Sequence record: MF158041 | DNA length: 64,000 nucleotides | Direction: 5' to 3' (one strand) | Source: Shigella phage Sf15 | Part shown: in pieces, positions 1-64,000 of the stretch | Numbering within the stretch: the first letter of the stretch is position 1 | How the letters are laid out: each line of letters starts with the position of its first letter | Program-made: the position numbers and the translations under genes | The notes under the pieces: generated by a model | The model's database searches: none | Seen by the model: only the letters and a program-made list of their open reading frames with translations | What the model was told of the DNA's origin: nothing

Positions 1-234
1 ACCTTCATCGAATGCCATGTCAAGTTTCTCACTAATATCTTCTTCAAGTCTTGCAATTGAAAAGTTACCACGTACTTTGCAGACAACTCGTCCAAATTTG
101 ATATCGCTGCGACCTTTGCAATCTTCAGTGTACATTACAAAGTCACCATGATGTAATGTCTCACCAAACTTATCATTACCTAGTTCTTCACCAGCTTTGA
201 TTTCTTCTTTAGTTAACTTTTTAATTTTAGACAT
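1..234 (-). CDS. hypothetical protein (start at 234, 3' end cut by window edge)
   Basis: ATG at 232-234 on minus strand, frame open to position 1; not in ORF track because truncated. Confidence 0.3.
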   Translation of the reverse strand, partial: MSKIKKLTKEEIKAGEELGNDKFGETLHHGDFVMYTEDCKGRSDIKFGRVVCKVRGNFSIARLEEDISEKLDMAFDEG

Positions 235-553
235 GATATCTATCCAAGTTTCGTTTCAAGTAAATCCACTGGTCATCTGTGCGCTCTACACCCATGAACA
301 GGGGGGCTACAACAACTTTACCAAAAGTATTTCTGTGCTGGCAAATCTCGTAAGAGTACGGTTTATCAATATTTAAGCCATACTTATACAACACTGCTGC
401 TAATACTTGTTCATTATCCAGAATCGTTTCTGGCTTCTCTCCGTACTTGTCTAACAGTGAATCATTCATAAACACTGTCATAGAGAGGTTGTAGTTGGAG
501 AAGTGGCTTTTTGCCACCACTTCTTCACCTTTATTAATGTTCTGTGAATCCAT
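227..553 (-). CDS. hypothetical protein
   Basis: 108 aa ORF, tightly packed with neighbours in same orientation. Confidence 0.45.
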   Translation of the reverse strand: MDSQNINKGEEVVAKSHFSNYNLSMTVFMNDSLLDKYGEKPETILDNEQVLAAVLYKYGLNIDKPYSYEICQHRNTFGKVVVAPLFMGVERTDDQWIYLKRNLDRYHV

Positions 554-1289
554 TATAACCGACTCCTTTCAACCACTGCTTGAGGTTGATTGCATCATAA
601 TTCAATTTCGGATATGAGGTTACATGGAACTTCTCACCATCATAGTACACAATATCCGCAAGCCATAATCCATTCTCACGGCAGAAATCTTTATCTGCTT
701 TTGAAGAGATTGGTTCAACTTTAGAAAAGTTTTTAATGCCAAGACTACCAAGACTTCCAATCAGTCCTTGGCAGATAACGCATGTGTCAGATGTTACCAC
801 AAATAATTCTTTTGCGTCAACTTCTGCAATAAAACTTTCAAGTTGAACTTTTGGAAGATTAGACTGTTTCATAATCTTACCATCAGACTTGCGAATAATC
901 GCAAACCACTCTTTACCTTCGATGATTGATTGACGCAGGTAACATTCATCACCAGTACGTTTCTCAATATCAAACATCCGTTGTACAGCTTCTTGATAGT
1001 CGTCTGTGTATTTGAGGTTGTTGTTTTCACAAACAGCCTTGATAGCAGCGTCATGGTCATGTTGTGTCAGGAAAATTAAACCATCAAGTACATACTGCAA
1101 ATCAGCTTGAGCATCAAGGGTCTCAACAGGGTCTTTGGATTCTACTGCGGCGACTAACTCTCTAGCTTCTTCAAGCATACACAGGGATTGACTTTTCAGT
1201 GATTCCCAATACTCTGTGCTGTATGGTTCTTTTGGATTATTGCCACAACGTAGATTCCAATTTCTTACGGATTCTCTGGAATTAAACAT
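534..1289 (-). CDS. hypothetical protein; N-terminal region resembles MazG-like NTP pyrophosphohydrolase helices
   Basis: 251 aa ORF; acidic helical motifs LEEARELV and LDAQADLQYVLDGL suggest all-alpha NTP-PPase fold. Confidence 0.45.
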   Translation of the reverse strand: MFNSRESVRNWNLRCGNNPKEPYSTEYWESLKSQSLCMLEEARELVAAVESKDPVETLDAQADLQYVLDGLIFLTQHDHDAAIKAVCENNNLKYTDDYQEAVQRMFDIEKRTGDECYLRQSIIEGKEWFAIIRKSDGKIMKQSNLPKVQLESFIAEVDAKELFVVTSDTCVICQGLIGSLGSLGIKNFSKVEPISSKADKDFCRENGLWLADIVYYDGEKFHVTSYPKLNYDAINLKQWLKGVGYNGFTEH

Positions 1290-1519
1290 TAAGCCTCCTT
1301 ATCTTCAAACAACTTTTGTTGAGACTCAATATAGTCCATTCGTTCTTTGAGTTCAACACGTTTGCTTAACAGATGTTGAATTTGTGATTCCAGAGCATCC
1401 ATCTCGGATTCTGTAGCTGACTTAGCTTTACTGATAGTTTCCTTCAGTGCTGCTACGCCACTCTGGATTTTAGAAACATGGTCATTTTTGATTTTATTAA
1501 ACATTTTAAACTCTCTCAT
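1289..1519 (-). CDS. small coiled-coil protein
   Basis: 76 aa ORF, heptad-like charged sequence. Confidence 0.4.
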   Translation of the reverse strand: MREFKMFNKIKNDHVSKIQSGVAALKETISKAKSATESEMDALESQIQHLLSKRVELKERMDYIESQQKLFEDKEA

Positions 1520-2006
1520 TAAGTTTCATGATTTTAGTGATTCTCTTCTCAGCTTCATCATAAGTCTCTTTTGTAAGAAACTTGATTGCTGCAATGTTCG
1601 CATTGTAGAAGAGTCGAAGCTTAGAGTCAATCCTTTTTGTCATGACGTCAAACTTATGCTGTAGGTTAGCTTCGCCATAAACTAAGCCACCTCGCGTATA
1701 GTAAGTCTGGATGATGTAGAAGTCAAACTCTTTTTCACCAAAAGATTCAATATCCTTCTTAATGTATTCAGAAGATGTTTGATAAGTCATCCAATCACTT
1801 TCTTTTGTCACGACTTTACGTCTGGTCTTTCCAGCAACCTTTTTCTTAGTGACGTTATTAAATTGTTTCTTTCCAATATAATATTGTCCAGTTTTCTTAC
1901 AGTATACTAAATAGACAAAACCAAAATAGTTAGCGGGGTCAATTTCCCCGCACAGTGAAATCCAATGTCCATAAACATGGCAATTTCCAAATCCTTTAAT
2001 CTTCAT
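1506..2006 (-). CDS. GIY-YIG family nuclease (possible homing-type endonuclease)
   Basis: motif GFVYLVY...TGQYYIGK matches GIY-YIG signature. Confidence 0.55.
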   Translation of the reverse strand: MKIKGFGNCHVYGHWISLCGEIDPANYFGFVYLVYCKKTGQYYIGKKQFNNVTKKKVAGKTRRKVVTKESDWMTYQTSSEYIKKDIESFGEKEFDFYIIQTYYTRGGLVYGEANLQHKFDVMTKRIDSKLRLFYNANIAAIKFLTKETYDEAEKRITKIMKLNERV

Positions 2007-3036
2007 TCATAACTGGCTCCCAATTGTATTTTTTAAACGTAAAATCATCTTTAGGATTTCGTTCTTGATAAGCAATCCAGAAGTGTTGCTCCATCAGTTC
2101 TAGTGGAGTTCTTGTCACAATCTGACCATCCCACGATTCATAAGTGTAAGATTCTTTCTTAGCATAAAGTTCATAGATTGCGTCTAAGCACTCTTTGTAG
2201 GTAGTTTTACCTTCCAGTGCATTCATCACCGCAACCTTACCAGCACCTTTTAAACCGAAGTAGTTGTCTGCATTATCACCTGCTACAGCTTGATAGCAGA
2301 GGAATTTAAAACCTACTCCGACTGTCTTCTTAGCTTTCGGTTTAGATTTGATAGGGCAATCCCAAATCTCACCAACGTTATTATCTGCAATGAAAATTAA
2401 TGGAGCTTTCTCATAAGTCATATCAATACAGTAAGTTCCTTCAGCTTGACGAAGGTCTTTATCAATACTCATCAGAGCAGCTTTTTTACCCATCTTCTCA
2501 GCTTTTGCAATAACGATAGAGTCTGCTTCGAAGCCCCCCTTTAGGAGCTTAAACTCTGGTCGTGACAGAAGATACTCACGACAAGCAACTAGGTGTGTAG
2601 GTGTTACAGCTTCTTTTCTGTTACCTTGATATTGGTGTTCAAGACCTTTGATATCCTTGTGTTTGTGAACACCTTTCTCAGTAAGGTAACCCATCCATTT
2701 GCGTTCTTTACCAACGACTTTCAACCACTCCTGAAGAACTTGCTGTGTAGCCATAATTGCTTCAGCTTCACTCTTAGCCTCCTTCCAAGTCTGTCTTTCC
2801 CATTCATCTTCATCAAAGTCAAGTCCTAACTCTTCAGTTAAAACTCTTTGGTCAGACAGCCATTGTGCTGCCAGTTTTGCACTATCAAAAGCGTCGGATT
2901 CTTCAGCAGTGATTTTATTCACATACTTGTACTTTGCTTTTTCAACTACACAAGCACCTTTGTAAGCAATGCTATCAGAGTCAATAAAGACGTGTGTAAC
3001 GCTCTCTGGGAGCTTTGTTAAGGTGTATTGTTCCAT
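1996..3036 (-). CDS. 5'-3' exonuclease / flap endonuclease (RNase H-like)
   Basis: N-terminal VFIDSDSIAYKG resembles FEN motif hhDGxxhAYR; GDNADNYFGLKGAGKV resembles H3TH; start moved to Met at 3036 with GGAGAG RBS. Confidence 0.7.
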   Translation of the reverse strand: MEQYTLTKLPESVTHVFIDSDSIAYKGACVVEKAKYKYVNKITAEESDAFDSAKLAAQWLSDQRVLTEELGLDFDEDEWERQTWKEAKSEAEAIMATQQVLQEWLKVVGKERKWMGYLTEKGVHKHKDIKGLEHQYQGNRKEAVTPTHLVACREYLLSRPEFKLLKGGFEADSIVIAKAEKMGKKAALMSIDKDLRQAEGTYCIDMTYEKAPLIFIADNNVGEIWDCPIKSKPKAKKTVGVGFKFLCYQAVAGDNADNYFGLKGAGKVAVMNALEGKTTYKECLDAIYELYAKKESYTYESWDGQIVTRTPLELMEQHFWIAYQERNPKDDFTFKKYNWEPVMNED

Positions 3037-3098
3037 TGTACTCTCCATACGAAAAAGCCCCATACGTCTGTACAGGGCTTTGTAGTAGTTACTGACTA

Positions 3099-3959
3099 TT
3101 ACTCGTCGTCAGTTTCGAAATCATCTTCGTCGTCATCATCTGGGTTTGGCAGGTCGTCGTCATCGTCATCACCACCTTTACCTTCATCACCAGAATCTTT
3201 TGCATCTTCTTCAGTGATTTCACCGTTGTCTTCAACACCTGCAAGACCAAGCATTGCCAGTTCATCTTCATCCAGTTCAGTTTCAGTAGCACCACCAGTA
3301 CCACCAGTGTAAGGAACCAGAGTATCAATGATAAATTGTTCCTGAATTGGCTTGGTCAGAACGTTACCTTCAAATGTGTAGAAGTGAGTCGCCAGAATCA
3401 CACTACCAAATGAACCGTTACCAACTGCAATATCTGGATGAATTACATCGTAAGTCTTATCATCATCGTGCTTATCAGATTTTGCTGCCTTGATTTTCTT
3501 CATAGGCTGCTTAACTGCAACACGCTTACCATTGATTTCTTCAACCAGCATTACAGGGAAACTCTGTTTTGCTGACCACACAGCACCGTCTTTATATGCT
3601 GCTGAACGGCTAACCTTCAGGATGTGATAGGTGTCAGCTTCAAACGGAGGCTCACAACCAAACTTCTCTTCGAAGTCATCTGCATCAACAGCCTCTGTAG
3701 TAACTTTATCCCAACCTTCAGGACTCTTTTTAGACTTGGTGAACTCTTTAAAGAGCTTGTTACCATCTTTTGCCAGAATTGAAACGCTGTAGTTACAATC
3801 TTTGCCCGGAAAATGCTTATCCACAGATTTACCCTTTTGAGGACGTGGAATAGTGTTCAGGTAATAGAACCAAACATCTTTCAGCAGGTAACGAAGAGTC
3901 TCACGTTCTTGACCATTGTACTTCTCTACCGGAGCTTTCATTTTAACAACTTTAGACAT
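3099..3959 (-). CDS. putative ssDNA-binding protein with polyacidic C-terminal tail
   Basis: 286 aa, C terminus DDDDDDLPNPDDDDEDDFETDDE as in T7 gp2.5 / T4 gp32 type SSBs; replication gene context. Confidence 0.45.
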   Translation of the reverse strand: MSKVVKMKAPVEKYNGQERETLRYLLKDVWFYYLNTIPRPQKGKSVDKHFPGKDCNYSVSILAKDGNKLFKEFTKSKKSPEGWDKVTTEAVDADDFEEKFGCEPPFEADTYHILKVSRSAAYKDGAVWSAKQSFPVMLVEEINGKRVAVKQPMKKIKAAKSDKHDDDKTYDVIHPDIAVGNGSFGSVILATHFYTFEGNVLTKPIQEQFIIDTLVPYTGGTGGATETELDEDELAMLGLAGVEDNGEITEEDAKDSGDEGKGGDDDDDDLPNPDDDDEDDFETDDE

Positions 3960-4178
3960 TTTAATACCTCTTTCTCAAATTAACTTTCAACTCAACTATC
4001 AAGGAGTACAATCTTACAGACTTCGTACTCCCTTGTCAAACACTTTAAGCAGATTTCTTAGCTGCTTTACGAGCCGTCTTACCTGTACGAACTCGCTTCT
4101 GTACATAGTGTTCAGCAGATTTACCAGCAGTTGCTTTCATGGAATCGCCAAATACTTTCTCGAATGCTTTAGAATGTT

Positions 4179-4460
4179 TCATGAATCTCTCCGATATATT
4201 TCATATTCAAAATGTTTATTAGTCAAGGTAAAGATGTAAACTGTAGATAAACCATCAATCGCTAATGCAAACTGCTCAACATTATCTTTTGATAAGTGCT
4301 CAAACTTTACTTCATGCCCCTTGTTGATGAGTACTTTACCGAACTGCTCTATCTTAGTCAAGCACTCTTTTACAAATTTTTTTCTACTTTCTTCTGAATA
4401 GAAGGGTTCAAAACCCTCCTTCAGATAACTATCAATCAGTTTCGAACGGACAGTCATCAT
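4179..4460 (-). CDS. hypothetical protein
   Basis: 93 aa ORF between SSB-like gene and primase-helicase. Confidence 0.4.
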   Translation of the reverse strand: MMTVRSKLIDSYLKEGFEPFYSEESRKKFVKECLTKIEQFGKVLINKGHEVKFEHLSKDNVEQFALAIDGLSTVYIFTLTNKHFEYEIYRRDS

Positions 4461-6423
4461 TATCCTCGTTAATCACAGGTGGAATGGTGGAGCTTTCACG
4501 TTGCTCTTGTGTGTAAATCTCTCCAGATTCACGGTCAAAATCCACATCTTCATAGTGTGGCATAGAGTCATCATAATGGTCTTCAGCCTCACCAATACCA
4601 AACTGCTGACGAATATTCTCTGCTGCACCATCAATATCAACACCACATCCAGCAGCCTTTACAAGACGGCCTGTATCTGGATTGTACCAAGTGTGACCAG
4701 CAATACCAGTTGATTTACCATGACGACGACATTTTGTTAACTTGATTTTTGTCAAGTTCTTTTTAACAGGGTCTGGGTCAACCTTGTTACGCATAAGTAA
4801 AATGTTGTTCATGGAAATCTGGAAGTATGCACCAGAACCCTTGATATCTTCTTCAGAAATATCACCACCTTCAGAGTTAGCCTTTTGACCACCTGCACTC
4901 TTACGAACGTGACACACGTTTACCTGAGCATACTGATAACGCTTACAGCGACGAAGTAACTCAGACAGAACTTCTTCTTCATCTGTATCAGAGCGTGACA
5001 GCGCCAATGTAATAGGGTCAAGGATGATAATCTTACAATCAAGACTGTTAACCAGATAGTCAACAAACTCCAGCAGGTTATCTTGGTCAATTGCCCCTTG
5101 GTGGTCTACGATGTGGATACGACGACCTTTTGACAACTCAGCATGTGCAACCTTAATCTCATCCCAATTACGCTCATCGTAAGGAATCTCTGAAATCTGC
5201 TTACTAAGATGGATTGCACAGAGCATTTCCATAAGTTCTTCGTAAGTATCCTCTACAGGAATTACACCGATGTTGTACTCAGTATCCTTCCATGCTTTGT
5301 AAATCATTTCACGAGTATATGCAGATTTACCTACAGATGAAGGTGCAGCAAGGGTTGTAATCTCGCCTAAACCATACCCGCCATAAGTCAGCTTATTCAA
5401 ATCCCCGAAAGAATCTGGGAAAGGAATTAAAGGAATCTGACCACGATTCTTCATAGCATCGAAACCGTCTGCAAAGTTCTTGATACCAGCAGGACAGTAA
5501 CGAGGTGCATTGTAGATTCGTTGTTTAAATCCTTCTAAGACTGTATCTTTGTCTTTGAAGAACTTAGTCCACCACTCACTAAGGTCTTTAATACCTTCAG
5601 GATACTGGAACAGTCTTACTTTCTCAATAGGTAAGATACCAGCAGCTTCCTTAGTTGCTTTAGCCCCTGCTTCATCATTATCAAAGCATAGGTAAATCTC
5701 ATCAAAGGAAGTAATATACTGATAGTTCTCTTTGATAGACTTAACATTAGCACCAGATGGTACAGAAACGTGGCAGTAATTCTTACGTCTAGACTTATCT
5801 TTAATTGCTAAAGAAGTCATGTAGATTGCTGTAGCACATTCCATCTCACCTTCCCAGATGAAAAGACGGTTACCACCTTCTGGAGCAATCCATGAACCGA
5901 ACATAGCCAGTTCACCTTTAATATCTCCGACACCACCAGAAAAGTCTTTCAACTTACCACGTAAGTGCTCTTTGTGATAGTCATCTGGATATTTGTGACG
6001 AACACGATAGCCTACATGTTGCAACTTACCATCTTCATCCTTTTTGTATGTTGGATAGAAATGTGCATCAATATCACCGTTATCATCAATATCGACTTTA
6101 ATACCTAGACGCTCAAGGACTTTTGCAGGAATCTTCCTATCTTTTAAATCCATTGCTTCTAGGTTTTCTTTCACATCATCCAAATCCATACCACGAAATG
6201 TACGGTTTTTATTCTCTGAACCTGAAGTATGAGTACTCACAATCTGCCCTTTATCAAAATCCCACTCTGGAAAACCTTTTCCACAACTGAAACATGTCAT
6301 TGAATATGAACCGTCATCATGACGATATATAGAACCTGCATCTGAAGATAAACATTGAGGGCGTGGACATGCACAGTGACCTACAAATGTTCCAGCATCT
6401 TTCAGTTTTCTCGGTTTAGCCAT
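4432..6423 (-). CDS. bifunctional DNA primase-helicase (T7 gp4-like)
   Basis: N-terminal Cys4 zinc ribbon (CACPRPQC...CFSCG), TOPRIM-like IWEGEMECA and DNDEAG, Walker A LAAPSSVGKS, Walker B IILDPIT. Confidence 0.85.
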   Translation of the reverse strand: MAKPRKLKDAGTFVGHCACPRPQCLSSDAGSIYRHDDGSYSMTCFSCGKGFPEWDFDKGQIVSTHTSGSENKNRTFRGMDLDDVKENLEAMDLKDRKIPAKVLERLGIKVDIDDNGDIDAHFYPTYKKDEDGKLQHVGYRVRHKYPDDYHKEHLRGKLKDFSGGVGDIKGELAMFGSWIAPEGGNRLFIWEGEMECATAIYMTSLAIKDKSRRKNYCHVSVPSGANVKSIKENYQYITSFDEIYLCFDNDEAGAKATKEAAGILPIEKVRLFQYPEGIKDLSEWWTKFFKDKDTVLEGFKQRIYNAPRYCPAGIKNFADGFDAMKNRGQIPLIPFPDSFGDLNKLTYGGYGLGEITTLAAPSSVGKSAYTREMIYKAWKDTEYNIGVIPVEDTYEELMEMLCAIHLSKQISEIPYDERNWDEIKVAHAELSKGRRIHIVDHQGAIDQDNLLEFVDYLVNSLDCKIIILDPITLALSRSDTDEEEVLSELLRRCKRYQYAQVNVCHVRKSAGGQKANSEGGDISEEDIKGSGAYFQISMNNILLMRNKVDPDPVKKNLTKIKLTKCRRHGKSTGIAGHTWYNPDTGRLVKAAGCGVDIDGAAENIRQQFGIGEAEDHYDDSMPHYEDVDFDRESGEIYTQEQRESSTIPPVINEDNDDCPFETD

Positions 6424-6616
6424 TCACACCTCTTCGTTGTAGTTCTGCCTTAAGACCGTTTTCAATCTTATCAAGCTCATGGATTTCTTCTGCAATCTCT
6501 TTCCTTCTTGAAGCGACCCTTTCAAGTCGCTCCATCATAACTTCTTTGGAAAGAGATGAGAGTTCCACTGTACGGTGGTCAATTACTTTAAAGTTATTCT
6601 CTCTCATCTTCAACAC
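6416..6616 (-). CDS. hypothetical small protein
   Basis: 66 aa charged ORF. Confidence 0.35.
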   Translation of the reverse strand: MLKMRENNFKVIDHRTVELSSLSKEVMMERLERVASRRKEIAEEIHELDKIENGLKAELQRRGVNG

Positions 6617-6619
6617 CTT

Positions 6620-7360
6620 TTATAGATTGATAATGGTTTTAAGTTTACTCTCTAACTCTTCCATAGTTCCGTTATTCTGGATAATATCACGGGAGAAGTT
6701 AGTGGAAATACCACGTTCAGAGCTATGGGAAGCCACCTGAATAGCATCTTTTCTTGTAATCTCAATTATCTGGCTATCGTAGCTTTGAAGGAACTCAGCT
6801 TCAATATCAAACCTTAAATCACATATCAGTGCAATACCTATGTGACTTTTCTTAATGCAATCACCATAGAATTTTTCAATACGTTCTGCCAAATCTGTAA
6901 TCCAGAAACGCTCTCCAAGAATTTTACGGATAACCTCACTACCCCAGACTTGCTGTATTTGTCTTGAGGAAATCATATATTCATTTTTCAAACCAAGCTT
7001 TGTAAGCAATGTAGGTTTACCAACTTTCTTTAACTCTTTGATAAGCCTGTCTGTGATTTCCCCACAAAGTTTTGCATCTTCATGGATGCCCTTACTTTTC
7101 ATGTTTAGCTGGAAAGCCCATGTCACACGGGAGTTAAGATTGTCAAAATCTAAGCTAAACTTTTTAGGTGTTTCTTTCGTATCACCATACAGGTCTTGCC
7201 AGTTCAAGTCAAAGATAAATCCAGCAGTTGCTTTTAAGTTATCGGCAAACGCAAACACTTTAACAGTGTATCCAGCCTCATTCAATAGATTTTTTACAAT
7301 GCTGCAAGATGTATCCTTTCCAGAACGAGCTTTTCCAGTAAATGCAATAATACTTTTCAT
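6620..7360 (-). CDS. deoxynucleoside monophosphate kinase
   Basis: MKSIIAFTGKARSGKDT closely resembles T4 gp1 N terminus and P-loop; start moved to Met at 7360 with GGAG RBS. Confidence 0.75.
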   Translation of the reverse strand: MKSIIAFTGKARSGKDTSCSIVKNLLNEAGYTVKVFAFADNLKATAGFIFDLNWQDLYGDTKETPKKFSLDFDNLNSRVTWAFQLNMKSKGIHEDAKLCGEITDRLIKELKKVGKPTLLTKLGLKNEYMISSRQIQQVWGSEVIRKILGERFWITDLAERIEKFYGDCIKKSHIGIALICDLRFDIEAEFLQSYDSQIIEITRKDAIQVASHSSERGISTNFSRDIIQNNGTMEELESKLKTIINL

Positions 7361-7417
7361 ATCGTTCACTCCATAATAAAAAGCCCCCAATTAAGGAGGC
7401 TTAAGGGTATGCCACAA

Positions 7418-8212
7418 TTATTGTAGTTTAGAACCAGTGAGTTCACGCTCAGACATTGCTTCTAACTGCTGAACAAACTCTTCACCGAAGTTGATTGCAA
7501 TCTTGGTGCTAAGAACTGCTGCACCAGTTTGGCTAAATACATCCCCGAGTGCTGCTGTATGAGCACCTTGTGAAATGCTCTCTACAAAGCTTGGGTCAGA
7601 CTCTAACATTTTTGACACTTCAAGTAAAGCATGGATACCCATGATACTAAAGATAGCGTTTAACAGTGAAGTTACCTTAACCTGAATAGGGTCTAAAGAG
7701 AGACCATTAGTAATCTCTGACAGCTTATTCATTGTCTCATCAGCGTACTGAATTGCCTTGTCAGAGACTTCATCAAAGCCCCAATCCAGTTTTGCATAAC
7801 GTGGTGACTTATCATTCATACGCTTCTCTAGCGATGCCATTACAGCAGCAACTGGTGTACAAATACCTTTCAGAAGGTCTTCATCACTCATGTTATCAAG
7901 TTCTTTAATACCCTGCTCAGTAATCTGGATGTATCCACCTGAATACATTTCATCAAAGATGTATGCTGCAAAGGCATCAACACCAATGAAGATGGTCTTC
8001 AGAGCATCAGTCTTATTAGACAGCAGGTATTCAACCTCTTTACGGAAATCTTCGTCATTCTCTACAGCGTTTTTTACAACACGCAGAGATTCAGGGATAA
8101 ATTTTCCTGACAGTGAGTTGCTACGCATAATGATAGCAAGAGTCTCAACGGTGTTCAGCATGAATGCTTCGTCAATACCTTTTTCTTCCAGAATCTCATT
8201 TACAGTTTTCAT
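7418..8212 (-). CDS. hypothetical protein
   Basis: 264 aa ORF. Confidence 0.5.
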   Translation of the reverse strand: MKTVNEILEEKGIDEAFMLNTVETLAIIMRSNSLSGKFIPESLRVVKNAVENDEDFRKEVEYLLSNKTDALKTIFIGVDAFAAYIFDEMYSGGYIQITEQGIKELDNMSDEDLLKGICTPVAAVMASLEKRMNDKSPRYAKLDWGFDEVSDKAIQYADETMNKLSEITNGLSLDPIQVKVTSLLNAIFSIMGIHALLEVSKMLESDPSFVESISQGAHTAALGDVFSQTGAAVLSTKIAINFGEEFVQQLEAMSERELTGSKLQ

Positions 8213-8636
8213 CTTTAATCTCTCTCATTTTGTTAATAGTAAGTCGTGATAATCTTAAGCTTTCTTGTGAAGAGAAGTCAAGCCCTTTTTCAGACCGTGG
8301 GAAGTAATTTCTGTCCCATGTATTCTCTGCATCCTGAAGCAGTTGGGATAGACTATCTAAGTCCGTTCCATTTTGCAACTTATTTTTTAAGGTATCTATC
8401 AAAAAGATTGTGTCTTTCGCTTTACGTCTTTCTGAAGATATCTCTTTCATGTGCTCAAATACCGAGCACTTTAAACCTTCGTCATATCCACTTGATAGTT
8501 CTATCTCATGCTGAACATCAACCATTCGACGATGTTGATAAGCATACTCCTTCTGAGCCTCAATGTAAAGTGCTTCAACTTTTTCTAAAGCTTGGACAAG
8601 GTTATTGATATCTGGGTGAACGTACATCCTCTGCAT
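8196..8636 (-). CDS. hypothetical protein
   Basis: 146 aa ORF, first gene of the minus-strand early block. Confidence 0.45.
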   Translation of the reverse strand: MQRMYVHPDINNLVQALEKVEALYIEAQKEYAYQHRRMVDVQHEIELSSGYDEGLKCSVFEHMKEISSERRKAKDTIFLIDTLKNKLQNGTDLDSLSQLLQDAENTWDRNYFPRSEKGLDFSSQESLRLSRLTINKMREIKDENCK

Positions 8637-8895
8637 GATTGCCTCTGTTAAGTATCTATAAAGATTTTAATCTCTTATCTTTATGTATGTTATACATATA
8701 ACTTTAAAGCTTTTTAAAAGCTATTAAAAATCTTTTAAGACTTTTAAAGAAACTGTATAGTTAATCTATAAAGGGAGTCTATTAAGATAAAACCCACTTC
8801 GAAAAGACTAACACCTTGTCAAGTAGTTTGTCAACTTGCTTTTTGAAGAAAATTGCTGTAGGGTATTATCCAGAATGATTTGAGAGGGAGTAAAA

Positions 8896-11595
8896 ATGGA
8901 CAATGTAGATTTCGAAAAATTACATTTGGTTGGTGATACAGAAACTGATGGGTTGCTCCTTGAGTTTACAAAAGCACACGTAATGGCTTTCGCAGACTAT
9001 AAAGATGACAGTGATGAACCTGCTGTGTGGGTTTTCACTGATGAGCCTATTCTTGGTCACAAGTATACAAAATACATCAAAGGTGGTCTGCGTGAAGGTG
9101 TTGAGTTTGCACTGAAAGCTAAACGTCTTTGTATCCACAATGGTCTTGGTTATGACTGGTGGGTGTTTAATCACATTGCACCTGACCTGTGGAACTTTGA
9201 GAATCCTAAGTGTAAGCCTTGGAGTGACTTCTTTCAGGATTCACTTATCCAATCTCGCGTACAGTGGATGGATAGACCTACACCAAAAGGTTACAAAGGT
9301 GCTCATGGTTTGGCTGCATGGGGTGCTCGTGTAGGTGTCCGTAAACCAGAGATTGAAGAGTGGGGTGTCTGGAATGCAGAGATTCTTACTCGTGTTGTAG
9401 AAGATATTAAGATTAACGCCAAAACTAAACGTGCTCTTGATAATGAGTACCTCAAGCTTAAGAAGTGTGGTGTTGACACTTATGAAACCTACATGCGAGC
9501 TAAAGAAACATCCTTCTGGATGAGTCAGCAAGCTATCAACGGTTGGAAAGCTGATGTAGAACTTATGCAGTTCCACGTTAAAGAACTTGACAAGTTAACT
9601 AACGAGTTGGCTGCTGAGGTTGAACCACACCTTCCACCAACTATTAAGACAAAAGGTAAAGTCACAGGTGAAGAATTTGCCAAGTCTTGGAACGAGTATG
9701 TAGATACATTTGGTCACGTTGATGGTTTGAAAAGGATTACCAAGTACCCTAAGACAAAGTATCGTGAACAGATGCGTGAAGGTGAGTTGAAGCAGTACCC
9801 TATCAAGCCGTATGGTAAGCCAACTACAAAGATTTTTAATGTTGAGAAGCGCAACTGCTACACTCCAACTAACACGGTCACAAAAGAAGAGTACCCTGAA
9901 GGTTTTGTAGCAATGAAAGATGCTCGTGCAGTTTGTAATGAACTGAATGAGAAGATTGGCAAGAAGTGTAAAGATTGGAAGCCAGTTAAGACTGTGAAAA
10001 CTGTGAAGTACTACAACGTTCACGTTGTTAATCACTTTGAGTTAGAGTCTAGTCGCTACACTGGTTTGATTGATGCACCATTTACACCAATTGAGTTTGA
10101 AGTTTCACGAATGACTCAGGTAGCTGTGGTGAAGGATTACTTAAAATCCGTTGGTTGGATTCCTGATGATTGGAACTATAAAAAAGATTCTGATGGTCGT
10201 CCTATCAAGGTTTGCAGATTCAAAGACAACAAAAAGATGATTCGCAAACATCCTAAGTGGGATGAGATGGTTGAACGTTGTGGATTGAATTACATTGAGC
10301 ATGAAGGTGTCTATTACATTGAGCATAACTGGTCTGTTAAGAAGTACACAGATGTGCTTGAGCCTTGCTTGATTAGGACTTCACCAAAGCTTACAGAGTC
10401 TTCTTATGATACAATCGAAGGTGAGCTTGGACAGAAGATTGCGAAGTACTATACTTTGATGCACCGACGCAGGACTATTGAGAACTCAAAGGATGATGAG
10501 AAAGGTTGGCTGAACCAGATTCGTCCAGATGGTCGTTTGAGTGCAGGTGCAATGGTGTTTGGTACTTCTACTGGACGTATGACTCAGTATGGTATTGTAA
10601 ACGTACCTTCTGGTGCTGCCGTGTACGGTGAGCCAATGAGGGCAGTGTGGATTTGTGAAGAGGGAACCAACGTAGTATCTGTTGATATGAACTCTGCACA
10701 GCTTGTACTACTCTGTAACTTCATGGGTGATAAAGACTTCACCAAAGCGGTAACAGAGGGTAAAGAAGAGATTGAGTTTGTCCGTCAAGAGGATGGAAGA
10801 TACTACTGTAAACACTTTGACCAGTATCTGAATCCAGAGATTGACAAGTATCTGCGTTACGACTCTGAAAACGATTTGTACGTAGTTTACTCAGGGACTG
10901 ATGCTCACACTCTGAACAGTATCTACTTCAGCCTTAATGATGAGCAAGATATCTTGACTTGTCGTGCTACTCAGGATGAGAATCTTCTTCATGAGATTAG
11001 CAAGGGACGTAAGAAAGCTAAGAATGGTATCTATGCTTTGTTGTTCGGTGCAGGTGATGAGAAGTTTGCCAAGACAATTAAAGCAGCAACTACTCAGGAA
11101 GGTGCATTGACTAAGCAGACTTACTTTGTGCGTTTGCCGAAGATTAAGAAACTGTTAGACAACTTGGAAGCTGATTTCAAAGCAACTAAGAAAGCACTTG
11201 AAGAGGTGTTTGGTAAAACTGCTGCAATCTCTAAAGGTGGTTTTGTGAAGGTTGCTGGGGCTTGGCTGTGGTGTAAGTCTCCACACAAACTCTTGAACTA
11301 TTTGCTGATGGGTTCAGAAGCACAAGTTCAGAATGAAGCAATCAACCTTGCATGTCGTCGTATGATTGACGAAGGTTTGATGAAGTTGAATGGTCGTAAA
11401 CCAGCTATTGGTGCTCGCTTACTCTGTGCTTACCACGATGAAACAAGCTGGGAATGTCCAGAGAGCATGACAGCAGATGTGAAAGCAGTAACTGACTGGT
11501 ATTATGGTCAAGCATCTAAGAACCTTGGGCTAAGAAAAGAGACATTGGTCACAGGTGCAGGGAAAGTTGGTAAATCGTGGCTTGAAGTCCACTAA
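8896..11595 (+). CDS. family A DNA polymerase with 3'-5' exonuclease domain
   Basis: Exo I motif DTETDGL; motif B RKKAKNGIYALLFGAG; motif C YHDE; GGAG-type RBS. Confidence 0.9.
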   Translation: MDNVDFEKLHLVGDTETDGLLLEFTKAHVMAFADYKDDSDEPAVWVFTDEPILGHKYTKYIKGGLREGVEFALKAKRLCIHNGLGYDWWVFNHIAPDLWNFENPKCKPWSDFFQDSLIQSRVQWMDRPTPKGYKGAHGLAAWGARVGVRKPEIEEWGVWNAEILTRVVEDIKINAKTKRALDNEYLKLKKCGVDTYETYMRAKETSFWMSQQAINGWKADVELMQFHVKELDKLTNELAAEVEPHLPPTIKTKGKVTGEEFAKSWNEYVDTFGHVDGLKRITKYPKTKYREQMREGELKQYPIKPYGKPTTKIFNVEKRNCYTPTNTVTKEEYPEGFVAMKDARAVCNELNEKIGKKCKDWKPVKTVKTVKYYNVHVVNHFELESSRYTGLIDAPFTPIEFEVSRMTQVAVVKDYLKSVGWIPDDWNYKKDSDGRPIKVCRFKDNKKMIRKHPKWDEMVERCGLNYIEHEGVYYIEHNWSVKKYTDVLEPCLIRTSPKLTESSYDTIEGELGQKIAKYYTLMHRRRTIENSKDDEKGWLNQIRPDGRLSAGAMVFGTSTGRMTQYGIVNVPSGAAVYGEPMRAVWICEEGTNVVSVDMNSAQLVLLCNFMGDKDFTKAVTEGKEEIEFVRQEDGRYYCKHFDQYLNPEIDKYLRYDSENDLYVVYSGTDAHTLNSIYFSLNDEQDILTCRATQDENLLHEISKGRKKAKNGIYALLFGAGDEKFAKTIKAATTQEGALTKQTYFVRLPKIKKLLDNLEADFKATKKALEEVFGKTAAISKGGFVKVAGAWLWCKSPHKLLNYLLMGSEAQVQNEAINLACRRMIDEGLMKLNGRKPAIGARLLCAYHDETSWECPESMTADVKAVTDWYYGQASKNLGLRKETLVTGAGKVGKSWLEVH

Positions 11596-11656
11596 TAGTG
11601 TTGACAAGGTGCTCATGGAAGAGTACCTTATACTATATATTGTATAGGAGACTTGT

Positions 11657-11857
11657 ATGACTATTTCAGAAATTGAAGTTCAACTGCAATGTGCTGGATA
11701 TTCTCAAAGTGAGATTGAGGCTATGTGCATCATCATTTGCAGTAGCCATAAGCACCTCAAGCTTTCTAATGAAAATCTTCGCAAGGTTGATATTTTTATT
11801 GCTGGAGGTAAGATTATCAAGGATAAGACAGGCTACCTTAAAGGTGAACGTCTATGA
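11657..11857 (+). CDS. hypothetical small protein
   Basis: 66 aa ORF, RBS GGAG upstream. Confidence 0.4.
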   Translation: MTISEIEVQLQCAGYSQSEIEAMCIIICSSHKHLKLSNENLRKVDIFIAGGKIIKDKTGYLKGERL

Positions 11858-12063
11858 GCCATCGTGGAAGAACTCATCTCGCCATGATGCAAGGTGCTTC
11901 AAAAGAGACTATCAAGAATCGGAAGAAAACTCTTTTTGACAGAATGAATAGACTCATCGATAATGCAAGCCTACCTAACTCTGAAAAGGTTTTCTTGAAA
12001 GGGAATCTGAAGAGTATTGCACAGGAACTTATTGACATTGAATTTTGGAGACACCAAAAATGA
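11854..12063 (+). CDS. hypothetical small protein
   Basis: 69 aa ORF, start overlaps previous stop. Confidence 0.4.
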   Translation: MSHRGRTHLAMMQGASKETIKNRKKTLFDRMNRLIDNASLPNSEKVFLKGNLKSIAQELIDIEFWRHQK

Positions 12064-12251
12064 CATACGAAGAAGCTCTCGAAGCTATGAAACAGGGCAA
12101 GAAAGTTCGAAATGAAAATTTCACATCTGATGAGTTCTTTGAAATAAAAGACGGAAAGGTTGTATGTGAAATGGGTTACCCAATGGCTGCATGGTACAAG
12201 GGGGAACCTTGGCAGAAAACTGGATGGAGTATCTTTAATGAAACTTTATAG
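12045..12251 (+). CDS. hypothetical small protein
   Basis: 68 aa ORF. Confidence 0.4.
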   Translation: METPKMTYEEALEAMKQGKKVRNENFTSDEFFEIKDGKVVCEMGYPMAAWYKGEPWQKTGWSIFNETL

Positions 12252-12381
12252 CATTTGGGGAAGAGTTGGTGAAGGTTATGACTGGACTCTTCTTAAAACA
12301 AATGTTAAAAGTAACGAGATAGCTTACTACAAAATCTATTACCATAAAACTTTTAGAGAGGTAGAGTATCGTGAGCAATAA
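12238..12381 (+). CDS. hypothetical small protein (47 aa)
   Basis: ATG at 12238 preceded by GGAG; internal part of track ORF 12160-12381. Confidence 0.35.
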   Translation: MKLYSIWGRVGEGYDWTLLKTNVKSNEIAYYKIYYHKTFREVEYREQ

Positions 12382-12622
12382 AGAGCAAGAAGCTTTAGCA
12401 ATCTTCAAGAGCGAAGACAAATCAATAGCTTTTGTCTCAGAGGCTTGGTGCAGGGATTTGGGGTATGATTGGTATCTCTTCTTATGCGCTAAGAAAGATG
12501 TTAAACCAGTTGATGAAACCCGATTCAAAGAACTGTATAATATCTGCCAAGAGGGTTATGAAGAACATTACGAAGGTTCTTTGAATCCTGTAAATTCAAA
12601 AGCTTCAGATTTATTTTATTGA
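12371..12622 (+). CDS. hypothetical protein
   Basis: 83 aa ORF, GTG start with GAGG RBS. Confidence 0.45.
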   Translation: MSNKEQEALAIFKSEDKSIAFVSEAWCRDLGYDWYLFLCAKKDVKPVDETRFKELYNICQEGYEEHYEGSLNPVNSKASDLFY

Positions 12623-12632
12623 GAGGTTTGAA

Positions 12633-12878
12633 ATGTTAAAATTATTGATACCAGCTTTAGTAGTCCTACTGGTTGGATGTAACCCTTCTTATGAGAATAA
12701 GGATGCTTCTTACAGACTTCCTCCAGAAATGCAAGACTGCAAGATTTATAAACTTAATGGTGATGCCATTAGCAGGGATGTTATTGTAGTTCGCTGCCCA
12801 AATTCTCAGACGACAACTTCTTACAAGTATGGGAAGAATAGTCAGTCACACACCACAGTTTTTGATGGGGGATATTAA
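12633..12878 (+). CDS. putative lipoprotein
   Basis: signal peptide MLKLLIPALVVLLVGC with lipobox-like LVGC. Confidence 0.5.
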   Translation: MLKLLIPALVVLLVGCNPSYENKDASYRLPPEMQDCKIYKLNGDAISRDVIVVRCPNSQTTTSYKYGKNSQSHTTVFDGGY

Positions 12879-12879
12879 T

Positions 12880-13086
12880 ATGCAGGTTCTGGTAAACTTT
12901 ATCTATAAGTATGAAAACATCTTCAGCACTATGACTGTAGCTCAACGCAATCCAGTTATTCCACGAGAAGGGGAGACTGTTGAGATTAATGATTGGAGCT
13001 ACAGAGTTGAAGAGGTCAAGCATAAACTTAAAGATGGTTATGACCACCAAGTTGTAAATGTGTATTTAAAAGGTAAGTGGCAATGA
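12880..13086 (+). CDS. hypothetical small protein
   Basis: start chosen at MQVLVNF with upstream GGGGG RBS. Confidence 0.4.
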   Translation: MQVLVNFIYKYENIFSTMTVAQRNPVIPREGETVEINDWSYRVEEVKHKLKDGYDHQVVNVYLKGKWQ

Positions 13087-13616
13087 GTGAAAAAAGGTTA
13101 TTCAAAGAGTCCTACAGTAATCTGAAGATGGGTTATCAAGGCTACTCAATACCTTGGTATGAAGATAAGAAAAAACAGTATTCAAACCCTTTTATATATC
13201 AACCTGTAAAACTCTCTGTACTGGAGTTTTGGCATGAAACTGGAGCTACGCCATACCAATTTGACAACATGGAATATGCGCGTATTTGTAAAAGTCTTGG
13301 TGCAAGACAAGTTGATAATATCATTGAACATTTGAAGGATTTGTATAAAGATTTTGCTGGATACTTATACGAGAAACAGTTTGGGGAGTGCTTAAAATAC
13401 CCAGATGGGTCACTTGTTCTGCTCTCATACATGTCTAATGGTAACATAAAAATTGCATACAAAGACCTGTGTGATAACTACTATGATTTTTATACTAGAT
13501 TGAGACTACCATACCCAGATAGCTCCTTTTCCTTATCTAGCAATGCAATGACGCACTCTGGGAATATTGTTTCTGTTGAAAAATTAAAAAAGACGTGGGA
13601 GAAGAAAAATAAATGA
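13083..13616 (+). CDS. hypothetical protein
   Basis: about 177 aa ORF with AAGG RBS. Confidence 0.45.
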   Translation: MSEKRLFKESYSNLKMGYQGYSIPWYEDKKKQYSNPFIYQPVKLSVLEFWHETGATPYQFDNMEYARICKSLGARQVDNIIEHLKDLYKDFAGYLYEKQFGECLKYPDGSLVLLSYMSNGNIKIAYKDLCDNYYDFYTRLRLPYPDSSFSLSSNAMTHSGNIVSVEKLKKTWEKKNK

Positions 13617-14713
13617 CAATTCTGTACAAACAAAATAAAGATGGTTCTTTCAACGTCTGGTCATGTGTTGCTGTAGGTGATAAAGTCGTCACAACTTATG
13701 GTAAAGAAAATGGCAAGATGATGTTTGAAGAGTACACAGCAGAGCCAAAGAACATCGGTAAGAAGAATGAGCGTAATGCTGAACAGCAAGCTCTTTTTGA
13801 AGTTGCTGCTAAGTACAAGAAGCAGGTTGACCGTAAAGGGTATGCTTACACAAAATCTGAAGCAGAGAATGTTGAGAAGGTTGGTGTACAGCTTGCTCAG
13901 GATGCTTCCAAGATAAGTCACAAGAAGTATCTGGTATTCCCTGCCGATGCTCAACCTAAACTTGATGGGGTTCGTTGCAGGATTTCAAGAGATGCTGACT
14001 CAGAAAGTTTTACAGCATATTCTCGTGAGAACACGGTATACAACATTCCTATAGAGTTGATTCCTGATGTTCTTCTTATGCTGAAACTGCACAAAGATGT
14101 TGAGGATTTCGACGGGGAGATTTATGCTCATGGTTGGGACTTGGAAGATATTGTATCTATGATTAAGAATGCTGACAATCCAGACCGTCACCTTCTTAAA
14201 TTCTACTGGTATGATATCTGTGACAAGACTAAATCTTGGCCTGAGCGTCGTGAAGTTATTGATAATTCACCAATCGTTGAACTCGGTGATGCTTGCAGGG
14301 TTGTACCTGTTCAGACAATCCGTGTTAACTCTTGGGAAGAATTTGATAATGCTCATGACAACTGGGTTAAACTCAAGTTTGAAGGGGCAATGTATCGGTC
14401 AATCTCACCAGATTCGTTCTATGAGTGTGGTCATCGCTCTTACTTCCTGATTAAGCACAAGAAGATGCACACACAGGAATTTAAAGTAACTGGTGTAAAG
14501 ACTGATAAACGTGGTCATGGTAAGTTCGTTGTAGAGACTCTTCCTAACGTCTTTGTAGATGTTTCATGGAAAACTGCACACGAGAAGAAAAAGTATCTTG
14601 CTGAACATCCTGAAGAGTTTATCGGGAAGCCTTTAACGGTTCAGTTCCAGAAGATGACTCGTAAGGGTTCTTTACAGTTCCCTGTTGGGCTAGTAATTCG
14701 AGATTATGAATAG
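13613..14713 (+). CDS. ATP-dependent DNA ligase
   Basis: adenylation motif I KLDGVRC (KxDGxR); size as T7-type ligases. Confidence 0.75.
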   Translation: MTILYKQNKDGSFNVWSCVAVGDKVVTTYGKENGKMMFEEYTAEPKNIGKKNERNAEQQALFEVAAKYKKQVDRKGYAYTKSEAENVEKVGVQLAQDASKISHKKYLVFPADAQPKLDGVRCRISRDADSESFTAYSRENTVYNIPIELIPDVLLMLKLHKDVEDFDGEIYAHGWDLEDIVSMIKNADNPDRHLLKFYWYDICDKTKSWPERREVIDNSPIVELGDACRVVPVQTIRVNSWEEFDNAHDNWVKLKFEGAMYRSISPDSFYECGHRSYFLIKHKKMHTQEFKVTGVKTDKRGHGKFVVETLPNVFVDVSWKTAHEKKKYLAEHPEEFIGKPLTVQFQKMTRKGSLQFPVGLVIRDYE

Positions 14714-14876
14714 AGGTTAGTATGTTTAGTACAATTATCCTGTTTGTTTTTGTTGTTTTATCATTATCTTACTTCATAAGTAAACTGTTAAGTATAACAT
14801 ACAAAGCAGCCTTAGCCCTTACTCTGTTATCATTTGCAGTGAATGCAGCAGTTAGGATGTATTTAGTATAAAGTTG

Positions 14877-14904
14877 TTGACATGAGTAACCTGACGGGTA
14901 TACT
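14877..14904 (+). promoter_or_regulatory. sigma70-like promoter TTGACA-16-TATACT
   Basis: consensus -35 and near-consensus -10, 50 bp upstream of the secreted-protein gene. Confidence 0.55.
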
Positions 14905-14937
14905 GCCTATATAGAAAATTATATAGGAACCCGTCAG
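14891..14937 (+). promoter_or_regulatory. 47-bp nested palindrome in promoter/leader (operator or leader hairpin)
   Basis: outer arms CTGACGGG / CCCGTCAG, inner arms CCTATATA / TATATAGG; overlaps -10. Confidence 0.5.
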
Positions 14938-14954
14938 AAACCTCGGAGGTAGTT

Positions 14955-15335
14955 ATGAAAAAGTTACTTGTTGGTGTTGTTGCTCTTGGTATGAGTTTTA
15001 GTGCAGCAGCTATGAAGATGCCTGAAGCAAACTTTAATGGTGTTGCTTTAGAATCTTGTAAGATTGTACAGAAAATTGCTTCAAATGCTGGAGAGTTGAC
15101 TAAACCGTTGTCTGCTCAGACTGTTCAAGAAATGACTGATAAGATGGTTGACTACAACTACCATTTTATGGGAGATTACTATGACAGATTGGCAGATGAG
15201 ATGGTTACTCAGAACGTTGACCTTCTTGATAGCAAAGGTATTGAGACTGTAGAAGATGTGAAAGACAACTTTATGCGTGAGTCTTTCAAAGGTGTTCAAT
15301 ACTTTATTGAAAATCGTCACTGCATGGGTTTATAA
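14955..15335 (+). CDS. secreted or periplasmic protein
   Basis: N-terminal signal peptide MKKLLVGVVALGMSFSAAA; own promoter and structured leader. Confidence 0.5.
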   Translation: MKKLLVGVVALGMSFSAAAMKMPEANFNGVALESCKIVQKIASNAGELTKPLSAQTVQEMTDKMVDYNYHFMGDYYDRLADEMVTQNVDLLDSKGIETVEDVKDNFMRESFKGVQYFIENRHCMGL

Positions 15336-15337
15336 TC

Positions 15338-15541
15338 ATGAAGAAGAACATCTGTAGAGTGGACTACGGTGAAGTAGTCGATGATGACGGAGTAGTTATT
15401 TACAGAGTTTGGGCAAGTGATTATTCAACCGTTGTAGAGTCTTTAGATAACTACATCAATGGGACTCGTGAAAACGTCAGAGCAACTAATCTTGATTCGT
15501 TAATAGACACTTCTCGAAAACGGAGAAAGAAAGATGAATGA
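15338..15541 (+). CDS. hypothetical small protein
   Basis: 67 aa ORF. Confidence 0.4.
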   Translation: MKKNICRVDYGEVVDDDGVVIYRVWASDYSTVVESLDNYINGTRENVRATNLDSLIDTSRKRRKKDE

Positions 15542-15833
15542 AGTCTTTGACCCTTATGCACCCCAAGATTCTTGGGAGGCTGATAGGGAGGCGGAAATGG
15601 AGAGTTATATCTGTCCAATGGATATAGAAGAGATGAAAGACTTTGTATCTTTCAGATTCTCTAAAGAGATTGAGAAGCTAAAACTTTCTCAGGCTCAAGT
15701 AGCAACTGTTTGTGAAATCTCACAGAGTCGTGTGTCAAATATCATTAACGACCCTCAAAAGATTTCTTTAGAGTACATGCTTAATGCTTGTACAAAACTT
15801 GGTGTAAACTTTAACTTAAGGCTGGCAGATTAA
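15534..15833 (+). CDS. XRE-family helix-turn-helix DNA-binding protein
   Basis: LSQAQVATVCEISQSRVSNI matches HTH_XRE pattern. Confidence 0.5.
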   Translation: MNEVFDPYAPQDSWEADREAEMESYICPMDIEEMKDFVSFRFSKEIEKLKLSQAQVATVCEISQSRVSNIINDPQKISLEYMLNACTKLGVNFNLRLAD

Positions 15834-15834
15834 T

Positions 15835-16194
15835 ATGAAACGTGAAAATGCAATCTTTAACGATAACTTTGCAATTGGCTTCTATGGTAAACCAACTCCA
15901 GCAGAGAAGCTTTATGGTAATGCAATTCTGGAGACCTTGAAAGAGGTTTACACAACTGGTGGTATGAAGCATACTGAAGCAAATCGTGTAAGAGGTTATA
16001 TGGCAATTGGCTCTGCAATCTCTAACATCAAACTTGAAACTACAAGTGCTAAAAAGGTGCGAGACCACTTCATCAAAGAGTTGTCAGAGAACCTAGATGG
16101 TGTTGATGTTAAGGCTGTCTGGTTAGATGTTGATGGTCACAACTACACAACTTTTGTGTTTAAAAATGAGGATATCAAATGTCTCTTCCCTTAA
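15835..16194 (+). CDS. hypothetical protein
   Basis: 119 aa ORF. Confidence 0.45.
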   Translation: MKRENAIFNDNFAIGFYGKPTPAEKLYGNAILETLKEVYTTGGMKHTEANRVRGYMAIGSAISNIKLETTSAKKVRDHFIKELSENLDGVDVKAVWLDVDGHNYTTFVFKNEDIKCLFP

Positions 16195-16682
16195 AACTCA
16201 ATTTATACTTTGGGTACAGTGTATTGCAAGGCAGCATACTGTCACTACCAAAGTCAGATTATCGTTGTGATTTAGGTTCTGTGAAACGTGCATCACACTT
16301 TAACAACAACATCTTAGGCTTGCAGACACTTCACAGGTGGCTTGAGGAAGATGGACGGTTGAATGAATATCTTCACCAACTAGAACTAGCCAAAGAAGAA
16401 GGGCATATGGGTTGGGATTTACTACCCCATCTGTACAAACCTGCAAGCCCTATGGAGATACGCTATAACGAACAAGCGATTGATAGTTATAACAAATATA
16501 ATATAACTATTGGCTCAAGAGCTTGGAAGGAATATGGAAAGCTCCGTGAAATCATTATACAGACCATTGGAAAGCGTGTAGCAAAAGGTATTGCTTATGA
16601 TGAAAAGGTTGACTGGAATACACAAAAGTGTATAAAATTCTTCAAGTACGATAATGACAAAGATACTTTTGTAGAGGTTTAA
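16179..16682 (+). CDS. hypothetical protein
   Basis: 167 aa ORF. Confidence 0.45.
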   Translation: MSLPLKLNLYFGYSVLQGSILSLPKSDYRCDLGSVKRASHFNNNILGLQTLHRWLEEDGRLNEYLHQLELAKEEGHMGWDLLPHLYKPASPMEIRYNEQAIDSYNKYNITIGSRAWKEYGKLREIIIQTIGKRVAKGIAYDEKVDWNTQKCIKFFKYDNDKDTFVEV

Positions 16683-16683
16683 C

Positions 16684-17199
16684 ATGAAAATTGGAATTAC
16701 CCTTTGCCAGCCTGAAGCAGAGTTCTTGAAATCAATGTTGTCTGAGCATATGAAGTCCACAAATCATACTGAGAAGACATTCTTGATTGACACTAATTAT
16801 GATGCAGGAACTATTGAGTTCATTGATGAAGACACTGCTGATTCCTTGTGTGTTCTTCCTGCTCACTTATTTACTCCAGAGCTACGTGAGAGTCGTTCTA
16901 TTGAAGTTAATCTGGAGCCAAGTATTGAACTGTACTCAGACATACAGTATCCAAGAAGCTTTAAAGCATTGCTAAACATCTTCATAGCTGATATTGTAGA
17001 GATTGTTAAGCAGACCGAAGGTGGTCATGTAGTAACTGCTGAGTATGAACAAGGGACTATCAAACTGACAGGTGACTTTGGTTCTATGAGTTTCTTAGAC
17101 TTTGTTCCAAAACACTTTGAAGATTTCCTGTCAAGTGAAGTTGATGACCTTGATTTCATACTAAAATTTGAACGCACTTTTAAGGTAAACAAAAAATGA
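16684..17199 (+). CDS. hypothetical protein
   Basis: 171 aa ORF. Confidence 0.45.
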   Translation: MKIGITLCQPEAEFLKSMLSEHMKSTNHTEKTFLIDTNYDAGTIEFIDEDTADSLCVLPAHLFTPELRESRSIEVNLEPSIELYSDIQYPRSFKALLNIFIADIVEIVKQTEGGHVVTAEYEQGTIKLTGDFGSMSFLDFVPKHFEDFLSSEVDDLDFILKFERTFKVNKK

Positions 17200-17468
17200 A
17201 AATCTTAAGCGGAGTATCACAGTGTTACATGAATGATGGTGAGCCAGTTAAATGCTGCCATTGTGGAGGTGAGAACTTCCAAGGTGAAGTTTCAGAGATT
17301 GTCTCTGGCAATATCGCTGAAGAGTACACCCGTTGCTGTGGATGTGGAAAGATTTTATCTTTTTGGGCTTATGGAAGTTATGAACCACAACCTCACCTTA
17401 TTTACCATCCAAACAGGATTGTGAAGCGTGTTCTGAACTGGTTCATTATCAAAGGATTTACAAAATGA
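17196..17468 (+). CDS. zinc-ribbon protein
   Basis: CCHCGG and CCGCGK cysteine pairs. Confidence 0.45.
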   Translation: MKILSGVSQCYMNDGEPVKCCHCGGENFQGEVSEIVSGNIAEEYTRCCGCGKILSFWAYGSYEPQPHLIYHPNRIVKRVLNWFIIKGFTK

Positions 17469-18010
17469 TTAAGTTAATTTTTGCAAGTGGTATTAACGGG
17501 GAGTTTGGCACAGCTACTGGAATGCCTTGGCCTCGTAATAAACAAGATATGGCAGAGTTTAAGAAGCAGACTGTTAACCAGTTAGTCTTGATGGGTAGCG
17601 AAACTTGGAAGACTCTTGGGAGCAAGCCTTTGCCAAACCGTGAGAACCTTGTCTTGACAAACTCTCTTGACTTTTATGGTCTGGATTTTAAAGATGACTC
17701 TTATTGTAAAGCAAGAGTTAAGCCTGAAGCTTTTGGGGCTTTCCTGAAGTATATTGATAGCTCTATTGATGAAGATGTTTTAGTAATCGGTGGAGCCAAT
17801 ATCTTAATCTCAGCTTTACCGTATGCTGACGTAGTTTTCCACAGTGTTATTAAGGAAGTTACTGAAGAGGCTACTGTCAAGCTACCTTATGAGGGTTTCT
17901 TCCAGTACTTGTATGACACAGATTTATTTGCTAAAGTACAGTCCAAACCTTCAGAAGATAAGTCTGTGGTGTTTGATACATATGTTCCACAAGTAAGAGG
18001 ACGTTTCTAA
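17465..18010 (+). CDS. folA: dihydrofolate reductase
   Basis: MPW, LVLMGSETW, KPLPNREN, VIGGANI motifs align to DHFR; directly upstream of thymidylate synthase. Confidence 0.8.
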   Translation: MIKLIFASGINGEFGTATGMPWPRNKQDMAEFKKQTVNQLVLMGSETWKTLGSKPLPNRENLVLTNSLDFYGLDFKDDSYCKARVKPEAFGAFLKYIDSSIDEDVLVIGGANILISALPYADVVFHSVIKEVTEEATVKLPYEGFFQYLYDTDLFAKVQSKPSEDKSVVFDTYVPQVRGRF

Positions 18011-18011
18011 T

Positions 18012-18911
18012 ATGTCACAAGCAGATGTAAGCTACAAAGCTATTTTAAACCATGTTTTATCAGTTGGTGAGTTGCGTAAAACCAGAACTGGCTCAGTGAT
18101 TTCGACCTTTGCTCCACCTGAGTTCCGTTTTGATATGCGTAGTGGATTTCCATTAATCACCTCAAAACAAACATTTATGCGTCAAGTCCTCGGTGAAGCA
18201 TTATGGTTTATGAACGGTGAAAACCAACTAGGTCATTTGCGTTACAGAACTTGGGGAGAGAACGACGGAGAGCGTTGGACTATCTGGACAGATGATTTTA
18301 AACGTTGGTTGAAAACAACCTATGCTACAGAGAATGATTGGCTGGAGGACGCTGGAGGAAGAATCTACGGAGTCCAATGGAGAGCCTACGAAGGTCATGG
18401 TGGCGTTGTTGTAGACCAGTTGAGTAATCTTGTAGAGAAGATGAGAAAGTCTCCTACAGACCGTTACATGCTCGTTAACGCATGGAATGCAGCAGATATA
18501 TCAAGTAACTCTATGGCATTAGCACCTTGCCATGTACTTTTTCAGATTTACATCTCGAACACTAATGAGGTGGATTTGAAATGGTATCAGCGCTCTTGTG
18601 ATACGTTCTTAGGGTTACCATTTAACATTGCTTCCTATGCCTTTATCTTGGAGGTGTTGTGTAAACTGACGGGATATACACCGCGATATCTGGTAGGGAC
18701 TTATGGTGATACTCAAATCTATCAGAACCATATGTCGCAGGTTTTTAAGCTTCTTGGCAATGAAGAGTTTCCAGCACCTAAGTTTGAAATTCATCAAGAT
18801 TTAAAGTCTCTTGAAGATTTGAGACATATGACAGCAGATGACTTCCTAGGTGGGTTGAAAGGGTATAAACATGCTGGTAAGATTGAAGCACCTTTATCAG
18901 TAGGTAAGTAG
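18012..18911 (+). CDS. thyA: thymidylate synthase
   Basis: active-site region MALAPCHVLFQIY matches ThyA signature. Confidence 0.9.
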   Translation: MSQADVSYKAILNHVLSVGELRKTRTGSVISTFAPPEFRFDMRSGFPLITSKQTFMRQVLGEALWFMNGENQLGHLRYRTWGENDGERWTIWTDDFKRWLKTTYATENDWLEDAGGRIYGVQWRAYEGHGGVVVDQLSNLVEKMRKSPTDRYMLVNAWNAADISSNSMALAPCHVLFQIYISNTNEVDLKWYQRSCDTFLGLPFNIASYAFILEVLCKLTGYTPRYLVGTYGDTQIYQNHMSQVFKLLGNEEFPAPKFEIHQDLKSLEDLRHMTADDFLGGLKGYKHAGKIEAPLSVGK

Positions 18912-18958
18912 AAACAAAAAAGGCTCCCGTAAAAAGGAGCCTTAGAATTATTTCTTTT
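18912..18958. terminator. bidirectional intrinsic terminator between convergent genes
   Basis: hairpin AGGCTCC-CGTAAAA-GGAGCCT at 18921-18942 flanked by A-run and T-rich run. Confidence 0.6.
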
Positions 18959-19322
18959 TAGTGCTTTGGGTATTTTGTTCTGTAATTGCTTGCAAAGCTG
19001 ATACAGATTGTGCTAAGTTGTTAACACTGTCAGAGAACTTATCAAGGGTCTTAGTCAACTTAGCGTTTTCTCCCTTAACATTCTCTAGCTGAACTTTCTG
19101 GTTCTCCATCCCTAATTGTAGGAGCTTCATATCAGATTGTAAGTCACGAATAGCTGAATAGTTACCTTTTGAGTAACCATCCAACTGCTGTAACTTATTT
19201 GTGATAGACACTTCCTGTTTACCATCAGAGACCTGCATTGTAGTGTACATACCAATTACACTGAAAATACCTACAACGATTGCACCAATATTATTCTTAA
19301 AAGCATCTTCAAGCCACTTCAT
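18948..19322 (-). CDS. membrane-anchored coiled-coil protein (spanin-like architecture)
   Basis: N-terminal TM helix IGAIVVGIFSVIGMY then long coiled coil. Confidence 0.4.
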   Translation of the reverse strand: MKWLEDAFKNNIGAIVVGIFSVIGMYTTMQVSDGKQEVSITNKLQQLDGYSKGNYSAIRDLQSDMKLLQLGMENQKVQLENVKGENAKLTKTLDKFSDSVNNLAQSVSALQAITEQNTQSTKKK

Positions 19323-19516
19323 TATTTCTCACCTTTAAAAGCCTTTTCCAAGGTATCTACAAATTCATCATCAATAGGTGTATCTGTTTTACTCGCAAGG
19401 TATCTTGCAAGCTTAAAGAACACTTTTTCAATCATGTATTCACTGAGAAGAGAAAAAAGAAGCTTCCAAAAGAATGCCCCAAGGTTTTTCATGAGGATTG
19501 CTAGAATGGTTGGCAT
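19322..19516 (-). CDS. small hydrophobic protein
   Basis: 64 aa with hydrophobic N-terminal half. Confidence 0.4.
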   Translation of the reverse strand: MPTILAILMKNLGAFFWKLLFSLLSEYMIEKVFFKLARYLASKTDTPIDDEFVDTLEKAFKGEK

Positions 19517-19565
19517 TTAATCACCTTACTTCTTGAGCCAAGATGGTGAGAATACCTACTAAGAA

Positions 19566-19594
19566 ATATTAACACCATCTTGACAGTTAGTCAA
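19566..19594 (-). promoter_or_regulatory. sigma70-like promoter (TTGACT-17-TAATAT on minus strand)
   Basis: read from reverse complement; sits within 10-bp inverted repeat CAAGATGGTG / CACCATCTTG. Confidence 0.45.
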
Positions 19595-19602
19595 CAAGGT
19601 AA

Positions 19603-21981
19603 TTATGCAGTTCTTACCCAAGCCATTAATTTAATGTAAGTGTTAAGAACACTGAATGCTGCACCAGAACCAGTTGCACCAGTGTTACCACTGAATGTGT
19701 GGTTGTGAGCACCAATGCCTACACCGTGACCGTGAGCACCTACCCAACTTGTTCTCCCTGTCCAAGTTCTTGATGCGTAGAAGTTAACTGGTGTACCATA
19801 AGTGAACTGTGAACCAGTATAACCTCTAGAGGCTTGTGAACCTGAGATAGCAAACGCCCCACTTGCTGTATAAAAGCTGTTTGCGTCACTTCTGAAGAAA
19901 CCAAAGTCACCAGAGATTTCCATGTTACCTCTGTCATGGTCGTGAGCACCTTGAGCGTCTGTGTACTTAGTACCATAATCAAAGGTAGTGGTTGTTCCAG
20001 AGAAGCTGTGAGTGTGCGCAGGGATATGACCAACACTTAATGCAACTGTATCAGCACCACCAAGCCCTTTCACATCGGAACCATTTGCAGAACCGATTCT
20101 AATAGTTCTGTTTGCACCCTCTGTCAAGTAAGTCCAAGTAGTGCCTGGGAAAGCTGTATTTGGGTTGACATTAGAAGCAAAGAACGTCACAATACCAACT
20201 GGATACACTTTCTTAAGGTCTGTAGAATCAGTTACCGCAGAGGCAATACGTTGGTCTACTTCAGCCTTGGTGTAAGCACCAAGTTCAGAGGGTGTAGGTT
20301 TGTCTTGGTCTGTGTAGATTTTAGCCCAAACCTCTTCAAAACCAAATCCATCCCTTGCTGTTCTATAATAGATTCCAGTATTCTTGTAGTTAAATTTAAA
20401 CTGTGCAGTCGGTGTAGATGTACCAACTCCAAGGTGCATTTGGTAAACTAAGTGAGTAGACCCGCCAGTTGAATTTGTAACACTGTACAAACCTGTTTTT
20501 GCATTCCAAGCAATACCTGTTGCATCACCGACTTCGGTTCCAGTTCCAGATACACCAGATAACATATATCTAGAGTTTGCAGCAGACTGTGTGTAGTATC
20601 TTGAGTCGAAGTTTGTCCAATCTGTAGGCTGAACCTGACCAGTTACTGATACGCTTCTGTTGAACATGAAAGTGTCAGCAATTTCTAACTGTACACCACC
20701 ACTTGAATAGTTGTACAGGAACAGAGAATTTGGCCTACTGCCTTCACCGTTACCAATATACCAACGTCTGTTGCCGTCTGCATTAGCGCCAACAATATAC
20801 AGTGATGAATTAGCTGTCCCACTTTGCAATGTGAAAGCAGCATCTGTAGTAACAATAGTTTGTGGGTTAGTAAAAACGTTTGCAGCATTAGTTCTTGCAA
20901 GAACGTTCGTTAAAGAGCTTGGAACATATCTTGTATCAAAGTTTGCAAAGTCACTTGGTTTTACCTGACCAGTTACGTTGATAGCTTTGTTAAATGAAAA
21001 CTCTGTAGCAATTTTCAAGTTAACATTTGTCATCTGGTTTGCTAAAACAATCTCAGACTGCGTACCATCTGGTTGACCCACATACCAAGCACCTGTCCCA
21101 GCACTGTTGTAACCACGCATAAATAATGCAGCATTCTCTGTAGCCGCTCTTAAGTTGAGTGCATTACTATCTGCAATAACGTAAGTCTTCCCGTTGAAGT
21201 TGTTAACCCCAACAAAGTTATTACTTGCATTAAGTCTTGCAAATCTCTGGTCAGCAGCAGTCTGTGTAAAGAATCTTGCATCAAGGTTATTCCAGTTATT
21301 AGGCTGAACCTGACCATTGATTTCAAAGTTCTTATCAACACTAACAGAGTTTGTACCAAGAGTCAACGTAGCACCTTTGCTGTTAACTAATGTAACATCA
21401 GTACCAGAAGTCAAGTTACCAACTGTGAATCTCAAAGCATTATTTGAGTCTCTTGCTTCAATATATGCTCCACCATCTGGTAAGATACTTTTAAGTGTTA
21501 AACCAACACCGTTGATATTAATGATTTGTCTTGCCAAGAAAGTATTTTCAGTTTCCTTCATAGCATATCTTGCATCATTTTCAGTGTTAGTTCTCATACC
21601 TAATTCATTAGGAGATGGTTTATTAAGTGTGTGATAAACTGTTGCAGACCTTGTGGCATCATTTACAGTTAATCTTAAAGCACTTGCATTAATTCTAAAG
21701 GTCTTGGCAGTGTCACCGAGAATAACTTCAGAAGAACCTGTTGGGTCTAATAAGTCTTTTCCACCGTATCTTAATTTAACGATGCCAAGATTTCCTGTCA
21801 TATCCCCACCAGTTAGTTGTAAGAATCTTTCTAGTTTGAAAGAGGCAAGGAAATTTGCATAGGTCATTTTACGGTCTTCATCACCTAGCATATCAGACCT
21901 TTTGATAATTCTTAGGTGAAGTAAATCTTCTGAGCGAACTGTATCAATACTGTTTAGCTCACTTAGCTTATATTCAGCCAT
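19603..21981 (-). CDS. tail fiber protein (long)
   Basis: 792 aa, repetitive beta-rich sequence, C-terminal His-rich HxH repeats (GAHGHGVGIGAHNHTF) ending WVRTA. Confidence 0.65.
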   Translation of the reverse strand: MAEYKLSELNSIDTVRSEDLLHLRIIKRSDMLGDEDRKMTYANFLASFKLERFLQLTGGDMTGNLGIVKLRYGGKDLLDPTGSSEVILGDTAKTFRINASALRLTVNDATRSATVYHTLNKPSPNELGMRTNTENDARYAMKETENTFLARQIININGVGLTLKSILPDGGAYIEARDSNNALRFTVGNLTSGTDVTLVNSKGATLTLGTNSVSVDKNFEINGQVQPNNWNNLDARFFTQTAADQRFARLNASNNFVGVNNFNGKTYVIADSNALNLRAATENAALFMRGYNSAGTGAWYVGQPDGTQSEIVLANQMTNVNLKIATEFSFNKAINVTGQVKPSDFANFDTRYVPSSLTNVLARTNAANVFTNPQTIVTTDAAFTLQSGTANSSLYIVGANADGNRRWYIGNGEGSRPNSLFLYNYSSGGVQLEIADTFMFNRSVSVTGQVQPTDWTNFDSRYYTQSAANSRYMLSGVSGTGTEVGDATGIAWNAKTGLYSVTNSTGGSTHLVYQMHLGVGTSTPTAQFKFNYKNTGIYYRTARDGFGFEEVWAKIYTDQDKPTPSELGAYTKAEVDQRIASAVTDSTDLKKVYPVGIVTFFASNVNPNTAFPGTTWTYLTEGANRTIRIGSANGSDVKGLGGADTVALSVGHIPAHTHSFSGTTTTFDYGTKYTDAQGAHDHDRGNMEISGDFGFFRSDANSFYTASGAFAISGSQASRGYTGSQFTYGTPVNFYASRTWTGRTSWVGAHGHGVGIGAHNHTFSGNTGATGSGAAFSVLNTYIKLMAWVRTA

Positions 21982-22026
21982 TTATAAATCCTCTTTCTAG
22001 GGGCTGTGTAGCCCCTTATAAAATAA

Positions 22027-23202
22027 TTACGCAGTTCTCTTCCAAACATATACAACATAAGAAGGTTGCTCAATATTAAATGCTTGTCCAGCACCAAATG
22101 CACCAGTTGTACCTGAGTGAGTGTGCTCAGAAGATTGAACTGTCACAGTACCTGAGTGTCCATGTGAACCAATTGCAACGCTGTGTCCATGTGCTCCGAT
22201 ATACACACTGTGAGAGTGGTTACCACCAACTGAAGAGTTAACATTGAAGGTATGTGTGTGAACCCCATCAAAGTCTGTATATGACGCATTCCCAACACCT
22301 GCATCAGCCGTTGCCGTAATAGCATTCACACCACCCCTGTCAGAACCCCTCAATGGAATCCTGTGGCTGTGACTACCAGCACTGCTTACAGAACCATTAA
22401 CGTTATGAGCGTGGCTTCCAGAGTCGTTTGTGGCCTTAGAACCGTAATCAAAACTTGATGTGCTCTTAGTCCCATAGTCAAAGCTAGAAATTACTACTGT
22501 TGCATTATGGGAGTGTCCACCACCAGTTAACAATACAGAGTGTGTGTGACTTGGAATGTTATTTTGTGTAAGTGTTACAGTAGCAGAACCAAATACTGAT
22601 TCTACAGGTCTTGTATCTGTGTCATAACCGACAAGAGACCTTCCTTTAGAAACTAACTCCCAAGTACCACCACAAAGTAAATATGTAGATGGGTTTGCAG
22701 GGTTAACTGACAAATGAATAGTACCAATCGGATAGCTATTCTGGATAGCCCTATATAAAGCATTCACAGCTTTTGCAGTAGCATACTTATCAGCATCTTC
22801 AGAGTAAGAGTTTGAATATGTCCAGTTTTGAATATTAGACAAACCTACTTGAATCTTGTTAGTGTTGTGAGGGTTATTCTTGTCATTAATGTGATTCTGA
22901 ATAAGAGCATTAACTTCATCACTTGATAGAATATTAAGGTTCTGCCTAGCCTCTTCAACACTAACCACGTCTGACAAGTTATTAGCAGCCACTAATTGGA
23001 GTGCGTTAACAACATTACCAAGTTCTACGTGAACCTTTGTAACGCCGTGTGGGTTATTTCTTAAAGATGCGTGTGGAGCAAGTAATTGCTCAAGTGTGCA
23101 TCGTTTATCCTCAATACCTTGCTTAAGGTGAAAGATATCACTTAAATCAATAGGCAACGAGGCTTGAGGCAATGCACTAATTTGAATTTCACCTACTGGC
23201 AT
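22027..23202 (-). CDS. tail fiber protein (short paralog)
   Basis: 391 aa; C-terminal HSHSVYIGAHGHSVAIGSHGHSG and terminal WKRTA parallel the neighbouring fiber. Confidence 0.6.
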   Translation of the reverse strand: MPVGEIQISALPQASLPIDLSDIFHLKQGIEDKRCTLEQLLAPHASLRNNPHGVTKVHVELGNVVNALQLVAANNLSDVVSVEEARQNLNILSSDEVNALIQNHINDKNNPHNTNKIQVGLSNIQNWTYSNSYSEDADKYATAKAVNALYRAIQNSYPIGTIHLSVNPANPSTYLLCGGTWELVSKGRSLVGYDTDTRPVESVFGSATVTLTQNNIPSHTHSVLLTGGGHSHNATVVISSFDYGTKSTSSFDYGSKATNDSGSHAHNVNGSVSSAGSHSHRIPLRGSDRGGVNAITATADAGVGNASYTDFDGVHTHTFNVNSSVGGNHSHSVYIGAHGHSVAIGSHGHSGTVTVQSSEHTHSGTTGAFGAGQAFNIEQPSYVVYVWKRTA

Positions 23203-23204
23203 TA

Positions 23205-23504
23205 TTAGCTCCCTTTATATTCGTATGTGTAAAGGTTAGTCGTGCTAGTGGGTGCAGTTCCTGTTACTGTGTCAATTAATTCCCAACCATTGGAAACTAA
23301 ATCAGGTTGCTCCGTAGCAAATGAACGAACCTCTCCAACCGTACCATTTACTTTGTTAAGCAAATAGTTGATAATATAGTTAAACCACTGACGACCCATA
23401 GGCTCACCCCTTAATAGGCCAGTGGCTTGAATTTCTGGAGGTGGTAAAACTTTAAGCTGGTTACCATCAGCATCAACTGTATCTGTAGACCATGAAAGAG
23501 ACAT
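23205..23504 (-). CDS. hypothetical tail-associated protein
   Basis: 99 aa ORF between baseplate and fiber genes. Confidence 0.4.
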
Positions 23505-24400
23505 TATGAACTTCCTTCTTGTTGAGATTTATCTTTTCTACCTTTGACGATTTGGGCGACTTCTGCCATAATCCCATAATCACCACCTGCTACTGTTTCT
23601 TTACCAGCAATGAAATAGTCGTTGCTATTGTTTGTTTTGCTGACTTTTAAATAATCTTTACTGGTACTTCCACCAGTTTTATCCACTCTTACATAACCAT
23701 CTCTTACACCTGCATCTGCAAAACTACCTAATTTATTTGCTTCTAGAGAGCCACCTGTGTTGTTCGTAATAAGACCCTTGTTAGTGTTTGTTACAAACCA
23801 GTTGTTGTTCTCATCAGTAATTGCCAGAGATGAATCAGCAACCTCTACAGGAGTCCAAGCAGTACCATTTAAGGTAACATCTCTAAGGATAACTGCTGAA
23901 CCAATAGTTGTTGCAGCAATCTTAGAAAGTGTGTATGCTGTATCTAACACGTTATTACGAGTGTTTACACGGATAACAATTCCACCAGTCATTGGCGTAA
24001 TGTGCTCAAAAATCTGACTGAATGATGCGTTGTAAAGGGTCATAACAGCTTTTTGTAAGAAGCTTGGTGTGGTGTCAGAACGTCTTAAGAAAATTTGAAT
24101 GTAGAGGATAGCTCTGTAAGTGTCATCATCAGCACCAATAGGTCTAGGGACTTTAATCAAAGCCCCGATGTTATCAAGTTGTGTGCCAACACCTACACGA
24201 ATATTTCTTTCAGTATATAACTGATTACTGATATCCTCTAATAATTGTAACTCATCTGTGATAGATTTCAATAGACTTGTGTAAATAAACTTATCTTTGA
24301 ATTGAGTTACAGTTCTTTCGTCCAATGTTTTCTCATAAAAGTTTTCAATCTTTTTAAACATTGTTACTCCTTGGTAATTGTATACTGTGAGCTTTCCCAA
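23504..24400 (-). CDS. baseplate/tail protein (P2 gpI-like position)
   Basis: gene order after J-like gene. Confidence 0.4.
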
Positions 24401-25833
24401 ACAGTGTACTGGTCACCATCAATAGTGATTCTTGAAGTTGTGTACTGCCCCTCAGCAGGTGGAATTGCTTGGTTATTTGAAAGTGCAACCTTAATCTCAT
24501 TAATCTCGATACCTTGAATCACATCATAGATATGTCCATAGATTCTGTTAGGGATTACATCGTTACCAACTTTCAAAGTTCTACCGTAGGCATTAATACC
24601 TTGAACAATTCTGTCATGAATATCCTGCTCAGGGATGTTAAGAGTCTCTTCATCGTAAAGAGAGTAAGTAACCTTGACAAAAACGTATTTAGGCATTGGT
24701 CTACTAAAGTAAACGTCGTGAGGGAGAGAACCTAAGTCATATGCAGTCCCAAAGATTGAACCATATGGGCGAATACCAGCAGGTTTCGTGTCCCAGATTG
24801 CCTGTGCAATATTATCATTCTGACCACCAACTACAACAATCTTAAAAGACTTCGGAGGAAGACCATCAGAGTTTGTTGTCTCAGTATCATTTTCTACACC
24901 AGAAGCATCAGACACACCTTGAACTCTCTTGACAGCAGCTACAATAGCATCTAGAGTACCTACACCAGTAACAGCCAGAGATTCTAAGTAACGCTGTCTC
25001 AGTTCTGTGTCAGTTTCCTCATCACGACCTGTTGTCAAGTCATATCTGTTGAAAACACTATCGAGACCATCTACAGTTGTTTCAATCTCAATCAAGGTTC
25101 CTGCCAGAGTCTGGATGGCTCCAGTTTCATCTGCTACAACGTCACTAATTGAAGTAATCTTTGTAAATGTTAAGAATGTCGTTGCGGTAACAACCATAGG
25201 GTTAGTTCTGGCAATGATATCTCCAGTGTCTTTATAGATTCTCAGAACTGAACCATCATTAGTAACTTCAGCCTTTGCAATAATACCACCATTAATAGCA
25301 TCTGCAAGTTTCTGTAGCAATGTTGTAATGGTATCAGAACTAGTCGGCTGATATGAATACTCAATGTTGTCAATGATAATAACATAGTTTGCATCTGTTC
25401 GTAAAGAGTTAACTTCTAAGTTTGCCTCTACACAGTAAGATGGAGTCAGTGTGAAAGTTGACACAGGATAAAAGATATTACCTGCTGTACTTCTTAATCT
25501 TGTAGTGGCTGGTACAGAAGCACCAGAATTACCAGTGAACTCAGCTTGACCTCTTGTAGCCTGTGCCACATATCTGTATACAGCGTTCAAAGCTGTTACA
25601 TCATCTAAACTGAATCCTTCAGCTTTGTCAATAGTACCACCATCATAGATTTCTGACAAGATTTCATGAACGTCTGCAAGACCTCGGCAAACAGAAGCTA
25701 AGAATAACCCAAGTTCGCTATCTTCAGAAACATCAAGGTTTGGTGAGATATCTCTATACAGACTTGCTTTAACATCATCCAAGATTTCTTGATATCTTTT
25801 TGTTTGTAAACCTGTAGTTGTTAATCCAGCCAT
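24364..25833 (-). CDS. baseplate J-like protein
   Basis: 489 aa, position after W-like gene in V-W-J-I order. Confidence 0.45.
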
Positions 25834-26248
25834 TAAATGTTTACCTCTGTATTAATTTCAACATCGTCAGCAGTTGTCGTTGCATTAAATCTTACTGACA
25901 CTTTTCTCATTGCATTATCCATTGTTGAAGAGTAGTTGTAGATGTTTGTTACATCTCTCGTTTCAACAAGGTAACCTTTCATATAATTATCAAAAATAGA
26001 GGTCTTCTGCTTGAACTTAGCAAGCTGTAAATAAGGGAATCCAGCAGATGTATTAAAGAATACCTCTCCAGCCCTTAGAAGACACCTAATATGTAATCTT
26101 TGAGCTACCTGAGTAGCTTTATCGTCTTCTGGGATAATTCTAATCTGATTACCCGTAATTTTTAAATCTCCGTGAGCAACGTATACAGAATCATTTCCTA
26201 ATTTAGCTACGTAGTCACCACCAAGATTGATTGCAAAATCTGTTTTCA

Positions 26249-26249
<1 letters not shown>
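25833..26249 (-). CDS. baseplate wedge protein (gpW-like)
   Basis: 138 aa, synteny. Confidence 0.4.
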
Positions 26250-29010
<2,761 letters not shown>

Positions 29011-29011
<1 letters not shown>

Positions 29012-31248
29012 TATTCATCCTCTGGGTAGCTAGAGTTTAACAGAATATCTTCCTGACTCTTATCAGTGATATCCACCATCTTAGTAGCAATCTGCTTACC
29101 ATCCAGATTAAAGGAAACGTTAAGCGTCTGCTTAGTTTGCAATGGTAGTCCAGAAGGAGTCATCATCATAGGTGTCTGGTTAAACTTGTTTGCAAAGTTA
29201 TTTAGAGACTCAGACAGGTTGTTCATGATAATATCCCAATTTGACAAACCATTATCAACTCTCTGAATATTTCCAGAAGCGTCTGTGGTATATTGTGCAA
29301 ACTGAAGTTGTCCATTCTGGTCAAAGAACATTGGACGTTTTGGATTAGTGATTCCTGAGATAGCTTCATTGAAAGGATTAGGTGTGTTAACCTCGTTAAA
29401 TCTCTTTCCAGCATTCTTGTCAACTGAACCAGATAACATTAATGCAGAACCACCTACACCAAGAGCCATTCTGGTTGCTGATACACCAGCCGTTGTAGCT
29501 GCTGTTTCTGCTGCTGTAGTTAATCCAAACTTCTGTGCAATCTTAGCTAAGATACCTTCTTCAAAGATACTCTTGACAAATGCTACAGTACCACCAAAGA
29601 TTTTAGCGACTTTTGTAATAGCTGCAATTGAGACACCAATAGCGGTGAACGTAGCAACTAACTCAGCAGAATCCTTGATTAGTTTCTGTTGACTAGCATC
29701 TAATTCCTTGAAATAGCCCATTGAGGTATAGTACAATGAAGAAATGCGGTACATGATATCTGTCACGAAGTCTAGAAGGTTACTAGCACCTTTTAAAAGG
29801 TAACCAATACCTGTACCAAGTGCTTCAGATGTACCAAGGGAACCTTGCAAGAACATTGCAACTGAGTTAGAGAGTTGTGAAATACCTTCGCTAGAGTTGT
29901 TGAAAAGTGCTACAAGAGTGTTATCCCACATAGCTTTTGCTTGACCCATAGAGGTGGCTGTCTGCTTAGAAACTGCATTCATACCACCTGCTGCTTCAAC
30001 AAGCTCTCTCATTTTTTCTGAGACTTTTGGTAGAACGTCTTTAGCAAGAAGCTGACCATCTTTCATCATCTTGTCAAGTTCTTGTGGAGTTTTACCAATA
30101 GCATCAGAGAATAACTGAACAGCACCTGCCAAACGGTCACCTAACTGTCCACGAAGTTCTTCAGCCTGAATCTTACCTTTAGATGCCATTTGCTGGAAAG
30201 CAACCATGATACCTTTCAAGTCTTCATCAGAAGCACCACGAATACGTGAGAACATAGCAGCATTCTTATAGAACTCTTGAGTCCCTTTAAAACCTAACTC
30301 TGGTTGAGCACCAGCAGCGAAGTTTGAGTACTGCTTCATAGTGTCTGTGTAGTTCTGACCAATCTGGTGAGAGAACGTAGCAGCGAACATTCTAGCTTGC
30401 TGTGTATCCCCTCCAAAGATAGCTGTTGAGGCTAACTGTGCAGACTGTCTCTTTACACCTGCATCAATAGTCTTCTGAGCTAATTCCAGCATAGCATACG
30501 CTGAAACAAAACCACCTACAAGCTGTCTTAGTGAAGAGTTTGCTCTGTCTTGTAACCAAGCTGACTCTCTGACTGCCTTAAGTCTAGCATTTTCTGCAAT
30601 AACCCAACGTTTGGTAGTGTCAATGAGTTTCTTAACTTCCATCTCATACTCACCAACTTTACCACTACCTTTGTACTTATTATAGATTCCTTGTAAGCTT
30701 CCTCTGAAGGAAGTAGCCATTTGGTTACCTTGTCCACCAATTGTTTCAAGACGACGAGTCAAACCAGAATAGAAGTTGTTGTTAAACATTCTTTCCATTT
30801 GTCTTTGAGCAATATCAGGTCTAACTCTAGGTGAACCACCACCTCCAACCGGAGGGATAGTGTTACCACGGCCTCTACCAACTCCACCACGAACATTGAC
30901 TTTACCTTCAACATTCATAGCTTGTCTTAGAGCCTTATTAATTTCTTTGGCTGTTTTCTTACCCTGTGTTTCTAATCTGCGAAGTGATTTTACACCTTGT
31001 GAATCTAAATTCATAGCATTGTTTAGGGATTTATTGATTCTGCCTGAAGCAGTCTGAGCGTTTTTTACAAGTCTGTTTAGAGCATCTTGTGAACTTCTAT
31101 TAGGCTTCACATCAAAGGCTTTATTGATATTGCGTTCGATACGTTGAGCAGACTGCATAGCCATTTTCTCAACTCTTTGCAAACCCTTAATAACCTTTTC
31201 ACTGAATCCAAGTTCAACAACAAAACTGTCAACTGTATATTGTGCCAT
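29011..31248 (-). CDS. tail tape measure protein
   Basis: 745 aa, long helical/coiled-coil N-terminal part, Gly/Ala-rich segments, position after chaperone-like genes. Confidence 0.65.
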
Positions 31249-31475
31249 TAAATTTTACCTGCTTTTCTGAGTTCGTTGTAAGCCATTTCTTCTTTATATG
31301 ACTTCTGGATTTCTAAATACTGACGTAGAGATAATAAATCAACGAAGGTCATATCAAAAAGTTGGTTGAGTGTCTCTTTACACCCATCCATACCATAAAT
31401 AGCAAGCACAAATTTCATCTCATCTGCTTCATCATAAGTTGCCTTTACAGCCCCGTCAGTCAGCGGGGTCTGCAT
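31248..31475 (-). CDS. tail assembly chaperone (distal segment)
   Basis: 75 aa ORF between chaperone and tape measure, typical G/GT position. Confidence 0.35.
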   Translation of the reverse strand: MQTPLTDGAVKATYDEADEMKFVLAIYGMDGCKETLNQLFDMTFVDLLSLRQYLEIQKSYKEEMAYNELRKAGKI

Positions 31476-31483
31476 AGAATAAC

Positions 31484-31885
31484 TTAAGCTTCCTGCTGAG
31501 AAGTTAGGCTTTTGAAAATGCTTGCCTCGAAAAAACTTCCGAAGTTTGCCTCCAAAGCAAAAGCTAAGAAGTCAATAAATTCACCATAGTTCGCTTGGAA
31601 GTAACTATCAATTTTCAGTGGGAAGTCATTAACTGTTGCCCCCTGAAATAGTGTCTCTGCCATTGCATCAATATCTAGTTCGTCAACCTTTTCAAAGCAA
31701 GCTTCAACGAGTTCTTTAAATGGGATTTTAGCTTCACCATCTTTAGAGGTTAAACCAGAGAACATCTGTGCAAATGCTGGTACAACTGCTTTACCAAGTT
31801 TCATAGAGATACGGATACCATCTCTTGCTCCAAGAAGAATAATAGTTACCTTCTTGCCGTTAATCATTTTAGTTTCAGTCTTCAT
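31484..31885 (-). CDS. tail assembly chaperone
   Basis: 133 aa acidic protein between tube and tape measure. Confidence 0.4.
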   Translation of the reverse strand: MKTETKMINGKKVTIILLGARDGIRISMKLGKAVVPAFAQMFSGLTSKDGEAKIPFKELVEACFEKVDELDIDAMAETLFQGATVNDFPLKIDSYFQANYGEFIDFLAFALEANFGSFFEASIFKSLTSQQEA

Positions 31886-31961
31886 TGTGATTCCTTAAAA
31901 GTTATGCTATAAAAACACAAAAGGGGAAGACCTTTTACAGTCTCCCCCTTATTAGGATTTG

Positions 31962-32408
31962 TTAAACGCTTGACGCAGGGATTGTTGAAGTGTAGTCTAA
32001 CTTCTCACAACCGAAAATCCAAGTTTTCGAGTTCTGGTCACGACCTAATTCAATCTGTGGAAGCTCTTGCAACCAAGCATTGATACCTGTTGCCAGAACT
32101 GAACCAGATGGGTCGTAAATTACAAAGTTAGATGAGATATCTTCTTCAAGTTCCATGTCATCTTGTTTAGCTTGAATTGCAGAAAGCATCTGGTTTGATA
32201 GAGAAGTCTGCATTAGCTCAATCTCAATCGTACCTGTCTTGTCTGCATTTCTTGTCAGAGCCACTTGACCACCTGCACCTACAACTTGCGTAACAAGTGG
32301 AGAGTTTCTCTGAAGACGCAAGAATGAGTCTGGTGCAAAACCTTCAATGGCAATGCCATTCCAGCTACAAACTACATCTTTAGGGGAATATTGCTGATAC
32401 ATAGCCAT
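31962..32408 (-). CDS. tail tube protein
   Basis: 148 aa directly downstream of sheath-sized gene. Confidence 0.45.
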   Translation of the reverse strand: MAMYQQYSPKDVVCSWNGIAIEGFAPDSFLRLQRNSPLVTQVVGAGGQVALTRNADKTGTIEIELMQTSLSNQMLSAIQAKQDDMELEEDISSNFVIYDPSGSVLATGINAWLQELPQIELGRDQNSKTWIFGCEKLDYTSTIPASSV

Positions 32409-32422
32409 TCCTAATTACTCCT

Positions 32423-33775
32423 TTATTCGTAAGCCACTGTGCCTTTCAAGTCAACATCCAAGATAGCCCCTGCAAGAATACCGTGGAAGGTAATGTCTTT
32501 TAGGATACGTGCTTTCTTATCTGCCAATGCAACTTGTGAGGCTTTAGGAACAGTAACGGTGTAAGTTGACAAAAAGTTTCTGTTAACTGCTCGCTGAAGA
32601 GATGTTTCAATGACCTGACGAATACGGGTAATACCAGTATCATCATAAGTAATCTTACCACCCTTCTGATTAATTAGCAAGTCTCTCAGAGATGTTTTCA
32701 AATCAGATTCAAGCCAATCAACACCACGTACAATATCAATCCATTCACCACCAGAAGTGATACCTCTGCGCACTACAGGAACCCCACCATCGAGGTCAAT
32801 GAAGTTACAGCTACGGGTATCCAAAGCTGACTTCTGAATGCTTGTCAGTGGTCTCTGGTTAGCAGGTTGTAGGGATGCTGCAACACCAGTTAACTGAGCG
32901 TTACCCCAAGCAATTGAACCTGCATCGTATGGAGCACCATATGCAATGTAAGCCATTTCTGGGTAGTCAAACTCGGCTGTGTGATGCCACAAGCAAACTG
33001 TACGAGTGTACTTGCTCTTAGCTAACTGTGCTGGAACATCTGTTGCAGAGGTCAAATCAGTGCCTTGCAGAGCCTTAACGTCAGCATTAGCTGTGAAGAA
33101 AATCTTCTTACGAGCCTGAATCTCTGAAGCCATTGCTAAGACAAACTGTTGAGTTCTGTCTTCTGCTGAGATGAAGTACCAATCTGTTGAATATGTTTCA
33201 ATGGATGCCAGAGCAGCGGAAGCCGTGTCAGCAGTTGTTGCTGCAATAGATGTTGTAGGTGTAATAGATGTTACTTTTACGAAGTCATTATCACCAGCTT
33301 TAGTAATAATCATCGTCGCAGAAGCACCAGTACCTGTTACACTAGCATTAACACCATCTTTAATTGTTGGGCTTGCTTCAATCTGTGATTTAAACTCATT
33401 CAAGACGATAAGTGCTGTGTCGTTTTCTTTTGCAGTGTACTGGAATGGCTGAGAAACACCACCACCGATAGCAACTGTCAATGAATATTCACTTCCTTCA
33501 GCCACTGTGTCAGGAATAGAAACAGTATATTGCATAGTTCTTCTACCAATATACAGTTGAGTTACTTTTGGAGTTTGGCTCCATAGCTGTTTTGCAGCTT
33601 TATACGCAGCAGTACTTTCATCAAAGTCTTCAGCTACTTCTGTTAATGAAGTATAACCACGGATTCTTTCTTCAAAGTTATCTGTTGAAGCAAGGAATAA
33701 TGGTAAACCAAAACCTTCTCTTGTAGTTCCTGCTGTGTTCAATGTAATATCTACATTAACAATTGGATTCCACAT
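32423..33775 (-). CDS. tail sheath protein
   Basis: 450 aa, followed by small tube gene, chaperones and tape measure (contractile-tail order). Confidence 0.5.
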   Translation of the reverse strand: MWNPIVNVDITLNTAGTTREGFGLPLFLASTDNFEERIRGYTSLTEVAEDFDESTAAYKAAKQLWSQTPKVTQLYIGRRTMQYTVSIPDTVAEGSEYSLTVAIGGGVSQPFQYTAKENDTALIVLNEFKSQIEASPTIKDGVNASVTGTGASATMIITKAGDNDFVKVTSITPTTSIAATTADTASAALASIETYSTDWYFISAEDRTQQFVLAMASEIQARKKIFFTANADVKALQGTDLTSATDVPAQLAKSKYTRTVCLWHHTAEFDYPEMAYIAYGAPYDAGSIAWGNAQLTGVAASLQPANQRPLTSIQKSALDTRSCNFIDLDGGVPVVRRGITSGGEWIDIVRGVDWLESDLKTSLRDLLINQKGGKITYDDTGITRIRQVIETSLQRAVNRNFLSTYTVTVPKASQVALADKKARILKDITFHGILAGAILDVDLKGTVAYE

Positions 33776-34375
33776 TTATTTTACCCCTTTGGAGTCTACA
33801 TCTAGATGGATAGTATATTCTGGTGGCTCCTGTCCTTCCTCGTAAACCAATTCACCATCCACAATGATACGTTCGATAATACTTCCACGTTCATCTTTTA
33901 ATACTGAATTTTTTACAAGGGTTACAACAAGAGGTGCAGAATTTTCAAAATCTGTGTTGAGATAAGTATAATTATTTGGGATAGCCCCTGTATCAAGTAC
34001 TGAAGCACCTGTCATGTCAGCTAGATAATCTCTTGTAGTACTCATCTCTAATCTTTGTTTTAGCTCAAGCATAATACTGTGAGCACCTTTACCATTTACA
34101 GTAATCAGTACAGGAATCTGAAAAGCAATTCTATAACAAACTACATCATCTTCCACGAACTTATCAAGAACCCAACCATAAGGTGTGGTAGCATCTTGAC
34201 AGTATACTGTAATAAAAGGTTGGTCTGGTTTCAGACCTTTATCATTGGAATTATCTGAAGGGTAAGCCCTAATAACATTTGGTCTGTTATTCTTGTCTCT
34301 CGCTAAACGGTGACCAATAACATCAACCAAAACTCGGACAATACCTTTCTCAAGTTCTGCTGTTTCTAACTGCAT
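33776..34375 (-). CDS. head-tail joining / tail completion protein
   Basis: synteny between capsid and sheath genes. Confidence 0.4.
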   Translation of the reverse strand: MQLETAELEKGIVRVLVDVIGHRLARDKNNRPNVIRAYPSDNSNDKGLKPDQPFITVYCQDATTPYGWVLDKFVEDDVVCYRIAFQIPVLITVNGKGAHSIMLELKQRLEMSTTRDYLADMTGASVLDTGAIPNNYTYLNTDFENSAPLVVTLVKNSVLKDERGSIIERIIVDGELVYEEGQEPPEYTIHLDVDSKGVK

Positions 34376-34751
34376 TCATCTTATCCCTTCTAATAATGAT
34401 ATACTCATAATGGGATGTGTGAGCTAATTGTTCAGACCAATCCATTGTCATAAAGACTTCGTATTCGTGTCCCTTAATCATGACAATATCAGCTTCAGTC
34501 CAATCAACATCATCAGACGTTCTTAACTCAGCTACAGTGAAAAGGATTCTTGTATCTGTCAGTCTGATACCTTCAGGTAAAACAATCTGTGTACCATTCT
34601 TTACAGAACCCTTAATATAAGGTTGAATATTACCTTTGCAGTTAATTGATACAATATCCTGTGAAGCTACCCAATCACCATCTTCATTGTAATGACCATC
34701 TTCAGATACCTTTCTTTTAACTACAAAGCTGTGTCTATTTAAGAGTCTCAT
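34350..34751 (-). CDS. head-tail connector protein
   Basis: synteny. Confidence 0.4.
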   Translation of the reverse strand: MRLLNRHSFVVKRKVSEDGHYNEDGDWVASQDIVSINCKGNIQPYIKGSVKNGTQIVLPEGIRLTDTRILFTVAELRTSDDVDWTEADIVMIKGHEYEVFMTMDWSEQLAHTSHYEYIIIRRDKMNAVRNSRT

Positions 34752-35230
34752 TTTTTAATACCTTTCTTAGTAGAGATTTTATAAGCAAGGTTATCTCGTA
34801 AATCTCCAGTTTCTACAAGAGGGGCATTGAAGCCTTTCTTTTTAACTGTAGATGGAGCGTTAGGAGGCAATATAGCCGTATTACCAAAACCTCTTTTAAT
34901 TGCTTTCTGAGCACTCTTTGCAAATGCTTCTAAAGTATCTGAGGGGTCAGTATTAAGACTGTTTAATTGCTTATAGAGATTCTTCTTAGTCTGCTCTAAC
35001 AAGGTCTGTCTGTGTAACATCATAGTAATTTCAAACAACCTACGATATACTTTACCTGAAGCTGCTGGTACACCAATAACTTCATGCAAGTACATTAAAG
35101 CAGAGTAAGAAAAACCAGAGCTATGTTGACCTTGTTCCTGAAAATACCCAACTTGAGCATTAGCCGTATGCAAGTTCTTCATAGCCCCGACTAATTTAGC
35201 TCTAGCGGGGTGAATAACCCTTTTAACCAT
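34748..35230 (-). CDS. head-tail connector protein
   Basis: synteny. Confidence 0.4.
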   Translation of the reverse strand: MVKRVIHPARAKLVGAMKNLHTANAQVGYFQEQGQHSSGFSYSALMYLHEVIGVPAASGKVYRRLFEITMMLHRQTLLEQTKKNLYKQLNSLNTDPSDTLEAFAKSAQKAIKRGFGNTAILPPNAPSTVKKKGFNAPLVETGDLRDNLAYKISTKKGIKK

Positions 35231-35679
35231 TATTCATCTCGCTCGATAATAAATACACCATTGACACGTTCACAGTAATCTCTACCGTAGTATCTAACAG
35301 CATCGCCATATTCAGTATATTTCTTGACAGAGCAAGGATTTTGACGACGCATGTCAATATCACACTGGTTAATACCACCCGCATAAGGGAGGCCACTAAC
35401 AGAGCTTTTAACTAGGTCGTCATAGACAGCTTTCAGAGATTTGAATCTGGAAGAGTTTCGTAAATAAACACCACCAACTTTCTCATCTCCCATCTTGGCT
35501 ACTTGAAAGAGTAAATATTTAAGAGCTTTGATGGCTGCTTTCTTTTCATCCTTTCCAGATTCTTGGTAGAACCACTCTAGCACCGATTGGTCAATGAGGA
35601 TTTCATTGTTGTCAGTATCGGTGCAGAGGATTCGAACTCTATCAAGAGGGTTATTAGCGGGGTCGCCTGTATAACACAT
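35230..35679 (-). CDS. head completion protein
   Basis: synteny immediately after major capsid gene. Confidence 0.4.
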   Translation of the reverse strand: MCYTGDPANNPLDRVRILCTDTDNNEILIDQSVLEWFYQESGKDEKKAAIKALKYLLFQVAKMGDEKVGGVYLRNSSRFKSLKAVYDDLVKSSVSGLPYAGGINQCDIDMRRQNPCSVKKYTEYGDAVRYYGRDYCERVNGVFIIERDE

Positions 35680-35701
35680 TTATAACCCTCCTTTCAAGTT
35701 A

Positions 35702-36805
35702 TTACTCAGCGTCTGAACGAACGTCAACAAGCAGTTGAGGACGTGTGCAGTATGGCAGCATGTAAGAGTGGGCTTCGAAGTCAATACCTTCGTCACGGTC
35801 TTTCTCATATTCGAACACATACAGTTCCTGACCCAGAGTGTTTGCATAACCCATCTTAGGACATGGAGCGTAAGCAACTTCGAAGATGTTGTTAGCTTCA
35901 CCCAACATTGCTACGTTAGGGAATGCGTGACCTACACCAACATTAGTATCAGATACACCATCAATGCTAACCAGAGTATGAGTCTTGCCACGCTTGTCTT
36001 TGAACTTACCGTTGTACTGTACGAATACAACACCACCGTAGTAGAAACGGTTCATGTGAGCCTGAACACCGTCAGTACCACCAGTTCTCAGAGAACCAGT
36101 AATCTGTTGCCAAGCCAGCGGAGTCTGTTGTGCAAGGTATGCGTCACGAATCTTAGGATGCTTGATAAGCTTGCTGAAGAAAGTTCTGTCAACAACGATG
36201 TGAATTTCTTCACCGTTGATTACAGTACCCGTCTTAGCTTCATCTTCCATGTGCATACGCAGGTCTTCGATGTGTGCATCGATATCAGAGTTCGGGTTGT
36301 CCAAGTCGAAGTAGATAGTCTTCTTAGTTACATCAAACTGCTTGTACAGGTCTGCGTACAGAACACCGTTAGCGTCGATAACTTTACCCTTCAGAGCTTG
36401 CATAAACAAGAACTCACGAGTAATATCAAACTTGGTACGAATCTTCATCAGCTTCTTAGCACGTACAACTGCTTCAGTAGTCAGTTCATTTGCAGTGCCT
36501 GGCTGACGAACACCCTGAATCTCATCAGGAGTGATGCTTTCAACTTCCTTGAAGTACATCATCGGGAAGCTAATCTGACGAACACGCTCAGGAGCGCTAG
36601 TCTCAGCTTTACGGCTGGTACGGTCTACCGCATCCAGTAAGCTGATATCCCAATCAGTCAAGTCCATCAGGAAAGTAGTCTGTGTTTGTGGAGCAGAACG
36701 GAACAGTCCCAGACCAGAGATATATCCGTAAGTATTTGGAATAGACTGGACTTCACCAGTTAAGTCAGCAAGGAAAAATCTGCTTTTTTCAGAATTAGTC
36801 AACAT
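35702..36805 (-). CDS. major capsid protein
   Basis: 367 aa; position after protease-scaffold and decoration-like genes (lambda B-C-Nu3-D-E order); high-expression codon pattern. Confidence 0.65.
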   Translation of the reverse strand: MLTNSEKSRFFLADLTGEVQSIPNTYGYISGLGLFRSAPQTQTTFLMDLTDWDISLLDAVDRTSRKAETSAPERVRQISFPMMYFKEVESITPDEIQGVRQPGTANELTTEAVVRAKKLMKIRTKFDITREFLFMQALKGKVIDANGVLYADLYKQFDVTKKTIYFDLDNPNSDIDAHIEDLRMHMEDEAKTGTVINGEEIHIVVDRTFFSKLIKHPKIRDAYLAQQTPLAWQQITGSLRTGGTDGVQAHMNRFYYGGVVFVQYNGKFKDKRGKTHTLVSIDGVSDTNVGVGHAFPNVAMLGEANNIFEVAYAPCPKMGYANTLGQELYVFEYEKDRDEGIDFEAHSYMLPYCTRPQLLVDVRSDAE

Positions 36806-36836
36806 TGTAAAATTCTCCAGAATGTCTTATTATTAA

Positions 36837-37214
36837 TTACAGGCCAGTTGGGACGAAATCAATACCTTTCGCCTTAAGAGCAGACTTGACAGCAGCAGCA
36901 TCAACACTATCTGCCAGAGTTAGCATGTCTTTCAGTTCAGCGTCACGGTAAATACCAACAACTTTTAACTGACCGTGGTAAGACAGTTGTAGGTCTGCGT
37001 AGAAGTTAACGATACATACAGAATCTGCCTGAGCTTCTTCACCTGCTGCGACTTTAGTACCATCAGCTTTCAGAACTTCACCTACACGATACTCAGTGCT
37101 GGCTACTGGAGCGTACTCTTTACGAGAGTGACCAGTTGGTGTAATCTGTTCCCAAAGGATGATATCGTTCAGAGGTTCTCTGTTACCTAATTTAGTAAAA
37201 CCTTGATATGCCAT
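36837..37214 (-). CDS. head decoration-like protein
   Basis: 125 aa between protease and capsid, as lambda gpD. Confidence 0.4.
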   Translation of the reverse strand: MAYQGFTKLGNREPLNDIILWEQITPTGHSRKEYAPVASTEYRVGEVLKADGTKVAAGEEAQADSVCIVNFYADLQLSYHGQLKVVGIYRDAELKDMLTLADSVDAAAVKSALKAKGIDFVPTGL

Positions 37215-37226
37215 TATTTGTGTTCC

Positions 37227-38573
37227 TTATTTGATAAGAGTTTTCAAAGCATTCTGGAGAGCCAGTTTGCGTTGGTCAGCGTTAGCATTAGCATTTGCTT
37301 CTGGAGCGGTGTCTTTACCGTCATCCACTTCTGCTTCGCCGTCATTGCCAAGTTCTTCCATAGCGTTTGAGTGTTCCAGAACAGCACCAGCAGTTTCTTT
37401 CAGCTTAGTGATTTCAGAATCCTTCTCAGACATGGCAGAAGCGTGGGACGCGATAGTTTCATTAAGTTTCTGGTTAGCACCTTCCATAGCATTCATAAAC
37501 AGAACACTCAGAGGGTTGTCAAGACCAGCACCTAAAATAGTTGTTGCAGCTTCTTTTGCATCAAACCCAAAAGCTTCAGCAGATGCAGAAATCTTACCAG
37601 TTAAATCTGTAAGAACTGTTTCCTGTTCCTTAGCTTTCATTTGAGCAACCTGAAGACGCAGAGCTTCTAGTTCTTGCTTTTCTTGTTCAGTCATTTCTTC
37701 ACCTGAATTGTTTGTGTTTAAACTTACAGGAGCTTCTTCAGAACCTTGTAAGTAATTTAAGAAATCATCTTGAGACATGATAGAGTTAATTAAACCAAGT
37801 TCAAGAGCTTCCTGAGCAGAATAAACATTCGCCTCAGTATTCTTTACAGCTTCTTCAGAGATATTACGCGAGTCTGCAACAAAACTAGTAAAAGTCTTGT
37901 AAGTGTCATCAATTCTCTTTTGAAGTCTATTCTTGCTTTCTTCTGATAATGCTTGGAATGGGGAACCCAGACCTTTAAATTCACCAGCTTTAATAACGTT
38001 AATAGTTACGCCATTCTTTTCAAATGCTTTAGTTAATTCTTGGTGAACCATAATCACACCAATTGAACCAACATCTGCATCTGGTGATGCAATAATTTCT
38101 TCAGCGGAAGATGCAAGAGCGTATGCAGCAGAGCAAGCAAACTCATCTACATAAGCAATAATTTTCTTTTGGCCTCTTGAAGCCATGATGTGACGTGCCA
38201 ACTCAAAACAACCTGACGCTTCACCACCACCTGAATCAACGTGCAGCACGATAGTCTTAATAGACTCATCTGCTAGGGCTTCGTCAAAGCCTCTGCGTAA
38301 ACCTTCATAAGAACTTAGTCCACCAGTACACATTGCATCCATGAAGGTCATACGATGTGTTAGGCCACCCATAATAGGGATGATAGCAATGTCTTCTTTA
38401 ACTTTTAAAAGACTTCTTGCTTCACCTTTTGGCTTATCGAAGTTTACTGCTGCTTGTACCTCACCTAACAAGCGGTTATTAACATAAGTCGCTGCTGAGT
38501 GGGCTAATGATTCTGTAGCTAGTAAAGGTTGGTTGAATAATCTGTCAGCAAGTCTGAAGATATTCGAACTCAT
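37227..38573 (-). CDS. prohead protease (S49 / ClpP-like) fused to scaffold-like coiled-coil domain
   Basis: N-terminal peptidase-like region (HVDSGGGEASG, IGVIMVHQ); C-terminal 150 aa Ala/Glu-rich coiled coil. Confidence 0.7.
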   Translation of the reverse strand: MSSNIFRLADRLFNQPLLATESLAHSAATYVNNRLLGEVQAAVNFDKPKGEARSLLKVKEDIAIIPIMGGLTHRMTFMDAMCTGGLSSYEGLRRGFDEALADESIKTIVLHVDSGGGEASGCFELARHIMASRGQKKIIAYVDEFACSAAYALASSAEEIIASPDADVGSIGVIMVHQELTKAFEKNGVTINVIKAGEFKGLGSPFQALSEESKNRLQKRIDDTYKTFTSFVADSRNISEEAVKNTEANVYSAQEALELGLINSIMSQDDFLNYLQGSEEAPVSLNTNNSGEEMTEQEKQELEALRLQVAQMKAKEQETVLTDLTGKISASAEAFGFDAKEAATTILGAGLDNPLSVLFMNAMEGANQKLNETIASHASAMSEKDSEITKLKETAGAVLEHSNAMEELGNDGEAEVDDGKDTAPEANANANADQRKLALQNALKTLIK

Positions 38574-38584
38574 TTTTACTCACC

Positions 38585-38917
38585 CTATTTATTTAAGTCA
38601 ATGGATACTGAAGAGATAACATAAATTCCTTCTTCAGCAAAGAACTGAGGGCTACTTAGAGCACCTGTTGCCACGCACTTAGAGTTGTCATCCCATAAGC
38701 TAAAATGAGAAACTGTAGCAGAAGCCGGAACAGTAATATTAACTGTGTCTTCTGAAGCAATTAATCCATTATTAGGTTCTGAGAAGAAGATAGCCACTGG
38801 CTGAGTAACCTTGTTTGCTGTAGGGTCTGCCGTTGGGTCTACATTGTGTAATACAATAGTTGTCGGGGTTAGTGTGGCTAGGATTTTATTCTTACCATCA
38901 ATCGTTAATGTTCCCAT
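38585..38917 (-). CDS. hypothetical head protein
   Basis: 110 aa, synteny. Confidence 0.4.
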   Translation of the reverse strand: MGTLTIDGKNKILATLTPTTIVLHNVDPTADPTANKVTQPVAIFFSEPNNGLIASEDTVNITVPASATVSHFSLWDDNSKCVATGALSSPQFFAEEGIYVISSVSIDLNK

Positions 38918-39417
38918 TAATTAAACCTTACTTTTTGTTTAAGGATTGTTGAATGGTTACCAGATTCATCTACCACATTTACAATCATATCATAAACTTT
39001 ACCTTTGACAAGTACTTTGTAATCATTTTGTGAAAAAATGTACTCAAGTCTGTTAGACTCTTTATTTACTGTCATTGGAGATTGGAATGCTGTATCAATG
39101 GTAATGAATGCAGCTTCAACACTATTAACGTTAACACGTTTATTCTCACAGTTATATAACTTTACACCCAAAAGGCATGAACTGTCAAATGGAATTTTAA
39201 CAATTTCGTTACAATTGTTTGAAATAAACTGTTTTCCGCTCATTGGAGCATCAAGTAACCTGCAAATAGTGAAAACGTCAGAGGTTCCACCATCACTAAT
39301 ATACCCTGAAAGGCTGACCCTTGAGCCAGCCTCTACAGTTAATTCATCAGTGATAATTAAGACACCTCTATAAGAATGCACTCGCGTAGCATTGGAAATA
39401 GAGATAACTTCTGCCAT
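38917..39417 (-). CDS. hypothetical head protein
   Basis: 166 aa, synteny. Confidence 0.4.
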   Translation of the reverse strand: MAEVISISNATRVHSYRGVLIITDELTVEAGSRVSLSGYISDGGTSDVFTICRLLDAPMSGKQFISNNCNEIVKIPFDSSCLLGVKLYNCENKRVNVNSVEAAFITIDTAFQSPMTVNKESNRLEYIFSQNDYKVLVKGKVYDMIVNVVDESGNHSTILKQKVRFN

Positions 39418-40883
39418 TATTTGTTTGCCTTATTAGCTGTGCTTGGGTCTTTAGCTGAAGGAGTTTTAGCAGTCCCTTCTCCAGCAGTTTGATAACCATC
39501 ACCAGAACGACTTTGAGTGTTTGGAGATAGTTTCTCAGATACTGGTTTAGACTCATCAGCAGGTTCAAGGTCAAGATATTCTCTAAGCTTGTCAGATAAT
39601 GGTTTGTCAACTTCCAGAGCACCAACTGCAACTGTCTTCTGAATGAATGATGCAATAGCTTCAAGGTCTGGTGTCTCAATATCATCATACACAATTTCTA
39701 CGTGTTCTTCATCATCCCACATATTTAGTGCATAAGTCTGAGCAACCAAATCACGGTTAATTACATTCTTCACTTGCTTCAGAAGAATATCAACTGACAT
39801 TGCCAGTAAGCTTGTCTTAGAATCTGCCAGAGAGAATGAGCCATACTTTGACTGTCCCATAGCAAGAACATCAGACATAAACGCCATCATAATTTGCTTA
39901 GAGTATCTATCAATGATAGAACCTGTATCATAAGCTTTAGCGCCCTGTCGAGAAACTAATGAGAACTCAAAGATATCTTCTTTAGTTTCTGGGTCGATAA
40001 ATCTAGGCCAAATTAAACCTGCTCTGTCATTAGCAATTAAATCATTTACTACTTCTTGGCAGTATTTAACAAAAGCTTTCTTTTCAGGTTCTGCATCTTC
40101 ACCTAAGTAATCAGGTGGAAGACCAATCTTTGGCATACCTACTAAGTCTCTGGAAACACCAACTGCTTCAAACTCTTCAATTTGAACTTTGTATTTCCAA
40201 GGAACATAAGCATTAAGCAATGGTGAACGTCCCTCTGGGTTACCGTATTCATCGTCATACTTGAACAATAAGAATTTACTTCTGGGAAGCTTTCTTGTCA
40301 ATGGTTGTTCACCAAGATTAATTGCTCCTGCAATATGGGAAACATTACGCAGGTTCTGTCTAACACCAATAACTTTTCTATAGTCAGAGTCAAAGTACCA
40401 TTTGTCTAATGTAGTCTGATTACGGATTGGTAATTTAGCCCAACCAATTAAACCATCATTATATTTTGAAGGGTACTTACCTTTCTTACCTTGACGTTTC
40501 TTATAAACTTTCTCGTTTACACAGAAACCGTAAGTACAGAATGACATTACAGAGTTAATAAAGTCAGCCCAATCGTGCTCCATGTCATTCATTAGTGAGT
40601 TAAAGAAATTAGCCCTTTCAATCATCTTGGCATCTTTCTCTTTTCCCTTCGGTGGTACGAATCTCCAGTTAACCTTTCTGACAAACATCTTAATAATATT
40701 TACAGAGGCTGCTACTGAAGGGTCTCTCATCATAAGTTGGAAAGTCTTAATACTTTCTGGGAATCTTAAAGCCTGTCTAGGTTCTTCATAGATTCTTCCT
40801 GAGCGAACTTTAAGGCCAAGACTCCCAACCTCACCCATTCTGAATGGAGGAAGGCTTTCTTGTGTTTCTGTGATATCTGCCAT
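39417..40883 (-). CDS. portal protein
   Basis: 488 aa immediately downstream of large terminase, acidic C terminus. Confidence 0.65.
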   Translation of the reverse strand: MADITETQESLPPFRMGEVGSLGLKVRSGRIYEEPRQALRFPESIKTFQLMMRDPSVAASVNIIKMFVRKVNWRFVPPKGKEKDAKMIERANFFNSLMNDMEHDWADFINSVMSFCTYGFCVNEKVYKKRQGKKGKYPSKYNDGLIGWAKLPIRNQTTLDKWYFDSDYRKVIGVRQNLRNVSHIAGAINLGEQPLTRKLPRSKFLLFKYDDEYGNPEGRSPLLNAYVPWKYKVQIEEFEAVGVSRDLVGMPKIGLPPDYLGEDAEPEKKAFVKYCQEVVNDLIANDRAGLIWPRFIDPETKEDIFEFSLVSRQGAKAYDTGSIIDRYSKQIMMAFMSDVLAMGQSKYGSFSLADSKTSLLAMSVDILLKQVKNVINRDLVAQTYALNMWDDEEHVEIVYDDIETPDLEAIASFIQKTVAVGALEVDKPLSDKLREYLDLEPADESKPVSEKLSPNTQSRSGDGYQTAGEGTAKTPSAKDPSTANKANK

Positions 40884-40895
40884 TCTTTCTACCTA

Positions 40896-42512
40896 TTATC
40901 GTCTTAGCCCCTGATATGGATTACTCTTCATAATATCTGTATGAGCACCCATTGAAGGTGGCTTGAATAGTTTAACTTCGTTTAGACTGTTGAAAGCATC
41001 ACTGGTAGCATCCACTTGGTCATCCTTAGTACGACCATCACCACAAAAACCTTCTAGTTCTTGGAAATATGCTTCATTCCAAGAGCCTCTAACAATTTTG
41101 ACAAGTCCTGCCTCAGAAGCAGCAGAGAAACCCGCAAAACGGGTGACTTTATCTTTATTTGTTGGTTTAGCTCTTGCTCGGAAACCTTTCTCAGCAAGTT
41201 TTCTAATAAGGGAGGTTGCGTAGGATTTACCAGCAGCGCCGGGGTCTTGAGGGATAAAAATACCTGTGCGCTTACCATCACCTTCAGCAGTTTGGTTAAT
41301 TTGTGTTTCAACTCCAGAAGGTCTATCTCTAAATCTTACTACGTTAATCACATAATAGCAACCATCTTTTTTAGATTTACCCATTTTAACACCTGCTGTC
41401 CAGTCAGGGTTAGGGTTAACCTCAGAAGGTAATGTTGCTGCTAAGTCCCATGCTCTTACGTCAAATACGTCTGCTGGAACACTATCAACAATTTCACACC
41501 ATTGTCTTTGCCAGTAGTTTGAACCTTCAGCACGAGCTTTCCAGTTACCAAAACGTAAACGTGCAACGTTAACTGGTGTGTTGTTTTCTAATTTACCACG
41601 ATACTTAGGTTCAAGGAAATCTAGAATAGGGTTGTCATCGATTGTACCGGAAATAAAGGTATATGTTTGAGGAATCTCAAGAGGGAACATTTCAAGAATT
41701 TTATCTCTATCCCAATCAGAAACCATAACACCATCATTCATAACATACCAACGAATCCTACCGCACTTCTCTGGGTCTGGATATCCAGCATCATCTAGGA
41801 AAGGTTCTACCCAATCATAAATAAAGTGGTCTCTATCTGGGTTCATTGAGATTTTCATATATGAGTCACCTTCAGCACCAGAACGTAAACGTGTCTGAAG
41901 ATATGAAATCTGCGAAGCAGAGAAGTGTGTACCTTCGTCGAAATAAATAGCTGAGTATTCGATACCTTGGTGACCTTCTGAGTGTTTCTCAAGTTCCAAA
42001 TAAGTAAACTTGATAGTTGCTCCAGAAGGGAAAGTAATAGTCATTTTCTGTTCATGTGGAACTCCACCAAACTTACCAAATAACTTTTTAGCCGCAGGCC
42101 ACAGACCACCTTGTAACTGTGTTGTATTTCGACGGAAATAAACAGCGTTATAGTTTGGGTCTTCAATAAACCTTAGTGAGTCCATTAATAGAGCAGCAGT
42201 CTTACCAGCACCAGCAGCACCACCATATAGTACCAAGTCAGCATTAGTGTTCAAGAATACCTCTTGAGAGCCAGGCTGTGGAGCTACATAGTTCTTGTCA
42301 GTCATCAGTTTAAAGATGAGTCTTACTTGGTCTGGAGTGTATCTTAATAAAGTCAGAATTTGAGTTGGAAGGAATTTAGAGGGGTCTTTACCAAAGGATT
42401 TGATAATATCTTTTACTTCTTCAGAAAGCCCCAACTCACCTGCTAGGACTTTCCTTACATCTTCCACTCGCTTCTGCTTAATAACATTTAAGTCCATTAA
42501 GCACCTCTGCAA
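40896..42512 (-). CDS. terminase large subunit
   Basis: Walker A VLYGGAAGAGKTAA, C-terminal nuclease-like acidic residues, first large gene of the late operon. Confidence 0.85.
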   Translation of the reverse strand: MQRCLMDLNVIKQKRVEDVRKVLAGELGLSEEVKDIIKSFGKDPSKFLPTQILTLLRYTPDQVRLIFKLMTDKNYVAPQPGSQEVFLNTNADLVLYGGAAGAGKTAALLMDSLRFIEDPNYNAVYFRRNTTQLQGGLWPAAKKLFGKFGGVPHEQKMTITFPSGATIKFTYLELEKHSEGHQGIEYSAIYFDEGTHFSASQISYLQTRLRSGAEGDSYMKISMNPDRDHFIYDWVEPFLDDAGYPDPEKCGRIRWYVMNDGVMVSDWDRDKILEMFPLEIPQTYTFISGTIDDNPILDFLEPKYRGKLENNTPVNVARLRFGNWKARAEGSNYWQRQWCEIVDSVPADVFDVRAWDLAATLPSEVNPNPDWTAGVKMGKSKKDGCYYVINVVRFRDRPSGVETQINQTAEGDGKRTGIFIPQDPGAAGKSYATSLIRKLAEKGFRARAKPTNKDKVTRFAGFSAASEAGLVKIVRGSWNEAYFQELEGFCGDGRTKDDQVDATSDAFNSLNEVKLFKPPSMGAHTDIMKSNPYQGLRR

Positions 42513-42518
42513 ATAGAA

Positions 42519-42725
42519 TTATTCAGAAACTTCTTCAGATTCCTGTTTAGGTTCTACACCAAACTTTTCATCTACTAAATTAAGAAGTTTATCCATCGTT
42601 GCTTCTTGTGGGTTAATACCAGTTGCAACAATTAAACGTTCAGCCACAGCCATTACAGTTGCTTGAAGCATCTGAGCCTGTTTCTGAGTTTCATATAGTT
42701 CTTTGTAAACATTAGTCTCGTTCAT
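42519..42725 (-). CDS. hypothetical small protein upstream of terminase
   Basis: 68 aa, GGAG RBS; too small to call small terminase. Confidence 0.4.
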   Translation of the reverse strand: MNETNVYKELYETQKQAQMLQATVMAVAERLIVATGINPQEATMDKLLNLVDEKFGVEPKQESEEVSE

Positions 42726-42761
42726 TGTATTTCTCCAAAATTAAAGTTATAGTGATTCTCC

Positions 42762-42788
42762 TGAAAAAAGACGGTGCAGAGACCGTCA
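42762..42788 (-). terminator. intrinsic terminator closing the tRNA transcription unit
   Basis: minus-strand hairpin GACGGT-CTCTGC-ACCGTC followed by TTTTTT. Confidence 0.55.
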
Positions 42789-42944
42789 AGGAGAAACCAC
42801 AATGTATGCCAGAGACATACTGTATAGGTCTTCCCATAAAGTATAACTCTATAAAAAAGCCCTGTCTAAAAATACTCTCCGGTAGCGAAAGGGAGAATAC
42901 TCATAGCAGGGCATAATAACTTTGAGAGAGATATTAATATAAAT

Positions 42945-43020
42945 TGGAGTATCGGAAGGGACTCGAACCCTCATAAACCTGTTTTGCAGACAGGCACATA
43001 ACCATTTCTGACACCGACAC
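42945..43020 (-). tRNA. tRNA-Cys (GCA)
   Basis: manual fold: 7-bp acceptor, T-arm, anticodon loop shows codon TGC on plus strand; CCA encoded. Confidence 0.7.
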
Positions 43021-43026
43021 ATAATT

Positions 43027-51260: not shown

Positions 51261-52141
51261 TTAAAGCAAAGACATATCCAGATTTTAAAGAGTTCGTTAA
51301 AGACTTTGTAGCGAATGTTAAAGCTGGCAAAAGATACGACTTCAGAAAGTATCAAGAGGCCGTTCTGCCTCTGACATATAGCTCACCGTGGCCTGAGTCT
51401 GATATTCCAGAAGTTACTGACTTCAATTACACACCAGACTACACAGTTCCATTTAGTGAAGAACTTTTATATTCAGTTGGTGCTCAGATGAGGACTGCTG
51501 ACTTCTTCATGGACTTGCAGTATGCAATCATCAATGGGAAGGATGTTGACACAGTTTATTGTGAATGGTTGGCAAGGGTTAAACCTTTCTCCATGCTTAA
51601 TGCAAAGTTGAAGGATGCAATCACACCTCCAGTTATTACACAGCAGCCAACTGACCAAACTGTTAACGAGGGTGGAACACTTACACTTTCAGTTGTTGCT
51701 ACTGGTGCAACTGGTTATCAGTGGAAGAAAGGTGCATCAAACATCTCTGGAGCAACCTCTGCAACATATACTAAGAATGGCGTAGTCCCTACTGATGCTG
51801 GCGCATACACCTGTGTAGTTTCTGGTGAAGGTGGCTCAAGTGTTAATTCCAACGCTGCCACAGTAACTGTGAATGCACTGCCTGTGATTACACAGCAACC
51901 TACTAACCAAGAGATTACAGAGGGAGATACACTCACCCTTAGCATCGTAGCCACTGGTGCAACTGGTTATCAGTGGAAGAAAGATGATGTAGATATCCCT
52001 TCAGCAACATCTGCAACATATGAAAAGACACCGACTTCTAAAGCTGATGATGAAGGTACTTACTCTTGTGTTGTAACTGGTGTAGGTGGCTCAATCACAT
52101 CCCAATCTGCCAAGGTGGTTATTAACGCAGTAGGAGGTTGA
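51257..52141 (+). CDS. protein with two tandem Ig-like domains
   Basis: two repeats PVITQQPT.Q...G.TLTLS.VATGATGYQWKK...Y.CVV.G.GGS typical of Ig-like domains. Confidence 0.55.
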   Translation: MIKAKTYPDFKEFVKDFVANVKAGKRYDFRKYQEAVLPLTYSSPWPESDIPEVTDFNYTPDYTVPFSEELLYSVGAQMRTADFFMDLQYAIINGKDVDTVYCEWLARVKPFSMLNAKLKDAITPPVITQQPTDQTVNEGGTLTLSVVATGATGYQWKKGASNISGATSATYTKNGVVPTDAGAYTCVVSGEGGSSVNSNAATVTVNALPVITQQPTNQEITEGDTLTLSIVATGATGYQWKKDDVDIPSATSATYEKTPTSKADDEGTYSCVVTGVGGSITSQSAKVVINAVGG

Positions 52142-52608
52142 TAATGCAACTCTCAAGTAAAGGCTTAGAAGCCATTAAGTTCTTTGAAGGGCTTCGTTTA
52201 GAAGCCTATAAAGACTCTGCTGGAATCCCTACAATTGGTTATGGTACAATTCGTATCAACGGAAGACCTGTTACGATGGGGATGAAGATTACTGCCGAGC
52301 AAGCTGAACAATATCTCCTTGCAGATGTTGAGAACTATGTAGGTGCAGTAAACAAAGCAATCAAGGTTCCAACTACTCAGAATGAGTTTGATGCACTTGT
52401 TGTAGAGACTTACAACATTGGTATCGATGCTATGCAGGATTCAACTTTTATCAAGCGTCACAATGCTGGTAATAAAGCTGGGTGTGCAGAAGCTATGCAG
52501 TGGTGGAACAAGATTACAGTGAATGGTCAAAAAGTAACTTCCAAGGGTCTACAAAATAGACGTAGTTTGGAAGCCAAGATTTACCTTGACGCTGTTTATC
52601 CAAAATAG
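52138..52608 (+). CDS. endolysin (T4 lysozyme-like glycoside hydrolase)
   Basis: EGLRLEAYKDSAGIPTIGYGT matches catalytic Glu-Asp-Thr region of GH24 lysozymes. Confidence 0.75.
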   Translation: MIMQLSSKGLEAIKFFEGLRLEAYKDSAGIPTIGYGTIRINGRPVTMGMKITAEQAEQYLLADVENYVGAVNKAIKVPTTQNEFDALVVETYNIGIDAMQDSTFIKRHNAGNKAGCAEAMQWWNKITVNGQKVTSKGLQNRRSLEAKIYLDAVYPK

Positions 52609-52616
52609 TAGATTAA

Positions 52617-52641
52617 GAGGCTCCTTCGGGAGCCTTTTTTA
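52617..52641 (+). terminator. intrinsic terminator
   Basis: GGCTCC-TTCG-GGAGCC hairpin followed by TTTTTT. Confidence 0.65.
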
Positions 52642-52646
52642 TTTCT

Positions 52647-53057
52647 ATGGAGAAAACTATGAAGCTTTGGGCGAATGATAATGGTACTTTCAAGTACACA
52701 AGAAGTGGTATGAAGGTTCGTATTGCAGGAACCAAGTTGATTACTATGGGTGACAAGGTGTTCACAAAGTTTGTTGTTGAGGCCATTGAACGCTCACCTA
52801 TCACAATGGCTAACAAAGGCTTCTTTGCTGGTGAACTGTACAACGTGGATGACAATGGTATGTTCTCACCTTTAGGTGAAAGTTCTCTTGATATTATTTC
52901 AGAACACCCCTTGACAAGAGAGCAGTTATCAGGTTACTATAAATTTCTACTTGAGCAGAAGAAGAAGTTACACCAGAGTGAGGCTACATACCATAACAAT
53001 GAGTGTATCAAACTTCTGGATAAAATTGAGAAAGCTGAGAGAGGTTATTATGAATAA
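52647..53057 (+). CDS. hypothetical protein
   Basis: 136 aa ORF. Confidence 0.45.
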   Translation: MEKTMKLWANDNGTFKYTRSGMKVRIAGTKLITMGDKVFTKFVVEAIERSPITMANKGFFAGELYNVDDNGMFSPLGESSLDIISEHPLTREQLSGYYKFLLEQKKKLHQSEATYHNNECIKLLDKIEKAERGYYE

Positions 53058-53430
53058 GATTGATGTATTGGTTGACACATCCGGTCACGATTTAGATGAG
53101 TCTGGTGATTTTGCAAAAGCAATTATTTTCCAAGACAATGGAAGACTGAAATTGCAGTTTGAGTCAGGTAGCATACTATCATACCGTGGTGATGATGCAG
53201 ATGGTTGTCCAATTTTTGGATGGTTTGACCTGAATTTTCACAAATATGCTTACCACTACCCAGACGGTCAGGAAGATTGGACTACACAGGCTATCTTTGA
53301 TGAACTGAATGGTGTACCTTTGGAAGATGAGGTTTCAGAACCAACCCTTCTAACTTTCACCTTCATCAAAGAAGAAAAAGTCGGTGATATCTCCGTAACA
53401 GAAGCGTTGCAAGTTACACAGGTAGTTTGA
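53050..53430 (+). CDS. hypothetical protein
   Basis: start chosen at MNKIDVL with GAGAGG RBS. Confidence 0.45.
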   Translation: MNKIDVLVDTSGHDLDESGDFAKAIIFQDNGRLKLQFESGSILSYRGDDADGCPIFGWFDLNFHKYAYHYPDGQEDWTTQAIFDELNGVPLEDEVSEPTLLTFTFIKEEKVGDISVTEALQVTQVV

Positions 53431-53431
53431 T

Positions 53432-53725
53432 ATGAGTAAAGTACAGGTTATCTTTCCAATTAATGACTTCAGCTATGAAGCTGAGTTTGACCTGTACGAA
53501 GAACTCACTGATGATGTTATCTGGAGTGTGGTGACAAAGGCCATTAAGAAACTTTATGGTGGCCTTTTAAACCCTAATAACCCAAAAGTGTCAACAAAGC
53601 AAGTTTCCGAGCCATACACAAGCTATGATGCTGAAAAGAGTAAGTTTGAGATTACTTGCTATGACCTTCTGGTATCTGATAACAAAATCAACTACTTCTT
53701 CGTCAGAGAATACGCAGATGCTTAA
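53432..53725 (+). CDS. hypothetical protein
   Basis: 97 aa ORF. Confidence 0.45.
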   Translation: MSKVQVIFPINDFSYEAEFDLYEELTDDVIWSVVTKAIKKLYGGLLNPNNPKVSTKQVSEPYTSYDAEKSKFEITCYDLLVSDNKINYFFVREYADA

Positions 53726-54062
53726 GCTCCACATCGTTGTTTATAAGAATTTCGCAGATATACAAGAAGCCCTGTCATCAAGGCTGGACAAATGTCAGCA
53801 AAGACTATTTCTGATGTTTGATATGCTTGACTATAAACAACCTGATAAGCTTGTGTATAAAGATGGTACAGTAATCTTTAAAAGTGAAGACTCAGTGACC
53901 ATTTTTGTTAAGCATGATATGCCAGCTAAAAATATAGGGATGCTTGAGTTCTACATCTACCAATCCACAGGTATGCGTGGTGAGGGCATCAAAATAGATT
54001 CTATTGAGGTCTTTGAAAAACCGAAGACACCACTTAAAAAGTATTTAGTGAGGAAGTTATAG
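53721..54062 (+). CDS. hypothetical protein
   Basis: start chosen at MLKLHIV overlapping previous stop. Confidence 0.4.
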   Translation, partial: LKLHIVVYKNFADIQEALSSRLDKCQQRLFLMFDMLDYKQPDKLVYKDGTVIFKSEDSVTIFVKHDMPAKNIGMLEFYIYQSTGMRGEGIKIDSIEVFEKPKTPLKKYLVRKL

Positions 54063-54063
54063 T

Positions 54064-54657
54064 ATGAGTGTACACATTAAAGAAAAGGGTGGAGTTGATT
54101 CTCCACAAGTTGCATTAGTCCAACACTACGGTAATGTTCAGGGTGTGCTTGCTGCGTTCCAGCCAAACATTAACTCACCAGCAAAAGTTGCCAAATTGAC
54201 TATGGATGTGAACAATATCTCTGCATGTGTCATTGAAGATGTGCAGTACTTTAAGTTCTCATCTAAAGAAGTTGATGAAGCACTTCTGAAGTATCGTTTA
54301 GACCTTGAGAAAGACATTAACCACCAAGAGGTTGTGAAACTGTTTGGTGACCTACATGATATGCTTGATAAAGTCCACAAGCGTACATATTACATGAATG
54401 GTGGTTCAGTTATCACTACGTACACTTCCCCATTCACTAAAGAGGTCATCTTAACCGATGATGAGCAGTTCTTTGTTATGACTGCTTCAAGCTCAGATTG
54501 GTGGATGAAGAACACAGGAATGAAGACGATTATTGAAGCTATTCGTCAGCATATCCCAAACTTCAGCCCTTGGAAGGGTGCTTCTGATGACTTCATAGCT
54601 ATCCTTGAAGATGTTCGAAGCAGAAAAAGTAAATTACTGCCTAGAAAATATACTTGA
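54064..54657 (+). CDS. hypothetical protein
   Basis: 197 aa ORF. Confidence 0.45.
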   Translation: MSVHIKEKGGVDSPQVALVQHYGNVQGVLAAFQPNINSPAKVAKLTMDVNNISACVIEDVQYFKFSSKEVDEALLKYRLDLEKDINHQEVVKLFGDLHDMLDKVHKRTYYMNGGSVITTYTSPFTKEVILTDDEQFFVMTASSSDWWMKNTGMKTIIEAIRQHIPNFSPWKGASDDFIAILEDVRSRKSKLLPRKYT

Positions 54658-54727
54658 CAGTAATATCTAGAATTTTGTATGATGGGAGCTATCGAAAGGT
54701 GGTTCCCTTTTTTATTGGAGAGATAAA

Positions 54728-55468
54728 ATGGTTAAAGTTAAAGAGACAGACACAATTTACATTTATGTAAAGGCTTCACCAGCCCAAAGAACTAAGGCAT
54801 TTGTTACGTATGTGTCTGATAGCGGGGTTGTGTACTTCCGACCTATGAAGACATTACATTTCAAGATTTATCCAGCAACATCACTTGGTCCAGAAGCACA
54901 CTTATGGGCTGGTAAAGTCTATTCGACCACTGATATTGAAAACTTAACCTTCACAGGAAGCTTCAGAAAGCTTCTGGGTATTTCTTTACAAGATACTGTG
55001 GTAGGGGATGAAGAAGAAACTGAAAAGGCAACTTTTGAGGCAACTCCGACTCTGAAGAAAGAGGTAACTCCAAAGGTTAGAACGATTGATGTTACTATTG
55101 AGGCTCCTACACACAGACTTGCAGACTTACCTGAGCAAGAGTCTCGATACACAACTAAAGAGGACGGTCATCAAACTCTGGTTGTAGATAACGTCAGAGA
55201 TTACTTCAAGTATTTCTGTGATGCGAATCCACATAGTCATGCTTGGACTACACCACAAAAGAAATTTGACTCTGTGTTGACCAGCACTTGTGAAGATGCT
55301 AAAAAGAATGTGGAAGAGTTAAAAGAAGCAATCAGTGTCACAGACCATGTGGTTAATAAGAATGACATTGAGTACACAGTAAGAATGATGTTAAAAGCTG
55401 GTTTCACACCTTATCAGATTGCTGAAGAGATTCAAAGGCAATTCTACAACGCAATGGTGAAAGAATGA
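54728..55468 (+). CDS. hypothetical protein
   Basis: 246 aa ORF. Confidence 0.45.
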   Translation: MVKVKETDTIYIYVKASPAQRTKAFVTYVSDSGVVYFRPMKTLHFKIYPATSLGPEAHLWAGKVYSTTDIENLTFTGSFRKLLGISLQDTVVGDEEETEKATFEATPTLKKEVTPKVRTIDVTIEAPTHRLADLPEQESRYTTKEDGHQTLVVDNVRDYFKYFCDANPHSHAWTTPQKKFDSVLTSTCEDAKKNVEELKEAISVTDHVVNKNDIEYTVRMMLKAGFTPYQIAEEIQRQFYNAMVKE

Positions 55469-55683
55469 AAAAGTTTACAACTTTAGGTGAATACTGGAAG
55501 CTCTCTGTTTCTGAGCAGTACAGACGAGCTAAGAAGACTAAACAGTGTTATGGCAAAATTGCCAGAGGTGATATCTTAGTATGTACTGAAGAATCACTTA
55601 AGAACGTTACTCCCAGAGGTAAGACATTCCAGAGAATGATTGACAGAGAGTGGAATGCACGATTAAAGAGGATTGAACAATGA
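55465..55683 (+). CDS. hypothetical small basic protein
   Basis: 72 aa ORF. Confidence 0.4.
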   Translation: MKKFTTLGEYWKLSVSEQYRRAKKTKQCYGKIARGDILVCTEESLKNVTPRGKTFQRMIDREWNARLKRIEQ

Positions 55684-56186
55684 TTTACGAAGATTCAAGA
55701 GACCAGATTTCTTATGAGCAATCTAAGCACCATGTATCTTTCAAGATTGTGAAAGCAAACGGTGACGCAGGAACTATTTCACACTTCGGAGGTGAAAATT
55801 GGTTTGGTACAGGATGCTTTGAAGGTTACAGCAGAGAGTATTTGAAAGCTTTCTACAGAGACTTCTCAGCAGACTACAACGAACTTATCAATCTTGAAAA
55901 TAAGCGTAGAAATGCTGAACATAATACAAGAGGGTGGGCAGGGATAGCAATCATGTTATCTGTATTCCTTGCTATGATTTGTGTAATCTCCTTCGGTGGC
56001 ATGTACATGCAGGATTTAACGTTTAACCAAGCTGAGAAGAAAATTTCTGAGATTTGGTTCTTGTATGTGATTCCAATAGTTGGTATCAGCCTCTCGTGTT
56101 GGAGAATGACGACTTACAAGAAGAGAATTGTAGAGTCTGAGAAGAATTTTGAAGAGGTCAGTAGAGAATGCAACCTAAAATTTTAG
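55680..56186 (+). CDS. membrane protein
   Basis: hydrophobic segments GIAIMLSVFLAMICVISFGG and IWFLYVIPIVGISL. Confidence 0.45.
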   Translation: MIYEDSRDQISYEQSKHHVSFKIVKANGDAGTISHFGGENWFGTGCFEGYSREYLKAFYRDFSADYNELINLENKRRNAEHNTRGWAGIAIMLSVFLAMICVISFGGMYMQDLTFNQAEKKISEIWFLYVIPIVGISLSCWRMTTYKKRIVESEKNFEEVSRECNLKF

Positions 56187-56256
56187 TAATTTGTATCCGC
56201 TATGCTATTGCGGAAATGATTAACCAGAAAATCTTAAAAGATATCTCGGAGGGTAA

Positions 56257-56466
56257 ATGATTAGAACACCTGTCAAGCCTTTTGGCTTTAACACTCTGGA
56301 AGAGTTCAAAGAGTACCTTGAGAAAGGCTTCTACAACGAACAGCCAGTAACAGTGATTAAGTCTGACTTAGCACAGCTTGTTGACATTGCTATTGCAGCA
56401 ACTGAGCCTAAGAAGAAAGAGAAAAAGGCTTCTTCAAAGAAAGATAAAGAATCTGTTGAAGAGTAA
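56257..56466 (+). CDS. hypothetical small protein
   Basis: 69 aa, Lys-rich C terminus. Confidence 0.4.
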   Translation: MIRTPVKPFGFNTLEEFKEYLEKGFYNEQPVTVIKSDLAQLVDIAIAATEPKKKEKKASSKKDKESVEE

Positions 56467-56509
56467 TCTGTCAAGGGGTGTAAAAGCCCCTGTTTAGAGG
56501 TAGCGAAAA

Positions 56510-56953
56510 ATGGAACTAAAGAAATTTGAAATTGTGTCTCTTGTCAATTATACAACAAGAGAACGTGTAGCCCTAGGTACAGTCAGAGAGATTGACCACA
56601 GCCGTTACCCATTTTCAATAGAACTTGCTAATGATTTCAAAATTGGAGAGGGTGATGATGAAATGTCCTTTAAGTGTGGAGAGATTATCACTTTTGATAA
56701 TGACCTTCTCTACAGAGGTATAGCACATGCTGACCACAAAGGTTTTGATATCCAGATTGCAATGTTTGATGAGAAAGATGTAAGTGGGGTTTGCACATAT
56801 AGTATCCTTCAAGAAGATATTGCTAAAGAAATCTTAGAAATGTCTGTTAAGATTGATAATGCACTGGAGCCGTTGCTTCCATACTTAAAATCTGGTAAGT
56901 TATCTAGACAAGCACTTTTGAATATCATTGATATAAAAATTTCTAAAGGTTGA
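56510..56953 (+). CDS. hypothetical protein
   Basis: 147 aa ORF. Confidence 0.45.
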   Translation: MELKKFEIVSLVNYTTRERVALGTVREIDHSRYPFSIELANDFKIGEGDDEMSFKCGEIITFDNDLLYRGIAHADHKGFDIQIAMFDEKDVSGVCTYSILQEDIAKEILEMSVKIDNALEPLLPYLKSGKLSRQALLNIIDIKISKG

Positions 56954-57252
56954 CTATGACTCCACAATCCAGAGGTGTTAAAGGTATCCATCCTCCAAAG
57001 GGTGGTTGGAAAGATAACACTTTCTACATCGTTGAAGTTGCTTACAAGCCACTTAACATGATTCATAAAGCAATGTTCTACACAGGGTTCTGCGATGATA
57101 ATGGTGTACCTGCTGGTTACAACTGGCTTATGAATGGTGGTTATGAAGAACTTTGCAATATTCAAGAAGCTTATTACTTGAAAGCTATTGCAGAGTTACC
57201 TGACGAGTTTCAAATTGAGAGAGATGAGGATTGGAAAGATGAAGAATGTTAA
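56950..57252 (+). CDS. hypothetical protein
   Basis: 100 aa ORF. Confidence 0.45.
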   Translation: MTMTPQSRGVKGIHPPKGGWKDNTFYIVEVAYKPLNMIHKAMFYTGFCDDNGVPAGYNWLMNGGYEELCNIQEAYYLKAIAELPDEFQIERDEDWKDEEC

Positions 57253-57703
57253 AGAGGTAGTGCGTAAAGCTTTGCTTAACAACGGAACTAAAGATGATAT
57301 GTACAAAGATATCGTTGCAGAATTTGGTTGTTCAAGACATGCTGCAAAGGTTCTTCTTCATAGCTTTATCTGGGAGTGTTCAGAAGCTTACATGGTTCAT
57401 GCAGCTTTTTCAGAATCTCACTTACAAGCCGATAAAGACTTGTTAGCACCATATGACTTACGTGAACAAGAGCATGAAAGTGCCATTAAAACAAACACTG
57501 TGTACATGATTAGAGACACTCATACAGATTTGGTAGTAGCAACTATCAAGATTGAGAGGGAAGTTCCTGATTGTGGTTTTGAAGGTGATATTAATAGTGC
57601 AGATTTAGACACGGTATTCAGTCGTGGTGGAAGATGGTTGGTAGGTTATGATGGTTATATCACAGTTGATTACCAACGTTCAAAGTATCAGATTAAAGTG
57701 TGA
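57239..57703 (+). CDS. hypothetical protein
   Basis: start chosen at MKNVKEV with GAGGA RBS. Confidence 0.45.
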   Translation: MKNVKEVVRKALLNNGTKDDMYKDIVAEFGCSRHAAKVLLHSFIWECSEAYMVHAAFSESHLQADKDLLAPYDLREQEHESAIKTNTVYMIRDTHTDLVVATIKIEREVPDCGFEGDINSADLDTVFSRGGRWLVGYDGYITVDYQRSKYQIKV

Positions 57704-58371
57704 TTATGGGACACCTACTGAAGAAGAGTTGGAAGAACTTAACAGATATGGTTCCCCATCTGAAGAGGAAGAGAAAGAACTCCGAAGAATGGGAAGCAAT
57801 TACTAAGAAATGTTTTAAGGATTTGATAGAGATGAAAAAGTTTGAACTTGAAAGAAAGTATCTGGTACTTAGCCTAGATGATATCAACACACATCTTGAC
57901 GAAAGTGAGAAGTGGTCTTTAGACTTACTTGTTAATCGACTTAAGATGGAACGAGAAGATTCAGGTAAAGAGCCACTTGAAGGTATCTTTGTCAAGAAAT
58001 CTTATCCGTTCTTTGAAGATACTTTGAAGAAACTTGAGATGTATGTTAAGCAGCAGAACCGTAAAGAGTTCTCTATGATTTCTCTTGGTGGACAACAAAT
58101 GCTGGTTATGGAAGATATAAACCCTAAGAGAACCAACAAAGGTGTTTGTATCAAGGTCACAGGTAAAGAAGAATTTGTTGAATATGACATACTCAGACAC
58201 ATTATAGATGGTTTGGGTGTTGTACTGAACATGAATGAATACCATATTAGTTCACACCCGATTAAGGGTGACCAGATAATGATTCAGGTAAGAGAACGTC
58301 ATAGTGGGTTCACACACTTCTTCCAGACTTCTAAAACTTCATTGCAAGCCATGCTTAGTGAATTGATGTAA
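57700..58371 (+). CDS. hypothetical protein
   Basis: 223 aa ORF, last gene of plus-strand block. Confidence 0.45.
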   Translation: MIMGHLLKKSWKNLTDMVPHLKRKRKNSEEWEAITKKCFKDLIEMKKFELERKYLVLSLDDINTHLDESEKWSLDLLVNRLKMEREDSGKEPLEGIFVKKSYPFFEDTLKKLEMYVKQQNRKEFSMISLGGQQMLVMEDINPKRTNKGVCIKVTGKEEFVEYDILRHIIDGLGVVLNMNEYHISSHPIKGDQIMIQVRERHSGFTHFFQTSKTSLQAMLSELM

Positions 58372-58377
58372 GACTAT

Positions 58378-58402
58378 ACAGCCCCTTAATTGGGGCTTTT
58401 TA
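58378..58402 (+). terminator. intrinsic terminator
   Basis: GCCCC-TTAATT-GGGGC hairpin followed by TTTTT. Confidence 0.65.
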
Positions 58403-59905
58403 TTGAGTAAATTTACGAAATTTATAATTTTTATAAAATTTGGGATTCACTCCGTTCATCTTGGGTCACCATGATATGTGATAAAATATCTATACCCTTC
58501 TAAACACCCTCTCTAAGCATCATCTCTATATAGTATTATATAGTATCTATATAGCCTCTTAGTCCCTAAATAGTGCTCTCTATATAGCCCTCTATAAAGC
58601 CTTCTAAGCCTCCCATTAATCAACCCTATACAATCCTTCCTAACCTCTTCCTAGCCCCTTAGAAGCCCCTATACTCATCTTAATCTCTAGGTAAACGATA
58701 GTACCCTATATAGCAGAATCACTAGGTATTACTAAGCCTCTATATAGACTGTTATATAGCACTAAACAGGTATTCCCTGTAAAGGCTTATCCTACAAGGT
58801 CTAACACGGTACTAACAAGGTCTCTTATAAGCCTGTTAATTCCTGTTTTATATAAGATAGTGTATAGATAGTTATTCAGAATTATAAAATTTTTATAAAA
58901 TAGACTAGGTAGGTTACTTTTTAGGTTCTTTGGAGATTCTTGAAAATATCTACTTAGGATGTATATCTGCTTGGTAGCCCTTAACAGCCCTGTAACATCC
59001 CCTTTGCAAAATCTTAAAATATCATTAACAATCTCTTAACAACTCTTCCAAGTCCTTAACATCTCTTCAGAGTTCTTAACAGTCTCTTAACAGAACTAAC
59101 AAGAGCTTAACAAGTCTGTAACATTACTAACAAGAGTCTAACAAGTTGCTTATAAGTTGCTAAATAGTTAAATCTTAAGAGTTATTTTGTTAAGATAATT
59201 AACAAGTTCTAAACCTTTTTAACAAGCTATTAACATGGTCACTATCTCTTGGTCTATAGTTCCCTTCCCTTCTTAGTGATTCTCTATAAAGCCCTCTTAA
59301 AAGCTCTCTGTAGCTCTGTATAGCCTCTTCTAAGGTTCTCCCTAGTAACTACACCCCAACTACCTGTATAGCTCTTTATAGGGCTTTCTAGGGGCTTATA
59401 TAGGGACTTCAAAGAGTCTAACAAGCTCTTAACATACCTCTAACAAGGATTTAACAAGGGGCTAACAAGTCTCTAATAAGCATAACTATGTAGCATTTGT
59501 TAAGATTTTGTTAAGAGAATGTAAAGGGGGCTAACTTTTACGTTACTTTTAAGGTTCTTTTACGTTACTTTGAAGACTCCATAACATACTTTAAAGCTAT
59601 TATCAAGCCCCTGTTTAAGCATTCACAAGATACTAACGAGATAATAAAGCTTATACCCTTATAAGATTCTTTTAAGGCTCTAGAAAGCTCTATAAAGGGC
59701 TTTTAAGAGTAGGTTAATATGATTGCTTAAGATGAGATGATAAGCCCGTATAGAGCGTTATAGAGCGTTTTAGGGATTGCCCTTCCCTTTCGGGTTATGG
59801 GCTTATATTTAAGTTGATTTGATAAGAGGATATAGAGTAAGCTATAGAGTTATTGTTCTAAATGTATGAGATAGGTTCTATCGAATCAATGGTAAGATTC
59901 TAGGA
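58403..59905. repeat. ORF-free region with clustered short repeats (CTATATAG palindromes; TAACAAG / CTTAACA iterons)
   Basis: no ORF over 60 aa on either strand; many direct and palindromic short repeats visible by eye. Confidence 0.6.
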
Positions 59906-59909
59906 AGAC

Positions 59910-59935
59910 GTAAAAAAGCCCCATCTAAGGGGCTG
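59910..59935 (-). terminator. intrinsic terminator for the minus-strand small-gene array
   Basis: minus-strand hairpin GCCCC-TTAGAT-GGGGC followed by TTTTTT. Confidence 0.55.
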
Positions 59936-59975
59936 TAAAGGTGTCTGGGGCTATTTGCCCCGTTGCGGCGACTTG

Positions 59976-60227
59976 TTAGTTATTGAAGCCGTCAACTTCA
60001 TAGTAAAGCGTGATAAGAGAATCACCCCAATAGTAAGAGGATTTGCCATCCTTTAAGACTTCTTGTTTTACTTCTTTCCAGAACCACTCAGATTGATTGT
60101 AGTCCTGAATAGTTGCTTTTAGACACATATCAACCATGCCAAAAACATCGCCAGTTCCAACCATATCAAATTTAACATCTAATACATGGAAGCCAAAATT
60201 GTTAACAGTTGCGTGGATAGTAGCCAT
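59976..60227 (-). CDS. hypothetical small protein
   Basis: 83 aa, preceded by conserved leader cassette. Confidence 0.45.
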   Translation of the reverse strand: MATIHATVNNFGFHVLDVKFDMVGTGDVFGMVDMCLKATIQDYNQSEWFWKEVKQEVLKDGKSSYYWGDSLITLYYEVDGFNN

Positions 60228-60296
60228 TTTCAGATTCTCCAGTTTAGGAATTTAGGTTAGTGGGGAAGTCTCCCTCCCCGTTGAAAGTAATATTAA
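60228..60296 (-). repeat. leader cassette copy (GC hairpin + CCTAAACTGGAGAATC RBS block)
   Basis: shares core GATTCTCCAGTTTAGGA and GGGG..CCCC hairpin with eight other copies. Confidence 0.6.
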
Positions 60297-60556
60297 TTCA
60301 TTGCTGCATAAGTTGCAAGTCTTTTTTCATTGTATTTTGTAAGAATCTCACAAGATAAAACGTCATACTTTGCAACGGCTTCAGATTTAGTTAAACCGAA
60401 ATGGCTTACAATTTCACCATTCATGAATCCGACTACTTCATAAGATTCTGCGATGATTTCACCGTTGAACCAATCACTTTCAATACGTTTGCAAAGTTGG
60501 ATATCTTCTTTGTCAGTACCGATTTGTAACAGGATAGTGATTTCTTGATTATTCAT
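60293..60556 (-). CDS. hypothetical small protein
   Basis: 87 aa, leader cassette upstream. Confidence 0.45.
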   Translation of the reverse strand: MNNQEITILLQIGTDKEDIQLCKRIESDWFNGEIIAESYEVVGFMNGEIVSHFGLTKSEAVAKYDVLSCEILTKYNEKRLATYAAMN

Positions 60557-60617
60557 TTTCTAGTCTCCAGTTTAGGATTGTTGGGGAAAGGTCATCCCCT
60601 CCCCGTTGATAAGTACT
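60557..60617 (-). repeat. leader cassette copy
   Basis: same conserved core. Confidence 0.6.
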
Positions 60618-61145
60618 TTATAGATTTGTGATGATTTCGTCAAGGGAATTTTCTAAGTTTTTTAAAGATTGTTCGTAAAGCCTAATTCCCCTACTTAATG
60701 CTTCCCCTAACGTAATTTTAAAATTAGTTGTTGGGTAGTCACTTGTAAAGATGTTTTCCACTTCATAGAGTGGGTATTGTTGGTTACCCGTTCCCATAGC
60801 ATACATGCCTGTATAGTGGATTGCAATAAAAAGATTATGGGACTTAATAGAGCGCTCATAAGCCATTTTAAAGCGGTTTAACTCGTTTTTAGTTGCCTTA
60901 ATAGCCATTTCGTGAATTTCTGCGACTATAGCCATATAATCATTCAGAATAAGAGAAATAGCCCCCATAAAGTTGTTGGCTGTTACCGCTTTTACATTTG
61001 GTCGGTGTACATAAAACTTCTTATCTTCCCCTTTTGTGATAACTGCAAAAACTTTGCTCTTTAAGGTAAATTCCCAAGTATCTTTACAAGGCTTGCTCAT
61101 CACTTCACGGCTACGGATTGCATTAACAGCATTAAACTTATTCAT
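60618..61145 (-). CDS. hypothetical protein
   Basis: 175 aa, leader cassette upstream. Confidence 0.45.
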   Translation of the reverse strand: MNKFNAVNAIRSREVMSKPCKDTWEFTLKSKVFAVITKGEDKKFYVHRPNVKAVTANNFMGAISLILNDYMAIVAEIHEMAIKATKNELNRFKMAYERSIKSHNLFIAIHYTGMYAMGTGNQQYPLYEVENIFTSDYPTTNFKITLGEALSRGIRLYEQSLKNLENSLDEIITNL

Positions 61146-61210
61146 TCTAGATTCTCCAGTTTAGGAATTTTGTTTTAGTGGGGAAGTCTCCCTCCCCGTT
61201 GATGAATACT
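61146..61210 (-). repeat. leader cassette copy
   Basis: same conserved core. Confidence 0.6.
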
Positions 61211-61351
61211 TTACTTGTTTTGATTCTGTATTGCAAGTAGTTTTTTATCAAAAAGTTTATCTGAGATTTCACCAATGGTGAGCATTGCTAATGGCAACAC
61301 AACAGAAACAATCATACCGCAAAGGATAGGGTTTTTAATGATATCTAACAT
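61211..61351 (-). CDS. small hydrophobic protein (46 aa), not in ORF track
   Basis: ATG at 61351 directly follows a leader cassette copy; translation MLDIIKNPILCGMIVSVVLPLAMLTIGEI... contains a TM-like segment. Confidence 0.4.
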   Translation of the reverse strand: MLDIIKNPILCGMIVSVVLPLAMLTIGEISDKLFDKKLLAIQNQNK

Positions 61352-61383
61352 TTAGTGATTCTCCAGTTTAGGAAGTTGCCTTT
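61352..61383 (-). repeat. leader cassette copy (short form)
   Basis: GATTCTCCAGTTTAGGAAG core. Confidence 0.5.
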
Positions 61384-61547
61384 TGAAGATACTATATAGA
61401 TATGATTAGACCTTTGCAAGTACTTTTTACGCTTATCTATAAAGAATCTATTAAGTTAATCCCTTTTAGATAAACCCCCTCGAACAAAGTTACACTTGTC
61501 AAGGGGCATTGTCAATAGTTTTTCAAAAGATTTTTATAAGTTGTTGA

Positions 61548-61889
61548 TTAGCTTATAAAGATTTTTTCTGGCTTAACATAGGTTAATGACTGTTTTTTAA
61601 GCAAATCAGACCAAATGAGCGCGGCAATGTGGCTATATCCCTTTTCTCTTAACTCCTGCATAGCTGATTTGCGAGTTTCGAAACGTGTAGCATAGTATTC
61701 AGTGTTAAGGGTAGTTTTATTCCCTTCATTGTCAACATGTACAATCTGCATCACTTGAAAGGGGCTTACATCTTCTCCCCTGTTCCATTGCTCAAAGTAC
61801 TTGAGACACTGCATAGGTTTCATTTTGTCGTTAACTTGGGTAGACCATGACGAATTTTCTTTATCGGTGATAATTGTTACATAGGCCAT
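61548..61889 (-). CDS. hypothetical protein
   Basis: 113 aa, long-form leader upstream. Confidence 0.45.
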   Translation of the reverse strand: MAYVTIITDKENSSWSTQVNDKMKPMQCLKYFEQWNRGEDVSPFQVMQIVHVDNEGNKTTLNTEYYATRFETRKSAMQELREKGYSHIAALIWSDLLKKQSLTYVKPEKIFIS

Positions 61890-61974
61890 TTTCAGATTCT
61901 CCAGTTTAGGATTGTTGGTAAAGCTCTTTATCTGGGGCTTAAGATACTAGCTTTTAAACCCCATGTAAAGCACT
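61890..61974 (-). repeat. leader cassette copy (long form with promoter-like TTTACA-17-TAAGAT)
   Basis: one of three near-identical long copies. Confidence 0.6.
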
Positions 61975-62172
61975 TTAATAAATTCTATCCATCAGATTAT
62001 TCACGGCCATAATTGCATTATCTTTGAAGTGTGGATGACTGCTATTCTGTGAGAATAGTATTTCTCCATTGTATACTATTTTTAGGTCTATCTTTGAACC
62101 TTCCATGTTAAGGTTACACTCTACACCTTTTAAACACCACAAGGTAGAAAGTTTTTGCATCAGTGATAACAT
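61975..62172 (-). CDS. hypothetical small protein
   Basis: 65 aa, long-form leader upstream. Confidence 0.4.
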   Translation of the reverse strand: MLSLMQKLSTLWCLKGVECNLNMEGSKIDLKIVYNGEILFSQNSSHPHFKDNAIMAVNNLMDRIY

Positions 62173-62263
62173 TTTAGATTCTCCAGTTTAGGATTGTTGG
62201 TAAAGCTCTTTATCTGGGGCTTATCTTATCTAACTATAAACCCCATGTAAAGTACTTTATTAG
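62173..62263 (-). repeat. leader cassette copy (long form)
   Basis: near-identical to copies at 61890 and 63416. Confidence 0.6.
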
Positions 62264-62485
62264 TTATTTGTAGTAATAATATGTAAACTCATTTATCAGG
62301 CTTCCATCCTCATCATTATACTGCTTATGACTAGCCAGATAACCGCCATTAGCTAGAATTTCATCAATCAACTTTTTAGCGTCATCGTTGGGAATCCTAA
62401 CAGGTTTACTAAACGGCTGTAAATAGGTACGACGAACATTTGAGAATTTAAAATCAATGGTTTTTACGTTAAGAACTTGCAACAT
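62264..62485 (-). CDS. hypothetical small protein
   Basis: track ORF 62264-62563 trimmed to Met at 62485, which directly follows the leader core. Confidence 0.45.
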   Translation of the reverse strand: MLQVLNVKTIDFKFSNVRRTYLQPFSKPVRIPNDDAKKLIDEILANGGYLASHKQYNDEDGSLINEFTYYYYK

Positions 62486-62540
62486 TTTTTGAATCTCCAG
62501 TTTAGGATTGTTGGGATGTTTCCCGTTGATGAATACTTTA
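62486..62540 (-). repeat. leader cassette copy
   Basis: GAATCTCCAGTTTAGGATTGTTGGG core. Confidence 0.55.
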
Positions 62541-62563
62541 CTTTCTTGCGTTTTCAGTGTCAA

Positions 62564-62794
62564 CTACTTTTCTATAAGAATCTCATATTCACCATTCACA
62601 CTATCAAAGTAAATACCTTCATCATCTTCTGATTTATAGTAGCACTGTATATCATCCGATGCTGGGTAGTCTTGCCTTGCTATCTGACAGGCAACAATAG
62701 CATTATTTTCGCTACCTGTAAACTCTTCTAAACCTTTAAAGTTGCATTGTGAACCATTGCAGATAGATAGAATAAGATAGATTGTTGTAAGCAT
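62564..62794 (-). CDS. small secreted or lipoprotein-like protein
   Basis: hydrophobic N terminus MLTTIYLILSICNGS; GAGG RBS. Confidence 0.4.
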   Translation of the reverse strand: MLTTIYLILSICNGSQCNFKGLEEFTGSENNAIVACQIARQDYPASDDIQCYYKSEDDEGIYFDSVNGEYEILIEK

Positions 62795-62857
62795 CTTTTA
62801 AGCCTCTTGTAAGCCCCTGTGCGGGGCTTTTCTAGTGAACTGGTGTGATTCTATGGT

Positions 62858-63415
62858 TTATGCTGTTAAGTCGTTTATAACCGTTTCTGTTACGTTGCAT
62901 TGCATGGTGTCAAAGATATCACAATATACATTGCTCATCCCATCACTACGTTGGACTATTTCTGCAATGTTGCGTAGTTCGTCTGGTACATATCCTAAAT
63001 TTCTATTGTTTAGGTTAGGGACAAAGAAAGGCGCATACATAGCATTAAATTCAGTTGTGTAAACCTTTTTAATCCATTCTTTATCGAAATATTCTGTAAA
63101 GCTTGCTACGTCGCTCATGTTCTCACAGCTCCAGTCATCTTGTAAATCATCTTCTGGAATATCCAGTTCCAAGATAACAAGCTTTTGTGACTTCATTTGA
63201 TAGGCTGCTGTAATGCTTGCGCTATCAAGCGCGTTTCTAATACCTTCATCTGTGATTTGTTCGTCATCCAGATTCTCTACATCATAGAACTTGTTAACAG
63301 GGTAGACGTAAAAACATCCATCCATATCAGAGCAATTCCAAGCTCCTGATGGTTTATCACCGCCATTGATAAGGTTTACAAAGTTTTCTTGTGTAGTACC
63401 ATGAAAGCATTTCAT
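62858..63415 (-). CDS. hypothetical acidic protein
   Basis: 185 aa, long-form leader upstream. Confidence 0.5.
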   Translation of the reverse strand: MKCFHGTTQENFVNLINGGDKPSGAWNCSDMDGCFYVYPVNKFYDVENLDDEQITDEGIRNALDSASITAAYQMKSQKLVILELDIPEDDLQDDWSCENMSDVASFTEYFDKEWIKKVYTTEFNAMYAPFFVPNLNNRNLGYVPDELRNIAEIVQRSDGMSNVYCDIFDTMQCNVTETVINDLTA

Positions 63416-63499
63416 TTTAGATTCTCCAGTTTAGGATTGTTGGTAAAGCTCTTTATCTGGGGCTTATCTTATCTAACTATAAACCCCATGTAAAGCACT
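63416..63499 (-). repeat. leader cassette copy (long form)
   Basis: near-identical to copies at 61890 and 62173. Confidence 0.6.
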
Positions 63500-63748
63500 T
63501 TATTTAGTTTTCTTTGTAAAGATTAGTTTAACGGCAACAGTTGGTAACTCTTCAATACTTGTGAACAAAGTCACTTTTTGAGTCTTGACATTATAGCCAT
63601 ACTTTGAACCATAAGCCGTAAAACGGTTTACAATGTAACTGTAAGTTTTTGCAGTGTTATCTGGCATATGATATAAAAACGGCTTGCCAAGGTTATCAAG
63701 TTGTGTTAAGAGTCGGCATGTATCAGGGATATTCAACATATTAAACAT
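63500..63748 (-). CDS. hypothetical small protein
   Basis: 82 aa, leader cassette upstream. Confidence 0.45.
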   Translation of the reverse strand: MFNMLNIPDTCRLLTQLDNLGKPFLYHMPDNTAKTYSYIVNRFTAYGSKYGYNVKTQKVTLFTSIEELPTVAVKLIFTKKTK

Positions 63749-63810
63749 TTTCAGATTCTCCAGTTTAGGATTGTTGGGGCTTCTAACTTGCCCCGTTGAT
63801 GAGTACTCTA
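63749..63810 (-). repeat. leader cassette copy
   Basis: GATTCTCCAGTTTAGGATTGTTGGGGC core with GGGGC..GCCCC hairpin. Confidence 0.6.
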
Positions 63811-63832
63811 CTACTATGCTTTTGCAATGTCA

Positions 63833-63980
63833 ATCAAATCTCTGAATAAATTGCATCGCAGATTTCACGGAAAACTTCAACCGGTAAGTTACGCTGTAAC
63901 CATGTTGCAAAGAAATCAGCAATTGCAAAGTTTGCATCAAAATCAACACATAGCCACACTTTAACAGCAAATCTAAACAT
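63833..63980 (-). CDS. possible small protein (48 aa)
   Basis: ATG near 63980, stop at 63833; no clear RBS. Confidence 0.25.
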
Positions 63981-64000
63981 TTTCAAGTCAAGTTCTTTAT

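What the first reader, a model, noticed from the sequence alone, without database searches (positions are those of the whole stretch)
14877..14955. Nested 47-bp palindrome overlapping the promoter of a secreted-protein gene, sharing the CTATATAG motif with the distant repeat array
Promoter TTGACA-16-TATACT is followed by a perfect two-level inverted repeat (CTGACGGG...CCCGTCAG outside, CCTATATA...TATATAGG inside). The inner arms match the CTATATAG palindromes clustered at 58520-58770, suggesting one DNA-binding regulator recognises both loci, or the leader forms a very stable RNA hairpin.
Basis: seen in the sequence. Interest (0 to 1): 0.55.

Follow-up and report, generated by a model that had tools for sequence, protein, structure and literature searches.

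The report
Phage promoter with built-in stem-loop
The palindrome is real: it is a hairpin built across a conserved host-type promoter of a Felix O1-like phage, resembling the promoter/stem-loop cassettes known from T4-like phages, and its suggested link to the distant CTATATAG repeat array is not supported.

Summary
The window comes from a Mooglevirus (a Felix O1-like phage, subfamily Ounavirinae), 99% identical to Shigella phage ESh20. The described sequence is present as stated. TTGACA-16-TATACT lies at 14877-14904, 9-bp outer arms at 14891-99/14929-37, and 8-bp inner arms at 14906-13/14920-27. It folds far better than shuffled sequence.

The promoter hexamers are invariant in relatives. The outer stem occurs as four unrelated arm pairs at the same alignment columns, paired in 100% of cells. 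Pairing is therefore conserved, not sequence, which argues against a fixed protein operator.

The left arms lie upstream of the predicted start (about 14911). The hairpin can therefore only form in RNA read through from the ligase operon, not in this promoter's own leader.

The element sits at an indel hot spot. Relatives carry 0.3-2.1 kb, with or without genes of unknown function, between two promoters, and the window's element is a chimera of those two. Similar promoter-plus-hairpin units recur in the window. All of this matches the PeSL (promoter-early stem-loop) cassettes of T4-like phages.

The CTATATAG link fails. Outside the array the motif is at background frequency. Relatives keep the array copies but lack the motif at this promoter.

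Verdict: a new member of a known kind, of modest interest. Function is inferred, not shown.

The parts
14722..14871 (+). Upstream 49-aa ORF. Its TAA stop (14869-14871) lies in the AT-rich stretch just before the -35 hexamer.
   Evidence: annotated CDS in phage 3HA14. PHROG 22006, function unknown.
14866..14876 (+). A/T-rich stretch upstream of the promoter (GTATAAAGTTG), conserved as AAAGTTG before TTGACA.
   Evidence: AA.TTGTTGACA is invariant in alignment A2.
14877..14882 (+). -35 hexamer TTGACA.
   Evidence: Invariant in the 9 sequences of A2; the class-B members are shared by about 30 loci.
14899..14904 (+). -10 hexamer TATACT. It lies in the internal loop of the hairpin, and its first T is the last base of the left outer arm.
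   Evidence: GTATACT is invariant in A2.
14891..14899 (+). Left outer arm CTGACGGGT, made of the last 8 nt of the promoter spacer plus the first base of the -10 hexamer.
   Evidence: Covaries with the right arm in four unrelated versions.
14929..14937 (+). Right outer arm ACCCGTCAG. It lies within a 17-nt insertion relative to the Moogle P2 leader.
14906..14913 (+). Left inner arm CCTATATA. It contains CTATATAG (14907-14914) and the predicted transcription start at about 14911.
   Evidence: The start site is inferred from the usual 7-nt distance after the -10 hexamer; it has not been measured.
14920..14927 (+). Right inner arm TATATAGG. It is part of an AT-rich leader, ATAC-AAAAT-(N0-2)-TATATAGG, that is conserved in sequence in both promoter classes.
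14945..14949 (+). Shine-Dalgarno sequence GGAGG, 5 nt before the ATG at 14955.
   Evidence: Annotated as a ribosome-binding site in Michonne.
14955..15335 (+). 126-aa gene with a signal-peptide-like N-terminus. It is the first gene of the run 14955-18911, which includes the XRE/HTH_3 gene (15534-15833), dihydrofolate reductase (DHFR) and thymidylate synthase.

Best explanation
This is a composite promoter/stem-loop cassette of the kind called PeSL (promoter-early stem-loop) in T4-like phages, found here in a Felix O1-like phage.

Shown by the sequence data:
- A near-consensus host sigma-70 promoter (AAAGTTG-TTGACA-16-TATACT) sits just downstream of the DNA-ligase gene, or of a small ORF that follows it, in the Ounavirinae genomes examined.
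- A stem-loop is built across its -10 hexamer and start site. The 5' arm lies in the spacer and the 3' arm lies about 25-30 nt downstream, just before the Shine-Dalgarno sequence.
- The stem is kept by wholesale compensatory replacement of both arms, while the promoter hexamers stay invariant.
- The element is the joint of an insertion/deletion hot spot. Relative to phage Moogle it is a chimera of that phage's two promoters, P1 and P2.

Inferred:
- RNA polymerase starts at about 14911, so the promoter's own mRNA lacks both 5' arms and has an open 44-nt leader.
- Only RNA reading through from the polymerase-ligase operon folds the hairpin.
- On that read-through RNA the hairpin most likely attenuates transcription, or defines and protects the 3' end of the upstream message. 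The promoter then restarts expression of the 126-aa gene through thyA.
- Recombination between such promoter cassettes adds and removes genes of unknown function.

The perfect inner CCTATATA/TATATAGG stem is a lineage-specific extension of the hairpin, made from a conserved AT-rich leader.
For: Identity and anatomy.

Stability: RNA z = -4.4 and DNA z = -5.4, each with 0 of 200 shuffles as good. All four orthologous versions put the outer stem in their minimum-energy fold.

Covariation (alignment A2):
- Four unrelated arm pairs occupy the same columns: CTGACGGGT/ACCCGTCAG, TTAGTGGGT/ACCCACTAG, ACATAGCAAGT/ACTTGCTATGT and TTGGTGAGTA/TACTCACCAG.
- Across 9 pairs, 100% of cells are paired and 5 pairs change on both sides. 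Controls with the partner slid by 1-3 columns give 32-40% paired.
- The hexamers AA.TTGTTGACA and GTATACT are invariant.
- The U-G wobbles at pair 30-79 fit only the sense strand.

Within the window's own lineage (5 genomes), 0 of 34 arm positions vary against 11 of 49 other intergenic positions (Fisher P = 0.0018).

Hot spot:
- The distance from ligase to the 126-aa gene ranges from about 90 bp to 2.1 kb.
- Class-B relatives carry P1, then a GT-rich untranslated stretch, then optional genes of unknown function, then P2. These genes have no homing-endonuclease domains.
- The window's element equals the P1 upstream half plus the P2 downstream half plus a 17-nt insert carrying the right arm.

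Recurrence in the window:
- Hairpins overlapping core promoter elements occur at 4039(-), 11611(+), 19594(-), 49258(-) and 47758(-), with z from -1.9 to -4.5.
- A repeat family of the same build lies at 61.9-63.5 kb.
- The 19594 unit has the same two-level build, and its core arms are invariant in 30 relatives.

Read-through is plausible: the scan of 8000-22000 found no terminator-like site on the + strand upstream of the element.
Against: - There are no transcript data. The promoter, the start site, read-through and any termination or processing are all inferred.
- The hairpin lacks a U tract (CAG|AAACCUCGG), whereas this genome's ordinary terminators have one. Efficient intrinsic termination is therefore doubtful.
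- Only four independent arm versions exist. The tested structure was derived from the window sequence, which favours it against the slid controls.
- Templated correction of quasi-palindromes could keep the arms complementary without selection on function.
- P1 and P2 share only short identity (the hexamers and a few flanking bases), much less than the roughly 100-bp similarity reported between T4-type PeSLs. Homologous recombination at this joint is therefore suggested, not shown.
- PeSLs were defined in an unrelated phage group. The resemblance is architectural, not homologous.
Confidence: 0.62

Rival explanations
1. The palindrome is an operator. A dimeric DNA-binding protein, for example the XRE/HTH_3 protein encoded at 15534-15833 in the same operon, binds it and represses the overlapping promoter. 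In the reader's version it also binds the CTATATAG array.
For: - Dyad symmetry overlaps the -10 hexamer and the predicted start site.
- An HTH_3 gene lies two genes downstream.
- No arm position varies within the window's lineage.
- The AT-rich leader ATAC-AAAAT-..-TATATAGG is conserved in sequence in both promoter classes. A site there for a conserved regulator cannot be excluded.
Against: - The outer arms are four unrelated sequences, while the predicted recognition region of the XRE protein (ISQ[S/A]RVSNI) is nearly invariant.
- The outer half-sites would be about 38 bp apart centre to centre, which by general knowledge is atypical for an HTH dimer.
- The spacing of the inner half-sites changes from 6 to 8 nt, and the left half-site is degenerate in Sf13 and ESh21-type phages.
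- The array copies are conserved where the promoter motif is absent.
- The 22-nt dyad is unique in the window.
- The array copies are direct repeats, not dyads.
Confidence: 0.13
2. The two-level hairpin is an RNase III (or other endonuclease) processing signal in the polycistronic early RNA, like the T7 early intercistronic sites. Cleavage would separate the ligase message from the downstream message and leave a protective 3' hairpin.
For: - The window version has a lower stem of 9 bp, an asymmetric internal loop, an upper stem of 8 bp and a 6-nt loop. By my own recollection this resembles T7 R1.1-type sites.
- There is no U tract, so the element is not a classical terminator.
- The wobble pairs point to sense-strand RNA.
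- All class-A versions have some inner AU stem.
Against: - The helix totals only 17 bp in the window, and the upper stem is weak or absent in other versions. Class-B P1 has a stem of about 10 bp closing a 24-nt loop. By general knowledge this is short for RNase III.
- No cleavage data exist.
- This reading explains neither the obligatory overlap with the promoter nor the recurrence of hairpins around -35 boxes.
Confidence: 0.15
3. The structure acts at the DNA level. The inverted repeat would extrude as a cruciform, or fold in single-stranded DNA, to make the promoter sensitive to supercoiling or to create a target for structure-specific nucleases. That would make it a recombination hot spot without any RNA role.
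For: - The DNA fold has z = -5.4.
- The element sits exactly at an indel joint.
- PeSL stem-loops were shown to form in single-stranded DNA during sequencing reactions (PMC2839356).
Against: - The arms are separated by 29 nt with an asymmetric interior. By general knowledge this disfavours cruciform extrusion.
- U-G (G-T) wobbles at this and sister elements fit only one strand.
Confidence: 0.06
4. This is a chance palindrome in AT-rich intergenic DNA with no function.
For: The inner arms are pure AT apart from CC/GG, and CTATATAG is at background frequency outside the array.
Against: - 0 of 200 shuffles fold as well.
- There are four compensatory arm versions.
- Arm positions are invariant within the lineage, P = 0.0018.
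Confidence: 0.03

Closest known systems
PeSL (promoter-early stem-loop) cassettes of T4-type phages RB49/phi1, PST and nt-1 (Arbiol et al. 2010, PMC2839356; Comeau et al. 2014, PMC4122927)
   Same: - The upstream gene's stop codon lies in an AT-rich stretch.
- There is a consensus sigma-70 promoter.
- A stem-loop overlaps the -10 box; sister elements in the window have it between the boxes or around the -35 box.
- SD and ATG lie at the 3' end.
- The element sits in a variable region next to small genes of unknown function.
- Indel breakpoints between close relatives fall inside the cassette.
   Different: - The host phage is from an unrelated subfamily (Ounavirinae), and there is no sequence homology to T4-type PeSLs.
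- The two promoters that flank the variable segment share only short identity.
- There is no poly-G/poly-C stem.
- Terminator activity, promoter strength and mini-circle formation have not been tested here.
Intrinsic (rho-independent) terminators
   Same: A stable hairpin containing G+C pairs at the end of an operon, on the sense strand.
   Different: There is no U tract after the stem in the window version, and only 3-4 U in Sf13. The loop is 29 nt and contains a promoter -10 hexamer. The genome's ordinary terminators do have U tracts.
T7-type RNase III intercistronic processing hairpins
   Same: A two-level stem with an asymmetric internal loop, lying between cistrons of an early polycistronic RNA.
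   Different: The helix is shorter. The upper stem is not conserved in relatives. The element overlaps a promoter. No cleavage evidence exists.
Palindromic operators of XRE/Cro-type repressors
   Same: Dyad symmetry over a promoter, with an HTH gene in the same operon.
   Different: The half-site sequences are not conserved while the protein is. The spacing varies. What is conserved is the pairing.

Membership tests
PeSL (promoter-early stem-loop) cassette | Sigma-70-type -35 and -10 boxes close to consensus | tested here: met
   TTGACA-16-TATACT matches 11 of 12 positions. Both hexamers are invariant in relatives. Activity has not been measured.
PeSL (promoter-early stem-loop) cassette | [quoted passage not shown] | tested here: met
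   The TAA stop at 14869-14871 lies within TTTAGTATAAAGTTG, directly before TTGACA.
PeSL (promoter-early stem-loop) cassette | Stable stem-loop between or overlapping the promoter boxes | tested here: met
   The outer stem spans the spacer and -10 hexamer to about +27. z = -4.4. Covariation is seen in four versions.
PeSL (promoter-early stem-loop) cassette | Shine-Dalgarno sequence and start codon at the 3' end of the motif | tested here: met
   GGAGG at 14945-14949 and ATG at 14955.
PeSL (promoter-early stem-loop) cassette | Located in a hyperplastic region and flanking genes of unknown function, with indels between relatives bounded by the motifs | tested here: met
   Variable inserts of 0.09-2.1 kb lie between P1 and P2. 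The window element is a P1/P2 chimera. The cassette genes belong to PHROGs of unknown function.
PeSL (promoter-early stem-loop) cassette | Repeated in the genome, with sequence similarity over about 100 bp between copies | tested here: inconclusive
   Several promoter-plus-hairpin units are present, and a true repeat family lies at 61.9-63.5 kb. This element shares only about 16 nt (ATAAAGTTGTTGACAT) with the unit at 46131 and only the hexamers with the others.
PeSL (promoter-early stem-loop) cassette | The stem-loop terminates or attenuates upstream transcription; recombination between copies yields mini-circles | not testable with these tools
   This needs reporter assays and inverse PCR. 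The absence of a U tract argues against strong intrinsic termination.
Intrinsic terminator | G+C-rich hairpin followed directly by a U tract | tested here: not met
   The scan of 8000-22000 did not call a terminator here. The sequence after the stem is AAACCTCGG.
Operator of a conserved sequence-specific repressor, shared with the 58.5-kb array | Half-site sequence conserved wherever the protein is conserved, and the motif co-occurring at both loci across relatives | tested here: not met
   The outer arms are unrelated in four versions while the XRE recognition region is nearly invariant. The array keeps CTATATAG in Sf13, Felix O1, AYO145A and finno, while the promoter there lacks it.
Any curated RNA family (Rfam 15) | Match to a covariance model | tested here: not met
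   Between 14300 and 15500 the only match is a chance-level mir-70 hit inside the coding region (E = 0.56).

The most novel reading that the evidence does not exclude
Promoter-embedded hairpins could be a genome-wide regulatory grammar of Felix O1-like phages, a group whose temporal control of transcription is unexplained (no phage RNA polymerase or sigma-modifying factors were identified; PMC3185647). Under this reading each hairpin insulates its promoter from upstream read-through, or makes the promoter itself depend on DNA structure. The stems would be replaced wholesale by a dedicated mechanism (templated switching or cassette exchange), so that these units would both time gene expression and drive gene shuffling outside the T4 group.
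Probability: 0.12. Interest if true: 0.6.

Novelty: new member of a known kind. Interest (0 to 1): 0.3.

Why it matters
If confirmed, this would extend promoter/stem-loop cassettes beyond T4-like myoviruses, where they were defined, to the unrelated Felix O1 group. That would suggest a convergent way for virulent phages that rely on host RNA polymerase to insulate genes and to swap accessory genes.

Felix O1-like phages are used for Salmonella typing and biocontrol, and how they time transcription is still unknown.

For annotation, the practical point is that a perfect palindrome over a promoter need not be an operator. Here the comparative data show that pairing is what is conserved.

Tried and rejected
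- Rfam scan of 14300-15500: nothing relevant.
None gave a new arm version beyond the four already seen.
- Covariation at the sister element 19517-19602: the core arms are invariant in 30 loci, with only a C-G to U-G change at the pair that closes the stem. This shows conservation but is not informative for covariation.
- Homing-endonuclease explanation for the indels: the optional 200-aa and 146-aa genes have no Pfam domains and fall in PHROGs of unknown function.
- Search for a regulon of the inner dyad: no second copy within 3 mismatches. A first pattern was mis-specified with one extra N and did not match even the element itself.
- GC skew: it only tracks transcription direction and says nothing about an origin at the array.
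- Locating the physical genome ends relative to the array: the UAB_Phi87 record is not opened at its terminal repeat. BPS15Q2 is opened inside the ORF-free region but carries no terminal duplication. This is only suggestive.
- The predicted promoter P102 in the Felix O1 paper lies in the primase/helicase region and is not this element.
- Literature searches found no description of such cassettes in Felix O1-like phages within the library searched.

Full report
**What the window is.** The 2.6 kb around the finding is 99.2% identical to Shigella phage ESh20 and 95-98% identical to other members of the genus Mooglevirus (subfamily Ounavirinae, the Felix O1-like myoviruses). In annotated relatives the finding lies in the only sizeable gap (83 bp, 14872-14954) of a long same-strand run of genes. 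That run goes DNA polymerase ... DNA ligase (13613-14713), a 49-aa ORF (14722-14871), the gap, a 126-aa ORF (14955-15335), a 67-aa ORF, an XRE/HTH_3 protein (15534-15833) ... dihydrofolate reductase (DHFR), thymidylate synthase.

**Checking the observation.**
- TTGACA (14877-82), a 16-nt spacer and TATACT (14899-904) form the joint-best promoter-like match in 8-22 kb, at 11 of 12 positions.
- The outer arms CTGACGGGT/ACCCGTCAG (14891-99/14929-37) and the inner arms CCTATATA/TATATAGG (14906-13/14920-27) are each perfect.
- The two levels are joined by an asymmetric internal loop, 6 nt on the left (most of the -10 hexamer) and 1 nt on the right. The 47 bp are therefore a two-level hairpin, not one perfect palindrome.
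- The fold is far better than shuffled sequence: RNA -24.7 kcal/mol, z = -4.4; DNA z = -5.4; 0 of 200 shuffles in each case.
- CTATATAG occurs 7 times against 0.85 expected. Five copies are the array itself (58526-58747). Outside it there are two copies against about 0.83 expected, which is background.

**Comparative anatomy.** I fetched the ligase gene with flanks from 29 IMG/VR contigs, plus GenBank relatives.

The distance from ligase to the 126-aa gene varies from about 90 bp to 2.1 kb. Two promoter contexts precede the 126-aa gene.

- *Class A* (the window lineage, the ESh21 type and Sf13): one promoter lies directly after ligase or the small ORF.
- *Class B* (Moogle, SUSP1/2 and the Felixounavirus genomes): the same promoter (P1) follows ligase. 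After it come 250-400 nt of GT-rich untranslated sequence, then optionally two genes of unknown function (200 aa and 146 aa, with no nuclease domains), then a second promoter (P2) in front of the 126-aa gene.

P2 carries its own 13-bp inverted repeat (AAATAAGCTATAA/TTATAGCTTATTT) around its -35 hexamer.

**The key result.** Alignment A2 holds the nine distinct P1 sequences.
- AA.TTGTTGACA and GTATACT are invariant.
- The spacer and the downstream segment carry four unrelated pairs of complementary arms at exactly the same columns. These are CTGACGGGT/ACCCGTCAG (window), TTAGTGGGT/ACCCACTAG (ESh21 type), ACATAGCAAGT/ACTTGCTATGT (Sf13) and TTGGTGAGTA/TACTCACCAG (class-B P1).
- On the nine outer pairs, 100% of cells are paired and five pairs change on both sides. 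Sliding the partner by 1-3 columns gives 32-40% paired.
- The inner helix is well formed only in the window lineage (80% of cells overall).
- All four versions place the outer stem in their minimum-energy fold.
- Within the window lineage (5 genomes), none of the 34 arm positions varies, against 11 of the other 49 intergenic positions (P = 0.0018).

Pairing is thus what is conserved, not arm sequence.

The two U-G wobbles at pair 30-79 fit sense-strand RNA (or single-stranded DNA of that strand) and would be A-C mismatches on the other strand. So do similar wobbles in sister elements.

**Consequence for mechanism.**
- With the -10 hexamer at 14899-14904, transcription should start at about 14911, inside the left inner arm. 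This is an inference from standard promoter geometry.
- The promoter's own transcript therefore lacks both 5' arms. Its 44-nt leader is weakly structured (-7.1 kcal/mol over 69 nt).
- The hairpin can only exist in RNA that reads through from upstream. The terminator scan found no terminator-like site on the + strand upstream of this point, so read-through from the polymerase-ligase genes is expected.
- The hairpin is not followed by a U tract, unlike the ordinary terminators of this genome (7361-7417, 31886-31961, 58376-58397). I therefore regard strong intrinsic termination as unlikely.
- Attenuation, 3'-end definition and protection of the upstream message, or endonucleolytic processing are the more plausible roles. 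None of these has been shown.

**Recurrence.** Of the 20 TTGACA promoter-like sites found in the window, I folded 12. At least six of these have a stable hairpin that overlaps a core promoter element.
- 4039(-): GGAGTAC in the spacer pairs with GTACTCC after the -10 hexamer.
- 11611(+): a hairpin inside a 22-nt spacer.
- 19594(-): upstream of the lysis genes, with the same two-level build and z = -4.5. Its core arms are invariant in 30 relatives.
- 49258(-): arms over both the -35 and -10 hexamers, with two G-U pairs.
- 47758(-): arms around the -35 hexamer.

The early region at 61.9-63.5 kb holds a repeat family in which a TTTACA-17-TATCTT promoter-like site is enclosed by nested stems. The Felix O1 genome paper reported 57-bp direct repeats that appear to be the counterpart of this family (PMC3185647).

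**Comparison with what is known.** The published definition of PeSLs in T4-type phages reads as follows (PMC2839356):
- the stop codon of the upstream gene lies in an AT-rich stretch;
- the -35 and -10 boxes are of sigma-70 type;
- a Shine-Dalgarno sequence and start codon lie at the 3' end;
- the cassettes concentrate in hyperplastic regions next to genes of unknown function;
- the stem-loop acts as a terminator or attenuator of upstream transcription;
- recombination between cassettes causes indels.

The element meets every structural criterion. It also sits at an indel joint. Aligned with Moogle, the window is homologous to P1 up to TTGACAT and again at GTATACT. From TATACT onward it is homologous to P2, with a 17-nt insertion that supplies the right arm.

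Some points do not match or could not be tested. Similarity between copies is short. No activity data exist. There is no homology to the T4-type elements. I found no report of such cassettes in Felix O1-like phages in the library searched. The Felix O1 paper states that temporal control in this phage is not understood.

**The CTATATAG link.** The array lies in a 1.6-kb ORF-free region (58372-59975) between convergent gene blocks. The region is packed with several families of short direct repeats phased at about 11 bp: TCTCTATATAG/CTCTATAAAG, [CT]TAACAAG and CTTTTA[AC]GGTTCT. It is conserved as non-coding DNA across the subfamily.

- Its CTATATAG copies persist in Sf13 (5) and in AYO145A, Felix O1 and finno (3 each).
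- The orthologous promoters of those phages have no CTATATAG.
- The copies in the array are direct repeats, not dyads.
- The 22-nt inner palindrome has no near copy elsewhere in the window.
- The copy at 61392 overlaps a TATAGT -10-like hexamer.
- The XRE protein's helix-turn-helix is almost invariant among phages whose outer arms are unrelated.

I therefore reject a regulator shared between the two loci.

What I cannot exclude is that the AT-rich leader (ATAC-AAAAT-..-TATATAGG) is itself a protein site. It is conserved in sequence in both promoter classes, and the window's inner stem is built from it.

**Verdict.** The best explanation is a PeSL-like promoter/stem-loop cassette at an accessory-gene hot spot of a Felix O1-like phage. 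This is a new member of a known kind, with function inferred only. Interest is modest (0.3).

Noticed in passing
window 58372-59975: A 1.6-kb ORF-free region lies between convergent gene blocks, with a terminator hairpin at each side. It is filled with several families of short direct repeats phased at about 11 bp: TCTCTATATAG/CTCTATAAAG, [CT]TAACAAG and CTTTTA[AC]GGTTCT. It is non-coding in all Ounavirinae examined. The BPS15Q2 record is opened inside it, at about window 59543/59581; ZX4221 and MET-P1-301 appear to be as well. A Felix O1-like phage has 608-bp direct terminal repeats by Bal31 mapping (PMC4837284). The region may hold the genome ends, a packaging site or an origin.
   Followed up: partly
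window 19517-19602 (- strand): TTGACT-17-TAATAT lies between the tail-fibre gene and the lysis genes, with the same two-level hairpin build (CAAGATGGTG / CACCATCTTG around the -10 hexamer; z = -4.5). The core arms are invariant in 30 relatives. The only change, C-G to U-G, is in the pair that closes the stem.
   Followed up: yes
window 60228-63833 (- strand): A family of intergenic repeats precedes nearly every small early gene. Each has a G-rich/C-rich hairpin, in several copies enclosed by an outer stem and a TTTACA-17-TATCTT promoter-like site. A conserved leader CAACAATCCTAAACTGGAGAATCT follows, just before the ATG. The 57-bp and 39-bp direct repeats listed in the Felix O1 genome paper appear to be the counterparts.
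   Followed up: partly
window 54654-54727 (+ strand): TTGACA-18-TATGAT is followed immediately by a canonical terminator-like hairpin with a U tract (GGGAGCTATCGAAAGGTGGTTCCCTTTTTTATT), placed before the Shine-Dalgarno sequence of the next gene. This could be a leader attenuator or a very short RNA.
   Followed up: no
window 11611-11656 (+ strand); class-B P2 in L012 4137-4209: In these promoter-like sites TTGACA and TATACT are 22-23 nt apart, with a hairpin arm or a whole hairpin filling the extra spacer. They are either non-functional as spaced or use an alternative -10 hexamer (TATTTT at 17 nt in P2).
   Followed up: no
L011 3690-3770, L026 3700-3770, L032 3700-3760 (class-B relatives, downstream of P1): A GT-rich untranslated stretch with GGTAAGGT/GGTCGGGT-like repeats follows P1 and a G-U-rich hairpin (ACUUAAGAGUC/GGGUUUUUAAGU). 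It is present whether or not the optional genes are. This could be a non-coding RNA.
   Followed up: no
window 8637-8895: A 259-bp divergent intergenic region lies between the minus-strand and plus-strand gene blocks. It probably holds divergent promoters and was not analysed. It contains a weak 3-mismatch match to a mis-specified leader pattern at 8756, at chance level.
   Followed up: no
window 42700-47800: Large gaps in the ORF map have tRNA-like folds. This probably corresponds to the tRNA cluster known in Felix O1-like phages. ARAGORN was not run.
   Followed up: no

Follow-up and report, generated by a model that had tools for sequence, protein, structure and literature searches.

Two lateral tail fibres of a Mooglevirus phage of Shigella, each with a probable T4 gp37-type tip

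Shigella phage Sf15 carries, side by side on the minus strand, two complete open reading frames for fibre proteins of 391 and 792 amino acids. Very probably, these are the two lateral tail fibres of a Mooglevirus, each ending in a C-terminal tip of the T4 gp37 type and both mounted on the same virion. The 64,000 nucleotides analysed here (from record MF158041, hereafter the window) are by their sequence those of a Mooglevirus, a Felix O1-like myovirus of Shigella and E. coli in the Ounavirinae. The two-fibre arrangement with gp37-like HxH tips is real but ordinary, and it is already known. The architecture was published in 2025 for phages Sf14 and Bas63 (PMC11821841, PMC12609058), and dozens of GenBank records already annotate these genes as tail fibres.

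The sequence-only reading had called both proteins tail fibres, and this is borne out by their PHROG tail-fibre families and by their identity to the virion-located proteins gp52 and gp53 of Sf14 (PMC11821841). The short fibre matches phrog_2097 with E 5e-131 and is 100% identical to the protein of Sf14 and Sf16. The long fibre matches phrog_4277 over its full length with 1338 bits and is 95.8% identical to Sf14 gp53; most of the differences lie at residues 511-570 and in the apex, at 691-750, two stretches with 73-87% identity. The fibre region as a whole is 99.1% identical to that of Shigella phage KPS64 and 95% identical to that of Sf14. Subramanian et al. (2025) described gp52 (391 aa) and gp53 (792 aa) as two long tail fibres, which measure 430 and 630 Angstrom and were both found in virions (PMC11821841), and cryo-EM together with virion mass spectrometry places both fibres on the same virion (PMC11821841, PMC12609058).

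The lengths and order of the fibre genes and their neighbours are also the same as in Sf14, with a baseplate J-like protein, a wedge protein and the 99-aa protein on one side, and a 64-aa protein, a putative holin, thymidylate synthase and DHFR on the other. Sequence identity and synteny thus both place the two genes in the Ounavirinae/Mooglevirus fibre pair of which Sf14 gp52 and gp53 are members. The order of genes (489 aa, 285 aa, small protein, short fibre, long fibre) is that of gp23-gp27 in Escherichia phage Bas63 (JohannRWettstein), and the sizes of the wedge proteins agree with those of Bas63 (PMC12609058). By this gene order, the 99-aa protein, which has no Pfam match, would correspond to Bas63 gp25, the 'LTF platform' on which the long fibre is mounted. 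Three small flanking ORFs were searched for chaperone-like domains and gave no informative Pfam match; the 124-aa protein yielded only sub-threshold coiled-coil noise. Between the fibre genes, the GC-rich stem-loop is followed by the ribosome-binding site of the long fibre gene, AAGAGGA. The stem-loop is identical in Sf14, ESh19, Silverhawkium and Michonne, with flanks that vary, and it is not a classical terminator because it lacks a T-run.

Table 1. Features of the fibre region, in positions of the window.
Feature	Positions	Strand	Evidence
Short tail fibre gene, 391 aa (= Sf14 gp52; Bas63 gp26-type 'STF')	22027..23202	-	ORF; phrog_2097; Gp10_C
Long tail fibre gene, 792 aa (= Sf14 gp53; Bas63 gp27-type 'LTF')	19603..21981	-	ORF; phrog_4277
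99-aa protein, immediately upstream of the fibre genes	23205..23504	-	phrog_4141, E 1e-60, without assigned function
GC-rich hairpin AGGGGCT-ACAC-AGCCCCT in the 45-nt spacer between the fibre genes	21999..22016	-	
Short fibre residues 1-45, N-terminal region, presumed baseplate-binding	23068..23202	-	conserved 84-91% in homologues
Short fibre residues 153-218, N-terminal half of collar (Gp10_C type)	22549..22746	-	Gp10_C match begins at 155
Short fibre residues 219-280, ascending needle strand, 4 HxH and FDYG[TS]K duplication	22363..22548	-	aligns with T4 gp37 2XGF
Short fibre residues 281-314, hypervariable apex, equivalent of the T4 gp37 head	22261..22362	-	aligns with gp37 head segment
Short fibre residues 315-362, descending needle strand, 5 HxH including IGAHGHSVAIGSHGH at 9-residue spacing	22117..22260	-	
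Short fibre residues 363-391, C-terminal segment closing the collar, ends WKRTA	22030..22116	-	AF2 pLDDT 85-87; ending conserved
Long fibre residues about 150-474, three rod repeats of ~110 aa each	20560..21534	-	Pfam gp37_trimer PF20744 x3, E 1e-44
Long fibre residues 478-587, Mu S / gp37_C-type domain	20221..20550	-	Pfam PF12604, E 4.6e-18
Long fibre residues 589-655, N-terminal half of collar	20017..20217	-	aligns with short fibre collar
Long fibre residues 656-682, ascending needle, 2 HxH (PAHTHS, GAHDHD) and FDYGTK	19936..20016	-	
Long fibre residues 683-749, 67-aa aromatic-rich apex ('type A')	19735..19935	-	alignment with Michonne, pEC-M719, Ro111lw
Long fibre residues 750-761, descending needle, 2 HxH (GAHGHGVGIGAHNH)	19699..19734	-	
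Long fibre residues 762-792, C-terminal segment closing the collar, ends WVRTA	19606..19698	-	WVRTA in 115/120 homologues

Both proteins end, as the sequence-only reading had noticed, in clusters of HxH motifs and a common terminal motif (...MAWVRTA in the long fibre, ...YVWKRTA in the short one). Four HxH motifs occur in the long fibre, at residues 656, 680, 750 and 759, and nine in the short fibre, at 219, 230, 264, 278, 315, 329, 338, 347 and 360. Shuffled C-terminal domains equalled the observed count in 3 of 20000 trials for the long fibre and in none of 20000 for the short. The two C-termini are homologous: residues 589-792 of the long fibre align with residues 153-391 of the short fibre at 28% identity (BLASTP E 8e-17), and profile-profile comparison gives a probability of 99.8% with E 1.7e-29. 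Across 59 sequences of the short fibre and 121 of the long one, with the query counted in, conservation of the HxH histidines is 92-100%, except for those at 264/266 of the short fibre (68-75%). Endings of the W-x-R-T-A type are conserved in homologues too. Neither result that the sequence-only reading had named as refuting it, C-termini that align no better than chance or His clusters missing from homologues, was thus obtained. The N-termini share weak similarity only, with an hhalign E of 1e-3 at 20% probability and a Smith-Waterman p of about 0.02 (101 of 5000 shuffles at or above the observed score). This is merely suggestive, and homology of the N-terminal regions is therefore not claimed.

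The HxH regions proved to be homologous to the iron-binding needle at the tip of T4 gp37 (PDB 2XGF), the metal-binding fibre tip that the earlier reading had pointed towards. Against 2XGF, the short fibre scores E 4e-25 (profile 9e-28) and the long fibre 6e-5 (profile 4e-11). The needle of the short fibre, at residues 242-361, is 50% identical to T4 gp37 over 120 aa (BLASTP E 1e-27). The gp37 tip (Bartual et al. 2010) has in common with the fibres described here the FDYGTK motif, the HxH motifs, the V-x-IGAHxH repeat of nine residues, and a central head between HxH strands. As in gp37, HxH motifs lie on either side of a central segment free of histidine, four and five in the short fibre, two and two in the long one. 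The total number differs, T4 gp37 having seven. Moreover, T4 gp37 makes up the distal quarter of a fibre composed of four proteins and needs gp38 and gp57A to fold, whereas the fibres here are single proteins.

The collars are of another type. No similarity to the gp37 collar was detectable (-3.5 bits in the profile alignment), and the collars of both fibres instead match the C-terminal domain of T4 gp10 (2FKK; PF21939) and the related gp12 collar. In the short fibre, Gp10_C (Pfam PF21939) is the sole Pfam family matched, with E 5e-17 and 63.5 bits against a curated gathering cutoff of 27 bits, so that the protein is a member of the family; the collar half at 153-218 matches 2FKK with E 5e-7 and is modelled by AF2 with a pLDDT of 82-91. 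The long fibre, with 25.4 bits, falls slightly short of this value and is not a member by score alone; many of its homologues carry a precomputed PF21939 match. A single Gp10_C match in the short fibre extends over residues 155-390 and takes in profile positions 4-139 of 139, ending at the last position. Because one match spans this whole stretch, the needle appears to be inserted within the collar domain, which the C-terminus would close. In T4 gp10 the domain is compact and sits in the baseplate, whereas here a needle and head of ~145 aa (short) or ~105 aa (long) is inserted and the protein is a fibre.

The long fibre is set apart by its rod and by a domain preceding the collar. Its three rod repeats form a DNA repeat family (D1) spaced 330/345 nt apart, are modelled with a pLDDT of 70-86 within repeats, and show a weak profile match to T7 gp17 (4A0T). 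Both gp37_trimer (PF20744, 150.9 bits in three stretches) and gp37_C (PF12604, 65.6 bits) exceed their gathering cutoffs. Residues 477-582 are homologous to tail fibre S of phage Mu (PDB 8JU3; E 2e-22, profile 2.4e-26), and the baseplate of these phages is Mu-like according to the literature. No chaperone gene is known from them, and for the U/U' chaperone of Mu the lack of a homologue is stated in PMC11821841. Both gp37-like needles may possibly fold as single-protein fibres without gp38, gp57A or a chaperone of the Mu U type.

These likenesses suggest how the fibres might be built. Each protein would be expected to form a homotrimer with its N-terminus on the baseplate wedge; a baseplate-binding role for the N-terminus of the short fibre comes from the cryo-EM of Bas63 (PMC12609058). 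The long fibre differs through its three inserted rod repeats and its Mu S-like domain. The C-terminal tip would then be built in four steps, namely a collar, an ascending HxH strand, a small apex (the head), and a descending HxH strand back to the collar. With the chain folded back in this way, the final W-x-R-T-A residues would lie in the collar and not at the tip, which would account for an ending that is common to both fibres and conserved. At each HxH motif, three chains would supply six histidines to one axial metal ion (Fe2+ in T4 gp37), giving up to nine predicted metal sites in the short fibre and four in the long fibre. Such ions would lend stiffness to a needle that is thin and poor in hydrophobic core. 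Relatives differ in how many presumptive metal sites they carry: long fibres have 4 or 6, short fibres 6 to 10.

A similar organisation was described in the Bas63 paper, in which both Ounavirinae fibres have a gp37-like collar, an HxH needle, a head, and a chain that doubles back (PMC12609058). The authors of the Sf14 paper placed the gp37/C24-like part of gp52 in the middle of the fibre and not at its tip, and that paper neither counts nor discusses the HxH motifs (PMC11821841). The published cryo-EM density of the fibres sufficed only for docking AlphaFold models. Our AF2 monomer of the short fibre has a mean pLDDT of 67, with a confident collar, long paired strands at 222-241 and 347-365, and an apex below 50; that of the long fibre falls below 50 throughout the tip and is uninformative there. 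A Foldseek search of the PDB with the short-fibre monomer gave no significant match (best E 0.1). The top non-significant matches, gp10 of KP1 and of T4 and the C24 protein 6OV6, are in line with what the sequences show but do not count as evidence in their own right. Weak results of this kind are expected for an intertwined trimer, and they give the fold no independent confirmation.

The apex between the central HxH motifs, at residues 281-314 of the short fibre and 683-749 of the long fibre, is probably the receptor-contact surface. In T4, the head domain of gp37 makes the receptor contact. It is in their apex regions that phages of different hosts diverge. In the short fibre, the apex is the most variable part of the protein (column entropy about 2.9, where the protein as a whole averages 1.1), and its homologues are 15-33% identical to the query there, Citrobacter phage Michonne at 27%. 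The long-fibre apex is 67-73% identical to that of close relatives, with most of the remaining protein at 97-100%. Hypervariability of the kind seen in the short-fibre apex was considered for the long fibre and rejected, as the rod repeats are the most variable part among the top 120 homologues. Variability of the long-fibre tip instead takes the form of two discrete tip types, with local divergence among close relatives. The receptors are probably structures of the LPS core or O-antigen; a Shigella mutant resistant to Mooglevirus has a lesion in an LPS core gene (waaH), and the phage no longer adsorbs to it (PMC12671091).

The two tip types are told apart by their HxH motifs, of which there are four in 105 of 120 long-fibre homologues and six in 13. 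Bas63 is reported to have seven in its STF, gp26, and six in its LTF, gp27 (PMC12609058), and unlike the Bas63 LTF, the long fibre here has a four-HxH tip with the aromatic-rich apex of type A. In the six-HxH relatives, the place of this apex is taken by two more HxH motifs, with 36-39 aa between the central ones. The type A apex occurs in 59 phage records; among the matches listed, all are in genomes of Ounavirinae size (78-93 kb), and the hosts are Escherichia (36), Shigella (19), Citrobacter (2) and Salmonella (1). It is conceivable, although we hold it only tentatively and consider it somewhat doubtful, that the four-HxH tip is a distinct, undescribed gp37-type variant. Two apex-proximal metal sites of the six-HxH relatives would have been replaced by aromatics (GDFGFF and NFYASRTW for GxHxH and HTHTF) and the apex enlarged to 67 residues, in a variant confined to Ounavirinae-sized genomes, nearly all from Escherichia or Shigella, whose LPS specificity it would set.

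The presence of two homologous tips in adjacent genes could also mean that one receptor-binding tip was recently duplicated in tandem and that the copies then diverged within the lineage, and the sequence-only reading had spoken of a duplicated tip. Adjacency itself, the homologous collar and needle, the WxRTA ending of both proteins, and the weak motif shared by the N-termini would all fit such an origin. However, the short needle is nearer to T4 gp37 (50%) than to the long fibre (28%), and at the DNA level the two genes resemble each other only over 42 nt (74% identity) at the ends that encode their C-termini. Long-fibre tip types are also exchangeable across genus boundaries, as the Mooglevirus Michonne has the six-HxH tip and Escherichia phage Ro111lw the four-HxH tip found here. 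A local, recent duplication is therefore very unlikely, and ancient paralogy combined with modular horizontal exchange fits better.

Far less credible is the host-range switching module also proposed from the sequence, in which inversion of a cassette of the Mu G-segment or P1 C-segment kind, or another switch, would cause one tip to be expressed at a time. Adjacent genes with homologous C-termini and a domain homologous to Mu S are reminiscent of such systems, but the idea is already refuted in practice. Both ORFs are complete and run in the same direction, each with its own start codon, ribosome-binding site and N-terminal region. Inverted repeats in and around the genes measure only 14-18 nt with mismatches, which is chance level, and flank no cassette; a search for an invertible cassette or long repeats at the fibre genes returned only chance-size matches besides the rod repeats and the 42-nt stretch. 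Opposed exons and flanking inverted repeats are lacking; such a switch would also need a Gin/Cin-type invertase, and no recombinase match arose among the 20 window proteins scanned against Pfam, all neighbours included. Whereas Mu inverts its G segment, both fibres are here in use at once, and both proteins occur simultaneously on Sf14 and Bas63 virions (PMC11821841, PMC12609058).

It is equally hard to credit that one or both proteins are baseplate components (a T4 gp10-like wedge or tail-pin), as the lone Pfam match of the 391-aa protein and the label 'baseplate wedge subunit and tail pin' on its homologue in phages Moogle and mistaenkt might suggest, since the gp10 likeness is confined to the collar, the remainder matches the gp37 needle, PHROGs gives tail-fibre families, and cryo-EM assigns the 430 Angstrom fibre to the 391-aa protein (PMC11821841, PMC12609058).

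As two lateral fibres carried on the same virion, the proteins cause the phage to present two different tips at once, and two receptor specificities, the other suggestion of the sequence-only reading, are plausible. The tips behave as exchangeable modules, which these phages share with T-even and lambdoid fibres, and the varying number of presumptive metal sites offers a natural series for probing how metal contributes to needle stability. The likely specificity-determining segments are now located, at residues 281-314 of the short fibre and 683-749 of the long fibre, which is of practical use for host-range engineering of therapeutic phages against Shigella and E. coli.

The two adjacent tail fibre genes of Sf15 encode a short fibre (391 aa) and a long fibre (792 aa) with related, histidine-rich C-termini. 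Both ORFs were found on the minus strand, exactly where the sequence-only reading had placed two tail fibre paralogs with HxH-rich C-termini and a common ending. The HxH motifs, four in the long fibre and nine in the short, are confined to the last 140–175 residues of each protein, and almost all histidines of the C-terminal domains fall within them. When these domains were shuffled, the motif counts were matched in 3 of 20000 trials for the long fibre and in 0 of 20000 for the short. The C-termini also align well beyond chance: long fibre residues 589–792 and short fibre residues 153–391 share 28% identity (E 8e-17, composition-adjusted BLASTP), and homolog-built profiles align with a probability of 99.8% (E 1.7e-29). 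The histidines of the HxH motifs are likewise conserved, at 92–100% across 59 short-fibre and 121 long-fibre sequences (query counted), with one short-fibre motif at 68–75%. Neither of the two outcomes that the sequence-only reading had named as refuting it, chance-level alignment of the C-termini or histidine clusters not kept in homologs, was thus obtained. The last residues are MAWVRTA in the long fibre and YVWKRTA in the short, and this W-x-R-T-A-type ending is kept in homologs (WVRTA in 115 of 120 long fibres). This ending closes the collar domain rather than the receptor-binding tip, and is conserved because of its structural role there.

Features of the fibre genes and of the surrounding window
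Feature	Position	Strand	Basis or remark
Long fibre ORF, 792 aa	19603..21981	minus	ORF call; HxH at residues 656, 680, 750, 759
Conserved N-terminal region	long fibre, first part		
Three rod repeats, ~110 aa each	long fibre		Pfam gp37_trimer x3; DNA repeats, 330/345-nt spacing
Rod repeat 3 (compared with ESh19)	20632-20901		residues ~361-450
Mu tail fibre S-homologous domain	long fibre, after rod repeats		8JU3, E 2e-22
Collar, 2 HxH, 67-residue aromatic-rich apex, 2 HxH, collar-closing strand	long fibre, C-terminal order		
Spacer hairpin	21999-22016	minus	AGGGGCT-ACAC-AGCCCCT
Short fibre ORF, 391 aa	22027..23202	minus	ORF call; HxH at residues 219, 230, 264, 278, 315, 329, 338, 347, 360
Baseplate_J-like wedge protein (489 aa), second wedge protein, 99-aa protein	transcriptionally upstream of fibres		
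64-aa protein, 124-aa putative holin, bidirectional terminator	transcriptionally downstream of fibres		
Bidirectional terminator	18920-18943	both	symmetric GC-rich hairpin, T-runs on both strands
124-aa protein	18948-19322	minus	two genes downstream of long fibre
298-aa ORF call	23504-24400	minus	TTG start
213-aa protein	26249-26890	minus	Pfam PF18352; one HxH, EHTHH at 194-196
26 tRNA genes	42945-47611	minus	most amino acids, including tRNA-His(GTG)
471-aa protein, adjoining tRNA cluster	47777-49192	minus	DUF7788 (E 6e-44), DUF2828 (E 7e-27)

The 3.6-kb fibre region is 99.1% identical to that of Shigella phage KPS64 and 95–98% identical to those of Sf13, Sf14, Sf16–Sf19 and Escherichia phage 3HA14. 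All belong to the genus Mooglevirus or are closely related to it (Ounavirinae, Felix O1-like myoviruses), and in them both genes are annotated as tail fibre proteins. The short fibre is 100% identical to Sf14 gp52 (FDI99_gp105), and the long fibre 95.8% identical to Sf14 gp53 (FDI99_gp104). In a cryo-EM study of Sf14, two tail fibres were assigned, gp52 (391 aa, about 430 Angstrom) and gp53 (792 aa, about 630 Angstrom), which were detected in virions and lie retracted along the tail; gp52 has a T4 gp10 C-terminal-like domain, gp53 has a gp37-like distal tip, and Mu-type fibre chaperones are absent (PMC11821841). For Escherichia phage Bas63, both fibres have been described as ending in a T4 gp37-like collar, HxH needle and head; at the head the chain turns back on itself to give a six-stranded needle, and seven di-histidine motifs were reported in the short tail fibre (STF, gp26) and six in the long (LTF, gp27) (PMC12609058), whereas Sf15 has nine and four. 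The feature at the core of the sequence-only reading, tail fibres with metal-site-like HxH tips, is real and was correctly recognised, and is already in the literature for orthologous proteins. Our additions are small: the counts of nine and four, the aromatic residues and larger apex of the four-motif tip, and a conserved spacer hairpin.

The only Pfam match of the short fibre, to Gp10_C (E 5e-17), spans residues 155–390 and covers profile positions 4–139; the collar is therefore split, with about 145 residues inserted. This insertion is the needle and head (apex) of the T4 gp37-type tip (PDB 2XGF). The short fibre matches 2XGF with E 4e-25, or 9e-28 when a profile is used. Its identity to T4 gp37 is 50% across 120 residues, and the two share a duplicated FDYG[TS]K motif and a 9-residue V-x-IGAHxH repeat. 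Residues 281–314, the interval between the fourth and fifth HxH motifs, align with the gp37 head, and no other part of the protein comes near them in variability (entropy about 2.9, protein mean 1.1; 15–33% identity). The AF2 monomer of the short fibre has a mean pLDDT of 67.5; its collar is modelled confidently, and its apex stays below 50. Foldseek of this model returned no match below E 0.1, the top matches being gp10 proteins and the C24 protein.

For the long fibre, the AF2 monomer has a pLDDT below 50 throughout the tip. Long-fibre tips fall into two discrete types, which cross genus lines. The type with four HxH motifs is found in Sf15 and Escherichia phage Ro111lw, and that with six in Mooglevirus Michonne, in pEC-M719 and also in Bas63 (PMC12609058). 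Where the six-motif relatives have their third and fourth HxH, the four-motif tip has aromatics (GDFGFF, NFYASRTW), and its apex is enlarged. Rod repeat 3 of Shigella phage ESh19 shows 27–67% identity in long fibres otherwise 97–100% identical, a drop that indicates a local recombinational replacement within the shaft, and not at the tip alone.

The 45-nt spacer between the fibre genes holds a hairpin with a 7-bp GC stem (about -13 kcal/mol with flanks), directly ahead of the AAGAGGA ribosome-binding site of the long fibre. The same hairpin recurs unchanged in Sf14, ESh19, Silverhawkium and also Michonne, despite different flanking spacer bases in the last. Lacking a T-run, it does not qualify as a classical terminator, and it could act in mRNA stability, processing or attenuation.

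Genes for thymidylate synthase and DHFR lie on the other strand, convergent toward the fibre operon, and the bidirectional terminator marks the point where the thymidylate synthase gene meets the fibre/holin operon. The 124-aa protein, named 'putative holin' in relatives, has a hydrophobic N-terminal segment and a coiled-coil-like C-terminal part; a Pfam scan of the protein gave sub-threshold coiled-coil matches alone. Its Sf14 ortholog, gp55, is listed as detected in virions (PMC11821841), where a holin would not be expected, and the protein may be a fibre or assembly factor. The 298-aa ORF call is probably 13 codons too long, because a PHROG profile and the annotated 285-aa orthologs of Sf14 and Bas63 start at an internal ATG at residue 14 (MFKKIENF...). 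Large tRNA clusters, such as that in the window, are typical of Felix O1-like phages. The 213-aa protein corresponds to Sf14 gp47, the central needle, whose His194 and His196 have been proposed to bind iron (PMC11821841), and is a third HxH protein of the same tail module.

By sequence comparison, the collars and needles of the two fibres are homologous, and their N-termini perhaps weakly so (hhalign E 1e-3; Smith-Waterman p about 0.02). The same needle module is also present in T-even gp37 and lambdoid Stf-like fibres. Low identity between the tips (28%, against 50% between the short needle and T4 gp37), tip types that cross genera, and this wider occurrence of the needle fit ancient paralogy with modular exchange, and on the same grounds a recent duplication was rejected, so that the duplicated tip of the sequence-only reading is not supported. 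Its host-range switching module is not supported either: a Mu/P1-like cassette is rejected because both genes are complete, co-oriented and each provided with its own ribosome-binding site, inverted repeats in and around them are of chance size alone, no recombinase was matched by Pfam in the 20 window proteins scanned, and both fibres occur on the same virion in published structures (PMC11821841; PMC12609058).

Data on receptor contact by the apex are correlational. Among close relatives infecting Shigella, short fibres are 99.7–100% identical, and long fibres differ locally, in rod repeat 3, at residues 511–570 and in the apex (691–750). In comparison with Citrobacter phage Michonne, identity drops to 20–27% in both apexes and stays at 90% or more in the N-termini. 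The Sf15 long-fibre apex occurs in 59 phage records; among those listed, genomes are Ounavirinae-sized (78–93 kb) and hosts are Escherichia (36), Shigella (19), Citrobacter (2) and Salmonella (1). Full-length members of the short-fibre family occur in 292 records; of the 575 records that match the family, 86 are Salmonella phages and 29 Erwinia phages. In this phage group, the receptor is likely to be of the LPS class (PMC8594841; PMC12671091). By homology with the T4 gp37 needle (Bartual et al. 2010, as cited in PMC12609058), an HxH motif from each of the three chains of a trimer would supply six histidines to one axial metal ion, with up to nine such sites predicted in the short fibre and four in the long, and it is the apex that would touch the receptor.

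Follow-up and report, generated by a model that had tools for sequence, protein, structure and literature searches.

A repeat-packed non-coding region of a Felix O1-like Shigella phage very probably holds its direct terminal repeat and concatemer junction

Introduction

What function is served by 1.5 kb of phage DNA that lies between two gene blocks and is packed with short palindromic and direct repeats? This question is raised by positions 58403-59905 of the DNA analyzed here, a stretch of 64,000 nucleotides from Shigella phage Sf15 (MF158041) that is referred to below as the window. The region matched 255-269 phage records, all but two of which belong by name to the Ounavirinae (Felix O1-like myophages), and its best matches were Mooglevirus phages of Shigella and Citrobacter with 93-96% identity. 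By these matches the source of the window is a Mooglevirus, a Felix O1-like myophage. Elsewhere the window carries genes for the large terminase subunit (TerL), portal, protease, capsid, tail, DNA polymerase and primase-helicase, as well as 23 tRNA genes.

The Felix O1-like phages described in PMC8303462 and PMC11737134 were reported as lytic and without lysogeny genes, and TerL of Felix O1-like phages was placed in the clade of phages with direct terminal repeats (DTRs; PMC4837284). For UAB_Phi87, a DTR of 608 bp was determined by Bal31 digestion and run-off sequencing (PMC4837284), while PhageTerm yielded a DTR of 613 bp for Ro111lw (PMC6454146) and direct terminal repeats for H12 (PMC11737134). 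For Pr103Blw the reported length is 581 bp (PMC8303462), and the genome paper of Felix O1 inferred short terminal repeats (PMC3185647).

Results

The region separates convergent gene blocks and shows no sign of coding

The rightward gene block ends with the gene at 57700-58371, after which an intrinsic terminator follows on the plus strand (58380-58397); its GGGGCTTTT part is invariant in ten relatives. On the opposite side, an intrinsic terminator on the minus strand (59917-59934) closes the leftward block, whose last gene is located at 59976-60227 (minus strand). The flanking gene blocks are thus convergent and the region is bounded by terminators, as an earlier note on this DNA had stated. 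Its claim that no open reading frame longer than 60 aa is present on either strand was likewise borne out, the longest within 58403-59905 being 36 aa (58513-58623) and 46 aa (59284-59424), both on the minus strand.

Most of the matching records lack any annotation in the region. In a few automated annotations (e.g. ESh19-22), it contains three to four tiny genes for hypothetical proteins, which would be in line with a region that encodes small proteins, an alternative already named in the earlier note, or non-coding RNAs. We regard this as highly improbable, as both open reading frames longer than 30 aa within 58403-59905 are interrupted by stop codons in most relatives, a 3-nt periodicity was absent from the region in the same-base autocorrelation, and Rfam gave no match in the region, either at the gathering thresholds or at E ≤ 1. 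Furthermore, promoter-like sites were found there at chance level (8 vs 9.1 expected), and both flanking terminators face into the region. Small genes should not be annotated here.

Short repeat units recur every 10-11 bp

To describe the repeats, copies were counted inside and outside the region. The motif CTATA[TA]AG was present in 8 copies in the 1.5-kb region vs 8 in the remaining 62.5 kb of the window, and the self-complementary CTATATAG in 5 copies, which corresponds to an approximately 83-fold enrichment. The second motif type was represented by 20 copies of [CT]TAACA in the region, with 23 copies of TAACA in 58372-59975; TAACAAG occurred 11 times on the plus strand and not once on the minus strand of the region, and was enriched approximately 61-fold. 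With these enrichments the description of the region as packed with repeats was confirmed, and the motifs are far more frequent than by chance. To arrive at the eight palindromic copies that had been counted between 58520 and 58770, the variants TTATATAG and CTAAATAG must be counted as well, since exact CTATA[TA]AG accounts for six.

Each of the two motif types is a variant form of a single CTNNNNAG unit. This unit is present in 58 copies, that is 38.6 per kb vs 8.9 per kb elsewhere in the window, and the commonest distances between units are 11 and 10 nt. In the autocorrelation of identical bases, lags 10 and 11 exceeded other parts of the window by 9-10 standard deviations and harmonics were detected at 20-22 and 31-32, and the six 500-nt windows that scored highest for a periodicity of 10-11 bp all lay within 58251-60000, no other part of the window showing this period. 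It can reasonably be inferred that these are iteron-like arrays that may bind a protein.

Record ends of relatives place both termini within the region

For terminus mapping, ten intergenic regions from three genera were aligned with MAFFT. In the record of Ro111lw (MH571750) an identical repeat of 613 bp is found at both ends, and in that of CRP22 (OQ708377) an identical repeat of 579 bp. The first base of both repeats aligns with position 58973 of the window and the last base with 59531. The record of H12 (PP952733) opens at the base homologous to 59531, that of ECP2307 ends at the 59531 homologue, and the records of pEP20, SPJ41 and NBEco004 begin at the homologue of 58973. Altogether, ten records (Ro111lw, CRP22, H12, ECP2307, pEP20, SPJ41, NBEco004, BPS15Q2, ECOH1 and NJ12) begin or end 0-14 nt from the homologues of 58973 or 59531, where it has to be kept in mind that records from one phage family are non-independent samples. 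In Erwinia phage M7 (Kolesnikvirus), which shares almost no nucleotide similarity, a repeat of 444 bp is present at both record ends, and its boundaries are 2 nt (left) and 3 nt (right) off the homologous positions.

Two further records were considered and set aside as maps of the termini. The ends of the KMM2 record (58985 and 59046) share only a 64-bp overlap, which is an assembly overlap. The UAB_Phi87 record (JN225449) was not opened at a physical end, and the experimentally determined termini of this phage could thus not be mapped base by base. A Mooglevirus record running from end to end was not found.

Both mapped positions fall into conserved blocks of the 10-sequence alignment. The longest invariant run across the whole 1.6 kb has a length of 24 nt and spans the left terminus (58958-58981), with GATGTATATCTGCTT before and GGTAGCCCT after the boundary between 58972 and 58973. 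The right terminus is situated in the invariant AAGGGGGCTA; here the block AAGGGGGC followed by TA (59524-59533) contains the boundary between 59531 and 59532, at which the records of Ro111lw, CRP22, H12 and ECP2307 begin or end. Homology to the relatives places the predicted cuts at these two boundaries, each in a block that is invariant across genera, and the same homology shows that the architecture of the repeat is conserved across the subfamily.

Since the record ends of the relatives and the conserved blocks fall there, the TAACA-rich middle of the region (58973-59531, plus strand) is assigned as a DTR of 559 bp. This sequence occurs once in the window, because the two copies of the virion DNA would be collapsed into one, as in a concatemer junction. 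Taken together, this is very probably the terminal-repeat region (concatemer junction) of a Felix O1-like phage with linear virion DNA that carries short, exact direct terminal repeats. The earlier note had overlooked this central point, namely that by homology the middle of the region is the DTR and that both genome ends lie inside it.

Layout of the flanks and of the terminal repeat

The left flank (58403-58972) is unique non-coding DNA that would lie by the right genome end, immediately ahead of the DTR copy on the right in virion DNA, and 61% of its columns are invariant in ten phages of three genera. An AT-rich near-palindrome, TTTATAATTTTTATAAAAT, was found twice by repeat search. Its first copy (58417-58439) contains an invariant TTTATAAAA, and its second copy (58879-58901) lies about 70 nt before the left terminus and overlaps an invariant run of 17 nt (58887-58903). 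The 40-nt stretch at 58397-58436, which overlaps the T-tract of the terminator, consists of 90% A+T and belongs to the top 0.01% of 40-nt windows. Between the two near-palindromes the motif map displays CTATATAG, CTATAAAG and TTATATAG units (58526-58760), followed by two TAACA units at 58801 and 58812.

Within the DTR, three arrays of YTAACA(A)G units on the plus strand (58981-59146, 59199-59236 and 59418-59470) and a central patch of CTATAAAG-like units (59254-59406) were mapped. Ahead of the right cleavage block, an invariant AAGCATAACTATGTAG (59478-59493) is followed by inverted TGTTAA units (59498-59514, with units at 59498 and 59509). Most of the repeat carries its units in a single orientation, and the inverted ones are located at its right edge. 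The first and the last 70 nt of the DTR form imperfect inverted repeats in the window as well as in Ro111lw, CRP22 and M7, and in each of these none of 500 shuffles reached the score. Predicted curvature was highest in the window over the DTR, if modestly so, with a mean of 12.1 vs 8.4 degrees per turn in a wedge model.

The right flank (59532-59905), unique non-coding DNA which by its position relative to the termini would lie by the left genome end, starts with 3.5 tandem 11-nt units of TACGTTACTTT (59534-59571), the number of which varies among relatives (ESh20). These are followed by CTTATAAG, CTTTTAAG, CTAGAAAG and CTATAAAG units of the form CTTWTAAG (59658-59707), which include an invariant run of 19 nt (59658-59676), by 2.5 copies of TATAGAGCGT (59749-59773) and by a small GC-rich hairpin (59779-59802).

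A palindrome at the right cut, formed by AATGTAAAGG and CTTTTACGTT, was considered and dropped, since its folding was no better than that of shuffled sequences (z -1.4) and it is not kept in M7. G-rich hexamers are seen at both boundaries, GGTAGC and GGGGGC in the window and AGTGGC twice in M7; they were not relied on because the boundaries of M7 are offset by 2-3 nt.

The arrays are conserved and the repeat varies in length by steps of 11 bp

Conservation of the motifs and their positions in related phages, which had been suggested as a check, was found. In ten phages of three genera, TAACA is present 23-31 times on the plus strand vs 4-10 times on the minus strand, and for most of the units the alignment column is the same in 8-9 of 9 relatives. 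M7 retains a period of 11 bp as well as the arrays of TAACA and of inverted TGTTA; its right flank contains YTTAGAAG instead of CTATAAAG-type units.

The lengths of the DTR in 49 relatives cluster at 558, 570, 580, 591, 603 and 613 bp, that is with a period of 11 (resultant 0.81), and the alignment displays differences in the number of units between relatives. As the records are related to one another, these steps of 11 bp may reflect few slippage events. A tentative and rather unlikely interpretation is that the approximately 58 phased units form a scaffold for a packaging-initiation protein, a candidate nucleoprotein scaffold that would fix how the two cut sites are rotated relative to each other. 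If true, this would explain why the length of the DTR changes only by about one helical turn, and also why the flank motif co-evolves with the lineage, from the CTATAAAG type in enterobacterial phages to YTTAGAAG in Erwinia phages.

Origin, partition and landing-pad functions

The earlier note had offered four functions for the arrays: replication origin, packaging site, partition site or landing pad for protein. Among these, packaging gained support, no positive evidence was obtained for an origin, and a partition site is implausible for a virulent phage; none of the seven flanking ORFs is ParB-like.

An alternative reading is that the region is, or also holds, a replication origin. Phased repeats would then be iterons for an initiator and the AT-rich palindromes an unwinding element, and this agrees with the iteron-like arrays in helical phasing, with the 90% A+T stretch (58397-58436) together with the conserved near-palindrome that occurs twice, and with the insulation of the region from transcription. 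T7 has secondary origins near its genome ends, so the roles of origin and terminus can coexist. However, of the 24 matches to the DnaA box (at most one mismatch) and 8 matches to the IHF core in the window, none lies within 58372-59975. Searches with the seven neighbouring ORFs yielded no initiator, helicase loader or Rep: their PHROG matches are all to families of unknown function, and in Pfam they gave no significant match, the sole hit being below the Pfam cut-off. Moreover, the primase-helicase and polymerase genes are 47-55 kb distant. The GC skew, which had been proposed as a further check for an origin, does turn at about 58 kb, but this is one of four turns in the window, each of which coincides with a switch of the gene strand, so that gene orientation explains it. 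The conserved blocks, finally, are already accounted for by the terminus mapping. We therefore consider an origin unlikely.

Alternatively, the arrays could offer a landing pad to an abundant protein that binds DNA and has no part in packaging, for example a nucleoid protein of phage or host that protects or tethers the injected ends, or one that pauses ejection in the manner of the injection-stop region of T5. Some 58 phased units that share a general form and extend over 1.5 kb, located at both ends of the virion DNA and inverted where the repeat begins and ends, would suit such a protein, and the role of the analogous short-repeat arrays of T7 is, to our knowledge, still not settled. On the other hand, two-step injection is not described for Felix O1-like phages in the reports cited here, and the motifs are essentially absent from the remaining window, so that there is no wider regulon. 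This explanation appears improbable to us. We infer that the arrays may instead be phased protein-binding sites for packaging.

Comparison with T7, Felix O1-like phages and iteron-type origins

Dunn and Studier reportedly noted arrays of short repeats at the concatemer junction of T7. In the T7 record (NC_001604), the junction comprises a 160-bp repeat and 17 [CA][CA]TAAAG units that share one orientation and lie inside the repeat and next to it, many of them 13 bp apart. In PMC13236587, the packaging sequences of T7 are ascribed to mapping by Chung and Hinkle (1990), and packaging of T7 phagemids is described, with reference to the same work, as requiring the terminal repeat together with the origin and the pac site.

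The terminal repeat of either system is short, exact and located in non-coding DNA, and the ends are fixed and sequence-specific. In both, a unit of 7-8 nt is present in many copies of one orientation within the repeat and on both its sides, which is a likeness of arrangement for which no sequence homology is claimed, and the unit sequences are similar (CCTAAAG in T7 vs CTATAAAG and CTAACAAG here). Relative to T7, our phage has a repeat of 3.5 times the length in a non-coding region of 2-3 times the length, and the approximately 58 units follow a period of 10-11 bp, about one helical turn, vs 13 bp in T7. The densest arrays are found inside the repeat here and mainly outside in T7, and here units are inverted at the right edge of the repeat. 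Whereas T7 has the promoters A0, phiOL and phiOR, none was found in or adjoining the region, and terminators lie close by on both sides. A further difference is that TerL here belongs to the Terminase_6 type of Pfam, with no small subunit annotated in the adjoining stretch searched in relatives. The phages themselves are unrelated, one being an Ounavirinae myophage and T7 an Autographiviridae podophage.

The DTRs of UAB_Phi87, Ro111lw, Pr103Blw and Felix O1 are the same element as the one described here. Identity to the repeats of Felixounavirus is 73-82%, and the bases at both boundaries are identical. The repeat of our phage is shorter (559 bp), and the Mooglevirus records examined leave it unannotated. 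By homology, the region thus belongs to the already reported terminal repeats of the Felix O1 type, and its kind is known. Beyond the length of the repeat, the four papers on these phages (PMC4837284, PMC6454146, PMC8303462, PMC3185647) report no unit arrays, phasing, conserved cleavage blocks or length steps of 11 bp, and we found no paper in the literature that describes the arrays.

With iteron-type origins the region shares arrays of short direct repeats spaced by about one helical turn. An AT-rich segment is likewise close to the arrays, although here it overlaps the T-tract of the terminator. Unlike these origins, it has no adjoining initiator gene and no DnaA or IHF sites, and its arrays coincide with the physical ends of the genome.

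Discussion

The enzyme expected to cut at both termini is TerL, which is encoded on the minus strand at 40896-42512, matches Terminase_6N (E 5.7e-42) and Terminase_6C (E 2e-32) in Pfam and is annotated as terminase large subunit in relatives. Most likely it is the DNA flanking the repeat that the packaging enzyme recognizes. Positions 42400-44100 of the window, which cover part of this gene and adjoining DNA, are 99.9% identical to Shigella phage Sf13. No small terminase subunit is annotated in relatives within the searched stretch adjoining TerL.

For the phage described here, a course of events comparable to the T7 model can be proposed. Replication would lead to concatemers with one copy of the repeat per junction. 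TerL, probably together with a separate partner that recognizes DNA, would assemble on the approximately 58 phased units of 10-11 bp, and the terminase would cut at the two conserved blocks. Staggered nicks together with strand-displacement synthesis, the route proposed for T7, might then turn the single copy at the junction into two, while the two flanking terminators would keep transcription away from the site of assembly.

The mapping by homology fixes the predicted true start and end of Mooglevirus genomes, whose records, as far as they were examined, are unannotated at this site or were opened elsewhere. It also yields two invariant cleavage-site sequences, GATGTATATCTGCTT joined to GGTAGCCCT at the left and AAGGGGGC joined to TA at the right terminus, which would be usable to orient and trim assemblies across the subfamily. 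Felix O1-like phages are widely used in typing and biocontrol. For DTR phages beyond T7 and T3, the region offers candidate elements for the recognition and duplication of genome ends that are unusually numerous and conserved and that also vary in nature.

Sequence variation beside the termini

The homology-placed direct terminal repeat of Sf15 (58973-59531) is flanked on both sides by sequence that differs among the relatives. On the left, Moogle and VpaE1 carry a 24-nt insertion, TTGATTCGGTAGAATCTACCTCAT, between positions 58957 and 58958, which is immediately 5' of the left cleavage block (58958-58981) in the orientation of the window. This insertion includes a small palindrome (GATTC..GAATC) and is common to these two phages of different genera, while it is missing from the other eight of the ten aligned sequences. 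On the right, an 11-nt unit, TACGTTACTTT, is present in 3.5 copies at 59534-59571, immediately outside the right terminus. In the alignment, ESh20 was found to have more copies of this unit than the 3.5 of the window, demonstrating that unit number varies directly beside the cut site.

The repeat boundaries deposited for Erwinia phage M7 (NC_041978) are offset from the Felixounavirus boundaries by 2 nt on the left and 3 nt on the right. Despite this offset of 2-3 nt, the sequence around them is homologous to that of Felixounavirus. The offset could reflect a genuine difference in cutting or a different way of determining the ends.

Hairpin, AT-rich near-palindromes and the HTH protein

A conserved GC-rich hairpin, GCCCTTCCCTTTCGGGTTATGGGC, is located at 59779-59802. 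Its inner stem is altered on both sides in Ro111lw and CRP22, which have CCCC/GGGG as compared with CCC/GGG; the folding energy of the hairpin was not significant (z -1.4). Two copies of an AT-rich near-palindrome of the TTATAAAATTTTTATAAAAT type, with invariant cores, were identified at 58417-58439 and 58879-58901. The first copy falls within a 40-nt stretch of 90% A+T, which belongs to the most AT-rich class of the window. Both copies could serve as an unwinding element or as a protein site.

The protein encoded at 15534-15833, described in the earlier note as an HTH protein, is indeed of this type. Its matches are generic (XRE-type, Pfam HTH_3; PHROG 'transcriptional regulator'), and no tie to the repeat arrays emerged.

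Terminase region and divergence from Sf13 and Sf14

Directly upstream of the TerL gene (40896-42512, minus strand) lies a cluster of 23 tRNA genes (42948-47611, minus strand). Among the relatives listed, no small terminase subunit is annotated in the stretch adjoining TerL (42400-44100). Over this same TerL/tRNA stretch, Shigella phage Sf13 is 99.9% identical to the window, whereas identity across the terminal repeat is only 93.5% with Sf13 and 96.6% with Sf14. This gap in sequence identity suggests either mosaic recombination or non-coding ends that change faster.

Follow-up and report, generated by a model that had tools for sequence, protein, structure and literature searches.

Repeated promoter-like, hairpin and leader cassettes precede small genes of Shigella phage Sf15 and coincide with sites of gene turnover in related phages

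All but one of the small minus-strand genes at the end of the window (64,000 nt of Shigella phage Sf15, record MF158041) are preceded by a repeated cassette, and the best explanation overall, which we consider probable, is that these cassettes are promoter–hairpin–leader modules doubling as recombination homology. The same explanation makes the region the 3' part of a ~7-kb array of single-gene modules, each a cassette plus a small ORFan, in a Felix O1-like phage (Ounavirinae). Shigella phage Sf13 (Ounavirinae, Mooglevirus) shares 99.5% identity with the window, and its array extends beyond the window end and comprises 16 cassette copies over ~7 kb; the nine copies counted in the first-pass annotation are correct for the window, whose end cuts the array. 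Eight other phages have 10-18 copies each, always on a single strand and in a single block. The array has a single orientation throughout and is situated downstream of the rIIA/rIIB arm.

The leader core, the 13-mer CCTAAACTGGAGA, matches the minus strand exactly at nine sites between 60236 and 63769 (Table 1) and is absent from the rest of the 64 kb even with up to one mismatch; 0.11 matches are expected by chance, and none of 100 shuffles reached nine. Directly downstream of every copy a minus-strand ORF begins with ATG, at a distance of 7–10 nt in nine of the ten genes of the region. This bears out the earlier observation of a shared block before nearly every minus-strand gene, the exception being 62564-62794. 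The full 16-mer ...GGAGAATC, which had been attributed to all nine copies, is complete in seven, with GGAGACTAG in the copy at 60564 and GGAGATTC in that at 62494. The shared sequence extends well beyond the Shine-Dalgarno region, being 60-95 nt long and taking in both a −35/17-nt/−10 unit and a hairpin. The three long forms that had been noted constitute a 107-nt family (61888-61994, 62170-62276 and 63413-63519) with 77-93% identity. Matches to the class B cassette defined below were found at 1,486 places in 287 phage records; the genera named in these records are hosts of Ounavirinae, except in a few oddly labelled records, and blastn found no cassette outside Ounavirinae-type records.

Table 1. 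Features of the cassette array, in the direction of the minus strand. Promoter-like sites are given as −35; −10. The lower coordinate of each leader core is the position of its match to the 13-mer.
Feature	Position	Strand	Promoter-like site	Hairpin	Leader core	Predicted start	Remarks
Cassette 1	63749-63833	−	TTGACA 63833-63828; TAGAGT 63810-63805	GGGGC-9nt-GCCCC 63794-63776	63769-63757	~63797/63796	Class A, before S35; promoter scan 10/12
Gene S35	63500-63748	−					82 aa, no known function; variable: missing in Moogle and pEC-M719, replaced in Sf18
Cassette 2	63416-63502	−	TTTACA 63494-63489; TAAGAT 63471-63466	Bipartite, 21 bp, 63502-63444 (inner stem 63488-63458); −25.6 kcal/mol, z −4.65; covariation	63435-63423	~63458	Class B long form, before S36; 5' edge is upstream stop TAA 63502-63500
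Gene S36	62858-63415	−					185 aa, no known function; in every enteric relative examined
Cassette-free intergenic region	62795-62857	−		AAGCCCC-GCACA-GGGGCTT 62829-62811, opposite polarity			The only one, before S37; conserved in all relatives
Gene S37	62564-62794	−					76 aa, no known function; without own cassette
Cassette 3	62486-62563	−	TTGACA 62563-62558; TAAAGT 62540-62535	Short, GGGA-AACA-UCCC 62524-62513	62506-62494	~62527/62526	Class A, before S38
Gene S38	62264-62485	−					73 aa, no known function; variable
Cassette 4	62173-62266	−	TTTACA 62251-62246; TAAGAT 62228-62223	Bipartite, 62259-62201; −25.1 kcal/mol, z −4.65	62192-62180	~62215	Class B long form, before S39; upstream stop 62266-62264
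Gene S39	61975-62172	−					65 aa, no known function; only Sf13, Sf18 and CHB7 among compared loci
Cassette 5	61890-61977	−	TTTACA 61969-61964; TATCTT 61946-61941	Bipartite, 61977-61919; −25.4 kcal/mol, z −3.74	61910-61898	~61933	Class B long form, before S40; upstream stop 61977-61975
Gene S40	61548-61889	−					113 aa, no known function; all relatives; Felix O1 ORF21 homologue
Cassette 6	61352-61419	−	Different type: TTGCAA 61419-61414, 17 nt, TATAGT 61396-61391	None; fold z −0.72, not significant	61372-61360		Leader core only, before S41; 3' end of 196-nt intergenic region (61352-61547) conserved in relatives
Gene S41	61211-61351	−					46 aa, predicted membrane protein; variable
Cassette 7	61146-61236	−	TTGCAA 61236-61231; TAAAGT 61213-61208	GGGGAGGGAGACTTCCCC 61197-61180	61165-61153	~61200/61199	Class A, before S42
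Gene S42	60618-61145	−					175 aa, no known function; Felix O1 ORF22 homologue
Cassette 8	60557-60643	−	TTGACG 60643-60638; TAAAGT 60620-60615	9 bp, 60604-60583	60576-60564	~60607/60606	Class A, before S43
Gene S43	60293-60556	−					87 aa, no known function; missing in SUSP2 and CHB7
Cassette 9	60228-60318	−	TTGCAA 60318-60313; TAATAT 60295-60290	As in cassette 7 (28-nt repeat D8), 60279-60262	60248-60236	~60282/60281	Class A, before S44
Gene S44	59976-60227	−					83 aa, no known function; last gene of array; Felix O1 ORF23 homologue
Intrinsic terminator	59911-59934	−		AGCCCC-TTAGAT-GGGGCT, then TTTTTT			Ends array; marked as terminator in Mordin, Michonne and Moogle annotations

None of the ten genes encodes a Pfam domain, and their PHROGs are of unknown function. 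The region before S37 lacks both the leader core and a promoter-like site and has, after its hairpin, its own Shine-Dalgarno sequence AAGAGG. The Sf13 annotation of S38 as a 99-aa protein, whose start codon would be the TTG within the −35 hexamer (62563), is probably wrong.

Two classes of cassette are distinguished by the layout of promoter and hairpin. Class A has the order TTGACA/TTGCAA, 17 nt, TAAAGT, ~10 nt, a GGGG…CCCC hairpin and the leader, and in class B a 21-bp bipartite hairpin encloses TTTACA, 17 nt and TAnnnT. The pattern of −35, 17-nt spacer and TAnnnT is conserved over 99 distinct copies from 11 phages. Among the 44 distinct class A copies the −35 counts are T41 T40 G40 .. A32, a 17-nt spacer occurs in 37, and the −10 counts are T44 A36 A34 A43 G37 T44. 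Among the 55 distinct class B copies TTTACA is retained in 53-55 and is followed exactly 17 nt later by 11 different hexamers, whose counts (T48 A51 n n A41 T51) give the TAnnnT signature of a −10. The A+T content of the 20 nt upstream of the −35 is 70-90%, versus 61% in the window. A generic promoter scan was only modestly enriched (24 sites vs. 14.8 ± 3.4), with two class A promoters scoring 8/12, below its calling level. The first-pass annotation had reported TTTACA-17-TAAGAT in the long forms, which applies to two of them, the third having TATCTT, and had limited the promoter to these forms, although the short cassettes 1, 3, 7, 8 and 9 also have a −35/17/−10 unit. In cassettes 7, 8 and 9 the −35 lies within the 3' end of the upstream ORF, whose TAA stop doubles as bases 1-3 of the −10; the −35/spacer portion of cassette 7 encodes the S41 C-terminus ...LAIQNQNK. 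As part of the favored explanation, we regard these sites as predicted host sigma70-type promoters, which would be active during infection with a timing that published data on Felix O1 may indicate: by RT-PCR, transcripts of the cassette-preceded homologues ORFs 16, 20, 21 and 22 peak at 5 min, and in the same crude assay the cassette-preceded ORFs 17, 19 and 23 peaked at 25 min (PMC3185647).

A hairpin of a G-run and a C-run, previously thought to lie upstream in each copy, is present in eight of the nine; there is none at 61360, and the copy at 62494 has just GGGA/UCCC. RNA folding gave about −25 kcal/mol and z −3.7 to −4.65 for the class B hairpins; the fold of cassette 6 was not significant. 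Over 47 distinct class B copies, 93.8% of cells are paired, versus 33-61% with the partner slid. Five pairs have changed on both sides (24 cells, a level reached in none of 500 shuffles), a count that includes changes inherited by copies related by descent, so that independent events are fewer than cells. Examples are a compensatory change of an outer-stem G-C to U-A, the replacement of GGGG/CCCC by GGTG/CACC in an Erwinia phage, and a compensated base-pair deletion from GGGGTTTAT/ATAAGCCCC to GGGGTTAT/ATAGCCCC. Two class B positions are G·U in 42-43 of the 47 copies, which favors the sense strand as RNA. The 44 class A copies have 24 distinct hairpin sequences, every one of which folds (mean z −4.0; z < −2 in 41).

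These patterns bear on whether the inverted repeats are instead DNA operators, in which they and the near-palindromic TAAAGnGCTTTA boxes flanking class B would bind a dimeric phage protein that shuts off early promoters. The class B inverted repeat does cover the promoter spacer and −10, the two boxes overlap the −35 and about +5 to +18, typical repressor positions, and the inverted repeats of extended SAS (ESAS) have been interpreted likewise. Yet the stems vary freely while pairing is kept, as in the 24 different class A hairpins, loop length ranges from 4 to 11 nt, and the two near-fixed G·U positions are strand-specific. Moreover, position 5 of the 5' box covaries with position 8 of the 3' box; these are pairing partners and not equivalent half-site positions, which fits a folded single strand rather than a sequence-specific duplex site. 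We therefore consider operators improbable.

The terminator scan found no U tract 3' of any cassette hairpin, and canonical intrinsic termination is accordingly not predicted for them; the terminator that ends the array is the sole hairpin with a T-run on the minus strand of the region. It is possible, albeit rather unlikely, that the hairpins, chiefly the class B helix, serve to cut or stabilize a polycistronic early transcript from far upstream, with RNase III (or another enzyme) yielding single-gene mRNAs in the manner of the T7 early region, and that the promoter hexamers are fortuitous or minor. At ~21 bp, internal loops included, the class B helix has a length sufficient for RNase III, and compensatory changes preserve it. 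Lacking a U tract, it does not qualify as a canonical terminator, and with the predicted start falling inside it, it can arise in read-through RNA alone; the co-orientation of the entire array downstream of the rIIA/rIIB arm also fits. However, an RNA-only constraint does not suffice to explain TAnnnT exactly 17 nt past an invariant TTTACA in 11 hexamers, because these positions are mostly in the hairpin loop, and class A hairpins, at 4-8 bp, are below RNase III length. RNA processing is compatible with the modular explanation as a role of the hairpins and weak as a denial of promoters.

In the favored model of promoter–hairpin–leader modules, the order would be a host sigma70-type promoter, a GC-clamped stem-loop and a standardized A/C-rich 5' leader ending in CCTAAACU-GGAG, 7-10 nt upstream of the ATG. 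The class A hairpin, whose first paired base is 11 nt past the −10 in 28 of 44 copies, would begin at about +3 to +5 of the predicted transcript, where it may cap and stabilize the 5' end of its own gene's mRNA and also set the 3' boundary of read-through transcripts from upstream. The class B promoter lies wholly within the interrupted 21-bp hairpin, which could form only in upstream read-through RNA and may there attenuate, be a site of processing or protect the 3' end, while the cassette's own transcript would begin immediately after the inner stem and carry a leader free of structure.

A further possibility, which we regard as unlikely but as the strongest of the alternatives, is that the leader CCAACAATCCTAAACTGGAGAATCTA is the functional heart of a translational regulon resembling start-associated sequences (SAS), promoter and hairpin being secondary. 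It would be an mRNA site at which a phage or host protein or RNA, such as a RegA-like repressor or a GGAG-cutting nuclease of the RegB type, jointly switches translation or cleavage of the array genes. Invariance of the 8 nt preceding GGAG (CCTAAACT) is at least 94-95% over 81 distinct copies. We take this octamer to be unable to pair with the anti-Shine-Dalgarno sequence of the E. coli 16S 3' end, which would count in favor of such a regulon. The same argument was used for SAS in cluster K mycobacteriophages (PMC3203893), and the analogy was already drawn by the authors of the Mordin genome, who in 2015 published the leader as a 26-bp repeat "reminiscent of start-associated sequences" and gave no function (PMC4611695), as was also the case for the Felix O1 long repeats listed in 2010. 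The leader varies by lineage as a whole block (CCTTAAACTAGGAGA in part of Felix O1, CCCTTATAAAGGAATC in phiEa21-4), as expected from co-evolution with a trans factor, but recombinational homogenization explains this equally well. Against the idea, no factor emerged as a candidate, neither the window nor the 26 kb of Sf13 examined contains a complement of the leader, and the −35/17/−10 geometry and hairpin covariation are left unaccounted for. The two explanations are not mutually exclusive.

In the relatives compared for gene content, rearrangements fall at cassettes. All 13 gene-loss or gene-gain junctions examined are chimeric, with a single cassette that matches the left parent on its 5' side and the right parent on its 3' side. 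Crossovers lie in the leader core in A×B events and anywhere along 90 bp in B×B events, and the crossover point for loss of S39 differs between SUSP1 and Michonne. Genes downstream of a deletion take the class of the upstream cassette, as predicted, with S36, S40 and S34 switching from B to A. Michonne has a tandem gene duplication of two 258-nt copies (258/258 identical) with an 'empty' cassette between them, in Sf18 S35 is swapped for a gene whose nearest homologues are just 60-70% identical, and Erwinia phage phiEa21-4 combines this cassette architecture with another leader and a permuted gene order. Some array rearrangements occurred without cassette homology, namely loss of S27 at a TAAA microhomology and a 48-bp deletion in Sf18. 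Selection against gene-disrupting deletions alone would enrich intergenic breakpoints, yet not in-register chimeras.

The junctions also leave little room for spread of class B by transposition as a MITE-like element, with the stem as terminal inverted repeats and the 14-nt direct repeats TAAAGTGCTTTACA / TAAAGAGCTTTACC as target duplications. Direct repeats do flank the hairpin and there are many copies per genome, but these copies are confined to one block, with a single orientation and a single register with respect to the stop and start codons, a transposase was not found, the 'direct repeats' covary as pairing partners and do not stay identical, and the junctions are homologous-recombination chimeras, so that this idea is close to refuted. 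Under the modular explanation, the near-identical cassettes, being head-to-tail in the same orientation, would serve as portable homology. Recombination between two of them would delete, duplicate, insert or replace entire genes and each time leave a single intact chimeric cassette, which would keep a promoter and ribosome-binding site in every product. In the enteric genera, cassette identity within genomes (0.85-0.89) is no higher than between genomes (0.83-0.88), and thus does not demonstrate ongoing homogenization there.

The suggestion that these are PeSL-like repeats associated with gene shuffling is supported by the architecture and by comparative genomics, including the chimeric junctions, the duplication, the slot replacement and the permuted gene order; the promoter, hairpin and mini-circle roles are putative. 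PeSL elements are defined by a sigma70-like promoter preceded by an AT-rich tract, a stem-loop of the form GGGG...CCCC whose position relative to the promoter varies, a 5' edge at the upstream stop codon and a 3' edge at the Shine-Dalgarno sequence and ATG, and they cluster before ORFans in a plastic region, where they bound indels (PMC2839356). The Sf15 cassettes match this definition on each feature. Unlike the phages with described PeSL cassettes, Sf15 is not T4-like, and termination has been shown for T4-type PeSL stem-loops, whereas the Sf15 cassette hairpins have no U tract. Because blastn matches to the cassette are confined to Ounavirinae-type records, the likeness is one of architecture and evolutionary behavior and not of sequence homology. 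Relatives of this Felix O1-type phage appear to have gained, lost, duplicated and swapped small genes by recombining between cassettes, as described for the PeSL of T4-like phages.

Shigella phage Sf13 (MF158040; Ounavirinae, Mooglevirus) shares 99.5% identity with the last 4.1 kb of the window, and 242 Felix O1-type phage records also match this stretch at lower identity. The Sf13 counterpart of this region makes up the distal portion of a cluster of 19 small genes on the minus strand (gp39-gp57); the cluster lies downstream of the rIIA/rIIB arm and ends in a terminator adjoining a 1.6-kb non-coding gap. The first-pass annotation had proposed that one leader is repeated in front of these small genes, and this is borne out by nine copies of the 13-mer leader core CCTAAACTGGAGA, all on the minus strand (60236-63769; chance expectation 0.11); a search of the whole 64 kb with up to one mismatch gave no further copy. 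Nine of the ten genes in 59976-63748 have the leader just upstream of their ATG, as had been described, the sole exception being gene 62564-62794, which is preceded by a hairpin of opposite polarity and a Shine-Dalgarno (SD) sequence of its own instead of the leader core. The window end cuts the array; that of Sf13 counts 16 copies across ~7 kb. No copy of the cassette, i.e. the repeated block of promoter-like hexamers, hairpin and leader, was found outside the array in the other 60 kb of the window or in the Sf13 locus, with all but about 6 kb of that phage covered, and no antisense copy of the leader, a possible regulatory RNA, was found either. The cassettes are confined to one block in the genomes compared, in front of genes without known function: the array genes have no Pfam domain, and their PHROGs matches are to unknown-function families alone.

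Two classes of cassette can be told apart, short forms (class A) and long forms (class B). Class A begins with a promoter-like sequence (TTGACA, TTGCAA or TTGACG; 17 nt; TAAAGT, TAGAGT or TAATAT), followed by AyTyATCAAC, a GGGG...CCCC hairpin, (A)ACAAT, the leader core, 5-8 nt and the ATG. In three of the five copies the −35 lies in the last codons of the upstream ORF, whose TAA supplies the first three bases of the −10. The 5' part of class B consists of a stop codon within TAAAGTGC, TTTACA, a 17-nt spacer starting with TGGGGTTTAT, and TAAGAT or TATCTT, and its 3' part of AAGCCCC, AGATAAAGAGCTTTACC, AACAAT and the leader core. Conservation spans 60-95 nt in the alignments and is thus not limited to the SD region. 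Some details of the initial description need correction: the full 16-mer leader is present in seven of the nine copies and absent from the other two, the GC-rich hairpin is found upstream of eight and missing from one, and the three long forms do constitute a 107-nt repeat family (77-93% identity), with TTTACA-17-TAAGAT in two of them and TATCTT as the second hexamer of the third. Promoter-like sites had been noted in the long forms, where they stand, but had been overlooked in the short forms, which carry them too.

Cassette copies in the window and C-terminal tails shared by array proteins
Feature	Location	Strand	Basis
Class A cassettes (short form)	before genes 63748, 62485, 61145, 60556 and 60227	minus	sequence
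Class B cassettes (long form)	before genes 63415, 62172 and 61889	minus	sequence
...LA(I/M)QNQNK tails	window 61214-61245; Sf13 locus about 8923-8960		

The copy before gene 61351 has the leader core alone, without a hairpin, behind a different promoter-like site (TTGCAA-17-TATAGT). A 196-nt intergenic region within the array (61352-61547) is unlike the cassettes, with TTGCAA-17-TATAGT of its own, two TTGACA boxes, a CCCC...GGGGG inverted repeat and the motif AGATTCTTTATAGATAAGC, which resembles motifs in the 1.6-kb gap; it is kept in all relatives, regardless of which gene comes next. TAAAGT also precedes class B, where inspection of three copies by eye found no class A-type −35 at 17 nt upstream; it seems to be either a relic or the stop codon together with the A-rich tract 5' of the cassette.

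To characterize the promoter-like sites, cassettes were collected from 11 phages (Mordin, Sf13, Sf18, Michonne, Moogle, SUSP1, SUSP2, pEC-M719-6WT.1, CHB7, Felix O1 and Erwinia phage phiEa21-4), which yielded 44 class A and 55 class B sequences, all distinct. The class A −35 reads T41 T40 G40 (A/C) (C/A) A32 and the −10 T44 A36 A34 A43 G37 T44 (n = 44), with a spacer of 17 nt in 37 of the 44. In class B, TTTACA is kept in 53-55 of the 55 copies and is followed, exactly 17 nt 3' of it, by any of 11 hexamers (TAAGAT, TAGTAT, TATCTT, GATTAT and others) that retain T48 A51 n n A41 T51 (n = 55). We read this hexamer as a −10 because positions 1, 2 and 6 are kept while positions 3-5 vary, which is the expected signature; RNA pairing does not explain these bases, as they lie mostly in the hairpin loop. 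The 20 nt 5' of the −35 are 70-90% A+T, vs. 61% for the window, and the upstream stop codon lies 0-12 nt 5' of the promoter or inside it. A generic promoter scan called seven of the nine window sites, with a modest overall enrichment (24 sites vs. 14.8 ± 3.4). RT-PCR on Felix O1 put the transcript maximum of ORFs 16, 20, 21 and 22 at 5 min and that of ORFs 17, 19 and 23 at 25 min (PMC3185647). All seven are array-gene homologues with a cassette upstream, and their timing leans slightly towards early expression. Judging from the sequence, it is quite likely that the cassettes carry promoters. Each would then be an early promoter for the host RNA polymerase, making every ORFan an autonomous unit.

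The leader extends beyond the ribosome-binding site. Among 81 distinct copies from the enteric genera, CCTAAACT immediately 5' of GGAG is ~95% invariant, and GGAG lies 7-10 nt (mode 8) upstream of the start codon in all 81. Given what we take to be the 3' end of 16S rRNA, the eight bases of CCTAAACT cannot lengthen SD pairing. Leaders are uniform but different in other lineages, e.g. CCTTAAACTAGGAGA in part of Felix O1 and CCCTTA(A/T)AAAGGAATC in phiEa21-4. The leader would provide uniform, strong translation initiation and may also be the target of a trans-acting factor.

Folding gave a stem-loop in eight of the nine window copies (z −2.1 to −4.65), which in class B spans the spacer and the −10. 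The class B intergenic RNA is predicted to form, at −25 kcal/mol (z −3.7 to −4.65), a bipartite helix of 6 + 5 + 10 bp that begins at the upstream stop codon and ends at GCUUUA. In a MAFFT alignment of 47 distinct class B copies, 93.8% of the cells hold standard pairs, vs. 33-61% when partners are slid, and the true pairing lies above this value, since MAFFT sets a one-bp-shorter variant out of register at three inner-stem pairs, so that the “not paired” counts at columns 27/42 and 28/41 are partly artefacts. Both sides have changed at five pairs (24 cells), and the covariation score (0.085 vs. 0.034) was matched by none of 500 shuffles. Among the compensated changes, the outer stem shows G-C to U-A (34 vs. 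8 copies), every class B copy of the Erwinia phage has GGTG/CACC in place of GGGG/CCCC, and one variant has dropped a base pair on both sides of the stem. At two pairs, 42-43 of the 47 copies have G·U, with occasional U-A or C-G, which points to the sense strand as the one that folds, as RNA.

Class A hairpins are more diverse in sequence, with 24 different ones in the 44 copies, all of them GC-clamped stems of 4-8 bp (mean z −4.0). The first paired base lies 11 nt past the −10 in 28 of the 44, and with transcription starting 7-9 nt past the −10 the hairpin would be located 2-4 nt from the 5' end. In E. coli mRNA decay, a stem-loop 2-4 nt from the 5' end protects against 5'-end-dependent decay. 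The class A hairpin would cap the 5' end of its own mRNA, whereas the class B helix would act on read-through RNA alone, by attenuation, processing or 3' protection; these specific roles are possible, at about even chances or somewhat less. A role of the hairpins as Rho-independent terminators was considered and rejected, there being no minus-strand terminator inside the array: the terminator scan found no U tract 3' of the cassette hairpins, so that no canonical intrinsic terminator is predicted at them, and the sole minus-strand hairpin with a U tract in 59400-64000 is the array-end terminator (59934-59917). Membership in a known RNA family was likewise discarded, as an Rfam 15 scan of 59000-64000 gave a single chance-level match, to a miRNA model (E = 0.19).

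In order to see how gene content varies at the cassettes, the array genes of nine enteric phages were clustered into 22 families, nine present in every genome compared and thirteen variable. Gene order is collinear among these phages, but modules of one gene each are gained and lost. The gene that follows a missing one carries the class of the upstream cassette: families S36, S40 and S34 turn from class B to class A precisely in the phages without S35, S38/S39 and S33, respectively. That related phages would be rearranged at these elements, as the first-pass annotation had anticipated, is evident from the junctions, 13 of 13 of which are chimeric, as well as from a tandem duplication and a slot replacement. 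In three-way alignments, the 5' side of every surviving cassette (end of the upstream ORF, promoter and usually hairpin) has the exact sequence of the left parental cassette, and the 3' side, on into the downstream ORF, that of the right one. The change from one parent to the other occurs in shared sequence, i.e. the leader core for A×B events, anywhere in 90 bp for B×B events and the hairpin for the one A×A event. Family S39 was lost in both SUSP1 and Michonne, with different crossover points. The loss of S27 in Michonne involved TAAA microhomology and not cassette homology.

The duplication is found in Michonne, where two tandem gene copies are identical at 258 of 258 positions (CDS 12102-12359 and 12532-12789 of its locus, minus strand). 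Between them lies a complete but “empty” class B cassette: its ATG is followed at once by CTTTACATGGGG, which belongs to the next cassette. Such an empty cassette between 100%-identical gene copies marks a very recent unequal crossover at TAAA(A/G)TG microhomology. Sf18 has replaced the S35 gene by another one, with a leader that resembles the Erwinia-phage type; the nearest homologues of its product, in wV8-type and Hafnia phages, are 60-70% identical. The order of homologous genes differs in phiEa21-4 (S30, S33, S36, S31, S37, S42, S35), which has nine further array genes without detectable counterpart, and two that match weakly. Homogenisation of cassettes within genomes is unsupported in the enteric genera (identity 0.85-0.89 within vs. 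0.83-0.88 between), and is suggested in phiEa21-4 (0.75 vs. 0.65-0.70).

We consider it very likely that the cassettes serve as recombination sites. General homologous recombination between them would produce deletions, duplications and insertions, and because any recombinant keeps one intact promoter and ribosome-binding site, clean products alone are seen. A more elaborate possibility is integron-like gene capture in a virulent phage, in which a phage enzyme dedicated to the task would recognise the folded hairpin, with its sense-strand G·U pairs and flanking TAAAGnGCTTTA boxes, together with the invariant leader as one structured single strand, and would actively excise and insert cassette-plus-gene circles. 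Selection on the hairpin as a structure, crossovers that always fall within cassettes and the Sf18 slot, where a gene was imported with a foreign-type leader, would all be in keeping with such an enzyme, but ordinary homologous recombination accounts equally well for the same facts, and we regard the enzyme-driven route as very improbable. MITE-like mobility of class B was rejected: its copies keep to one block and one orientation, and the junctions are chimeras of homologous recombination.

Sf18 also carries a 48-bp deletion (~10700-10740 of its locus), another event independent of cassette homology, that took the hairpin, leader, ATG and first codons of its S33 homologue. This gene may be dead or translated differently; a longer overlapping ORF is annotated in the Sf18 record. 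Sf13 gp45 (6525-6824 of its locus; window 62486-62563) has an annotated length of 300 nt, with its start set at the first three bases, TTG, of the −35 hexamer TTGACA, and the ORF reads through the 62486-62563 cassette because there is no in-frame stop in it. The true start is likely the SD-preceded ATG at 62485, giving 73 aa, as annotated in Mordin and Michonne. The predicted 46-aa membrane protein encoded at 61211-61351 and the unrelated Sf13 gp51 share the C-terminal sequence ...LA(I/M)QNQNK, since both reading frames close with the −35 and spacer of the same class A cassette; the spread of the cassette has therefore also transplanted a coding tail.

Beyond the last array gene, a cassette relic, AACGGGGCAAATAGCCCCAGACACCTTTACA, runs directly into the terminator hairpin (59935-59975). 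The adjoining ~1.6 kb (58372-59975) have no credible ORF, are flanked by two convergent terminators that are mutual inverted copies (58374-58401 and 59913-59940), and are dense with short repeats at an 11-nt phase, namely CTAACAAGnnn (59096-59174 and 59407-59487), the inverted TTGTTAAGA (59497-59525), CTCTATAAAGCCC and CTTTTAAGGTTCT. The sign of GC skew switches here, and Mooglevirus, Suspvirus and Felix O1 all retain the gap, which has the look of an iteron or protein-binding array, perhaps an origin, packaging or terminal region.

Parts of the cassettes have been reported before. In Felix O1, Whichard et al. (2010) recorded the class B repeats (57 bp) and the class A promoter repeats (39 bp) simply as direct repeats and left them out of their promoter count. 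Guan et al. (2015) described a 26-bp leader repeat, CCAACAATCCTAAACTGGAGAATCTA, before eight Mordin genes as “reminiscent” of the start-associated sequences (SASs) of cluster K mycobacteriophages and gave it no function (PMC4611695); 14-nt repeat_regions are marked in the Mordin GenBank record. In the open-access literature we found no paper tying these repeats to promoters, hairpins, promoter-early stem-loops (PeSLs) or gene turnover, none linking PeSLs with Felix O1-type phages, and no transcriptome of any Ounavirinae phage. The repeat itself is therefore known, and what appears to be new is its PeSL-type interpretation across the Ounavirinae, with evidence from junctions. Felix O1-like phages of Salmonella, E. 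coli, Shigella and Erwinia are used in typing, biocontrol and therapy, and for these the cassettes give a predicted map of early promoters and 5' UTRs, explain why this block differs among otherwise near-identical isolates, and expose annotation errors such as a −35 hexamer whose TTG was taken for a start codon. They are also natural, self-expressing “landing pads” at which a payload could be inserted or an ORFan removed without polar effects.

The SASs and their extended forms (ESASs) were described in cluster K mycobacteriophages in 2011 (PMC3203893). Like the cassettes, they involve a short asymmetric repeat that includes the SD core, precedes, in one orientation and by a few nt, the ATG of 8-19 non-structural genes, has conserved flanking bases unable to pair with 16S rRNA, and is accompanied by an upstream inverted repeat in about half of the copies. 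However, the 13-bp SAS consensus GGGATAGGAGCCC has only GGAG in common with the leader core, and host and phage group differ. The imperfect 17-bp inverted repeats of ESASs deviate in ways that do not fit RNA pairing and have been put forward as sites of DNA binding (PMC3203893), unlike those of the cassettes, which covary as a helix with pairing kept by compensatory changes. SASs have not been reported with sigma70 promoters or as boundaries of indels. The likeness is a good analogy, of position alone.

RNase III sites lie between the early genes of T7, and stem-loops at the very 5' end, e.g. in the ompA 5' UTR, stabilise E. coli mRNAs. Class B resembles the former as intergenic irregular helices of ~20 bp in a co-oriented early gene block, and class A resembles the latter as a stem-loop a few nt from the predicted 5' end. 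T7 RNase III sites are not known to contain promoters or to serve as substrates of recombination. In halovirus HF2, repeats between genes carry promoters and similarly supply them to many genes (PMC8707807), but this is an archaeal virus with other promoter types and no hairpin or leader unit. The “linker” sequences of Botstein's modular phage evolution, as discussed in PMC2839356, are likewise conserved joints that let modules swap without losing regulation, but denote a concept and not a defined element.

The closest counterpart is found in PeSLs, known from the T4-like phages RB49/phi1, PST/T4 and nt-1/KVP40 (Arbiol et al. 2010, PMC2839356; Comeau et al. 2014, PMC4122927), and we compared the cassettes with their published definition (PMC2839356, PMC4122927). 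The PeSL-like character first suspected holds at every testable sequence-level and comparative point: both are composite repeats of about 60-100 bp, with an upstream stop codon in an AT-rich tract, a sigma70-like −35/−10, a stem-loop (usually GGGG...CCCC) whose placement varies by subclass (in the spacer and −10, or just past the −10), and an SD sequence and ATG at the 3' edge; both cluster upstream of ORFans in a plastic region, and in both the indels and replacements of relatives end at the elements and leave chimeric survivors. Differences are also clear. The host of the cassettes is an 87-kb Ounavirinae myovirus and not a T4-like phage, with ~16 copies in a single 7-kb block, vs. ~50 PeSLs over several regions. 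The 3' leader is much more uniform than in PeSLs, with 21 nt in a row almost unchanged, the whole class B promoter is enclosed by its stem-loop, a bipartite helix of 21 bp, and the cassette hairpins are without a U tract. Promoter activity, terminator activity and mini-circles have been shown experimentally for PeSLs (PMC2839356; PMC4122927), whereas the cassettes are known from sequence.

A blastn search with a class B cassette (E ≤ 1e-3) returned 287 records and 1,486 places, of Ounavirinae type alone and with none named T4-like. The class B cassette in a record of Staphylococcus phage SA1 (GU169904, 147 kb), and a homologue of the Sf18 replacement gene in one of Listeria phage LPML1 (OK283618, 87 kb), probably reflect chimeric or mislabelled records and not spread beyond the Ounavirinae. 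Given the lack of sequence relatedness and the Ounavirinae host, we class the cassettes as PeSL-like, i.e. analogous and not homologous. The composite explanation, promoter-hairpin-leader cassettes that double as recombination linkers, is in our view probable. According to the authors of the PeSL study there was no evidence for the mechanism in other viruses (PMC2839356), and regulatory cassettes with this second role as recombination linkers had been described in T4-like phages alone. The same design in a second, unrelated myovirus subfamily, with chimeric junctions that are unusually clean, would suggest a general, convergent route for accessory-gene turnover in virulent phages, and is a useful extension of the PeSL concept.
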